A DNA stretch of 63,927 nt, counting the filler, from Collodictyon triciliatum (lineage: Eukaryota), in NCBI GenBank assembly GCA_043381765.1. It is 5 parts of 5 records of this genome, joined end to end, with 100 filler letters (N's around TTAATTAATTAA, not from the genome) between each part and the next. Parts side by side here need not be neighbours in the genome. Positions count along the whole stretch, not along the records: positions 17,619 to 34,746 come from JBHJMP010001451.1; 4 more parts are not named here. The stretch is one strand, 5' to 3'. Made by a program: the position numbers and the translations under genes. Below, one piece after another: positions 1 to 63,927 of the stretch (the first letter of the stretch is position 1; every line of letters starts with the position of its first letter). Below the pieces are notes generated by a model. It did not search any database and was not told the DNA's origin. It saw only the letters and a list, made by a program, of their open reading frames with translations.

Positions 1-81
1 CTGCACTTGTGCTCCCGTCAAATCGTTCTCTTCTAGTTCTGAAAAAAAAAAAGTTAAACGGGAAGGCTTGCTTGATACACT

Positions 82-145
<64 letters not shown>

Positions 146-219
146 TTTTATGTTTTTTTTTATGTTTTTTTATGTTTTTTGTGTGTTTTTGTGTGCCTGT
201 GGCTGTGCCTGTGCTCGGC

Positions 220-1093
220 ATGGACGGCAAATCCCTCAGCGACTCCCTCAGCGCGCGTCGCAGGGTCGGGGTCGGCGTGATCTGTGGATGGGGCAACTTT
301 CAGGGAGGCGGCTCGAGAGTGAAGCGAAGGGATGTTTAGCACGGCGTATGCGCAATGTGGTGGGGCGAATGTGTGGATGCGTGCGGGTGGGCCGACAGAC
401 CGCCGTGCGCTCCCGATCGGCGCCGCCCGTGGCCGTCAGAGCGAGGGTGCGGGTCTCGGGCAGCAGCGGCGAGTTCATGCGCGCGTGCCTCTGTGTGCTG
501 CGGCCGACTGCAAACGCCGCTTGTCGCGTCCGGTGGTTCCTTGTGCGTCTGCCTCTCGGCTCCTCCGGCTTTGCGGCTTTCCTGTCCCGTCGCTCTCGGC
601 GTCCTTCCTGCGTGGTTTTTTTCTTTTATCATTTTTTTTTATTTTTTTTTATTTTTCCCTTTTTCGATTCAAAGTTTCCTTCCTGTGTGCTTGATCGCCT
701 GCTTCCAAGTCGCAAACCGACACCAGCAAAGTCCACATGGAGCCGCCGTTGCCCTCTTTCGGGTATGAACGAGCAGAATCTCCCCAATTGGGTGCTTTTG
801 CCTCTTCTGGCGGGTCGCTGTTTTCCCTTACACGCTGCAACGCGCACTCATATTCTGCGCAATGCGCGCTTTTCTCGTGCTTGGCGTGGCCAGCCCCTCA
901 TAATCTCTACGTCGGGTACAAGAGGTGAAAATATTACATCCCCTTCTGCTTGCTCTTGGCTAGTATCGCTAACCTGTGTGCTTCAACCAAAGGCGACCTG
1001 GGCATAAACATCCGTTGCCACAGCGAAGTTTTGATTGAAAAAATGGTGGGTGAACGAAATCCTCCACCAGAAATACAAGCTGTGCTTCTATGA
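220..1093 (+). CDS. Possible small spliced hypothetical protein, or the 3' end of a gene entering from the left
   Basis: GT-AG joins give MDGKSLSDSLSARRR|SQTDTSKVHMEPPLPSFG|IANLCASTKGDLGINIRCHSEVLIEKMVGERNPPPEIQAVLL*. No family recognised. Confidence 0.3.
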
Positions 1094-1466
1094 TACCGCT
1101 AAAAAAAGAGGAGGAGGAAGAGGAAGAGGAAGAGGAAAGGGTAGATGGTTTGTGGCATCTGAGCGCGTGTATCCGAAGTATGCTGGTCGTTTGGACATTT
1201 TGTTTTTGCCAAGTTTTGGTGCTCGTGGGACTGGCAGAAATTTTATCAGAGCAAAAGGCAGGTGGTTTTCGTTTCATCGAATAATAGGGATGAGAGGGCA
1301 GAGAGGAGGGATGTAAAATGAGTTTGGAGGTGGATGCCGTGAATGCAAAAGGAGTATGAAGGCCTTCTCCCCGCGTAAGTGAGTTGGATGGTGATTCTGT
1401 ACCTATCGGAAATCCTGGATATTAAAAATGATGTGTGTGAGTTGGCCTATGCAAGTACTTCACCTA

Positions 1467-2728
<1,262 letters not shown>

Positions 2729-3047
2729 CTAGAATCCATGGGAAGTTCCCAGAAAATGGACATGATCATTAGTTTGGCGTTCGTAGTGGGACGAGGGAAT
2801 GTGTTTCTGAACAATGGCTTCGGCAATTTTGAATATCTCTCGACATACAAAAATATTCGATGCGAATTAATCAACTACTGAAAAGAATAGATATTGAGAG
2901 TGAAGGATATGAATTCAAGGGTCAAGATTATATTAAGGCTAATAAGAAGAGGCTGCTTTAGCGAGAGTTTCAGAACATCGGCGTGTAGGGAGACTGGGAT
3001 GAGAGCGTCCTGAGGCAGACAGCATTCACGTATCGTGCGGGGTGTTT

Positions 3048-3608
3048 NNNNNNNNNNNNNNNNNNNNNNNNNNNNNNNNNNNNNNNNNNNNNNNNNNNNN
3101 NNNNNNNNNNNNNNNNNNNNNNNNNNNNNNNNNNNNNNNNNNNNNNNNNNNNNNNNNNNNNNNNNNNNNNNNNNNNNNNNNNNNNNNNNNNNNNNNNNNN
3201 NNNNNNNNNNNNNNNNNNNNNNNNNNNNNNNNNNNNNNNNNNNNNNNNNNNNNNNNNNNNNNNNNNNNNNNNNNNNNNNNNNNNNNNNNNNNNNNNNNNN
3301 NNNNNNNNNNNNNNNNNNNNNNNNNNNNNNNNNNNNNNNNNNNNNNNNNNNNNNNNNNNNNNNNNNNNNNNNNNNNNNNNNNNNNNNNNNNNNNNNNNNN
3401 NNNNNNNNNNNNNNNNNNNNNNNNNNNNNNNNNNNNNNNNNNNNNNNNNNNNNNNNNNNNNNNNNNNNNNNNNNNNNNNNNNNNNNNNNNNNNNNNNNNN
3501 NNNNNNNNNNNNNNNNNNNNNNNNNNNNNNNNNNNNNNNNNNNNNNNNNNNNNNNNNNNNNNNNNNNNNNNNNNNNNNNNNNNNNNNNNNNNNNNNNNNN
3601 NNNNNNNN
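3048..3608. other. Assembly gap (N run)
   Basis: Run of N. Confidence 1.
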
Positions 3609-4161
3609 TCGTCAGTAAAGTAAAATAATAAAGAAGAAAGAGACATGACGAAAGAAAACGGCGCCCTCTGAAGAGCAGGAGTTGTTGGAATGATGTGTTG
3701 GGGAATGGAGGGTTTTCGCCGGGCAAAGCCAGCGTGTGCCATCAATGAAACCGTGATCGATCAGCGCACAAACCCAAAGATCAAAGGCAAAGAGAGGAAA
3801 CGCGTTTTCATGCGTTTTGACTTTCAGCTTCCTAGACAAGAAAGGGTACGAGTTTGGTGTAATTTGGCTATTTATTCCAATCCACTTTCATTTCTTTTTA
3901 CGGTATAAATTCCAGAACAGGTTTGCTAGTTAGAGGGCAAAGAGGATTCGCTCCGGCGCGTTTGCTGTTTCCTTGTGGCCCGCGGAAAGGACAGACAGTC
4001 TCCTGTTGCTCATAGATTCATGCAGAGTTTATCCGTAAAGGTGGAGTATGACGTTGATGTTACCCTGTAAAATAATTGCGATGTGTATTTCGTCTCATAT
4101 CAAAGATTCATTTATTTGAAAAGATTTGGAATGTCTGGCCTGGGCTAGGGTTTATGATTGT

Positions 4162-4754
4162 NNNNNNNNNNNNNNNNNNNNNNNNNNNNNNNNNNNNNNN
4201 NNNNNNNNNNNNNNNNNNNNNNNNNNNNNNNNNNNNNNNNNNNNNNNNNNNNNNNNNNNNNNNNNNNNNNNNNNNNNNNNNNNNNNNNNNNNNNNNNNNN
4301 NNNNNNNNNNNNNNNNNNNNNNNNNNNNNNNNNNNNNNNNNNNNNNNNNNNNNNNNNNNNNNNNNNNNNNNNNNNNNNNNNNNNNNNNNNNNNNNNNNNN
4401 NNNNNNNNNNNNNNNNNNNNNNNNNNNNNNNNNNNNNNNNNNNNNNNNNNNNNNNNNNNNNNNNNNNNNNNNNNNNNNNNNNNNNNNNNNNNNNNNNNNN
4501 NNNNNNNNNNNNNNNNNNNNNNNNNNNNNNNNNNNNNNNNNNNNNNNNNNNNNNNNNNNNNNNNNNNNNNNNNNNNNNNNNNNNNNNNNNNNNNNNNNNN
4601 NNNNNNNNNNNNNNNNNNNNNNNNNNNNNNNNNNNNNNNNNNNNNNNNNNNNNNNNNNNNNNNNNNNNNNNNNNNNNNNNNNNNNNNNNNNNNNNNNNNN
4701 NNNNNNNNNNNNNNNNNNNNNNNNNNNNNNNNNNNNNNNNNNNNNNNNNNNNNN
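4162..4754. other. Assembly gap (N run)
   Basis: Run of N. Confidence 1.
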
Positions 4755-4789
4755 CTTCATTCATGAATTTGGGTAAACATTTTTTTCTT

Positions 4790-7700
4790 TACCGACTTTG
4801 TCTGTAGGTTGAAAGTGATACAATGAAGGGCGCTCACCACAATTATTTCCGGTAAACCCTTGGGTGCAATAGCATGAAAATCCTTTCATTTTATTCTCAC
4901 ACGTACCATCGTTCAAGCATGGATTCGGAAAACAGAAATCTTTTTTTTAAAAAAACAAATAATGTTTTTACAATGAATTTGATTCTAGGTTTGGTCTTCA
5001 ATGATTTGTTATCAATGTGGCGTAAATCTGTTTTAAATTACTTATTGTCGGAGCTGGTATGCATTTTCCGAGGCTGCAATATCCCCCGGAACACGGAGCA
5101 CCATCAGGAAACGCGTAGCTTATCGGAACTCCTCCACTCGTAACAGAACGCAGGTTGGTACATTTCCCGATATTACAAAACTGCATGTGTGTCCATGGCA
5201 ATAAGGATAACCGACAATATATCGGTTGGATGATATCATTCTAAAGTGAAATATGAAATCAAAGGTCGAGGTATTACAATCGCAGAACAGGAATCTTGGA
5301 AAGGAGCACATCCGTATGTGCTTGTGATTCCATATCTTCCTAGTACTTGAGTACACGAACTGTTGTAAGTCTTACAAATCCCGTTCCAACATCCTCCTCC
5401 TCCGTTCTGGCACAGGATTCCTGGAGGTTGATACCTAATAGGAATCAAGATTTCCGGTTAATTCAGGATTAAGAAGGGAAAACAAAATAAAACATTCCAT
5501 CAAATATCAAATATCCAACATCTTTATCCAATCATCTTACTTATCATCTGGGCATTGGGGTGATGTTCCACTTTATTTAATTTGATTCGAATCATGTAAG
5601 AGTAGAAATATTTTATTTTATAAGCGAACCAAATATGAAGAATGTGACCACATTCCCCAAAACAAAGAATAAATATATATATATATCCCGTTGAAGGTAC
5701 ATGATTTACAGGGATTATTGGACCAGGAATATATCGCGTATGGAAAAGAGTGAATATCATTTGAAGTGAAATCAATTACTTGCAGATTTCTGGAAAATCA
5801 CAGAAGCCATCACGAGCACCACGACATACTTTGTTTTCTTTCTTGGTCGAAATTTGACAATTTGTGCAGCAAGGAGATCGTTGACTATTTTATAAGTGCG
5901 ATGAGTGTGCTGAACTTGGACTACCAAAAGAGGAGATTCAAAACCAATCGAACACGTTTGTATAGATATGAAACCTGCACGTAGATGTCGGTTTTAGCCT
6001 GCAAGTTGAGCCATCACAACAAGGGTCAATCGAATCTGAGCAATCAGGCTTTCCGCAATCACATTCTTCCGCTCCTTCAACAAAGCCATTACCACATGTT
6101 GGTGCGCCATATACTTGTGTTGGGTCTATGTCATTTTAACTTTCAAAGAAATTACATCCATGAAATCTGTAGAATCTTGGTCAAATAGGTTATGAGGCAA
6201 TATCATTTTTAAATTTTACTATTTTTGAGGCAAGAAAGTCGCCCGTCAATATTTGTGGAAATGAACGCTGACATAGAGTTGTTGGAGCACGAGGAAAATT
6301 GCGTTACCTACCAAAGACTGTATGAGACAAATTTCGCATATATAACCCCCTATTCAACTCTTTTTTTTATGATTTTTTTTTTTGGATTGTAGAGTCAAAC
6401 AATCACTAATAGTCTAGTGAATTCAAAAAAAGCATCCTTACAGGTGCACAGTTCATACAGGTTACTGCTTGCATTATGAACCCAGACTTTGAACAAGAAG
6501 ATGAGACTCCCTGTGAATCGTGGACGAGATTGAAGTTGTGTCCTATTTCATGCTATTCGTGTTTTTTTCTCTTTTTTAGTTGTTGGATATTTTGTATGGG
6601 AGAACTATTTAACACTTGTAGAACAGAAGAAAACTATTCTTGTAGCTTACAGTCAGTGTATTCGCTGTGACATGGTCTAAAGCTGTCATCATTTCCACGC
6701 CTACATGATAAAAGGAAAAAAATGCCTTTACAAAAGGGCCATGAATTGGTGGTCATTAACGCACTATTCTTGTAATTGAGAAAGTCCTTATTTCTATGGT
6801 AAACCCCTTATTTACCAACTGCTCCTGCTCCGCACATTGTACCTAGTCCGGCTAATCCCACTGTTGATCCAGAAAATGTGAGCCCTATTTATTTGTGCAT
6901 GATTAAGGGTCATGCATCGCTAGAGAATCATCCGACTGCTGAGCTACGCATACCACTTTGAATGAAATTGTCCATATGATTATTCTTGAATTAATCAAAC
7001 CTGAAATTAAGTGGGCTGCATCGTTATTGCGATAATTGGTATTTCTCCATGCCCTCCAATTTGAAAGTAGTGTAGCTGAACTATTTGAAAGATTACAACC
7101 AGGCATTCACTTCAAAGGGTTGCCATGGCTAACTTAAATTAAAAACTTACTTGTTGCTTATTTGAAATGGCTCTCCGTATATAAATGTTATCTGGGACTT
7201 TAGGGTGATAGAGATTGGAGGAACAAAAGAGGCATTTGAGAATCTCAGAGATACAATGTTAATCAAGTTTGCTGTATTCATCTCTGTATTTTCCTTTAGC
7301 GCGGTATACCTTGCCCTTTAGAGAAAAATATATGAATTTTTTGTTATGTCTTGATTATAGAAACACTAGGAAGTGATAAAACATGTCATATCACAGCATG
7401 CAATCAAGTGTAGCAGGGTACCTATCATTACCAATCGCCAATTCCACGTACAGTGTGTTTGATACTGTTCTGGCTGACATGCTACTTATCTCAAGTCCAT
7501 CGTTAAACTCTCTGGGGAGTCCAGGCTCGGTACCGCATTTTCCGAATATTTTCTTGATTTACATTACGTTATAACATTATTGCATTAATGATAGAATATT
7601 GCTGTAAAAGCCATAATTCAGAAAAAGTGTTGCTGTTATTTTTCTCACTTGATTTTGCTCTCCCATCTTGGTTATGATGTGCCCACCAACACTTAATTTT

Positions 7701-8697
7701 TGAAGTTTGTCAAGTCCAACTTTACTAGATGGTTTGATTGAATACTCATTTCGCCCGTCAAAAACAACACCTTCCTGATATTAGAAATTTTGTCAATGTC
7801 GACGTTTTCACATGTTTGAATCTATTTGCTCTAGATTTCCATATACTCATGTTAAATTGCAAACTGTAATTCATCACAATTGATCAATTTATTTATATAT
7901 ATAATGTTACAATTCCGTTGCATGTGCTTAAGGCAACACCTCCTGTACGCACATCTCCTTTCTGTACGATTTGACCCTAATATAGCATTTGGATTCAATA
8001 TATATGTATATGCATCTTCTCTTCAAACACAAATACCAGCAGTATTGCATAGTGATATATTTTCATATCTTTACAAGATGAATACGCACCTGGTAAAAGC
8101 AATTTTCCCTTTGATACACTTTTTTCAATTTTCCTACTCTGTCTGTTCTGGATTCCACATAATCTGTAGCAAATAGTTTTTGATTGACTTGCAGAGACAA
8201 GTGGAAATCTTGGCTGAAAGCGTGAAACATCAATTCGATGGTGTCCTCGTGGATGGGTATGCTCTGTATGTCATTTTTACATCGGTCAGCTTTAATTGGA
8301 TTTTATCTGAAATACAAGAAAGATGATTTTATATGGGATAGACCCCTTTCTTGGTAAAAAAAAAAAATTGATGGTTTATCAAATTCTTATGAGTATATCA
8401 TGTGTGAACCCTTGTAACAGCACCAACTTTTGCATTCCCGAGCCTTGTACTTAACGTTTTGGTCATTTTCCCATTACTTATCATGAAGATGTCAACCTCC
8501 TCGGATAGAGCACCTTTTGTGTGTGAGAAGGATTTGATTGGAATATGTAATATGGTATATGTTGAACTATGTATGTGCGCTTTCTTTACAGAAAGCTCAA
8601 GAAATTCGTTTAAAGTGGATAAACTACTACCTAGGGAACAAGGAACCACCAGGAGTGATACGAGACTAAGTGCTAGGATTGTAGAGACTGTCTTCAT
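4790..8697 (-). CDS. ADAM/reprolysin (M12B) zinc metalloprotease with signal peptide, prodomain, catalytic, disintegrin, Cys-rich and EGF domains; 3' end runs into the gap
   Basis: Signal peptide MKTVSTILALSLVSLLVVPCSLG; prodomain FHAFSQDFHLSLQVNQKLF; Cys-switch-like KCGT; DAAHLISG...TVGLAGLGTMC; zinc motif HEIGHNFNLVHD (6552-6517) with Met-turn FIM; disintegrin CGNGFVEGAEECDCG...DPCCDGSTC; PDGAPCSGGYCSLGKC; EGF CYCTQGFTGNNC. Confidence 0.9.
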
Positions 8698-9557
8698 AAT
8701 TGAGAATAGGCTATAATGTGCGAAGAGGTATATCCTATAAGAAAATTCGTAAACAAAAACATATTATCAGTGTATGTTTAACTCTCGGAAGTGGGTAGAG
8801 CTGCGTCTGTGTAGATAAAGCTGACTTTTGTTTGGTTGAGGGGTGCCGGTGTCTGTTTCATCAAATATATATATATTGTGATGTCGCATTTCTTGTCCGT
8901 GTGATTGAGTTTAATTTTAATAATCAATGTGTTCCAAGTTAGCCGCATAAGTTACACCACGTATATTTTATGAAATCCCTTTATATACCCACAAAAATTC
9001 GATAGATTGAAGAAGTATTGGGTAGTTGTTGGAGTAGATTTTGTTGATTCAGAGTGAACGTGGTCTATATTAAGGCTGGAATGTTCATGGTGGCTTGATT
9101 AAAATATCAACCATGCATACGAATGAAATCAGTTCAAATCTGGGAGTCTTTATATTAGTTCCTAAACATAGTCTTCACATTAAAAAAAAAAAATAGTCTT
9201 CACACTTGATATGCTTTGCAATTTTGCGGCTGAATAAGTTTTGGTTTGAATGGAACATAATGGCTCAAGCATCACTCATGCGAACATGATTTATCTCAAA
9301 TGATATTCTTAAATGGACAAGAGCTTCAATTAATGTGTAAAAAGAATATACTTTGAATCGAATAAAGGAAAAAAAATGTGTAAAAAGAATAACATTTTTG
9401 AATTTTGAAATATATTAACCGTCTGGATTACGTCAAGGTGTGTAAGTTTATCTTCTAGAGTAAGAATGCAAATAAAAAAAAAAAGGCTTCTCCAAAAATC
9501 CTGAATTTAGGGGCAAAATACATAAACGGTCAGTTTGATTTATTGGTTAATCCTGTT

Positions 9558-12109
<2,552 letters not shown>

Positions 12110-12661
12110 GGCGGGAGAAGAAGTTGGGCACACGCGGGCCGCCTTGTTTTTTCTGCAAAAGGTGCAGCAAACCAGTAAGCAAGCAGGCATGTGGGAGCGA
12201 AGCCAAACGGAAACGGCGCGCTGGCGGGCAGAAACGACGGCGGGCTTCTGCTCTTGCCTCGTCTTATTTCGCCCTTCGCGGTCTCAGGAAATCAGATTTA
12301 TTTTGTTCAAAGACTCCGAAACTGGTTCTCCATATGTGGATAATAGATTTTATAATATTTTATTTTGAGATGTGGCAACAGAAGCGTTCTAAAATCAGCC
12401 GATACAGTGCAAACTCTATTAATCAGTAATAATTTAGTAAAATCATAGGAGTGTGCGTTGCGTGGTTGTGTTTCTTGCAACTGGCGCAAAACATGAATGT
12501 ATCATAAATACCTTTCGTACATTTGTGGAAATTATTCGCCCGTTACAGATTTGCCCAATGCAGCCGTTGCGCTTCGCCATGTCCCGCACCTGGCGCTTCT
12601 CCAAACAGATGCTGGCATCCTAGACCAAAACCCCGGCCGTGTGCGGAGGACAAGCAGTGGT

Positions 12662-12845
12662 AGAGAAGAAAAGAAGAAAAGAAAAAAGAAGAAAAGAAAA
12701 AAGAAGAAAAAGTATGAAAGAAGAGAAGAAGAGAAGAAGAGAAGAAGAGAAGAAGAGAAGAAGAGAAGAAGAGAAGAAGAGAAGAAGAGAAGAAGAGAAG
12801 AAGAGAAGAAGAGAAGAAGAGAAGAGAAGAAGTATGAAAGAGAAA
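12662..12845. repeat. GA-rich purine repeat between the divergent CWC24 and membrane-protein genes
   Basis: (AGAAGAAG)n-like tract. Confidence 0.9.
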
Positions 12846-12888
12846 GTCCAAAGCCCAGCTCACAAGAGAATTCGCCGACACAGACCCG

Positions 12889-15800
12889 ATGAGCCTCGGA
12901 TCACACATGTCCCGCAGAGCGCGCCCAGCGAACGAAGGTGAGCCGCAGAGCCCGAACCACTCCGCGCCGGGCCATGAGAATCAGAGTCAGAATCAGAGTC
13001 AGAATCAGAGCCGGACGCAGAGCCGGACGCAGAGCCGAAGCCCCGGCCTCCGGTGGGAAAGTCTGACGCGCTGGTTCCGCTCGCCCCGCACAGAGCGAGA
13101 GCCGAGCACAGCCTCTCTGCCCGGGTATCATTCTAATTCATTGCGATCCTTGCAGAGCCAAGGCCCTATCAGATCACAAAGTCAGCTCCATAGGTGACTG
13201 CATTATCTGCGCATTTTCATGCCCCTTTCCCTCCGCCGTCCCTCTCCTTGCCACCGCAAAAGACTCAGGCGACTGCCGACTTCCTTCGTCCTTTCTTTGA
13301 TATCTCTGCATTGTTTTCTATGCTTCTCCCAAGCGCACAAACCACCATGCGATATACCACTCCCATCATGGCACAGAAAACAAACAGTAATATTGCCGGA
13401 GTTTGTTTCCCCTGTTTCCGAACCATCGCTCTCCCTTTTGTCATTGCCCTGCTCCCTTTACATGCTTCATAGAGTTGCTTGGCAGAGGTGCATGCACAGT
13501 CACATATGATACGAGAATACTAACTTGAATTTCCTTCCATATTTTCTCATCTTTGTTTCTCTCTTGTTCTTCTCTGCCTTGATACACAACCCCTGCACTG
13601 CTGGCACTGTGAATCATTTCGGCTGACTTTCAGAGTAAAGTCCATCGCAAAAACTGTTCGGGCATCAGCAAACCAATACTGGCAAGAAAAGTTTTTCATT
13701 TTTGCAGAGTATCTTCAAATGTTTTCTGTCGTATATGCATTGACGATCACGAGATGGGGTTGGCCGATATGGTAACCAATCTTTCTGTCATAACCATTTG
13801 CTTTGAAGTTCCTTATATTATCATCATTCTAGCTTCGCTATCCGAATATTTTTAAGGCATAATAGAGAGGGAAATAATGAATCTATGATAGCTTAAATTT
13901 ACATTATGTCCAAACCACACTAAATACTCTATCCCATCAACTTTTCCCACTAATTACACTGCTATCCAAATCAAGATTTCAGCCATCAACATATCAAATC
14001 TTTCCCTATGATGGGAATCACAATTTAAATATGAGAATGGTCACTCTCGAACGACCGTCACTTTTATTGAGCTCCTTTTTACTTTTACAAATTTAACCTC
14101 AACAGGTGGAAAGTAAAGGTGAAATGGGTTGTTGTGTTCAATCTAGACTTTTGGACCCTTCTGGATGGTCAACCTGGAGTCAATTACCACAAATACGTGC
14201 TAATATGGTGCTTTGTGCCCATTACCTTGGCTCTACTTTCAATTATATGGAATCGATGTTATCCTGATTATGAAAACGTGGACGACCAAGTAATCAAAAG
14301 TTTAGCACCAAGGCTTACGCTCGCAACAGGTTTTTCTCCAGTTTTGATTCTTTATTTCAGAACAGAGAAATCAATAGAAATTGTAATTCATGCGTAAACT
14401 CTCCACCACACAATGCCCTCGACATTGACATGTTGTCATACTTTCTCCAGGCCGCTTGCTCCTGATTCCATATATGCTTTCGGTTTTCAGACTTCTTGAA
14501 TGCAACAACGGGAGACTCAGAGCAGAACCATCGAGTACGTAAATCAATCTATGTGAGATATTATACAACACATTCAAAAGTGAATACATTAAGCATATGA
14601 TACACATAGCATCTTGCCAGTTCGAAAAGACTGAGTTCTTCCATCTGCCACACACACACACACACAGACACATACACACACCTCCTATTCCTTATTGTAT
14701 TATCTTTGAGTAATTGAATAGCGTTCTAGAACATGATCACACTCCAGAAATCATACATTCGGAATTCTTTAACATTAATAGATCAATGCTACTTGGAATC
14801 AATTGGATTCATCCACATTTTTGCTCTCGTAATAACGAGTATATCATTCTCTGGATTCCTGTATCCATATGTAAAAACCGCACTCAAAGTTCAATCTTTT
14901 TCATCGCCTCAACGATACGAGGATTTCCTTATCACCAAAGAAGTGAGATAGTAATAGATACCATTTTTCAGTTTTCAGCTGTTATTTTTTGTTTTGTTAT
15001 TCTTTGAAATTTGTCACTCATATTAAAGCTCTTAATAAAACACAAATCATCGATATTCACTGACTCATAATTCTGGTGCCATCGAAAAAAAAAACTAGAT
15101 TGAACTCCATCTCAAACTATCGCATTCATGGGCTTCACACAATTATTTTACAATAAGTTCATATTCTCACCGTTGGGTCTTCTATCCTGTAATTTTCAAT
15201 TCAATACATATTCAGCTAAGACTGGAAATATCCATTTTAGTGTTAATTTCAGATAATTAGGGACAAACACCGATATGCGGCTTTTTTTTTTAAATCTTTC
15301 TGTTGTTTGAATCTTGTGTATTAAATCCACACCAACATAGGTTGTAAATGCAATTTTACGAGTTGCATTTATTCTCTTTTTGTGTTTGATTCATGGGCAT
15401 CAAACTCAATCTATCATAGCATTTATTATTGCGTTTACACATTTTGTATTGTCGATATTTCCGTATCGCTGTATGTCTACAAACTTTGTCTCAATTTTCA
15501 TGAACGGGTTTGTAGTTTCTGTCGGTTTTCATACCTTTTATATTTGTGTGAACTTTCATTCATATATTTTTAAAAGCCAAAGTTAACACGTCAATCGCTC
15601 TGATATTCAGCATCATTTTTTTAAAAAAAATAATTTATGCCTTAAACTTTAGAACTATGGTCTCATACATTGTATTTGGAGCCTTTTTAACAGCTGAAAT
15701 ACAAAGTCCATATCTTCTTGTTCCGTTGAGCACCAAAATCTTGACGGCTATCCATATTGTTGGGAGTGTTTTGGCTGTATCTTCAATTTTTGTGGCCAGA

Positions 15801-17283
15801 TATCTGGGAGGAGGTTAGATTTCTGCTCTACAAACGATTGACATGTTTTTAAATCTAATTTAGGTTATTGTGACACTTTGGTCACCTTTTTCTTTAATCT
15901 ACTTGATTATACACTGGGCAATGTATCACGCTTTATGCCGACCGATACTTTTTTTAAACACTATTTCTATATTTAATTACTCGGTTTGGTGGATTGTCTT
16001 TTTCGAAAGTCCAGTCTCCATTAGGATTTTTAACCTTTTTCGTTCTTTCATAATTTATATTCTCTTTTCAATAACTTTTTTAAAAAATACCCATTTAATA
16101 AGAAATCATAAAAGAATTATGATTGAATCATTTTCTATTTTTCATTAAATTTGCCGCTACAATTTAAAAATCTTAATTTTTCTGACCATAGGATGGCCTC
16201 TGTCCATGAAGCAGGTTGAAAAATATGAAAGAAACAATCGGGCGATGATACGAACACTCCAAGAAGGCATGCTTATGGCTAATTCTCTCAGCAGTGGTCG
16301 CTTTATGTTTGTCGACCCAGAACACCTTAATTCCCTTATCAACCGGCTTTCTCACTATGGCGAAAGCTCAAACACTTACCTATCTCCCCTTCTTAACGAA
16401 GTTTGGTTCCAGCTAAACTCAAAGTACAGTGAAGTAAGACCTATGAAAGATCTTCCATACCAAAACTTTGTTCTCTCCATGACCTACGAGCCCTTAAAGG
16501 TTTGGCGCTGCATGGCTTCATCTTTTGAACATTTATATCATCAATAATATCGCTGTAGTACATGGTGTATTAACCAAGATAATTTATCTCTACCTTTTCA
16601 TTTTTTCTTAAAAAACATGAATTCTGGGATAAAAAACAAAAAAAATATGCAAATGTACTATCATAAAGTTCTTTGCATTTAATTTTTAATTACCTTTTTT
16701 TTTTGTTTCATCTAAAATAACACCACAAATTCTTATGGATGCGGACAGGAAATCATGAGCGACTTTGTTGCCAGGATAAATGACAGAGATTTTGATCTCC
16801 TGCTGATGGACAAGCGAATGAAACGAATTCTGCTAAAGCTATATACTGTCAGGGTTTTCATGAATGGGAGGAAACTATCGTATCTTGACTTGAACAACCC
16901 AGCGGTCATCCACTCCCTATCACAGCCTGTTTCCGAAGTGGCAAATGTGAAGTTACCTGGCCGCTTACTGTTAGTCTTATTTTGTGTAACATATAGTTAT
17001 TTTATAGCAAAATGATTTACTTTATACATGTCTATATATCACAAAAGTATATTCTTAATTCCTATTATTTATTTTTGCTCTCTATTTTATTCTCCAATTT
17101 TTGTTTTTACTATTAGTTATTGATTCTGTTTCACTAATCGTCGTATTCGCACTGAACAAAGTGTCCATCCTTTTCTTTAAACTTCATAGACAAATATCTA
17201 CTATGATAACCACAATTTTCCTTCACTCCATTTGAGACAGTAATGACGGAGCTGATTTATCCTTGCGTTAACCCTACTTCAAC

Positions 17284-17360
<77 letters not shown>

Positions 17361-17518
17361 GTATTTACTCTATGTATCTTCTCATTATTATTTTTTTATA
17401 GCGAGAAGTCCAAACGAGTTCGAATCGTAGATGATGACTCAGATGGGAGCACGCCATCAGAATCTGAAATGCGCGAGGTTGAAAACACAATATCTTCATA
17501 TATGGATTCGATTGATAC
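12889..17518 (+). CDS. Uncharacterised multi-pass membrane protein, multi-exon, truncated at contig end
   Basis: In-phase splice ...STASLPG|VKSIAKTVRASANQYWQEKFFIFAEYLQMFSVVYALTITRWGWPIW|WKVKVKWVVVFNLDFW...; several hydrophobic exons, then soluble exons (DFDLLLMDKRMKRILLKLYTVRVF). Exon 1 contains 12-bp repeats encoding NQSQ/SRTQ. Confidence 0.65.
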
Positions 17519-17618
17519 NNNNNNNNNNNNNNNNNNNNNNNNNNNNNNNNNNNNNNNNNNNNTTAATTAATTAANNNNNNNNNNNNNNNNNNNNNNNNNN
17601 NNNNNNNNNNNNNNNNNN
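17519..17618. other. Artificial contig linker 44N-TTAATTAATTAA-44N
   Basis: Identical 100-bp spacer with stops in all six frames; occurs four times. Confidence 0.97.
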
Positions 17619-18099
17619 AAAAACAAAAACAAAAAACAAAAAACAAATTCAAAGACAAAGACAAAGACAAAGACAAAGACAAAAACAAAAAACAAAAAAC
17701 AAAAAACAAAGACAGTAGTCTACACTCTTTTTCTTTTTCCCATCGACAAAGTCAAATACAACAAAACAAACCAGAAAACTAAATGTTTCCACACGCAAAA
17801 CTTTCATATATCCACCGCCCCCACTAAAAAATAAAAGTAAAAAAAAAAATTTGGTATTATTATCTACATAGTAAAAAGATTATAATGCGACAAAAAAAAA
17901 AAAAAAAGGAAAATAAGAAGCGGAGATTCTGTCACTTTCGTATCACTGAAGTCCCACAAAGTGAAATACCGCTTCTGCTCCTTCTTCTTCATCTTTTTGC
18001 CGCCTCTCCCTTTCTCACCTTGTCTCCAGTCCAGCATCAAAGCCGAGCCCTTCTCTTGGGGAAAAGTCGCCGTCTGTGAGGAAAAGTCGGCAGTGAGGA

Positions 18100-21000
18100 A
18101 TGCGCGGATCTCAGATCAGCCGACTTGGCGAAGCATACACGCACGAAACACCGCACACAGGAGCGGATTTTCCTGCCGAGCAGGCCGAGTCACGCGCCCC
18201 GCAGGCCGGCCGAGCCTTTGAGACCAGCAGAGCCGACAGAGCCGATCGATTCGACCTGCAGGCGTTTTCTCCGTCGTCCGAGCATTTCTCACTGGGCAGT
18301 TTTGGAGACGGAGGCGATCGAACTCCGGCCGAGCGTTTTGGCCACGTGTCGAGTAGCAAAGCCGTGATTCCTGCTTTGTTGTCGTCTGGAAGCAGCGTCT
18401 CCAACATGAATCTCAACGCCATGTCGAATCCAAACATGCTTTCCAATGTTAACACAAATGTTAATGCAAATACAAATGCAAATGCAAATATGGAGGATGA
18501 TCTCTTTGATGGAGGCGCAAATACTTCGATCCAAGGCTCGTTGACGACAAAAGGCTTCGAGGGAAAAAGCGCAGGGCGCTTTGAACGTGGCGTGTTTGGA
18601 CTCTTTTACACCATGGTCAAGGATCGTCCGCAGCACCGCATATTCAGTCGGCTGCTTGTGCCGCTGAAGCTGCTCCAGTTTCTGGCCTTCAGCTTCAACA
18701 CAGACTTTCCCTGGAATCCCGCAATTACGCATTGGTTTCAGCTTTTTCTGCGCTGGTCTCAGTTCAACTTTTCAAAGAACGGATCATATGCCTCTCAGGT
18801 GGTCTACTTTGGCCTGGCCAGTGTATCTTTGTATGCTTCTTATGCTAACTTTGTCTACGTCATGTACATGTTTCAGGTTAGTTATGCTAATTAAGGACAT
18901 CTGTGCTTCATTCCTTGTTTTCAATCTCAAATATTCTGATATAGGCTTTCATGATTTATTGTTGTCATTTTTGTTCATTTTGCCTTCGTGAATATATGTC
19001 TATATCTCTCTCCAAGTTAAGTGCTTGATGTATGCAATACGTAGTCATCTGTCATCACGAATGTATGGTCGATACGTATGTTGCGCGTTGTGGCCGGTAC
19101 ATTATTTACTTTCCTGTTTATTCCGATCACCAGGATTTTGCTCCTGAACGTAAAATGTGACTATAGGTAAATAAATTAACCTTATCGATTTACATAAAAG
19201 GACAAATCACAAGGCTTTTTGAAGTTTTATGGTACTTGTTTAATCCTCCATTTTATGCGTTTTATGACGTGAATCAAATTCAAACTTAGTGGGGGAGTTT
19301 TTCAAGCACATCTTATCGACCACCCAGATATCGAATGTTTTGGTTGGCCGAATGGCTTTCTTTACGTGGTTTCGGTTGTGGCCCTCCTCTGTCTCATCCC
19401 TCTTGCACTCATGACATCTCTTGTGTATGTGTATAATATGCAATATACTCATTTCTTCCCTTGCCAGAAGAGAAAAATGTTAACACAGTCGTGTGAAAAA
19501 TATGATTATGCTTTGAGTATCTCAACTTCATTTTGCTTTATTTCAAAAAAGAAAATTATAAATGCCCAAACGAACGTAGGTACTACGACGGAGATATCAA
19601 ATCAAAAGATGTCCAGAGTAGGCACCATGGAAGACTCGACTTTCTACTCTTGATAATGAAGCTGGTTCTGGTCTTTTCCGAAGTCTTGTTTGCTGAAAAA
19701 ATGGTTTGTCACCCTAGTCTTGAAATAATTTCTCTTGCGATAAAAACTAAGAAATAAGAAAAAGAAAAAGAAAAAGAAACATAGAGACATAGAGACATAG
19801 AAATAGAAATAGACATAGAAAAAGAAAAGAAAGAGAAACATAGAAATAGAAATAGAAATAGTCTAAGTTCATATTTTATTTCGGGATCTAGGGAATTCGA
19901 ATTGCGTGTCTGGTTATTAGCGCCTCTATATACGTTTTGGCATGCTTGATATTTCAACCATACTACCACCATCGAACCAATCACACCGTCCGTTTGAATA
20001 TATGATAGCCAAATTTATTAAATATCTCATGAAACAGAGGCGTCGTGAGAAATCACCTCAATATTTTCCATCTAACATTTTCGTATCTCATGCAGACGGT
20101 TGGCATGTTTTCAGTTGTGCTTCTATCTGCTATATGCACAGCAATTTGTTATGGCATCGGTGATGACAACTCGATAGTTGCACCAATATTGTTCTTCGTC
20201 CTTGCCATCCCATCTTTTTACGCAGGATACATTTTATCAAGTAATCAATAATAATTTATTACGAATATATGCCTTGGTGATTTTTAGTTTGATCTAAAAA
20301 TATGACCTCGATCTTAATATATTTTTCCTTGGAACCCCCCGACAGGATTCCGATACAATTTTCTGATTGAGTCAGTGAAGCAAGCATTTCCTGAAAGCCA
20401 TCCTGGACCCTCAGCAGTGAGTCCAAATTCACACACTCAAGGACCACCTGGATTTTACTTCGAATCAGATGTCGAAATAGCCATTAGGTAGAACAAAACC
20501 CAACAACAAAAACAATTTTATGATGTTCATTATTTGGTAGAATTTAAATTTGTAATGCACTCAATACAGGCATTTGATTACATCAAACCAACCAAACATC
20601 ATGTACGCCCAGAAGCTTTACTTGATTGGTGTGAAGCTGTACCCCCAATCAACTTATGTTCTCCAATCATACATTCTGTTTATCGCTTATGTCAAGAAAA
20701 ACTATCCGTTGACGATCAAACCCATTCGCGCTCTAAGAAGATTGGATCTTATGATAGACACAAAGTTTCTGATATATGTTGTCGAAGTGGATTGGTTAGT
20801 CTCTTAATTTACTCTGTCTGTAGTTTCATTATGCAGCTATGTTTTTTTTTTCACCACTCATTTGTAACAGAGCCTGCAAACGTCATCAGCACTAAGACAT
20901 AGCTCCATTTATTAAAATGGTTAAAATCGCACTGTTTCTTCATAGGACGAAAAGTAACCACTCCCAAGAGCTAGGGGACGGGGGGACAATGGATGTCATG

Positions 21001-24000
21001 CATTATGTCGATTTTCAAAGCAATTACAATCGCGCAAAGACGTACCATGTGAAAACTCGAAAACTCATTCAGACTTTTTGGGAAAAGGTAAGGCCCATAG
21101 AAAGCACGAGATGCCAAAAAAAATGCATCATGCATCACGTATCATGTATAATGTATAATGTAAAGTATAAAATGTAAAAATTATATATTCTCTAGAATAT
21201 TTCTCATCATTTTGCTATTGGCCTGTTCCATCACTAAATGTTCTTAACGAATCGAAAGGTCATTGACTCTACGGATGAACACTTTGTCATAGAATTGCCG
21301 CAGTTGGCATCTGATATAGTGAGAAATGAAAAGAAATGTGAAGAATCATACATCAAGCTTCTCAACACATATCCCGAGTCACGAGTCCTCTTGCGGAGCT
21401 TTGGTCAGTTTGTGGAAACGGTCAAGAATGATAAAGAATGGGCACGCGAATATTACAGTCAAGCAGATGCCCTCGAAGACCCAAGCTTGGCAGCAAAGCA
21501 AAGGGACGAAACATCTTCATACCATTCTCATGTCTCTGTTCATAAACAACGCACTCAGTCTGCATGGATAAAAAAACGCGACCGTGCAAAACTTGAAGTA
21601 GTGCGCCTGTTGCAAGTGGGGACATATGTCATCGGGTTCACAGTATGTTTGGCTACAATCGCTATATTCACACTGGGGAGAATCTCACATGTGCATCTGT
21701 CTGACATTCTTACATCAGCAAGTGAGCTCAGTGAATCTTCCAAATATTCGCAGGTAAAATATCATAAATAATATTTTTCTTCTCTTCGAATCATCCTTTT
21801 TTTTTAATATATATTTACAATTATATCAATTTAATGACTATGATATTTTAGGTCCCATATTTATATCTCAGATCTCTGGACTTATCGGCATACAGTAACG
21901 AATCAGACTATTTCTCATCAAACCAAACTGTGATAGAGAAGGAAATGACATACTTTCTATCTCTACAGCAAACGCTTTACGATTCTGCACGCCAGGTAAA
22001 TCTCTCTCCAGAATGGACAAGAAATGAGTATACAGTCTACGAGCTACTCCCGTCCAGCTATTATGATTTTCATACATCTCTGGTCAATTTTTGGGATGGA
22101 GTCAACAGTTACATCCAAAGAACACGCTTTGACTCATATAGGAGGATAGAGCAGTTTCAAGACAAACCAATTTCAAATGATTACTGGTTTTTTTTTTATT
22201 CTTTTCATTTTCTCCTTTTATTTTATCTGATTAAATATATAACCTCTGTAAAGATTTAACTCTATAACCCTGCATAAAAATGCGCCAACAATATGTAACC
22301 AAACATTTTTAGATCACTCGCATTTGATTTTCATTCTTTCTTAACAGGTTTGTGTTGAATAATGGACCTGCAGCAATCAACGAAATGTTTACACAGATGA
22401 GAATGTCGTATAAAGCCCGCCATGAGAACCAATTGGATTATTGGCATAGTGTGTTCTCAGTTTTGCTTGGCGTTTCGATTGGCCTGAACATTGCTTTTCA
22501 GATTTTCTTTGTTCGAACACTGGAAAAACTGCAATTGTTTAGAGAAAAAACACTAAACATCTTCCTTGTTATCCCAAAGCCAGGCAAGGAAAACTGACCA
22601 ATTTAAAATAATATTTATATGAAAGAATATTGTCATCCTCAATTTATTTTTATTCCCTTTCACCAACTAAAATAACTAATTAAGTTTGACTTTTCACGTC
22701 ATTGAGAAATACAATAGGACTTTCTTTCAATCATGATTCCACGAATCCTATTCATTAAATGATAAATTTTACTCCATCAGTCATCTCAGATTTACTTCAG
22801 ACTCTCCGGAATGCAAGAGACGAGGACGATGAAGACGACGAACGCGACCACCACGAGTTAGAAACGATAAAGTATTTGCCCAACAGACTAACGAAAATAT
22901 AAAGACTTTATCCAATCTCCCATATAACCTATTTACCTGAACCAGAAGTAACGCTTGTTAATAAATGACATACAGCGAATCGCAGGAAAATGCTGGTCAA
23001 GAAAATCCTGGAGCTTCTGCTTCGATATACTCAGTACATGCTGGTTCCAACGGGGCACTGAATGCCAGACGCAACAGCCAAAGTCCTGCAGATGGCGCAC
23101 TCGATGGAGAAGATGACGCCGAAAACTCAGCAGCTCCAATATCGGTCGACTCGGACATCGAGAAGGATATTCTACAAACAAACAAATCGAACACATACAA
23201 ATCGAAAAAGCGGCAGCCGGTGCCAACGAACGAGCCACCAGCAGATTCGAGCAACGTGCCATCCATCGAGGAAAAAAGCACTGTCGTGAAGCGGGTATGA
23301 TGCAGATAGTAATAAGAAAAAAAATATGCAACAGTGATATCAATTTCCTAATAGCTTTCTTTTCTTTGCTTACTAATCCTAATGCGGCTCATAACCAACA
23401 CTGTAGAAAAAGGACCAAAAAATACACGCACGCCACCGTATCGGCCTGTTTATAGTCCAGCTGACGTTCCTGGCGATCATTCTGGCACCCTACTTTATGA
23501 TCCAAGAGCAAAGCTCCTTTGTAAAGGAAGTGTCAGTTGCTGGTAATAAACAAAATCTATTTACTCCTACCATTCTCTCAAAACATATACACTACCACTC
23601 GCGAAGATGCACAAAATATAAAATGACCAAGAAAATTTGCGACTGTTTATGAAAATAGGTGAAAGATGGGAATTGATGACAAGGGTGCGTTTTTTCTCTC
23701 GCGAATTTGTTCTTGGAAATTCTCCATTCTGGAGCCGCAAGGAGATTCAAGGGATTTTGAAGAAAGACACATCAAGGTATATATAAAGGATGCGTGCCTT
23801 TGTACAAAGAATGAAAGGATTTGGTGGTTTCATTATTTCCTTCTCAATATGCTGAACGTCTATCTATTAATTGCACAAAGACTTGGCCTTATTCACGACC
23901 AACTGAAGTACGGCGGCGGGGCATTGCCAGGCTCTGACCATCGCTACGAGCCGCAGCACAGTCTTTTATACGACCCTGTCGACTGCTTAATGTTTAACAG

Positions 24001-25441
24001 GTTGACTGCAACTTTTCTACTTTTTATTTCCTTTACTTTATGCTTTACCTTTCGCTTCGTTTTCTTATATTTTTTTTATTTCACCCCTCCGTCATCCAAA
24101 AGAAAGCAATTTGTTTAGCTTTGCTGCTATGGGGATTTCTTGACTCACACAGCTAAATCGAGCAGGAGCCTGTGCACGCCGGGCCGCATCCCTGGATTTC
24201 TCTCTGTCAGCCTGGATTCGCTTATGGAGAGATTTGTTTCCAAAGCTGTTCGGCTCTCTGCGTACCCGCTTAACACCACCGAACTGAGTCTGGGTCAAGA
24301 GGACTTTGCATTTGTGTGGGCTGCCGGCGAAAACGACCTGGATGATGCATTGCACAAATCCTTGATGCTTTACAACGAAGAAGGGCAAAAAAAGCTTGAT
24401 GATATGGTGGATACAATCAATGGTGTTTTTGCTGGTTCCATTTGTACCTTGCTGTTCATATACTGTGAGTTCCTCTGATTATCTTTCTTTTGTTCTTCTT
24501 GTTCTTGTTCTTTTTTCTTCGTATTTTTATGAGACGCTGTGAACTGCTGACCCAAACATTTCTGATCTGGTGATTCGGACCACCAAATAAATCATAGTTA
24601 CGTTGCTGCGCCCAATCACGGTTTATCTGCGAGAGGAAAGCGAGAACATCACCCGAATCTTATCGATTATCCCGCAAGAATGGGAATCGCGGCCTTTGAT
24701 TGAATGGTCCGAGAAGCTAAGCGTGGGCATCACCATCATGGACAATCAACACAAAGTCCTGTTGAATCTGATAAACGCATATTACCGCGCAGTTCTCGAC
24801 CTGAAGGGAGCCGAAGTCATCGGAAAAGTACGCCCCGATTCTCATTTAATCCATTTGTCTGTTTCATCGTCCGCAACATGCGAATCAATGAAAATGCTAC
24901 ACTCCTTTCATTCACTCCTGTCCAAACTCAATGCTTTTAAATTAAGTGTATACACATGCGTATCTATAAAGGTATTGGAGGCGCTTCTACAATACACCGT
25001 AAAGCACTTTGGTGAAGAAGAGGCACTCATGGCAGAAGGTCATTATCCAGCGGTTGACGCACACAAAGAGCTTCACAAAAAATTAATTGGACAAGTATAT
25101 CTCTTATGATTATGATTATATTTTTTTTAATATTAGGATTCTTGATTAAAATTCTACTGAAAATCGAATGATTCAGTGCACATGCATGAAATGCCGATTT
25201 AACTTACTTTTCTGTTACAACAAAAACAAAAATACAAATAACTGTATAAATAAATATAAATGCCATCATAACAATGTAAAAGGTCATGGAATTTGTTGCA
25301 AGACTCAAGAAAGGCGACCCCAGCGTGGACTTCCGCCTGATGACGTTCCTGAGAGCGTGGCTCACGAGTCACATCCTCGGTCACGACAAGAAATACGGCC
25401 GCCATCTTCTCCAAAACGGCTACGAAAACGAAGACGCCTGA
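18100..25441 (+). CDS. TmcB/TmcC-like polytopic membrane protein with TPR-like domain and C-terminal hemerythrin domain
   Basis: N-terminal multi-TM block (FERGVFGLFYTMVK...LQFLAFSF...IRMLRVVAGTLFTFLFIPITRILL...C); TmcB-type helical region (FQSNYNRAKTYHVKTRKLIQTFWEKV...YIKLLNTYPESRVLLRSFGQFVETVKNDKEWAREYYSQADALED); two further TM-loop-TM modules; EESENITRILSIIP; then a complete hemerythrin domain and TGA at 25439-25441. Confidence 0.85.
24696..25441 (+). other. Bacterial-type hemerythrin domain encoded by three exons (to 24827, 24972-25094, 25283-25441)
   Basis: LIEWSEKLSVGITIMDNQHKVL...VKHFGEEEALM...YPAVDAHKELHKKL...FLRAWLTSHILGHDKKY; all di-iron ligands present (H, HxxxE, HxxxH, HxxxxD). 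Confidence 0.95.
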
Positions 25442-26111
25442 TGCAACTCTATGTTCTTCCTTGCATCGGCGGACTTGCTGGGCAGCTGTGTTCTCTTCAT
25501 CCGCTGGCCAGAAGCCTGTTTTTGTGTGATGTTTGATGTGTGATGTGTAATGTGTGATGTGTGGGAGTAGCACATAAACATTAGACGAAGAAATCTTTCA
25601 ACAGAAAAAAAAAAGAGTACAAAACGAAGTCTCTAGAAATCATTCAAAAGAAATACATGTCCACTCAGAATTATGAATATAGACAATTGTCAGCCTTTCA
25701 TTTCTTTCAAGATACCTTTTTTTTTTATTACAGTTTTCGTCACGAATAAAAAGGTAATAATACTATGCGTCGCTTATGCAGTATGTGGTTATAGTTTTTT
25801 TTTTTTTTGTTATAAAAGATCGACAAAAATAAAATAAAATAAAATAGCCCAATTCTGAGAAAATCATGCTGCACTGAGCCACATAAACACACAATTCAGA
25901 TATCACAGTAGAATCCGCTCTTGATTCACTTTATTTTCAAATATTTTCTTAGTGTTCGATTAATCATCCTACATAAAAGCAAAACCCGATGCATTTCCAG
26001 TATCTTCCTCGGCCGTAGAAACACTTGTTTCACTTTCTCTTTTGTCTCATAATCTGTATCTTCTGGCAAAAGACACACGCACACACACACTTGTCCATAT
26101 CCCGATGCCTG

Positions 26112-26304
26112 TCAGCCATCATCAGGGTGAAGGCCTTGGCGAGGAGCGCTCTCGACTGATTCGATATCTGATTCGGACTCGGATTCTTCCAGTGAGATGA
26201 GCTCTTTGACTCCGTTGCTGTTTCCATCATCCACACCATCCTCCTCATCCTCCTCCTCCTCCTCATCCTCCTCCTCCTCCTCATCCACATCCTCCTCCTT
26301 CTCC

Positions 26305-26362
<58 letters not shown>

Positions 26363-26897
26363 CCTCCTCCTCCTCCTCCTCATCATCATCATCATCATCA
26401 TCCACACTACTGGATTCGCCCTCACAACTTTCCTTGTAAGCCCTGAACAAGCCCACAAGACGGTAGACGTTTGCTGGGGCATGCGCAATCTGCCCATGAG
26501 AGTACTCGGAGCGGCACTCGGGACACTGTGATGGCTTCTCTCCGGTCGCGTGCTTTGACTCCGGCCTTCCCAGACATCCTGCGCAGAACGTGTGTCTGCA
26601 CGGAAGAACTCTGGGTTCGTCCAGCAGCTCCAGGCAGAGTCCACACTCCAGGAAACGTGTGCAGGCGGAGATGAGCTGCTTTTTCCGCTGCGCCGAGGTT
26701 GCTGAGAGAGGAGCGAGGTTGTGAGGCGGCTGCTCGAGGAACCGTATCTAAAAGAGTGTTTGTGTGTGGGTGCAGAAAGAAAGGAAAGAAGGGAAAAAGA
26801 AGGGAAAAAGAAGAAACTTCCACAAGCCTTCAGTCTCGGGACGGGCTGCCGACAAGCGGAGACGCTTTCTTGGGTTCTTGCTTGGCCTGGCGCTCAT
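26112..26897 (-). CDS. C3HC4 RING-finger protein (putative E3 ligase) with NLS-like N-terminus and long Asp/Glu tract
   Basis: Frame not shown in the ORF track reads FLECGLCLELLDEPRVLPCRHTFCAGCLG...QCPECR, continuing into the poly-D/E ORF 26112-26456. The only available upstream ATG (26897) gives MSARPSKNPRKRLRL. Confidence 0.8.
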
Positions 26898-27100
26898 CGG
26901 CCGGTTCCTCCCCAGTCGCGTCTTGTTCTGATGCAGGGCCGTGCAGAAAACTTGCAAGCCTCTCGACGGCGCTACTCGAATGGCCTTACAGAACTTGTTT
27001 GCTCTCTGGGGTGGCTGACCCAACACTAAGGCAGTGCTTTTGCAACAAAAAAAAAAGAATCGAAGGAAAAAACAACGGAAAGGAAAGTGTAAAAGGTTAA

Positions 27101-27172
27101 TGACCCCACGCAGATTTGAACAGCGATTGTCAGATTCAGAGTCTGAAGTGCTAACCGTTACACCATGGAGCC
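27101..27172 (-). tRNA. tRNA-Gln (anticodon CUG)
   Basis: GGCTCCA TGGTGTAACGGTTAGCACT TCAGA CT-CTG-AA TCTGA CAAT CGCTG TTCAAAT CTGCG TGGGGTC A; 72-nt cloverleaf with A and B boxes and downstream T runs; closely resembles eukaryotic tRNA-Gln. Confidence 0.92.
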
Positions 27173-27206
27173 GGTCTTGATTACACGCTTGTGTAGTACA
27201 TATTTG

Positions 27207-27326
27207 AATAATAGTTTTACCACATACTATAATGATAGTTTTGTCACATACTATAATGATAGTTTTGTCACATACTATAATGATAGTTTTGTCACATACT
27301 ATAATGATAGTTTTGTCACATACTTG
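27207..27326. repeat. 24-bp minisatellite, about 5 copies (AATGATAGTTTTGTCACATACTAT)
   Basis: Three exact copies at 27231-27302 plus degenerate flanking copies; no spacers. Confidence 0.95.
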
Positions 27327-27439
27327 AATAATACCATCAATCCCTCAATTTTTTCTTCATATCTTTTCCTTCCGCTCCCATGTTGCGCTTTTAAAATTAT
27401 GAGAACAATAAGAATATATTATGAAATAAGAAAGGAGGA

Positions 27440-27956
27440 ATGAATGCAGTGGAGCGTGTGCGAAGCAGTTGCCGGTTCGTTGCAGAGCACTCTGAGCTTG
27501 TTCGTGTGGATGAGGAGGCCATCGATCGCTTCGTTGCAGAGTTGGACATTGCAAAGTTTGAGCAGCTGGCCAAACCCAGCGGCCTTCCGCTTCGTTTCGA
27601 CACTCTCGCGCAGGAAATCAACTTTCACACGGTCATCAACCTCCTCAACTTTGGCAGCGGATTCCGTAAAGAGTTGCATCGTGCCTGTGAGCGAGGAGCG
27701 TACGAAACGATGGTGATTGTGAATTAAGTCATTTATGTTATTGTTATTGTCATTGTCATTGTCATTGTCATTGTCATTGTCATTGTCATTGTCATTGTCA
27801 TTGTCATTGTCATTGTCATTGTCATTGTCATTGTCATTGTCATTGTCATTGCCATTATCATTATCATTATCATCATCATAATTATCATTATCATTATCAT
27901 CATCATTATCATCATCATCATCATTATCATCATTATCATCATTATTATCATTATTA

Positions 27957-27999
<43 letters not shown>

Positions 28000-29994
28000 T
28001 GATCGGGTTTATGGTATCTTAAAAGAGGAAAGTTAAAATTTTGTTGGTGAAAAAGAATACTGTTTGCATATATATGCATCTCATCTTTCTATCTATCTCT
28101 TTGCATACCGAGAAGCTTTTTGGTGTGATGAGCATGCATATCGCACAGTTTGACATGACAGCTTCAAATCTAAAAAACATGTCTCGCGCAAGTGTCACAG
28201 ACTTTTTTCGAATCCCGTACACATGTAAGGTTTTTTTTTTTTTGAGTTTGGTTGTTTCATTGTTACATATACTAAATAATTACTCTTTATTTGTAATTTT
28301 TGGTTTCTAAAAATAAACATTTTAAGATGGAAATGTAATAGTCATATTGATGCGTCGATGATGTGGTAATTGATTTGTAGATGAAGCAGAGCAATCACCC
28401 GGCATTTATGTAAGCAAACCAACGACGCTGGCGCCCTTGGTCGATATGATTCTTAATGTGAGTCCGAAATGAATCTTGTTTCACCGATATAAGCAAGATT
28501 TCCGAATCCATTTTATCGATGCATGATTTTGCAAATTGAGATGTTTGCTTTATCAATGGCCTGTGATTGAAATGAGCCCATGCGCCCGAAATTCCTTATG
28601 CGAAAGATTTATTTTTTTAAAAAAAAGGTACTAAAAACTACTTTGCTACAGGTGTTGAACGATAGTGGAAAGCTTCTTGAATCATATGGGTACAGAGACT
28701 TTTCGCAGTTTATCATCGAAAACTGTAAATCCAAAAGTAAGTTGACTCCTCTTTAAAATGACGAAGGAGCATATTTTTCAAGAATTATAAACTATATCAA
28801 AGCACAATTTCGTTCCAAAAGGAACCGCGCTCCGTCATCTCCCAGCGGCTGTTTTAATATATTTTGAGCTCTCTCATAGGCGCTGTGGAATTAACAGAGA
28901 GCCTTGTCCGTGCATTTCCCGCCTTTGATGACAGATTCGACTGGAAGGGAACACCAATTTACATATACAAGAAAGCACAACTCGTTGCAGCTGAGTTGTA
29001 CCGTCATCTCAGGGTACAATATTCCCTCTTTCATATTTCGTTTCGTTTCTTTATTTTTTTTTTTAAAGAAAAACAACAAGTACATAACTCTGCGTCCATG
29101 AATTATCATTATTTTTTAAATTTTTTGTTTTGTTTATTTGATGTTGCTTGTACTCAGGCAGAAAAGGATTGAAGAAACTGCCGACTTTTTTATATCTATT
29201 TACTGATTCATGTTGCCATCCTCACTGTCACCACATTCAAGCAAAAGCACACCGCATTCTACTTCACAGACATGGAAAAGCTGACTGTATACAGTGACAA
29301 TGTCGTCCCAGCAGTTCTACGGTTCCATAAGATTCTGGTGCTGGATGAAGCACTATCGAAGAAAATTGAGGACGGGTTCGGTTCTTTCGTCCGCTCACAA
29401 TCTCGTTGCTTTATCCTGCTATGTTTATTTGCATCGTCGCCATCGGACACAACACTCTGTTTCTATCCTTGTTTAACTATCAGCCAGATATTCGAGAAAT
29501 GCATGTCTCAACTCGCAATTCAATACGTGACAGAATCGAGCTCTCCGCAGGCGATGAGGATTTGCAGTTGCGAGCAAGCGCGATAGTTGCGGCAGAGAGA
29601 CTTGCCACCAAGCTACAGCAAAAGTTCCCTGATAAACGAATCACAGAACTCGAAGTCGACTATTTCTTGTGGGTTGTGGCAAAGGAGCCCGAGGTTCTAT
29701 TTTTATTTTCTTGCTAGATGAGCATGTGTAAATATGTTGACGCTTTTTTTTTTCGTTCATTTTATAAAGAAACAAAATACAAATATAAAACAAAAAAAAA
29801 CAAGAAAAAAAAAAGTCCCAACAGAAGGTTTACTTATTAATTGTGTTTATCCAATTTGTCAAACTATGCATATGCAACACCCCCATACTGAATTACCATA
29901 TCATCATTTCGCACATTTCAAATACGTGAATTAAACCGGCTGACAGCTCCGAAAGTTTCAACGACACGCAACCAAGGATACATACTTTTACTGA
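27440..29994 (+). CDS. QNG1: Queuosine salvage family protein (QNG1/C9orf64/DUF2419-like)
   Basis: VRSSCRFVAEHSELVRVDEEAI; INLLNFGSGF; LVRAFPAFDD...IYKKAQLVAAEL; LTVYSDNVVPAVLRFHKIL; QLRASAIVA; EVDYFLW...RHATKDTYFY*. Motif order and FY C-terminus are typical of DUF2419. Confidence 0.85.
27735..27998. repeat. Compound (CATTGT)n/(CAT)n/(TAT)n microsatellite in QNG1 intron 1
   Basis: Direct inspection. Confidence 0.95.
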
Positions 29995-30221
29995 ATGCTC
30001 GAATCAGACTTCGGCATTCGTGGGGAAAATCAAGGAGATGACTCAGGTCAAGTGTAATCGGCATTCATCGCGCCCGAAACATGGAATGCTTCCCATTGAA
30101 TCACTCCAAAGAAGTGATAATAAACAGAGAAACCCCGCCACCATATTCAAGCTCTGACCTTTGAAACACCCGGACATCGTTCACCCACGGTAAATCGCGA
30201 ATGATAGACACCCAAAGCATT

Positions 30222-33200
30222 TCATCGACCAGGTTTGATAGACAGAGAGGTCGCTGTTATCTTTGGAATGTTAATGATGGTGCTCACGATTATGTACTTT
30301 CTCATCATAGTCTTGTAAACAGAAAAAAAAAGGAAGAAAATACATAGAAGTGTCAAGAAAATGGAATAAATAAATACATATAAAGTAAAAAAAGGATGTC
30401 TTGATTGCGGAATCAGCGGGTTCTTCTTCTGGGTTTCAACATGTAGGAATTTCAAAGCGGCCTTTTGTTTCGCATCACTTTCCACGACACATGGACATTA
30501 CATTCGAAGATAAAAATGAGTAAAATGGAGGATGATGATGTGATAAAAATTATATCGAGTGCTCAGTAGTTCTTCGAGTCATCATCGTCTGTGTTGCCGA
30601 CTTCCATCACCTGAGCATCACTGGAATGCGTCAAATTGGTGATGAAAAACGAAGGCACAAACTCCGACTCGGCCTTTTCAGAATTTCCATCGTCAAGAAA
30701 TTCCACATCATCGCACCGTTCTCGAAAATACAGCTTCTTGATTCCATCAACATGACGGACCGTCGTATCGAATGGGAAATATGTAATAGAAAAACTGAAG
30801 AATTTCTTTTATAATCCAATAAATCGGCAGTGTGGAGGAGACAGGAATACGTAAAAGTAGAGTAACTGGGACGATGTGATAAAAAAAAAAAAAAGAGGAC
30901 ATGACAAGGCAGGGAGAACAAGGTTAGATGGATTGTGTTTTGGTATTGTTATACGTTTCTATACAACTAATTGTACCGGTGGGCAGATATGGGTGGTAGT
31001 ACGATTTCTTCCTACATTTTCGTATATCAGGGGGTGGTATACATAAAGGCACATACCACACATACAAGATACATTTATCAACATAATCTGAATCAATCAT
31101 ACGTGAATAGATTTCACTGGGGAGTCTGTGTTTCCATCCTTCCTCTGTTGCAATCGGTACCTGAAAAAAAAAAAATCAAAATATGTTAACATGATTGCTT
31201 ACTAGTTTAAAAAGAAAAAAGAAAGGATATCTTAAAATATAATACATCTTGTCCTTGATGATTGCTCTAAGTGATGCCGCGGAGTGTATCGTGCGCATGA
31301 CCTAATGCATATTAGTAATTCAATGCAGATATCACCTTAAATAAAATTGGAGGTCAAACTCTTGGCTAATAAAAGTTTGGGCAGGAAATTTTCAATACGT
31401 GTGATGAGTGCAGGATTCGGTCGACAACTTTGACTTCTGGGTTAAGGTGTTCTGGTACTGCCTGCAAGATGATTTCGGGTCTTAGAAAGGATTGACATAT
31501 AGTATAATTCATTTGTGCTCCCGATGCCCTTAATGTAATCACAAGCGAGACTTTACCCCTTCCTGAAGAGAGGGCAAAGGATTGTGCTCTGTTTGGATAT
31601 CATCATATATATTTTGGTGAAAACAAAATCAGTGGTTTGTATTTATAAACATACCAGTTGGGGGCACTAACCACAAAAGAGTAGGCAAGTAAAATGTAAA
31701 TAAATAGAAAGAAACCTGGTTTCATGGAAGAGCGATGTGAAGCTCTGGATTCAGTTCGTGAATCTTTCAGTTCTGTTCGATGCTCGTGTCTCGAAGGGGG
31801 AACGCTCACCACATCAACTGCGCATAAAATAAGTGACTCAAGAGAAGGACTTTTTTTTTCAACTTTAGCTCGGATTATCACATTTTTATACAAAATGAAC
31901 GTGTTATACGCAAGCCGAAATCTGAGTTGATGGCAACAACAACATATAAGTACCAGGTGTCTTTGTCCTGAAACTGGGTTCTCTGTGAGTTGAGATGGGG
32001 TCTGATTTTGACATAATCTCATTCACCTTCTGGATTCGCTCGTCATCATTTTCGATTTGCTCAACTTTGTCTATTGGCATGTAGTTTTTTTTTGTTACTA
32101 AATAGGGGAGGGAGATTTGACGTATTCCTAATCAATTTATTTTGGTCTATTTCTAACATATGTGATAGAATTATTGGTTGGTTGATGTGCAGCTTACCAA
32201 GTTCATCGGATATTCTTCTCAATTCTTCGTCCGACTTCCGGTCCAGAGATTCGATGACTAATGCAGTGCAAATACACAGATCAGTGACATTCATTTCAGG
32301 TCATATACAGATAATACGCATTTAGATACAAATTCATATTTCACAAAGGGAGAAAAGAGAGGGAAGGTAAGAGCGAGAAAAGGTATTTACAGTCGTCAAA
32401 GTCCAGGTCATTTGCAAATGCCAATAGCTCGTCGGCTTCCTCCTCCATCGCCTTTGTGAGTTCCTTGATTGGCAATATATACGCATTATTATTTTCTTGA
32501 ACATATTGGCTGTTGATATATGAAGAATGGATGGATTTCTTGAGGTGGCTATCAGAATGAATGATAGACTTCCAGTACCGTTTCAGTCATTGCCCAGACG
32601 GGTTTGCTTTTGGACTTTCCACTTTTTGTGCCTTTGGGACCGGATGAAGTGTGAGAGGATGAGGTTTTTGGAGGGCCTGTCTCAGGCTTCGGGCTGCTGC
32701 TCTGCATCACCATAGATTCCTCCAGCCTTGGAGTCGGCGAGCGGCGTTGTTCTGTCACGAATTCAGTATTTGTCAAGCTAAATAGAAAAATGGCCAACCA
32801 TTTGCTAAAAGAAAAAAAAAAGGCTGGCGATGGATTATGCATATAGGTATTGCTTACCATTCGATATTAAATTATCATCGGTTCGACTTTGCCTAAGCTC
32901 ACGACGGTTCAACCAGCGTTCGTTGTTCTTTTACATCGTAAATATATTTACTCGTTTGAACAATAAAATCAATAATACATAAAAAAAATGGTAAAAAGCG
33001 ATGACCATACAGCAAAGTACTTTTTTCTTTTTTTCATCCTCCTTCACAGTCATCTGAACGTATTCAGCCTTGACCGTTTTGTGCATTTTGTTCAAGTCCT
33101 GGATATAGCGACGGTGCCTATCGAGGTATGGAAGATCCTTCTCTGTATTTAAATAAGTGATGAATTTGTGGAGTAATTAAAAGCAAAAATAATGTGGAAT

Positions 33201-33773
33201 CCAATTGCAGAGTACTCTTCTTTTAATTGCAAGGAGATTATATAATCAATGAGCGACTTCTAGCAGCCCAATGGCGAAATCAGCTTGGTTGACTTCGTAT
33301 AAACATACTCTTTGGGATGCTCATGATGATTTCCCCGCCCGTCACCACATCGGCCGGCCGTGAAAATCCCAGCGGCTCCTTCTTTGAAACCAGCGAGTAG
33401 AACGGAGGCTGCTGAAGCCCATTTGCACGATCGTTTTTGGAGTCGGAAGTGGGACTGTTTTGTGAGGGAAGAAAGTCGTATTGCGTCATGGTTAAAAAAA
33501 AAAGAAGGTGTCATTCATGTGGAATGAGTATCGTCGCCTTTGTTACTCTTTCCGAGCGTGAGTTGGTTGAGGTTATGGCGAAAAAAAAAAAATAAGAAAA
33601 GAGAAAATAAAAGGAACCCCAGAGAGAACATGTATGCTATGAAGAGAGGGAAAACGGGGACTTGTGGAGTGCATGAAGAATGGGAAGCGAAAAGTGAGTA
33701 CATACTTTTCAGTGGGCGGAGCCAGATTCGGGCGCTCACAAAGCATCACAGTCTTGTAAGGGTTCTCCTCCAT
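30222..33773 (-). CDS. Uncharacterised multi-exon protein; both ends uncertain
   Basis: Spliceable exons EKDLPYLDRHRRYIQDLNKMHKTVKAEY, SKSKPVWAMTETVLE, MEEEADELLAFANDLDFDD, ESLDRKSDEELRRISDELG and VMRTIHSAASLRAIIKDK. No named family assigned. Confidence 0.55.
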
Positions 33774-33891
33774 GGATCGGCGTGTTTGTGTTGGGCGACT
33801 CTGTGGTTTGTCGTGGATTTGTTTCAACGAGAAGAAATGGGCTGGTGATCCAACGAAGTAGTGGATGAGTTACAGAAAGGAAGGTGAAGAA

Positions 33892-33953
33892 TTAAAGAAA
33901 GAAAGAGAAAAGAAAAGAAAAGAAAAGAAAAGAAAGAAAAAAAGAAAGAAAAA

Positions 33954-34033
<80 letters not shown>

Positions 34034-34053
34034 AAAAAAGAAAGAGAAAAGAA

Positions 34054-34085
<32 letters not shown>

Positions 34086-34105
34086 AAAAGAAAGAAAAAG
34101 AAAGA
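33892..34105. repeat. (AAAG)n microsatellite
   Basis: Direct inspection. Confidence 0.95.
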
Positions 34106-34746
34106 ATAATGAAAGGGATTATATAGGTTGCATAATCCATGGAGGCCACTCCTTGTTCATCACACGGCCACTCTGGCTGCCAACGCGGGTGGAAATGAGA
34201 GCTGTTGCCGACACAGTCTGATTCATCAGCCGATCAGAGAAGCAATCAAATCAGCACACAGAGGCGTTGCGATGAGCGAATCAGGCAGCCGTTACAACAT
34301 ACTACTGGAAATTATTGTTTTAATTAATTCTCCGCAAATGCTCCGTTGATTTGTTTAAGTTTATTCTAATTAATGAGATTAATAATACATCTATTCGAAT
34401 TTATCTAATTTTGCTTTCGATTTACCTTTCGTCGACTGGACGATCAAACACAAGCTGCAAGAACCTTGGAAGACGCTCAATCCTCACTCTCTAGGAGCAA
34501 CGTGCAGAAGACATACAAAAAAGCGGCTTCACGTGAAGCAGAATCGACCGCTTCTCTGCTCAAGGGACTTGCATGCGTGGCTCAAGAAACTTAAAACAGT
34601 CTATTCTGCGCTGTCCGACCACAGTGCTATCCTGGCTAACATCGATTCAGCCGGTGGCTGTGAATGGCAGGCGAGGTATATAGACTGGAGGGCATAAAAT
34701 GACTCCAAGTCGATACAAGACATACAAAACAAGCTCAAAACTCACT

Positions 34747-34846
34747 NNNNNNNNNNNNNNNNNNNNNNNNNNNNNNNNNNNNNNNNNNNNTTAATTAATT
34801 AANNNNNNNNNNNNNNNNNNNNNNNNNNNNNNNNNNNNNNNNNNNN
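34747..34846. other. Artificial contig linker
   Basis: 44N-TTAATTAATTAA-44N. Confidence 0.97.
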
Positions 34847-34848
34847 CG

Positions 34849-34850
34849 CG

Positions 34851-34887
<37 letters not shown>

Positions 34888-36039
34888 GGGTGGGGGTGGC
34901 TGCAGCCGTACGCAGAGCTCGGGAAGCCGCGGTTGGCAGGCTTTGTGGGGCTGACGACGGGATTCGGATATCTGCTGAGCGAGCGGGGCGAGGGCATGGG
35001 CATGGGCACGGGCATGGACATGGGCACGAGGACAGGGACGGCGGGCGGGGACTGGGCGGGGCTGGTGTGGACGGTGGCGGGGACGCTCGGGGTGATTGCG
35101 GGGGCGAACGGGGCGAACCAGGCGTACGAGCGGTTCACGGACGGGCAGATGGGGCGGACGCAGGGGCGGCCGGTGCCGATGCATCGCGTGGGCGGGGCGC
35201 GGGCGGCGGCGTTTGTGGGGCTGGCGGCGGCGGGCGGGGCGGGGCTGCTGTATGCGGGGTCGCACGAGCGGGGGGCGGAGGCGGGGCCCGGGCAGACGTG
35301 CGTGTGGAACACGGGGCGGTGGACGGGGGCGGCGCTGGCGCTGGGCAACATGGCGCTCTACGCGGGCGTCTACACGTGGATGAAGCGCACGCACGCCGCA
35401 AACACGTGGGTGGGCGCGGTGGTGGGCGCGGTCCCGCCCCTCATCGGCTGGGCCGCCGCGGACGGGGCGCTGCCCCCGCTGCCCACCGCCGCCGCCCTCT
35501 TTGGGCTGCTCTATCTCTGGCAGATCCCCCACTTCCTGGCCCTGGCCTGGCTCCTGCGCGCAGACTACGCCCGCGTCGGCTACCGCATGGTCTCCCTCAC
35601 ACACCCCGCCCGCACCCCCGCCCTGGCCTACGCACACGCCCTCCCGCTCCTGCCCTTCGGCTACTACTGCCACCACGTCGCCGCCATCGCCTCCCCGCTC
35701 TTTGTCTGGGACGCCGCCCTCGCCGCCCTGCCCCTCGTCTACGCCGCTCACTCCTTCGCTCGCCGCCCCACACACCCCGCCGCCCTGCGCCTCTTCAGGG
35801 CCTCCCTCCTCTACCTCCCCCTCGTCCTTGTCCTCATGCTTGTCCACCGCGTCTGGCCCCACCCCCCACCCCCCTCTTCCTCTTCCTCTTCCTCTTCCTC
35901 TTCATCTTCATCGCCTACTTCAACTCCATCTTCAACTGCCCTTTCCCTTTCCCTCCCTCCTCCCTCTCTCCCGCTTCCGCTTCCTCTTCCTCTTCCTGCC
36001 CCAGACACTGCCCACGAGGCAAAGCCCTCCAGTCCGTAG
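34849..36039 (+). CDS. COX10: Protoheme IX farnesyltransferase (heme O synthase), 5'-truncated, no intron in the visible part
   Basis: YAELGKPRL; GANGANQAYERFTDGQMGRTQGRPVP; LYAGVYTWMKRTHAANTWVGAVVGAVPPLIGWAAA; LWQIPHFLALAWLLRADYARVGYRM; ALRLFRASLLYLPL. Confidence 0.96.
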
Positions 36040-36715
36040 GCCTCTCCTCTGAAACTTTCCCTCTTATCTTCTCTCCTTCCTTCTTCTCTCCTTCCTTCCT
36101 TCTTTCTCATCTTCATCCCCCGTGTTTGCATTTCTCTCTTCTTTGTCTCACTCTTTTCCTCGGTGTGAGAGGCACTGCCGTGTGTGTGTAAAGTCCGGTT
36201 GCTTGGTTATGTGAGATAACCGCCCTTGGAGCGCACTATAAAGTACCCCCTTATACCCCTTCCCTACCCAACCTCTCTTCGACTGGCATTTTGGCTTGTT
36301 TTTTTTTTTTTTCAGTTTTTTTTTCTCTTGTTTGTTTTCTTGTTGTTTGTGCATTTATTCCAAATGGAATAGAACCAGTTTGCACCCGCCAGTTTGACAT
36401 CCCGAGTCCTGCTGTATCAGCGTGACTGTTCGCGTGGTGGTGGTGGTGGTGTTTTTTTTTTTCTTTTCTTTTCCCAGATGCAGCTCTTTCTCTTGCTTGT
36501 AATTGCGATCGTGTTTCTCGCAAAGAGTGCAGAAATCTTGGCTACCTTTCCCTTCCCTCATTGTTCCAACCTATCGCCTTGTGTCAGTGATGGAAATAAT
36601 CTCTTTCTATGAGGAGAAGCAGAACAAAAATAGAGGAATAGAGAGAAAGAAAGTAAAAAGACTACCAAGTGAAAAAAAAAAGAAAGGCTAGGAACAGAAA
36701 AGGACTTCAAGATTC

Positions 36716-38465
36716 ATGGCTCTTTTGATCCCTCCCTTCCGCTTTGCTACTATCGAGGACGGCCTCTTTCGTGGTGCTTATCCAACTCTGAAAAACTTTC
36801 GGTTTCTCAAAAGGTTTCTTCCAATTCACTCTAGCATTCTTTTAGGGGGTAAAAGCAACCAATAAATGATAATAATAATAATAATTTTTTCCTTTATTCG
36901 ATAATAATAATAACAATAATAACAATAATAATAATAACAATAATAATAATAACAATAATAATAATAACAATAATAATAATAACAATAATAACAACAATAA
37001 TAACAACAATAATAACAACAATAATAACAACAATAATGATAACAATAACAACAATAATAATAATAATCATAATAATAACCCCCCTTTCCAAGAAATACTA
37101 ACCCAATCACAAACTCCCCACAATTACCCTACTTTCTCTCTCACCTGGTTTCTCTCTGTAGGCTATCTCTCAAGACCATTGTCTCGCTCACTCCGGAGCC
37201 CACTACACCAGACTTGCTTTCTTTCTGTCAGACAAATGGGATACAACACCATCACCTCAGAGTCCCAAAGTACGACGAAACTGTTCGGGTGACCCAGGCG
37301 ATGATATCGCAGGTGTTGCAGGTTTACACTTCTATTACCTTCATATCTTGGTTTTACTTTTATTACTATCATTCCCTTTCATTCTTTCAGTCTTGACTCT
37401 CTTTCTCTCTCTCGGTTCCTTCGCTTCATAAATACTACTTCAATTATCACTTTATAATTGAACTTTATGAATCATCCACTTAATGATTTTTTTGAAAAAA
37501 AATTGTATTTAAATACGTCGCTCCATCCTTATCCACTCCTTCATCTGGATCAATAGTTGTTTTTTTTTTCCAATTTTTTTCTTGCTTGTTTTGTTTTGTA
37601 ACGACTCCTCCGTTTGCGTATCTGATAATGCTACATACATGCATCGACAGCTTATGCTCAATATAGATAATTTACCTCTGTTCATCCACTGTCTGGATGG
37701 ACTGAATGTTACCGGTCTTTTTGTTATGTGTCTTCGAAAGTTGCAAAATTGGAGCCCAACGTCCATATCCAACGAATTTGCTAGGTGATTAAATTCAACC
37801 ACCCACTTTGAATCGAATAAAGGAAAAAAAAAAAATTCAACCACCCAAACACATCAACATGTATTCCATCCCTTGCTTTGTGTACCCTAAAGCACCAGAT
37901 TGTATCTTCAAAAAAAAAAAAAAAGACTCTTTTTGGTTATCTATCCTTGCAGCATATATTTCCCTCTGTTTGTCCATAAAAACCCCCCGATTTAGATTCT
38001 CATACGATGACGAAGTATCTCCAGACGAAGCAGAGTTTATCGAACAATTCAGACACGAAATCATCATTCCAGAATCCATTCCGCCTTTTCTATGGAACGG
38101 ACAAAAAATAACAAAACACCCAACCATGAAGGTGAAGTATATAACCCATTCATCGCCGGAATCAAAGCCTTCCAAAAGTACTCGAGACCCCAAAGAAAGT
38201 GAGATATTTATCATCTATAGAAGAAAAAGAAAACCACGACCAACTTTCCCATCCATAATTTATGTCATGCATTTAAGAAGGGAAACAGTTATAACTGTTT
38301 CTAAAACAAATGGGCTCATGATGATTACCGACAAAAATTAACTTTTGAATCTTGTTAGTTACCCTAAGTCCAGATTCTGATGTGGCACGCAAAATTGCCT
38401 TGGCAAACAGCCTCGAGCCTCTGGCCTTGGAAGGTATTGACCAAATGCTTCGGTCTCGTAAATAA
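36716..38465 (+). CDS. OCA6: OCA6-like (Siw14/plant-fungal atypical DSP family) tyrosine phosphatase-like protein
   Basis: MALLIPPFRFATIEDGLFRGAYPTLKNFRFLKR|LSLKTIVSLTPE...PLFIHCLDGLNVTGLFVMCLRKLQNWS...EFAR. Confidence 0.85.
36868..37078. repeat. (AAT/AAC)n microsatellite in OCA6 intron 1
   Basis: Direct inspection. Confidence 0.95.
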
Positions 38466-38693
38466 AACGCATGGGTGTATGCGTAAATATATCAGCCACT
38501 CGTATCGATCAAGTATACATACATATGTAATTATAACGAACCGATAGAACGATGTATTCGCCTCTATTCTAATTGAATCAATTCGAAATAGTTTATCTCC
38601 ATATTACCCCTTCCCCCCTTTTGAGTTGATATGCCATCTATTTATCGTGGAGGGGGCTTGGGGGTTGAGTTAGAATAGATAGCCTCACTAAAT

Positions 38694-40714
38694 CTAAAGC
38701 TTGAAAGCCATACTTATTGCTTGGACAAAAGCGTCATCAGAGTCAAACGTTGCACTCACTCCAGCAAAGTAATCTTCATATTCGTCAAATGAAATGAAAT
38801 CATGGGGTTTCTCTTTGATATTGAACTGAGTAATGAAGTTGTTAAGTAAAGGGTCTTCTCTTGACCGTGCCGTTTTTTCTGATTGAAACTGCTTCAAATC
38901 ATCGATCATAATTCGGCCAGAGCCATAGCCGAGTTTTCGGAATCCCTGTCGCAATATTACAATACGACTTTGGGTCAATTCACCCTATATTCAAAATATG
39001 TATTCTAAATCCCAAAAGATAAATCAAATAACCAGTTATATTTGTATCGAATGCTTTCTCGTATGCACTTTAAACTTCTAATAGCATTTTGTCTCTTCAG
39101 GTATTTATTCCTTCATATTGTTATTATTGCTTTTAACATACCCGAACACCGCTAAATATATCTTTATAGTGGACATATCCAGATTTTGAAATATCTATGA
39201 ATGCAAATGTGTAATCTCAAATTTGGATGCATAATTATGAACGGAGATGGTATTTGGAGTCGATAAATAGCTACAACTTTTAACACATCATCACAGTGAC
39301 TATATATCGTCTTAAAATACTTTTTTAAAACAAAGCAATAAACAAACCATAGAATTGGAAAAGATGTCTAGCTTCCTATGATGCAAGGAAATGCATAAAT
39401 AAACAATCATTCACGTAAATGGAATTTGAAATCGCGGAAATGTATGTGTCTAAAGCCGCGTCTTCAAATATAGTTGTATGATGACATTCGATTCCTTACC
39501 ATTTCTGATATCGTAACATTTTGCTTGTCCAGAATAGCCCTAAAATCTGCCAGCGAACATTGGCCGCTCATTGACCTGTCTCGCTCCTCAAAATCCTTCA
39601 AAAATCCTCTCAACCCCTGGCAAATGTATATTAAAAAAGGCTTAAACTATATTTAAAAAAATGGTTGTGTCCCAACCAGCGCCCTTATGATTAAAGGGAA
39701 TATCAAGGTGGCAAATATTCAAAAAAAAAAAAAAAGGCTACTAAACTTTCGATTATTTTCAGCTTTGTTTGTTTGTTGGTTTTTTTTTTTAATCTTCCTT
39801 TCTCATGTTGATATTATAGTGATCAAAGGTGGATCCTTACCGAGGGTCCTTTTGTCCATAGCTGTTTCCGAATAGCTAACTGGACTTTGCGGAGCTCTTG
39901 TAACCTGGAGCTGTGCCCTATAAATGATTAACCACGAAACTATTATAATATTATTTCTGAATCAAATACCAGCAAATATTTTGCTATAAGCATCCAAAAT
40001 ATTCAATATTCTGCGCCTAAATCACTGAAAAGCGATCAAATCTGTATCATGTATAATCAGCATAGCATTTAGTATGTCCATCCGCATTGAAACTGTTAAA
40101 ATCATATTGATTTTGGCATTCATACCATCTGGCTTTGTCTTGGGCACACCTATCGTATAATAAATAAAATTCAAATAAGCCTCTTTTTTTTCGTCACACC
40201 TGATTATAAAACGTATCCAAAACAATTGAAATACGTAAAAGAAAAAGAAGAAAAAAGAAAGAAGACGATGTCTTTGCACAATCACAGACGCATCCCACAT
40301 CCCACCGTATATGTCATATTCTGCGCCCTGCTCATCAAATCCTTTCTGCAGCTCCTCCTTCGCTCGCTGCATTCTCTTGACCACCGAATTATCGCGGCTG
40401 TCTTTGAATCCAGAGTTCCAAACCGGCCGCTCTCCAGGTGGCTGTGCATGCTGGCTGCCTGACGAAGGCCGTCTCTCAGCCGAAGCCGGCCGAGCTGCAT
40501 TGGCCGCATTCGCAGCTGGATTGGTTGCCGGACTGCCTGCTGCATTTCCAGTAGATCGATTGCTTCCGAGCGTCGGAGTCTTTGGGCGGAGGCTGTTGTG
40601 CTCGGACCGTTGTGATGAGTTTGCTGTGGGCGCTGCTGTCTGCGAGCGCATCGAGGCGTTTGTCACAGACTGGTTCGGCCGTTGGCTGCCCGAAAGAGAC
40701 CGCTGCATGCTCAT
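38694..40714 (-). CDS. Calcyphosin-like EF-hand protein with low-complexity N-terminus
   Basis: GLRGFLKDFEERDRSMSGQCSLADFR; SKSGYVHYKDIFSGVR|GELTQSRIVILRQGFRKL...ISFDEYEDYFAGVSATFDSDDAFVQAISMAFKL*, matching the calcyphosin C-terminal pattern. Confidence 0.8.
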
Positions 40715-41291
40715 GGCGCTTGGCTAACTCTATTTTATATATTTTATTTATTTTATTTGTTTCTTTTTGTGAAAGACAATTGCAGTATGCTGTGTGGCAG
40801 TGGCTTTTCCTTGGTTGTTTGCTGCTGTTCTGTCAGCGGCGCTGGTTTTTTGGAATCTTTCATCACAGCAAAATGGGGAACTGATACTATATGAAGAAAC
40901 GGTTTTATTGAATGTGGAATTGATATTGTTAAATCTATAATCAGGTATATGTATGTATTTGTTTGGAAATTTAATATGTATAGTTCATTATTATAAGCAA
41001 CTTAGCAAACTTGGATGCATTCTGAAGTAGGAATTCTATCTATGGAACCTTTGCACACGTTTTGCCATAGAATCATTCTTCAACACCTTTTTCCTTTTCT
41101 TTCATGTTTTTTCATTTTTTTTTTTTTTGGAAAACCTTCGTAGACCTGCTTGGTAAGAAGTCGGAAAGTTGCCACTCAACGCGATGTGAGTCGAAAAACA
41201 GAAGAAACAGGCCGAAGGAACAAGTCTGAAGGAGTAAAGAAAACTGCCCTCTCCCACCTCATAACAGAAGTTTGTCAGTCGCAAGAGAAAG

Positions 41292-42779
41292 ATGTTCACG
41301 GGCATTGTTGAAGAACTTGGGTTTATTGAGAGGCTCATCAAGCACGAGGGCGGAGGCTGGACTCTTCACATCCGCGCGAAGCTCATTTTCCCTGTACGTT
41401 GAAGCTGCTTTTTGAGCATGCAATTTCCGTTCAATCTTAATTTTTTTCTTTTTTTAACTCAACTCAAAGTCCTTTCCTGTGTTATGCCACGCGTCGCCCT
41501 TTTTGCCCCATGGTTGGGGTTTATACTCAACCCAAAACACATTTTACAAAACTCAGTCGCTGGCTCTTGGGGACAGCGTCTCCGTTAATGGTACATGCCT
41601 TACAGTCACACAGTTGCTGGATTCCGTCTTTACAGTGGACTTTACGCCGGAGACTGGGCGACGAACCAACCTTGGTGATCTCCTGGAAGGCCAAAGCGTC
41701 CATTTGGAGCGCTCGTTGTCGCCCAGTGGCAAGATAGGAGGCCATTTTGTACAAGGACATGTGGATGCCACAGGCAAGTTGAGAGTACGAATCAGGGCTT
41801 TACCCGTTGTCTCTAGAACTTCGAATACTCACTTAATATATGGATACGTGGCATACCCACGACTGTGTTGGCAGCCATCTATGCCCAATATTTGTTGCCT
41901 TTTTTTTTTAGAAAAAAACAAATGAAAAAAGGAAGAGGGAGCTATCTCCCCTCAATACGAATGGATGAGTAGTTTTCTAAATCATATCTGCGATAGGCGA
42001 AATCCGAGAAATCCGACCTGAAGCAAACTCCGTCTGGTACACTATCTACGCGCCTGACATCTGCAGGTTACTCGTATCAAAAGGTAATTTATGTGGATAA
42101 TTGCCAATAGTAGAATGAGATGTTCTCTCCTACAATTTCAATTTTCATCTAAACATAATATGCCATTTAAGTACCTTGTCGCACTCGATTTAAACTTGCG
42201 ACATAATCTCTCTCCCTCCCCTCATTTTTTTCTACACACTACATTATTTTTTAGACAAATAAACAGCCATCAACCATATAGTCGAAATGCTATTTAATTT
42301 TCCTCTCTTTGTTTCCCCGGATTAGCCTACATCGCAGTCGACGGGACAAGCTTAACAGTTTGTGACGTTACTACAGAGACATTCACCTTCATGCTCATCC
42401 CATACACACAGGAGAATACAATCTTCAGACATAAAAAGGTTTGTTTATAGCAATTATAAGATAGCTGGTGGGCGCTTTTTCCCAGCTTCATTAAATTTTC
42501 TCTCTTTTTGCGTGTCGTGTTTATTTAGTTGCCTCTATGAAATCTAAGATGAAGAATTGTATTGGTTGCGCACCGACTTTCAACTTTGTGTCGCAATAAT
42601 AATAATGAATACTTATCTGGCACTAGATTGGAGATAGGGTCAATCTGGAGGTTGACATTCTTGCAAAGTATGTTCACAAATTCCTTGCCCAAGGCGATGT
42701 TTCGGGTGCAACTGTCTCCCATTACCTGAAGTTGGCCACTGGAATCGCCTCAGAAGCACCGACCTCTAAAACAGAATAA
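41292..42779 (+). CDS. RIB5: Riboflavin synthase (alpha chain), five exons
   Basis: Hallmark N-terminus MFTGIVEELG; LGDSVSVNGTCLTV; TPETGRRTNLG; IGGHFVQGHVD; YIAVDGTSLTV; LIPYT; GDRVNLEVDILAKYV. Confidence 0.97.
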
Positions 42780-43354
42780 AAAGAGCATCTGGTCACTTTT
42801 CACTACTGTCATCCTCTATTTTAATATATGTGATTGGATGGTTTCGGCCTCAGTACGGTCTGTTCTTTTCTTTCTTCCTTTTTCGTCTCATCAGTTCTCC
42901 CTTGATGGCGCGCTGGTGGTTTGGCCTGATGAAGCCTGATTTACATATAATTCAAGGAACGTGATGTCAAAATATACATCTATTTTAGTACTCGATTAAC
43001 AATCCAATGATTATATTACCATAATAGGTGTGTGATTTTGGGGTTGTGATTTGATGAACTATATTGAATCCAGCAATTGATCTGCTTTGCTCGGGTAATC
43101 AACAGTTCTCTGTTTCCCACAAAAACTTGTCTGTCAGCCGGGGTCTCCCAAGTGTAAGTGATTCCTCGCCCAAACGCACGCTGTAAACGCACCACCCCCG
43201 CTTCCTAGAGCCGGGTATCACTTACCCATGCCCCTAAATGCAAACGAAATCCTCAGCCCCCTCTATTGCACCATTTAATCCGGAACATGGAGAAAGCTCT
43301 AATCCCGCTATTATTAAATTTGGATTGAGGTAGCTCACAGGACTGTAATTAGAT

Positions 43355-44285
43355 ATGGCCATCAAGTAAGTCATTTCAGTATCGAGGCTATGCGCGCGAT
43401 AGAATTCCTAATTCAGCCGCAAACCCGAAAATTATTTTGGATCAACACAGCAGGAAAATTTTGCAAATGACTGCTGCGAAATTGATCGAGACCCCAAGAC
43501 AAAGCGAAACAAAGACTCATGATCCACCTTTGCTATTAGAACCGAAACCTGCGCTTTCAGCGGTTTGAAGATCTACCCCGGACACGGTGTTCGCTATGTC
43601 CGTGTCGACTCAAAGGTGAGCTGCAAGTCATACAAATGCACCAACAAAAGTAGGATCGCCCACAACAAATACAAACGAGAAACAGTGAAACCTCGCGTGC
43701 TGAGATGTTATTTCCGAATACCCCAAACGATCGCAATCATATTCAACTAGCTTCTCCACCGCTTTTAGCTCTTCATCTTGTTGAACGGAAAGGCCCTGTC
43801 CGCCTTCAAGTTCAAACGCAACCCCCGCAAGATCCAGTGGACTCTTTTCTACCGCCGCCTCCGCAAGAAGACTGGTGTTGAGGAGACCCAGAAGTCCAAG
43901 ACCCGCCGCACCACCAAATTCCAGCGTGCTATTGTCGGTGCTACCCTCGAGACCATCAACAAGAAGCGTAACGAGCCCGAGCAGACCCGCCAGGCTGCCC
44001 GCGAAGCTGCTCTCCGGTACGCACCGACTCCCCGAAACCTCGCACTTAGCTACAAGCAACTCTCCCCACGCTCCGCACATCCACTGGCATGGTATAGGCT
44101 GAGCATATGTGTAATTTCTGAATTCATTTTATCTATCCAGCGAGGTGAAGGAGCGCAACCGCAAGGCTCAGGCCGAGAAGAAGAAGGCCAAGGAAGCCCA
44201 GGCCCAGAAGGAGAAGACCAAGGGCTCTGCCCAGAAGACCAAGGCCCCGGCTCCCTCCAAGTCCAAGGCTGGCAAGGGCCGTTAA
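43355..44285 (+). CDS. RPL24: 60S ribosomal protein L24 (eL24), four coding exons
   Basis: [37 protein letters not shown]...[18 protein letters not shown]...[12 protein letters not shown]; strong C/G-ending codon bias; Lys/Ala-rich tail. Confidence 0.97.
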
Positions 44286-44551
44286 GCAATTATCGCCCAC
44301 CCGATAAAATCCTAACTGTGCCAGTACAAGCGCATCGCTTGCCTGATTGCGAGTTGCCAGGTAGGAAGAACGAGAGAAAGCGAAATTACCGGCGTCGTTC
44401 CACAAAATAGATACCGTATCTCGTTGCGCATGCCATTTCCGGGGAATATGTTTCAATTTTGTCGAATCTTTCAAAAAAAAAACAAAAAATCTCAAAAATC
44501 ACACCGCGGGTGCCTCGAAGCAGCTCTGGAAGTTAATCAGCCAGCGCAAAG

Positions 44552-45620
<1,069 letters not shown>

Positions 45621-46221
45621 CTCCATACACAGGGCTTAATGGCCTCTGTGTTGGAGCCTCCCCCTCCTCCTCCTGGACATAGCCTCCTCACAGCAGATGC
45701 CGTTGCCAATCATTTTGTGATAATCATAAAGACGCGCAGATTTTTGATGTGTGTGTCCAGCGAGACAAGGCTCCTGGCCGCCATCACCAACCCATCACCC
45801 AAACACACGACGCGTGCGCACCAGAGGCTGAGGCCGATGGGTGTATACACAACCCTGCTGTTTATGCGTCGTGTGATGCGGGGAGGCGGGCCACGATTCC
45901 AAGAGATGTGAGCAACTCATACAAGTACTTGATCGGGTCTGACGAGGCAGCAGCAGAGAGACGGGGATATGTGACGAAGCAGGAGAAGGGAAAAGGAAGA
46001 CGACGAGGGGACATTATCAAAATAGTTGTGGAGCGTCTCTACAATATGACTGATTGATTGTGCTCATCCGTATTGTTGGAAGTAGAGGGTACAATGGAAT
46101 GATAAGTGACGCGCAGCAGCAGAGTCCGGTGGGCGGGTGTCATGCAAATACAGACTCTGTGCGAGTGGGTTGCTGCAGAATTAGGAGCCGTTGTTGGCGT
46201 ACTCGTGCAGCCGAATCCCCA

Positions 46222-49200
46222 TCATCGCATCCGCACCGGCAGCGTCAAAGTCTCGTTGGCTGCTGCTCCCTTCACGGCGTCCTCTTTTTTTCTTGCGGTA
46301 CATGCGCGGCGGATTCCGTTGGATGATTTCCTACATCACATAATGGAATAGTGTGAGGCTGAGTGTTTCTTGTTTGCTGCTCTTGTGACGCCAGAGATTG
46401 CGCCATCGTAGCTTGCAAAACACAAAAGAGAGACTCGCAGGTACGAAGGCCAAAAAAAGAAAAAGAAAACGAAAACTTTTAGTGGTTACCAAGGTTTGCA
46501 CGTAGTCACGTTCCACACGGTCATAAGCCTCCCATAAGTGCCTTTCATATTTGTGCTTTTCAACGTATGGACCAAGTTTTTCCATGAGTTCCTGCTTCAT
46601 CTTCAGGTTGCCTTCAACAACCACAGAGAGCCGCTGTTGTTTCAGCTGCAGTTCTCCCAGTATTTCATCTTCTGCAGTTCCCTAGGTAAAAAATGTTGGT
46701 TTCATGATTGCGAAATAAGCTTGGTTTATTATCTTTTCGCTCTGGAATTGCTTAGTAAGCGTAAAGTACCGGCTCAGCAGTGTCGGGTTTGGCCACATCA
46801 CCGCCTTGGTTAGCTGCAGTTGAAGATTCTACATATTAATTTTTTGTTCGATTGATTTAGCTACGCGCATTAGTTATATTGGTTTGTAACTATATATAAA
46901 AGAGAGGACAGGCTGGCAGTATTAAGATATAATTGAATATCTATTACAGCAAAACACTCACCTTTGGGAACAATATGCGTATCATCTTCCGGTGAATGAC
47001 ACGGCTGTTGGTCGTTTGTGGCCTCTTTGCTAGGGAAAGATGATAAAAGCTGCTGGATAATCCACAGAGGGTCGAATTCATTCTCGGGCGGAGTGGGAAT
47101 ATCGAGTTTCGTCTCTGGAATAGATTCTGTATCATCATCGGGCTATTTTTGAGATAAAGTTTAATAAAACTTACTTAAAAGCTACCTTTCCCTTGAAACG
47201 AATAAAGGGGGGAACTCACTTAAACACCATAATTCATGCGACTACACAATAAGTTGCACATATATTTAAGCAAGTAATATGTGTTGCGGAAGTGTTTAGA
47301 CATGATGAAATTACGTGAGCTTGGGGTTTCAAATCCTGCTGCGTAAGTCCCTGAGCCTTCAGCTCCTCCTCAAGATTTCCTAAGGCCGGTACAAACAGTG
47401 TCCCTTCATCAACTTGGACTGCATTCTGCAGAGATGAGATTAAATGAAATAAATAACCCACATAATGTTAAGATTAATTTCACTTAAATGTTTCTTCGGT
47501 CTAATTGAAGAGGTTTTTTTTTTCCTGCTGGCGAGGAGATTAATTGAATTTCTGGATGTACGCAGCACCTCGTCTTTTAGCAGAGATAGGTCGTTGGCTT
47601 CAAGGTATTTGAAGTATGGCTCCATCTCTTTCCAGAAAGGCACTTCGGGCTTTTCGGCCGGCTTGGGTGTGGGGAGAAGAGAAAACAGGCTGTCCTGATC
47701 AGAATCGGACTCTGCAGGGGCCACTTCCATAGGGGTGTCAGGTAGGCTTCCTGGGCATTCAGTTGGAGTGAATGGAAGTACCCCAACTGGAGCAGCGGAT
47801 ATCGGAGTTGGTGGAAGAGGCGCAACTCCCAGTCTAACCAGAAAGAGAAGGGAAAAATTGTGAGCAAGTTGATATTTGGATCCAATTATAATGGACAAAG
47901 TCTCAGCCCTTCCTTTTTGAAACACAGATATCAAACTATCTTTCAATACCGAGCCGCTGAAAAGTAAATGCAAAAAAAAAAAAAAGAAAAAAAAAGAAGA
48001 AAATAATCAACTCTCAGAATCTCACGAAGTTGGTTTGTCCTTGCGAATATACAGGCGCGGTCTCCCTAATGCAGAAGGGGTTGATGGATTGCTGTTTGGA
48101 AGTCCATGTGGTCTTTTCTGGACATAATTAGATGAGTTAATAAAAAGAAGTTTGTTGCTTCTTGGGGCTGATAAAGTGAAGTCAGTCACTAACAGGAGTC
48201 CTTGGAATCGACAAAAGCTTCGCAGGTGCCCAATGCATGCCAACCACTTTGTTGCCATCAGTACCCGCGATGCCGTCGAAACAATCCCGCTTTGAGTTAA
48301 GGGATGACAGGCAAAATGGAGTCCTGAATGGCAATGTGGAGAGAGAAGGAAGAAGAAAAAAGAAAAGAGTTTGACAACGATAACTTACATATGCTGCAAA
48401 ATAGTTTGTACTTGTACTCTAAGACTTGTAAAATGAAGAGATATTCTTGCGTGCAAATTGAAACCTTGGAGGCACTGAAAGAGAAGGTGTTGCGACATGT
48501 TCGATACTGGAAGAATCCAAAAGGTGAGTTGGTGAAAATTCGACGTGAGTCAACTGATGATTTTGAATATTGGGGTTCATGTGAGATGAGGTCTGGACTG
48601 AGCCATTCCAGTGCTGATACGACACATAATTGGTGTTCTTCTGTAGTCCCATCATGTATGGGTCTTGCGGGTGATTAGAAAAACCAATGGCAGACAAGTC
48701 TATTCCATCTTTTGGAAATACGGGAGCATAGCCAACCTCAGGATGCTCATTCAAGAATTCTGTTGGGTTTGACGATAATGGGAGCCGCCCTCTTCTTTTT
48801 GGAGACTGCTGGCACGGAATTTAAGGTTGGTTAAGTGTTTAACCTCTGATATTATAATCATTTTTAGTATAAAAGTATACAAAGTTGTATATTGCGCAAA
48901 TTCAAGTCAGATATGACATACCAAGATGACTTTTTCTTCCTTGAGAATTTTCCGATACTTTCGAGTCTTTGTTTGATCTGTGTCGCCCGACGCTGAGGTT
49001 GTCAGTATGTCGATAGCCTGGGGAGACTTATGAGCCCGTAGTGTATATGCAAGGTTTACAGGGCGTGAAGGGGAGTGCAAAAGCTCGGCACCGCTGGCTT
49101 CCCATTTCTCGTCATTGTCTTTGTGTATAGCTCCATCAGCGGACACGCCAAATAGTCCATCATTGAGAACCAAAGGATCAAATTCGAGTTCAGTTTTATG

Positions 49201-50730
49201 CTCTGACTGAGAAAAAAATGCATCATTATGTACACTGACACTCTCAGATGTAATGGGGGTGCCGCTCAGGTGATGAGAAGAGAATTGTCTAGACTCATGT
49301 CCGTGCTTCGAATGGTCTCGGCCAGAACGCAAAGTAAGTCTTTGACTTTGCCTTGTGGATGTTGGAGTTGATACAGACTGAGTGGATGAAGGGTTATTGC
49401 TAGATGTGTGCTGATTGTGGATGTGGGAGGCTTCTTCAAACCTCGCAGAGAGGGGCGTTGCTTTGAATGAAGGCGACGCAATGAAACCCGAAAATAAAAC
49501 TCTCTGTTCAGGTTGCGGTGTGGATGACAGGGGCAACCCTAAGGTCTTCTTTGTCTCAGGTATCGACAAGTTCTTGGGTCCTGGGGCGGTAGAGCGAGTT
49601 GCTTCAATCGCAGGCTTTGAACTGCTGGTAGATTTTGTGTGCATTTCGGTTGATTCGCTCAATGCATTTTCTGATACCGTAGATGTATCCATAGTGGAAT
49701 TCTCTGATGTTGACATTTGTGTTTCTGAGCTTTCTGATTCAGTGGACTCTTTCTCCATGTCTTTGTTGTGTTGCTCATCAACCGTATGTGTTACTTCCTA
49801 TTGTGACGACATGAAGATATATGAACATTTGAAATGATGACGCTATCACAATCATGTATACTTTGATGACTCCTGCGATTTTATACAAAAAAAAAAAACA
49901 CTGCGAGATTGTTCTCACTCAATTAAATTATGATGTTATGGGAGGATATATTTTTTAAAATATTTGAATGATATGGCTTAAGAACACGTACATCTCCGAC
50001 TCCAAGTGACTTTGGTTTTCGCCCGGGTTGAGACTCTACAAAATATGAGGATATTATTTTACATGCCAGTGTATGGTCATAGACTAGTGATAATCTTCTT
50101 TCATCTTGAATACATTCTCACTTGTTGAGCCAGTGCTGTTTCTTTTAGACCTGACCCGCTCCAAATATTCTGCCACTTCCCTATCACCATACATCAATTA
50201 AATAACTGGCGAGTGCTGACTGTATCGCATGACATTAACAAGAGGGCGGTTCACGAATTCTATTTGCTATAGTTTGTCTTACTTTGTTGTGCTTCTTCGC
50301 CTTGCAAGAACCCTCTCTGCACGGACAAAGACAAGAAGCAAGCAACAACATAATGAATATTTCTCAAGTAAATGATACGACACGGTGCATTTTTTTCCTT
50401 CTTTTAAAAGAAATCATTTAGTTGAATAAGATGCTCACTCTTCAATTCTGAAAGCTGTGACTCGGTCGACTGGGCACTGGCCTCAGTGGCCTTCGCCTGT
50501 CTGCGCGCACGCTTCTCAACACGAAGCCTTTGCCGCTCCTCCTGTGCTTTCTTTTCTGCAGCCGACTGAATGGCCTGCGTTACACTGCGTGTTCGAATCA
50601 GCTTCTTTTCGGAATCGGCCGTCTCGCTGGCTGTCCCTTTGCCTTGTGGGGACTCGGTCGAGGAGTTCAGTCGCCCAGACTGGCGCGCAGAGCCTTTCTC
50701 GGTCATGCTTGACGACGTGTCATCAGCCAT
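46222..50730 (-). CDS. ADA3: ADA3/NGG1-like SAGA HAT-module subunit with long disordered N-terminus
   Basis: PFWKEMEPYFKYLEANDLSLL; FVPALG; EDEILGELQLKQQRLSVVVEGNLKMKQELMEKL...YERHLWEAYDRVERDY resemble the conserved ADA3 blocks (FW..vEPY, DE.L.EL...Q..L). Confidence 0.7.
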
Positions 50731-51828
50731 GCGAAGGTTGCTGCGTTGTCTGGAGGCTGGGTTGAGGCTGTGCCAATCGGTTGAATGGCCGTGCGAAAAA
50801 GAAAAAGAAAAAAAAAGAAAAAAAAAGAAAAAAAAAGAAAAAAAAAGAAAAAAAAGAAAATTAAAATAAATTAAAATAAGAGATAAAAGGCAAAGATAAC
50901 TTCAATAAAGCAAAATAAAGGAAAGGGCAAAAGCGGTGTTGAAGACGAGGTCAGGTTGTTCGCGTACACGTGAATAGGACTTTGTAGGGAGAATGTGGGT
51001 GATAAGGACACAAATACACAACGAGCAGATGCTTCTTCGAATCACACAATGACTGGACTACCCTTGGAAAAAGGCACAACAAAGGTTTGCTGCACTATGC
51101 TCTGTATGAGGTAACGAATCGTGTGGGGAATTAGGGCAGCCCTCATTGCGCTGGTGTGTCTCGGACTTCTGTGATGAAAGGCCAATGGAAAAAAAAAAGG
51201 TGTGATAACGTGCAGATTATTCCGTCGGAATTGTTGAATTGGGAGTTATTGGTGTTAGTTTCAGTTAATCCAACCGAATTGGGCGTATTTGCGCGGCAAT
51301 CGTCTGTGATGGCTTTGAATAGGCAGAGACTTTGGCTTCTGAGCTAATGTGGAAAATATGATATTTGTTGAGTATGGTTAATGTCATTAGTAGTTGGATG
51401 GATAAATGTCGTCGAGCCTAAATGAAGATTTTATTATATATCATTATTTATATATCATTACGTATAATATGAATTTTTATAGATTCTATAAAGATTTATC
51501 AAGATAAAATAAATAATATACTATAATTTACACATTTAGATACGTCGCTTCACATTGACAACCTGCCTTTGACGCCAAATCAGCCCCATCCACAAAGCCG
51601 CGTCAGTTTTAAAGAAGCAGTCGCGAGTGGGCCGAAAAGCAGGCGTCTTGTGCCGCATAGTTTTATTTTCTCTCTTCCGTACCGAGAGTTGCTTTGTTCT
51701 CTGAAGTGGTAACGAAGCAAATGCGTCTTTTCCTTCCATTTTTCTGACACTCTCACCCAACTCTCCACTGATTCCAAAACACACTCATGGGATAGACAAT
51801 CCCAGCAGAAGAAGGAAAAGCAGACGCA

Positions 51829-52101
51829 ATGTCCGAGGCACAGTCGCAGGTGGCGCAACTCCGAACACTCGGCTCCATTCGCCCGCGTTGCAAACGCATT
51901 CTAGAGCGCTGCATCAGTGGGAAGTCAAAAAACTTCCGCTGCAATCTCGACAGGATTGTGGACGTTGCCGATCGGGTTGTCGCGGCAATACGTCGTGACT
52001 ACGCAACCTTGCAGGAGATTCCTTTCCATTCACGCTGGAGACACTTTGAGGCCGGTGCTGTCAACCGCAAGGACAGGCTCCTGGCGTCTGAAGCTTGGAA
52101 G
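51829..52101 (+). CDS. URC4: URC4/Urg3 (DUF1688) uracil catabolism protein, first exon only (contig ends)
   Basis: LRTLGSIRPRC...NFRCNLDRIVDVADRVVAAIRRDY...IPFHSRWRHFEAGAVNR; IPxHSRWRHF is the DUF1688 signature; followed by a GT donor. Confidence 0.85.
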
Positions 52102-52195
52102 GTTTTGATGTTTACTTATTTACTTATTATTATTACCATTATTAATATTAATGAGTGATAGTTCCTTATGATTTTTCGGGGTATTATGTCCCTTC

Positions 52196-52299
52196 AAAAA
52201 GATAAAAAAAGATAAAAAAAGATAAAAAAAAGATAAAAAAAGATAAAAAAAAGATAAAAAAAAGATAAAAAAAAGATAAAAAAAGATAAAAAAAAGAAA
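52196..52299. repeat. (A6-8GAT)n repeat at contig end
   Basis: Direct inspection. Confidence 0.9.
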
Positions 52300-52399
52300 N
52301 NNNNNNNNNNNNNNNNNNNNNNNNNNNNNNNNNNNNNNNNNNNTTAATTAATTAANNNNNNNNNNNNNNNNNNNNNNNNNNNNNNNNNNNNNNNNNNNN
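52300..52399. other. Artificial contig linker
   Basis: 44N-TTAATTAATTAA-44N. Confidence 0.97.
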
Positions 52400-52414
52400 A
52401 ATATAATAAAAAAA

Positions 52415-52451
<37 letters not shown>

Positions 52452-52521
52452 TTTAAAATCATGCAACTAGTAAGGGCACGAGATTGTTTTTTTTTTCTTT
52501 CTGTATATTGTAAAAGGATAC

Positions 52522-55386
52522 GAAGGTTTCATTTGCTCAGCATCAATCATCGCTGGTCGGTCTTCAACATCAAGAGATGCCATACTTTCGGCTAGCGTAA
52601 CGATGGTAATTTGCATGAGTTAAACATAAAATAAACAAAGAAACGCTGTCTTTGTCCGTGTGATTTAACTTTAAAAAATTAGTGGCATCTCCAGCGACTC
52701 ACAGAAAGGAATGTAGAAATTTTGAAGCAATCCGAGAGGCTCTAAGTCAATCTTGAAGAAGTAAAAAAGAAAAAATTAACTTAACTGGGTATAATTAAAC
52801 AAAAATACATAACACAGATAACATAATGTGAGTAGTTTGGAAGATGTCAAATCACATAGAAATTCTCACAGGTGTTGTGAATGAGTCTGGTACAGAAGGA
52901 AGTCTTATCGATGTGTGACGTGCATCCGAATGTAGGTCAAAATTGTAATTTCTCTTCATTTTTCTCCTACAGCGATAGCTGTCTTCTACTTTGTCCAATT
53001 TCCAGTAAACTGGTTGCAATTTTGAAAGTAAAAAGAAAATTAATTGGAATGACGATGCATATTCCGATCGTATGCACACAAATCCTTTTTCGAAGAAAAA
53101 AAAAGGCATATATTTGAAAAATTAATTATATTCACCTTTATCGAATTTATTGCCCCAAGGCCCTCGTTCAGAGGTGAGTCTTCTTAGTACACGATGCCAT
53201 CTTTTCTAAAAATAAAAAATAAAAATATAAACAAAGAGGCTCTTTATGGGAGGTTCTCTACTGGAAAAAATTTTTGGTAAATTGCTGTCTCGAACAAACG
53301 TCCCAGTAGAAACATGTAAACGAATTCTTAAAATATTAAATAGTATTGTTTTTATTTCTTCCTATGATGGTATAATGCAATTTGCGGGAAATAATACTTT
53401 CAAAAGGCGAGCACTTTCCAAGGAGGCTGTACTTTGAGTTTGCTTTCTGAGTCTCTCGTTTTGTTTATAGAGCTGTAAAGTTGGTTTTGAATCGCTTATA
53501 CTCTTTTTAATCTGAGACAAAACAGCCTAAAGTACGAACAAACCATGTGAGCAATAAAATAACTGTCAAAACAAATGTCACAAAAATGCGATGACGTGGA
53601 CTAAGGTCAAAATCAGAGAAAAGGAGACCTTGAAACTGTCCTCGAATTTTTCAACATTTTTTCGGTATGAATCCAGTTGTCTATCGTACCAAAATCGAGA
53701 CTGAGTCAGAATTTCTGCATTCTAAAGGGAAAAAATGTATCGTTAATCACCAAGCGTATAGCTTAAGGTCACAAGGTTGATACAATATTCACTTTTCGGA
53801 CACATTCATAGGATTTTTTTTCCTTTATTCGATTCAAAGTGACACATTCATAGGATAATATTATATTGAAAAAAATACAATAAGTCTAATTTCTTCCGAC
53901 AAGGCATTTCGGAGCTGCCCTTTTCCTTGATGTGAAATCCAGTTGGATAATGCCTAGGAATTTGTGCCATTTTTTTTTTTCGAATAGAGTTTTAAGATAT
54001 TGTCCCAAAAAGGCCCATAAAAGCAAATCAAAATCATATGGACATTAAATGCATCTGAATTAATTAAAAAATTGAGTACAGGAAATAAATAATGTAACTT
54101 ACTAGATGAGCTGATTCGGTCTCGCCTGGAGGAGTAATTGTGCTTAATACCTGTCGGAGTGATGTTTTTGGAGAACGGACGTACTTTGCACAATCAATTA
54201 TACACCGCGCTAGAAAATCTAGCGTTTTTGGGTCGGTTTCGCTCGATATTGTGTTCCAGTGCCTTCATTAGGGTGTATCATATGAATGAATGATATGGCA
54301 TAATACCGAATAAATGTATATGTAGGGCATAGATGCAGCAGATATCATGCGCATGTAAGGATGCATCACACAAATTCAAAGGGAAATTTAAAAATTTTAA
54401 AAGAACATGTAAGCGTGAAGCATGGAGCTCATGTGTTTCGTTGAGGCGGGCAGTTTGGAAATGAATTCCAGTTTCCTTTCAACGGTGGAGCTACGAAAAA
54501 AAAAAAGTGTAAGAACATAGATATAGCAAGGAATCAAATCTCTCATCAGCGCTAGGTACGATATTTTCTTGTATTTTTTTCCGTCAATACACGAAAGAAC
54601 TGAAAGTTTCATATCACTAGTGAATGAAAAATACCTGAAATCTCGACTGAATGCGTTTAACAAGCGAGTGTGTGTATCTTGCGTCATTATTGTGGTGTTT
54701 CCAGAGGTAATTAAAATGAGCAACCAGTTCATTCTCAGCTCATAAACTGAACCTCTGACAGAATCGAACTTTTTTTCAAAGAAAATATTTTGAATATGTA
54801 AAGATACTAATGATGATATCAGATCTATTTGACATAATTGCGCGATAGTAGATTGTATGTGCATCAAGGGGCATACTTTCTCGAATGTATTTCGCAAAAT
54901 ATCATGCTCTGTGATTTCAATCACAGCAGAAATGATGGGAACCAAGTCATGTCGCGGGTTCGAATAGCGCAACACATAATATTCCTCCAGTGAGATTGTT
55001 GCCACAAGGTCTGCACTCAGGGAATCTTTGATTGAGGCATACTCAATGGTGTCCTAGAGTTTATGATGTGGAAAAATAAGGGGAAAACATTAATTAAACT
55101 CTCTAAAGAAGTTTTTTAAAAGAAAAAACAAAGTAAATGGGGTTTTCTTTTGTTATTATTGGTTTTTAAGAAAATAAATATGATCGTTTTGTAAATTTGT
55201 AGGAAATGTGATTAAAAAGTACGCAATTCCATGACGCTGACCATATCGTAAAGACAGTGAAATCAATATGGTATATCATGTTCAACACATTGGTCAGGAA
55301 TCCTTGTGGTTTACTAAAGTCTTCGCTCTAATAACAATTTACAATCAAGCATCAGTCATAATCATTTTTGGCATTCAACTATATTT

Positions 55387-55457
<71 letters not shown>

Positions 55458-58400
55458 AGAATATGCCTGAGGGATTAACGCGCAAGCTATGAAATTCTAG
55501 GATAATTATGCAAGCTACCAAAGGGGCTCCGTCTGAAAGCTCCTCCGACGATTTCGGATTTCGAATCCTCCCTAAAACTGCATCTAGGATTCGCTTTACA
55601 TAATGCATGCACAGTCTGCTGCGAGTTCTTTTTGACTATTGTGAATAATTGAATAATTAATTATTTCTTTTTAAGAAAAATTGCATTCAATTTTTTGTTT
55701 CTTTGTTTGCTTTTCTTTTTGTTTCAGAGTGCCATAAGTGATAAAATATGGTAACATACCAATGGAAGTGCGTAAAGAAGGGCTGACATGACCATATCCA
55801 CTGCTTTCCAACCCTCCACCTCGTAAATGATTTGGTGTGTGGTATGGAGACACAGGATTTCGATGATGATTCCATTAACGCACTCAAACTTATGCTCTTC
55901 GTTAAAATCTAAGGGCAAAGTACTGCGTGAGGATAGTGTGTTAAAAACGTTGAGTTTTGTACATTGTCAAGTCCACGTTGCAAACCCATATCACTTTCCA
56001 CCAAATTCCTCGTAATCGCATGAATCCAGCTGGTACAATCTCGAATAACAGTTACGTTTTCGTATCTATGGCGGAAGACACATGAGCAAAGAATCGGCTT
56101 TAAAATGATTAAGCGCAAGGTCTCCATATATTTAAACTTTGCAAACCCGCTATTTATGAGAGCAATCCAACTCACAACATACCTCATTTTCATCAAGAGA
56201 TACATGTCTCTTAATGCCACCTGTTTTACCTCGTAATCTGCTTTAATCAAAGCATAAAGCAATGATATATAAGGAGTATTTACATGCAGCTGTATCCCAG
56301 TCGCATCAGACGTTGAGAGTTTTGTGTTCTACAATTCAAAAAAAAAAAAAGACACACATCAGTTATAAGGATATGTAGGGGTTTTCCTTTCCCTCAGGAT
56401 ATTACTGATAGGATGAGAGGCTAACTGTAAGATTATTTTTATATCCAATTTATGTAACGTATTTATGATGAAGATTTGGCTTGTATACCCTAAAGGAGTC
56501 TCTCAGGTTCAGGTAATAATTTCTTAAGATATAATAGGTTGGTAGTAGAATTTTGATCTCTCGAAAGCAATCAGACACATGCAGATTCGCCAAGTCTGAT
56601 TCAACCCTCGACTTACGCCTGTTGCTCTGTGTATTTGATGTTTTGAGAAGGCAAGAGAGCTCCACGAATAGGCTTTGTATCTGCGTTGATTTTTGATAAG
56701 GGATTAACGGTTGAACTGCTTTTGGACAGATTGATTTTTATGGATAGATGCCATTAAAATTGACCACGATGCTTACTTTGAGTTAATCACTTATATTACT
56801 CTTAAAACATACCTTGTCACTACATTCTTCGATTTTGGCAACCAATCCCGTCCACCCAGAGTGAGAGATCAAGTATCGCTGCATCTCAGGATGAAAAGTT
56901 TGGTAGTTGGACAAGACAAGAGATAAGATTTCAACGACTTGCTGGTCATCAGTGCAGTCAAATAGGAAACTAACCAATGCACCAATATCCGGAGGGTTGA
57001 AGGATGATTCATAGTTTTTGAAAGTGTAGATAAGGAACTCTTTAATGATTGTGTCTCTTATAGCTTCTACTTCGCCCGAGAGTGGCCGTTGTCCTTGCTC
57101 TTCCTTCGTTTTTGAATGGAACTTTGGTTCTGTAGCTGCTGACCTTTCCTCTCTTGTATACCAGTAATAAGTTCGCAGAATATCTGTGATTTGCTGGAGT
57201 CCGAATAGTTCTCTCATTTTTGAATGCTGGTCTCGAAACAATTCACCCAGTTTAGAAATCAGATGCATTTGAACGTCAAACTTGATGTAAATCCACAAGT
57301 CAAAATCAAGGAGAAGGTTCTTGATAAGGTCTGCCCAAACCTCGCCAGTTGACAGAGCAGCCTCCATGTCGAAAATTAAGTCCACTGTCTGTTGGTTGAT
57401 ATGTACAGGCGATATGTACTTGAGCAGATATGCAATCAACGAAAATCCTTGCTGTTGTTGAAATTCCAGCCTATTTGTCGTATGTTTTCGTAGCATTTCA
57501 AGGAGCACCGTAAGAACAGCATTCAAATGATTGTTTTCTGTCTGTGATTCGATGTTTGAATGCTTTGATGATTCCTCTTCATTCGTGTATTCCATTTGGA
57601 CGATTAGAGGAAGAACAATCTTGATAAATAAACGATAGAAAAATGAGTGAAAGAACATAGCATGTTTTTTTATATGATTACTAAAATACATATACTGATA
57701 CTTCCTCATAGACCTATAAATGGAGTTCTTATGAAAATAAGCTTAGATTTTAAGTTGAGTGTCTACCTGAATGCCACCGATGCAATATATAACATCTTTT
57801 AGAGATTGGGTGATACAAATAGACACATTTTGCAGTTCACCTTTGTATCCGTTGGATGACAAGTCCATACAATATGTACTATCTCGAGATTTCCCACAAA
57901 ATCCAAACAATAAGGAATTTTTCATATTCCCATCCAAAGCATCAGCTACTTTTACAAAGGAAATCCCGGGATTCAGGTTATTCACATCCACAGTTCTAAA
58001 GTCTGAAAAGTAATTACACCCGAGTTGAAAGTGTGCGGATATCTGGTTTTGGGTGAGTGTGTCGGAGAAAAAGTATACTGAAGCAATCTGACCGAAAAGT
58101 GGATTCTGCCTCAATCGGAATGTATCTGAGAGAAAAAAATGCTTATTAAATAACCATAAATACATGATAAATGGAATATCCTTACAACATGAATTTCGCA
58201 CCTAAAGATGTGGGTATATGAAATTTGAGTATCCTTACTGCCGGATGATATTTTGTAGTTGCTGCCAATCATGCACCTATTTAGGCTCTGGTTGAAGACA
58301 GGATATTTGAAGTTCGAAGAAAACTCGAGTATTCCGTCGATATATAAACGCACTTCGCTTTGTGAGAATATGGTTTTTCCAGCTATATGCACCAGGTGTA

Positions 58401-59143
58401 TGCAGTGCCACCTGTTTTCCAATACAGAGGTGTAACCTAAAAGCTCTTTTGCAGATAATGAAGCCACCTTTTCTTTGGCGAGAACCAGAACTCCTTGTCC
58501 ATTCTTTGAGCCCACAAAAAGGTGCAACTGGTCATTCTGGACACCACAGCCACCAAAATTTAGCCGCACACCAGAGGCATCAGAATGATGTATAACACCA
58601 GATAATTCAATTCGCAAGATTAAAAAAAAAAAAGAAAGAAGTATGTATTAAAGGTATGTATTCACTATTTGACACACGCACAACATTTATTAATTGATCA
58701 GGTAGTAACTTACTCGGAAGAAAAGCTCAATCCCATCACCTTGAGAATCGAGGAAGCTAATATTTATTTATTTTTTTTTAAAAAAAAAAAAAGGGAGAGA
58801 AAGGAAAAGGGTGTGTTACATATTTCTTATGAAAAAGAAATAACGTGTAAATATCTCAAGAGGTTGTATGAACAAATAAATTACCTGAAAAGACGTGGCT
58901 CATAACTTGGTTCTCCCATAGGGTCCTTCAAGGACTCAAGCCGAACCCATGTTGCGAATGTGTAGCCTTTTGATTTTGGAAGTCCTTTTAATTCGGATAA
59001 GACTAATGCCTAATATATCCGAGAAGAAATGAAGAAAACGATTTTAATATTTGAGCAATTCAACTTCTTTTCTTGCTCGTTCAGAGTATTTTGGATATGA
59101 GCCAAAGCCATCTAAGACCAAAAAAAAAAAAAAAAAAAAAAAA

Positions 59144-59176
<33 letters not shown>

Positions 59177-59308
59177 GTGAGAAAACTCAAAACACAAAAA
59201 CAGGGGGAAAAATACAGAATTTTTCCCATTAAAATCAAGGAAAGAGTCCGGTCCGTCTTTGGCACTCATATCTTTCATAGATGTGAGCATCTGGGGAAGA
59301 TATGGTGG
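52522..59308 (-). CDS. Neurobeachin/LRBA/NBEAL-like BEACH-family protein, internal fragment (ConA-like and armadillo-like regions; PH-BEACH-WD40 not in the contig)
   Basis: GPDSFLDFNG...GYTFATWVRLE...PRLFSF; RWHCIHLVH...SEVRLYIDG; SLKDVIYCIGGIQIVLPL; QQQGFSLIAYLL; LLDFDLWIY...VQ; LRTYYW; LTSERGPWG; YWKLDKVEDSYRCRRKMKRNYNF. Confidence 0.88.
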
Positions 59309-59501
59309 CTACAAGGAGTTCAATCCAATTTAAATGTGTGTTTGATAGTGATTTCATTCTTGATATGTTGCTTTGGTATACTAATCCATGTAATATAATG
59401 AGGGGGGGGGGGGGGGGAATATTTTGAAAAATTAAAAAAAAAAAAAAAAAAAAAATATTTAAAGTTTTCCGGGGGGTTTTTTAAGTAAACAAAAAAAAAT
59501 T

Positions 59502-59601
59502 NNNNNNNNNNNNNNNNNNNNNNNNNNNNNNNNNNNNNNNNNNNNTTAATTAATTAANNNNNNNNNNNNNNNNNNNNNNNNNNNNNNNNNNNNNNNNNNN
59601 N
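59502..59601. other. Artificial contig linker
   Basis: 44N-TTAATTAATTAA-44N. Confidence 0.97.
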
Positions 59602-59781
59602 AGAAAAAAAAGAAAAAAAAGAAAAAAAAAGAAAAAAAAGAAAAAAAAGAAAAAAAAGAAAAAAAAAGAAAAAAAAGAAAAAAAGAAAAAAAGAAAAAAA
59701 AGTGAAGGATTCTGTCTATCCTCGCCAACACTCTCATCACACAGAAAGCCCAGCCCGAAAACAAGCAACCAAACTCAGAAG

Positions 59782-60834
59782 ATGACAACACAGATGATCG
59801 GAACACACAAACTAGATACAAAGCCAACCAACGCAGCGGCAGCAGCAGACGCTGCGCAACCGAGCAAAGTTCGATCTAATGTCCCATTCTCACTTTTCGG
59901 AAGCACACCGCGAGAATCTTTCCGCATCATCCTTCATACGATCGGTGTCTCTCTGCGCCGGATTCCCAAGTTGCTGCGCGAGATAGAGTACGTTACCAAA
60001 GCAGACCTCCATAAAACCCCACAGATACATGTATTCCCTTTTTTTTTCTTCTTTTTCTTTCTTTATATATTTCTTTTTTTTTTTTTTTTATTCTTGTAAC
60101 AAACACACACGGCGCATGCTCTCTTTGAATGAAAAGCAAAACAACCGCACAATACTCTGGAGCGATGCAAAGTCCCAACCAACGGACTCCTTCTAACGGC
60201 TGTTTCACCCAGGCGCAAGGTATTCCACAACTACGGGCTGCTGATCCCTGCAATCTACTACGCAGGAGTTCGTTATGGCCACCTCGACCAGCACAAAGCA
60301 TCGGTCATTCTGGGCACACTCTCAACCCTCCTCTTCACCTTTGAGTTTGCCCGCCTCTACTTTTTGCCGTCCCTCAACCAGCTGTTTTCAAAGCACTTTT
60401 CATTCCTCATGCGCAAAGGCGAAAACAACCGCTTCACCGGGATGCCGTTCTACATGACAGGCGCATTCCTCACAACGTATTTCTTCCCTCCCATCATCAG
60501 CGTCCTCTCCATCCTGTATCTGATCTACGGCGATGCAGCCGCCGCGTTTGTTGGCATCAGCTTCGGGCGCACAAAGATTGGCAAAAAATCGCTGGAAGGC
60601 ACGCTCGCCATGTTCTCGACATGCTTTGGGTTGGGCCTTGTAATCCTGCGCAATGTCCCGTTCTTTGACCAGCTTGCATTCTATGGCGCTTTGGCTGCCG
60701 CTGTCTTTGAGCTGCTTGTCGATCACTTCCCGGTTCACATCGATGACAACCTGACCATCCCGCTTGTCTCCGGCCTTGCGCTGCGTTTGGCGGCCTATCG
60801 TTTCGGTGTGGAGCCGCAGCACTTTCAGTTCTAG
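59782..60834 (+). CDS. CTP-dependent lipid kinase (DGK1/phytol/dolichol kinase family), two exons
   Basis: RKVFH; FEFARL...LMRKGENNRFTGMPFY; GDAAAAFVGISFGRTKIGKKSLEGTLA; DDNLTIP. Closest by motif to Dgk1-type enzymes. Confidence 0.88.
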
Positions 60835-61115
60835 ATGCCATTAGTGGATTAAAAAAAGAAAAGAAAATAACCGAAAGGGCAATTTGCAAAAATACGAAAA
60901 TTCGAATATTCAAAAATAAAATGAAATAAACTTCAATAATTTTTCCTCAGGGGAGATCGATAGGGCTTCCTGATTCTTTCGGGCAGATTCTTTTTCCTTT
61001 TCCTTTTCCTTCTTTTCCCCCTTTACTTTATCTATTATTATCATCGTTTAGCTCCCCTTTTTTTTCTTTTTTTTTTATCCCCCTTGATGGCGCAGCAGCT
61101 GTGATAGTTTTTTTT

Positions 61116-63800
61116 ATGCACACAGGAGGTATTTTTTTATAATGGCACTTTCATACGATAGCTATGGAGAGAATGCCAATAACGTAGCCTCAGTCTTTTG
61201 TGTTTCTGTGTTATGGCAGAGTTGTGTTTAACTTGAGAGCGTTCTTCTTCATTTTCTGCCTCTATCCCATGTTTTTTTTTTTATCATTCTTAGAACAAAC
61301 GAGAGAGACACACCCTAATGGCACTCAAGGTAGGTCACGAGATCATTATCTAACTCTCATCATGATCGGACGAAAGCTTATTCTTTTCCTAGCCTTTCCT
61401 TTATTTTTATCCGCCTATTTATCGAATGACTTATTTAGTCACATGGAACCATTCGTCTATCGCAAAATGAGATAGACAGAAGAAAGACTGAGGCAGAAAA
61501 ACAGCAGAGAATTGCGAGGTTGATTGAGGTACATACAAGGGCATGCGTATAATTGCCGCATCTTACTAAATGTTCTTTTCGAATTCATTCTGCTTATACT
61601 TATCAGATTACCCCACTTGTAAATATATTTTTTATGTTCATGACTTATTTGTTGCTCTAAATATCTTGTATTTCTTAGGCCATCAACCTAAATAACATCA
61701 GCTGTTTTCTCACTTGTCCTATCTCTATCCTCTTTGGCACGTATAAAAGGTCAGAAACCAGGGCCGAAATTACGCTGATGTAACAAGGAATGATTTTCGT
61801 GTAAGGGTCCATCAACTAAAGTCAGAAATGGTGGAGACTGCAAAGGTTTTTTTTCTTGATTTCTCTCGAAATAATCAAGTTAAACAATTGAAGCTGATCA
61901 TATTGAGTATATGAACCAAAACAATCCTTTTTGTCATCATTATCAAATACTGATGGTTTTGTTAGATATCTACATTCGGTCTTCAAATCATAACGAAAGA
62001 CTTTTTATTTTCTGTGAATGCCAGACATCTTGAAAAATATTGCTGACGATTTGTTTGGCTACGAACAGAAAAGATGGGAGGTGAACAAGCAGGAGCAGAT
62101 ACGTGTGATGGAGGAGGAAATACATCAAATGAGTTTGAACATTGGAAACGCACATGCAGCAGCATCTACAGAGTCGAGTAATCAAGTATGACAAATTTTC
62201 CATATATCAGGACGAATCTCTTTCTACAATCTGGTAAACATATGAGAGTATATAATTTAATATTTTTTTCTAACAGAGGCTACTGATTTTGTAATGTTCT
62301 TTATATTTGGAAGGCAATCAAGGATACTCAGAACATGATAAGGGCGGTCAGAAATCGAGAAATTGAATCCAATCGATTCGATGCTGCCATGTCAGAGGTA
62401 CAGAGGACCTTCTCTGTCAATTTATTTTCTTATCAAGATGTAATTTACCCTTGGTTATCTTAATTAGCATTCATTCTTCGCTTTGACCTTTCTATTTGGT
62501 TTTTATATTATTCCACTGCAGAGAAAAAAAGAAATCCAATCTTTCAACCAAGAAATCGAGTCATTTATAGACCGGAAGAGTAAGGTCAATGAGAAGGAAA
62601 GGGAACGGTAACTAATAATAAGAATACAAAAGTTGTTTGGGTAAATTATGTGGCACGGAAATTTCTTTTCTCTGTTGGACAATAATTCTGATCAACTTGC
62701 AAATGTGAAAAGCTCTGCCATCGCAGCACAACTAGGGAGAGAAAAGAAGTTGTCTCAACAAGATGAGGAACTCCTGCACATAAATGAAACGTAGAGATTT
62801 CGACTTTTTTTCTTCAGCTATTGAACAAATACATCAATTCATTTCTAAATGCGATGAGATGCGCGTATATATTATACATACCCGTTTGATAATCAATTAA
62901 TATGATTCGATTACGAATATAACACTTTTATCACCTATGAACCAAAAACTAGGTCAAATAAGCCTCGACGCGCCAGGTCTGTGCAGTGGATTGGGGTTGG
63001 AGGGGGTGTTGATGGATATACGCATACATTTCACCATCTAGGAGCTTCACAGAAAGGGCACGATAAAGCACAAAATCTGCAACGTCCTCGAGTTCTATCA
63101 GAGAAAAGTTACAGCGATGATTTGATACAGGCCAATGCGTACGACGCTGCTCAAAAACAAGAATTAATCCAAGCAGAAGTTGGCAAGTCATGCATTCATT
63201 TTTGCACATTATTTCACATTTCTTCCCTTGGTATTCATAACAGCTGACGACAGCGTATAAAATCAAAGTGTCAAAAAATTTTATTATTGAAATCAATTTC
63301 AATAGAAACACACAAAGATATGGTAAACCAAAAAATAAAGAAGCGCTCCAACGAAAGATACAACCAAGCCTTGTCGTCTGTTAAGCTCAAGAAGGTTAGG
63401 AGTCTGTTAACAGAAAAAAAATCTGATTAAATTAGTTTACTCCTTTTTATTCAATATCAATGTTTACGCATCGTGCAGGATGTCGATCGACTTAAAGAAG
63501 AAATGGAAAGAATAGAAAAAAGCAATGTACAAGAGAAGTTGTATCAAATTGACTTAGAGAGACGCCGAGCAATACAATCGTGAGGATTTCAGTCTCATCT
63601 AAATTTCGTTTGATTTTCTCATCGCTAGTTTACAAAAAGGCCCTTGATTCTTCCTTTGACACCGTCCGTGTTATTAAATATGGCATCGATGTAAATAATT
63701 TGATATTTTCATATTCTTACTAGTGAATCGGTGCACAAAATGCCAAACCAGAAGACAGGGCATTACATAGAAAAGAACTTTGAGGACATTTTCCAAGGCA
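61116..63800 (+). CDS. Coiled-coil protein resembling the N-terminal conserved region of centriolar CEP295/Ana1; 3' end uncertain or beyond the window
   Basis: Spliced QQRIARLIE|VRNQGR...K|KRWEVNKQEQIRVMEEEIHQMSLNIGNAHAAA...NRFDAAM...EKERER...THTFHHL...ANAYDAAQKQE...RSNERYNQALSSVKLKK|DVDRLKEEMERI...DLERRR; colinear with recalled CEP295 motifs. Confidence 0.65.
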
Positions 63801-63829
63801 TTCTGTAATATTTTCGATTGCTTTTAATG

Positions 63830-63911
<82 letters not shown>

Positions 63912-63927
63912 CTTTTCTTATTTCTCT

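Follow-up and report, generated by a model that had tools for sequence, protein, structure and literature searches.

A gene of the deep-branching protist Collodictyon triciliatum encodes a polytopic protein that we interpret, with fair confidence, as a TmcB/TmcC protein of about 12 TM helices whose cytosolic, bacterial-derived, DcrH-type hemerythrin serves as an O2, redox or NO input. We infer the receptor or sensor role (for O2 or redox, possibly for NO or iron), and the protein may be the sort of oxygen or redox receptor that has yet to be investigated in a eukaryote.

Gene structure and transcript evidence

The window (the whole stretch of 63,927 nucleotides that was analysed) is a pseudomolecule in which artificial linkers connect the contigs, and the whole gene lies inside a single contig piece (17619-34746). 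A splice model placed on the + strand a CDS at 18406-25441 with 21 exons and a clean ORF of 1420 aa (Table 1), in agreement with the multi-exon gene of the original prediction. Spliced contigs of two public runs (X1 and X2), presumed to be RNA, back 13 of the 20 introns, 12 by contig joints and one as read from loose ends. RNA-type contigs begin at 18106, a poly(A) tail is found near 25593, and contigs of X1 and X2 show adapter-like ends together with the poly(A) tail; introns are kept in some of these contigs (20928-21213). Searching the window by tblastn with the Diphylleia rotans ortholog P0152 gave collinear matches covering residues 19-1410 and none elsewhere. An ORF encoding a RING finger (26112-26744, minus strand) lies 0.7 kb downstream and is a separate gene.

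The joint 24464/24598, whose cut falls inside TM D, connects the hemerythrin exon with the final TM helix in an RNA contig, and one assembled Diphylleia transcript encodes the entire fusion (P0152), both of which support the claim of one gene rather than two. The expectation of a single transcript across the locus was borne out for the 13 introns seen spliced, but the contigs are fragmentary and cover the gene in pieces, not as an end-to-end bridge; end-to-end linkage rests on the Trinity assembly from the other species, D. rotans. The exon-intron layout is shown, as is how the C-terminal half is spliced.

Table 1. Exons and 3' UTR of the TmcB-hemerythrin gene, in window coordinates
Feature	Position	Strand	Basis
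Exon 1: first in-frame ATG, low-complexity N-terminus, first TM segments	18406..18876	+	X1 contig 18106-18874, joining 19043; splice model; alignment to P0152
Exon 2: TM block	19045..19166	+	both flanking joints in RNA contigs, GT..AG
Exon 3: TM block	19290..19424	+	RNA joints 19166/19290, 19424/19580
Exon 4: TM block	19580..19703	+	acceptor from RNA contig, donor inferred
Exon 5 (inferred): one TM helix	19892..19987	+	phase-compatible GT..AG introns either side; residues align gap-free to P0152 and P0001
Exon 6: TM block	20096..20240	+	RNA donor 20240/20346, acceptor inferred
Exon 7: TM block end, cytosolic region start	20346..20487	+	RNA acceptor, donor inferred
Exon 8: helical repeats before TPR_TmcB	20570..20794	+	splice sites inferred; 73% identity to P0152 (tblastn)
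Exon 9: TPR_TmcB profile 4-47	20946..21087	+	PF25474 E 1.4e-7, 31.9 bits; 98% identity to P0152
Exon 10: TPR_TmcB profile 59-120 (~21295-21480); TM A 21607-21678	21259..21753	+	Pfam E 1.1e-12, 48.4 bits; 74% identity to P0001
Exon 11: loop 1, non-cytosolic side	21852..22186	+	RNA donor 22186/22348, acceptor inferred
Exon 12: loop 1 end, TM B 22451-22513, conserved post-TM helix	22348..22583	+	X2 contig 22347-22580, joints both sides; GC-AG intron next
Exon 13: post-TM helix, acidic stretch	22781..22871	+	RNA acceptor, donor inferred
Exon 14: low-complexity cytosolic linker	22976..23294	+	donor 23294/23407 in X1 and X2, acceptor inferred
Exon 15: basic stretch, TM C 23440-23502	23407..23542	+	both joints in X1 and X2
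Exon 16: loop 2	23659..23776	+	both joints in X1 and X2
Exon 17: loop 2	23881..24000	+	joints in RNA contigs
Exon 18: loop 2, TM D first part from 24425	24166..24464	+	X1 joints 24000/24166, 24464/24598
Exon 19: TM D end to 24608, juxtamembrane helix 24609-24689, first hemerythrin helix	24598..24827	+	X1 and X2 contigs span 24598-24827, zero differing letters; X1 links exon to 24464
Exon 20: hemerythrin helices 2-3 (H1339, E1343, H1358, H1362)	24972..25094	+	joint 24827/24972 in X1 and X2
Exon 21: hemerythrin helix 4 (H1398, D1403), stop codon	25283..25441	+	loose ends 25096/25283 continue into each other
3' UTR	25442..25593	+	X1 contig 25283-25593, then A run absent from DNA

The hemerythrin domain

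The C-terminal domain is an intact, canonical bacteriohemerythrin of the DcrH type, predicted to be a two-iron, oxygen-binding module. All seven di-iron ligands claimed for it are present (H1302, with its codon at 24750-24752, H1339, E1343, H1358, H1362, H1398, and D1403) in the canonical bacteriohemerythrin motif H-HxxxE-HxxxH-HxxxxD. They align to H23, H59, E63, H78, H82, H118, and D123 of DcrH-Hr, which we take to be its ligand numbers and which agree with the computed alignments. The ligand columns are at least 90% conserved among 64 aligned sequences, and the seven ligands are kept in five eukaryotic members. The full domain and its ligands had been predicted to lie within one exon, but the domain is spread over three (exons 19 to 21). 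The 144-nt intron 24828-24971 is spliced out in RNA contigs of two runs; because it is in frame and stop-free, the raw DNA presents an open frame at 24591-25106.

Profile searches gave a consistent picture. Across the three exons, the NCBIfam bacteriohemerythrin model NF033749 was covered at positions 1-44, 46-85, and 87-128 of 129, with scores of 33.1, 44.6, and 35.1 bits (E 1.5e-11 for the exon 20 piece); the single-frame score of 75.2 bits stays under the cut-off of 84, as that frame lacks the third exon. TIGR02481 reached 65.6 bits on the first two hemerythrin exons alone (cut-off 51.75), PF01814 reached 54.3 bits in P0152, and the spliced domain scored 155.8 bits against a custom HMM of 50 single-domain matches (profile 2-132 of 135). 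The best solved-structure match was DcrH-Hr (E 3.3e-10 with two window exons and 3.7e-20 with P0152), exon 20 aligning to its residues 47-86 and exon 21 to 90-134. A four-helix bundle (helices 54-75, 80-107, 113-135, and 141-170) is seen in the AF2 model of a relative, the 59% identical fragment P0002 (pLDDT 90.2), rather than of the window protein itself, and Foldseek with this model again returned DcrH-Hr as the best match (target-normalised TM-score 0.93, rmsd 1.4-1.7 A).

Membrane domains and topology

The remainder of the protein largely matched the architecture first proposed for it. The protein is polytopic, with an N-terminal block of about 8 hydrophobic segments (residues 61-364, by hydropathy scan) and four TM helices, A to D, placed at residues 651-1254. 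These four form the two expected TM-loop-TM modules, the first consisting of TM A (651-674), a loop (675-845), and TM B (846-866), and the second of TM C (1038-1058), a loop (1059-1237), and TM D (1238-1254). The region described as TPR-like is a full TPR_TmcB domain by Pfam (PF25474), above the gathering score of 27 bits in both window exons (31.9 and 48.4). The helix EESENITRILSIIP, to which attention had been drawn, lies straight after TM D in exon 24598-24827, and the juxtamembrane helix, of about 27 residues between TM D and hemerythrin, carries the motif ITRILSIIP.

Four TM helices separate TPR_TmcB from hemerythrin, which implies that both are on the same side of the membrane. Counts of K+R in the 15-residue flanks (19 on the TPR/hemerythrin side versus 6 on the loop side) imply by the positive-inside rule that this is the cytosolic side for TPR, linker, and hemerythrin, as the prediction of a cytosolic sensor had it, the topology being derived from a rough hydropathy scan together with counts of charged residues.

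The nearest Atlas clusters are those named 'TmcB/TmcC TPR repeats domain-containing protein' (top score 0.99; TmcB clusters 0.95-0.99). Pfam on full-length P0152 (E ≤ 0.01) detected TPR_TmcB and Hemerythrin only, with neither a PAS domain after the TPR region nor any enzymatic output domain, as had been noted for the window protein. The accompanying remark that PAS domains are usual in TmcB-like proteins, with nucleotide cyclase domains in some relatives, was not confirmed by the four Atlas TmcB clusters returned, which list PF25474 as their only common family. With the Dictyostelium TmcB/TmcC (PF25474) family the protein shares the full TPR_TmcB domain and the character of a eukaryotic multi-TM protein, but hemerythrin is not among the common families in 4 of 4 of these clusters. 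C-terminal hemerythrin is a minority addition within the TmcB family.

Conservation of the fusion in other protists

Sequence comparison shows that the fusion is conserved in other protists. The ortholog P0152 (D. rotans, transcript-derived, 1412 aa) is collinear with the window protein end to end, with 908 of 1400 aligned positions identical (65%), and carries TPR_TmcB (84 bits, profile 4-121 of 125) plus hemerythrin. Between the two species hemerythrin is 79% identical, the juxtamembrane helix 85%, and post-TM helix 1 91%; the two loops are 44% and 62% identical. Of three Diphylleia isoforms, two stop short of hemerythrin or within it, and the third carries the full fusion; the short isoforms break exactly at the window intron positions 24464 and 24827, which implies intron retention.

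The full architecture of TPR_TmcB and hemerythrin is also present in P0097 (Eukaryota sp. TZLM1-RC), which gave three collinear BLASTP matches to P0152 and whose TPR_TmcB score (27.8 bits) only just exceeds the cut-off of 27. The TM block N-terminal to TPR is homologous across members (P0152 52-272 versus P0097 4-225, E 3e-15). The module of TM helix, juxtamembrane motif, and hemerythrin recurs in Pygsuia biforma P0047 (E 5e-36) and in the metagenome fragment P0002. A TM-like segment at most 75 residues upstream was found for 7 of 195 hemerythrin domains examined, and 5 of these 7 are the eukaryotic proteins described here. The architecture is not unique to the Collodictyon genome, and unannotated proteins with TmcB and hemerythrin are already in public sets. 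We found no paper that describes this architecture or combines 'hemerythrin' and 'TmcB', in line with the original remark that it is not known to be characterised.

Bacterial relatives and proposed mechanism

Among the best 150 of 3229 matches, 35 were long (at least 499 aa); 24 of these 35 are bacterial chemoreceptors with an MCP signalling domain, 2 carry Hpt plus HK ATPase, and 2 carry GAF with or without PAS. DcrH of Desulfovibrio vulgaris (2avk, 2awc, 3waq) resembles the window protein in its external/periplasmic loop between TM helices, its cytosolic C-terminal hemerythrin, and the same seven hemerythrin ligands. However, DcrH has HAMP and MCP domains between membrane and hemerythrin that feed the Che pathway, whereas the window protein has about 12 TM helices, TPR_TmcB, two TM-loop-TM modules, and hemerythrin about 27 residues past the last TM. 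Neither MCP (PF00015) nor HAMP was found in P0152 (Pfam, E ≤ 0.01) or in the window ORF pieces. Since hemerythrin lies beside the membrane here and after the signalling domain in bacterial chemoreceptors, the coupling is not transferable from chemoreceptors. The properties of DcrH are reviewed in PMC9388753, which treats its mechanism as still unsettled. The same review describes Bhr-DGC (Vibrio cholerae) and Bhr-HD-GYP (Ferrovum), in which hemerythrin is likewise the O2/redox input of a signalling protein; these are soluble, bacterial, and have hemerythrin N-terminal to a c-di-GMP enzyme, in contrast to the eukaryotic, membrane-embedded window protein, which lacks an enzyme domain.

The most likely origin of the hemerythrin is a signalling protein of bacteria, from which it was grafted right behind the family's own post-TM helix. 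The cytosolic di-iron centre would bind O2, become oxidised, or bind NO, and a resulting change in the hemerythrin N-terminal segment would be relayed by the short, highly conserved juxtamembrane helix to TM D and on to the TM bundle. It would thereby set the receptor's state, both of the receptor's variable loops being predicted to face outward. Because there is no enzymatic domain, either TPR_TmcB, as a scaffold, or the N-terminal TM block would carry the output. The primary paper on Dictyostelium tmcB, concerning cAMP signalling and macrocyst development, is reportedly that of Muramoto et al. 2005. According to a further report, Dictyostelium tmcB, the founding member of the family, acts as a regulator of the cAMP pathway during sexual development, and 24 h of hypoxia leads to its induction (PMC12750705).

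A bolder reading, which we put forward tentatively and hold to be rather doubtful, is that the protein is the first counterpart among eukaryotes to the aerotaxis receptors of bacteria, in which a DcrH-type hemerythrin was captured once from a bacterial chemoreceptor, welded directly to the last TM helix of a TmcB-family receptor, and now links O2/redox to behaviour via a cAMP-type pathway.

Alternative interpretations

Hemerythrin could instead be an iron- or O2-dependent stability switch that reports iron status rather than an O2 receptor; at low iron or O2, metal loss and unfolding would cause the membrane protein to be degraded or re-routed. FBXL5 and the plant BRUTUS ligases are cases of this kind, and the FBXL5 and BRUTUS/HRZ iron sensors of animals and plants exemplify how eukaryotes employ a hemerythrin-type di-iron domain in regulation. 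These proteins are, however, soluble E3-ligase components with divergent hemerythrin-like domains, whereas the domain here is canonical, sits on a membrane protein, and is closest to DcrH-Hr (by the match of the ortholog) and chemoreceptor tails, not to FBXL5/BTS. Characterised eukaryotic hemerythrin-type sensors are switches of this type according to PMC12022348, the absence of an output domain fits control of the protein's own fate, and a RING-finger gene is located nearby on the other strand, although adjacency means little in eukaryotes. The protein itself has neither an F-box nor a RING/CHY zinc-finger (P0152, Pfam), and we consider a stability switch improbable.

We think it similarly unlikely that the TM block works as a transporter or channel, with hemerythrin as a redox/O2 gate or a local O2/ROS buffer and no ligand-receptor function. 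The N-terminal TM block had no match among solved structures (PDB), so that 'receptor' could equally be 'transporter' or 'channel', and, hemerythrin aside, no other part is as well conserved in the distant P0097 as this 8-TM block (28% identity). Lack of an enzymatic output domain would also fit, and bacterial P1B-5-type ATPases offer a precedent, being polytopic with a C-terminal cytosolic hemerythrin-like di-iron domain (PMC9388753). The motif given there for P1B-5 domains, H-HxxxE-HxE-HxxxxD, nevertheless differs from that of the window, which has HxxxH and not the HxE variant; no P-type ATPase domain was found in P0152 by Pfam, and no transporter family matched in Pfam or PDB. Moreover, the sole functional report for the family concerns cAMP signalling (PMC12750705), and the two large variable loops between TM pairs resemble receptor ectodomains.

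Finally, an artefact (two neighbouring genes, a bacterial contaminant on a eukaryotic contig, or a dead hemerythrin remnant) is very improbable despite the artificial linkers, the fragmentary RNA contigs, and the truncated Diphylleia isoforms, given that the gene lies wholly in one contig piece, two spliceosomal introns split a hemerythrin that RNA contigs splice to the upstream TM exon, the short isoforms reflect intron retention beside a third with the whole fusion, and the ligands and domain are highly conserved.

Significance

To our knowledge, the direct eukaryotic O2 sensors are hydroxylases, haem proteins, and the FBXL5/BRUTUS iron sensors, and we know of no studied membrane receptor with a canonical hemerythrin. 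The gene offers a concrete candidate that is both expressed and conserved, in lineages that branch close to the root of eukaryotes, and as an input domain, hemerythrin gives the poorly understood TmcB family something testable; the small C-terminal domain (~165 residues, ~1255-1420) should express easily for iron and O2/NO spectroscopy. A bacterial sensory module now has spliceosomal introns and has been re-wired, its place shifting from a chemoreceptor's end to next to the membrane, a relocation that bears on the re-use of signalling domains after transfer. If the aerotaxis-receptor reading were true, deep-branching heterotrophic flagellates (diphylleids, breviates, and TZLM1-RC) would read intracellular O2/redox by a non-heme di-iron centre, a way of sensing O2 that needs neither prolyl hydroxylases nor haem, and the fusion would be either ancient or exchanged among microaerophilic protists.

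The gene model and its transcript

Eukaryotic coding DNA interrupted by short introns (82-197 nt) makes up the 18.1-25.4 kb region of the window, where the pieces of the gene described in the original prediction are visible as stop-to-stop ORFs on the + strand. Pfam assigned two of these pieces to families, and none of the 8 other ORF pieces scanned scored above a Pfam cut-off. The window is a pseudomolecule of separate contigs joined by four identical linkers, each made up of 44 N, TTAATTAATTAA and 44 N as a six-frame stop spacer, so that features flanking a linker are not necessarily genomic neighbours. The gene lies entirely within one contig piece. The features of the locus and its setting are collected in the table.

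Features of the gene studied and of its setting in the window
Feature	Position	Strand	Details
Coding sequence	18406-25441	+	21 exons, 4263 nt, 1420 aa, single terminal stop
Gene-bearing contig piece	17619-34746
Inferred exon	19892-19987	+	taken in by the P0152 alignment
Without contig cover	19697-19967; 20510-20780; 21594-22135
Retained intron	21088-21258	+	retained in contig 20928-21213
TPR_TmcB ORF	21238-21771	+	PF25474, E 1.1e-12, 48.4 bits, cut-off 27
Twelfth skipped interval	22584-22780	+	X2 contig
Chain of overlapping contigs	23144-25593
Intron at key joint	24465-24597	+	if retained, stop after 4 codons
Hemerythrin ORF	24591-25109	+	PF01814, 27.4 bits, cut-off 25.3
First hemerythrin exon	24598-24827	+	holds helix EESENITRILSIIP and first hemerythrin helix
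Intron after first hemerythrin exon	24828-24971	+	144 nt; if retained, would add 48 residues in frame
Thirteenth intron	25095-25282	+	loose contig ends at 25096 and 25283 continue into one another
Convergent RING-finger ORF	26112-26744	-	zf-RING_UBOX E 2e-8, zf-C3HC4 E 8.4e-7
Queuosine-salvage ORF piece	29173-29583	+	PF10343, E 3.1e-6, 27.4 bits
T run, ~75 nt	about 17290-17365		near end of piece 1-17518, before a linker; part of the preceding contig piece, not the gene-bearing piece
Linkers	17519-17618; 34747-34846; 52300-52399; 59502-59601
Plain N gaps	3048-3608; 4162-4754		561 nt; 593 nt

In the convergent neighbour, a very long Asp/Glu run comes after the RING finger; translated in other frames, the DNA of this run yields poly-His or poly-Ser.

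Three public sequencing runs were identified, none of which is recorded as RNA, their RNA status being a guess; contigs from two of them (X1 and X2) were aligned to 17800-25900. These contigs are 90-99% identical to the window and skip 12 intervals, 11 of which are bounded by GT..AG. The twelfth is printed as CA..AT; moved by 3 nt, as the alignment ambiguity allows, it becomes a GC-AG intron (GCAAGG..CATCAG). One contig ends at 25593 with an A run missing from the DNA, and several loose contig ends are one identical oligo-like string, presumably the template-switch or PCR oligo of a SMART-type cDNA. The X1 and X2 contigs have the look of cDNA. Some contigs retain an intron, which implies that unspliced RNA or DNA is also present. 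Within the retained intron 21088-21258, at 21122, X1 and X2 contigs alike have 7 extra nt (ATGCATC) compared with the window; this insertion adjoins a copy of itself already present and looks like a small tandem-repeat polymorphism. The key joint, 24464|24598, lies inside the last TM helix and connects the hemerythrin exon with the receptor exons that precede it. One X1 contig has a loose end of 255 letters ahead of 24482 and an inserted TTG at 24495. An alternative first exon was considered for it and rejected; the loose end was inferred to match a low-complexity T/G-rich stretch in the intron at the key joint.

The gene model rests on the contig joints and, for 7 further introns, on inference from reading phase together with GT..AG sites. 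With exon 21259-21753 as query, one relative was found among 740 candidates, P0001 (74% identical, 1321 aa), whose cluster consists of three Trinity isoforms of Diphylleia rotans in EukProt. The isoform P0152 (1412 aa, "ORF type complete") gives an end-to-end alignment to the window protein that has no large gaps, with 908 of 1400 aligned positions identical; in tblastn it is collinear with the window for residues 19-1410 and has no match elsewhere in it. P0152 carries TPR_TmcB (84 bits at 479-598) and Hemerythrin (54.3 bits at 1285-1397) and has no further Pfam match at E<=0.01, in agreement with the predicted lack of a PAS domain and of an enzymatic output domain. The other two isoforms, P0001 and P0153, end exactly at window introns, after 24464 and after 24827, and are thus intron-retention products. 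Together, P0152 and the isoform break points show that the whole fusion is carried on one transcript in a related species, as had been proposed for the window gene, and that the intron positions are common to both. The two retained introns flank the first hemerythrin exon, and P0001 and P0153 encode receptors without a complete hemerythrin domain; these isoforms may be regulated or may be assembly noise. The original prediction had the helix run into a full hemerythrin domain within one exon. The helix and the first hemerythrin helix do share an exon, but the domain as a whole is built from three; because the intron after the first of these is in frame and stop-free, the raw sequence gives the impression of a single exon.

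The hemerythrin domain

Of the 129 positions in the NCBIfam bacteriohemerythrin profile, the three hemerythrin exons match 1-44, 46-85 and 87-128. The TIGR02481 score is 65.6 bits against a cut-off of 51.75, which is passed even without the last hemerythrin exon, and an HMM made from 50 single-domain hits gives the spliced domain 155.8 bits. The closest solved relative is the hemerythrin domain of DcrH, a Desulfovibrio vulgaris chemoreceptor (E 3.3e-10 for two window exons; E 3.7e-20 for P0152, over residues 5-134 of 136). In the PDB search, 10 of 10 matches to P0152 were hemerythrins, and its other 1270 residues had no match to a solved structure. The predicted full set of di-iron ligands is present: H1302, H1339, E1343, H1358, H1362, H1398 and D1403 align to the 7 DcrH ligand positions, and each of the seven columns is conserved to 90% or more across 64 aligned sequences. 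The AF2 model of P0002, a metagenome fragment whose hemerythrin domain is 59% identical to that of the window protein, has a pLDDT of 90.2 and four long helices, with a less confident juxtamembrane helix (pLDDT 60-77). Its top fold matches are the DcrH domain (TM-score 0.93 normalised to target, rmsd 1.4-1.7 Å).

Relatives and origin of the architecture

An exhaustive HMMER search with ORF 24600-25094 against 1.84 billion representatives gave 3229 matches at E<=0.001, of which the best 150 were examined. All 35 of these of at least 499 aa were scanned with Pfam, as was the shorter P0002; the other shorter matches were screened only for a TM-like segment at most 75 residues upstream of hemerythrin. 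Among these long relatives from the best 150 of 3229, an MCP signalling domain occurs in 24 of 35, Hpt together with an HK ATPase domain in 2, GAF with or without PAS in 2, and TPR_TmcB in 1. A TM-like segment within the 75 upstream residues was found for 7 of 195 hemerythrin domains in 152 proteins, and 5 of these 7 belong to the window protein, P0152, P0002, P0097 and P0047. Common to the five is the juxtamembrane motif [IM]-L-x-[IM]-[IV]-P, followed after ~10 residues by a conserved W.

P0097 (NCBI KAL0216594.1, "hypothetical protein") comes from Eukaryota sp. TZLM1-RC, unclassified at NCBI, which we take to be a skoliomonad metamonad. In the main text of a paper on the sister strain TZLM3-RCL, both TZLM1 and hemerythrin occur 0 times. 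Pfam finds TPR_TmcB (27.8 bits, just over the cut-off) and Hemerythrin in P0097, and three collinear matches align it with P0152: the N-terminal TM block (E 3e-15), the TPR region (E 1e-4), and the last TM helix with the motif and hemerythrin (E 7e-32). P0047, a 251-aa ORF of Pygsuia biforma in EukProt, matches residues 1215-1406 of P0152 (E 5e-36).

In a 190-row tree of hemerythrin domains, one clade (SH-aLRT 99) unites the window protein with P0152 and P0002, and all 5 eukaryotic rows fall in a 7-leaf group with 2 bacterial rows at weak support (SH-aLRT 65). P0047 was joined to the tested group only after the first tree was seen. The AU test used 50 rows, the 5 eukaryotic ones and the 45 nearest of the remaining 185; on this set the tree uniting the five has a log-likelihood 8.97 above that of the free quick search (p-AU 0.626), and a single origin of the five eukaryotic domains is neither rejected nor established by these sequences.

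Predicted topology and regional conservation

A hydropathy scan gave ~8 segments between residues 61 and 364 and, after the TPR region, another four helices that are clear (TM A-D), with the same pattern in the window protein, P0152 and P0097. Four helices would place TPR_TmcB, the acidic linker and hemerythrin on one side of the membrane and two ~170-residue loops on the other. Counts of K+R in the 15-residue flanks are 6, 4, 7 and 2 (19) on the TPR/hemerythrin side and 1, 2, 1 and 2 (6) on the loop side. By the positive-inside rule, this difference supports the proposed cytosolic position of hemerythrin, within a crude method of hydropathy and charge.

Identity between the window protein and Diphylleia is 91% in post-TM helix 1, 85% in the juxtamembrane helix, 79% in hemerythrin, 73% in the pre-TPR and TPR_TmcB region, 71% in the N-terminal TM block, 62% in loop 2, 44% in loop 1 and 40% in the acidic linker. 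The elements predicted to lie on the cytosolic, signalling side are conserved and the outward loops variable, as in many receptors.

Both TM-loop-TM modules close with a helix bearing a motif similar to L-x-[IV]-[IF]-x-[IV]-I-P (TLNIFLVIP, TRILSIIP). The post-TM helices compared span residues 867-900 and 1255-1281 of the window protein. In BLASTP, P0152 620-895 has a weak collinear match to 1010-1285 (E 0.002, 19% over 171 residues), and the same two modules of the window protein gave E 1.1; the comparison is suggestive of an internal duplication.

Proposed mechanism and novelty

According to the review PMC9388753, the hemerythrin sensors of bacteria combine tight O2 binding with rapid autoxidation (for DcrH, Kd 0.3 uM and an autoxidation half-time of 22 min), and even their coupling to output is not understood. 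In the window protein, the N-terminal segment of hemerythrin is tied to TM D by ~27 highly conserved residues. O2 binding or oxidation state probably acts through the juxtamembrane helix on the TM bundle. In a protein with no enzymatic domain, either the TPR_TmcB scaffold or the N-terminal TM block would carry the output. We consider it unlikely that hemerythrin serves instead as an iron/O2-dependent stability switch, and a redox-gated transporter seems similarly improbable. An artefact is essentially excluded, bacterial contamination and a two-gene artefact having been rejected on the splice joint 24464|24598 and on the presence of the whole fusion in P0152. The only functional statement found for the TmcB family comes from PMC12750705, which, citing Muramoto et al. 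2005, reports that tmcB regulates the cAMP pathway in sexual development; the same paper reports induction of tmcB by 24 h of hypoxia.

In the literature searched, no paper was found that joins hemerythrin and TmcB, searches for "TMCB" returning mostly unrelated uses, and searches on hemerythrin in protists, metamonads, Pygsuia, diphylleids/CRuMs and domain architectures brought up no such protein. Word-index protein searches with the hemerythrin exon and with P0152 1225-1412 gave no match, a weak negative with a truncated isoform representing the Diphylleia cluster. An Atlas search with residues 620-1275 returned unnamed clusters only, and for the Atlas TmcB clusters PF25474 is the only common family given. 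Proteins of the same architecture are present, unannotated, in public sets. Previously undescribed, as far as these searches go, are the combination of hemerythrin with TmcB and its juxtamembrane wiring, hemerythrin-coupled membrane signalling being known in bacteria and the TmcB scaffold in eukaryotes.
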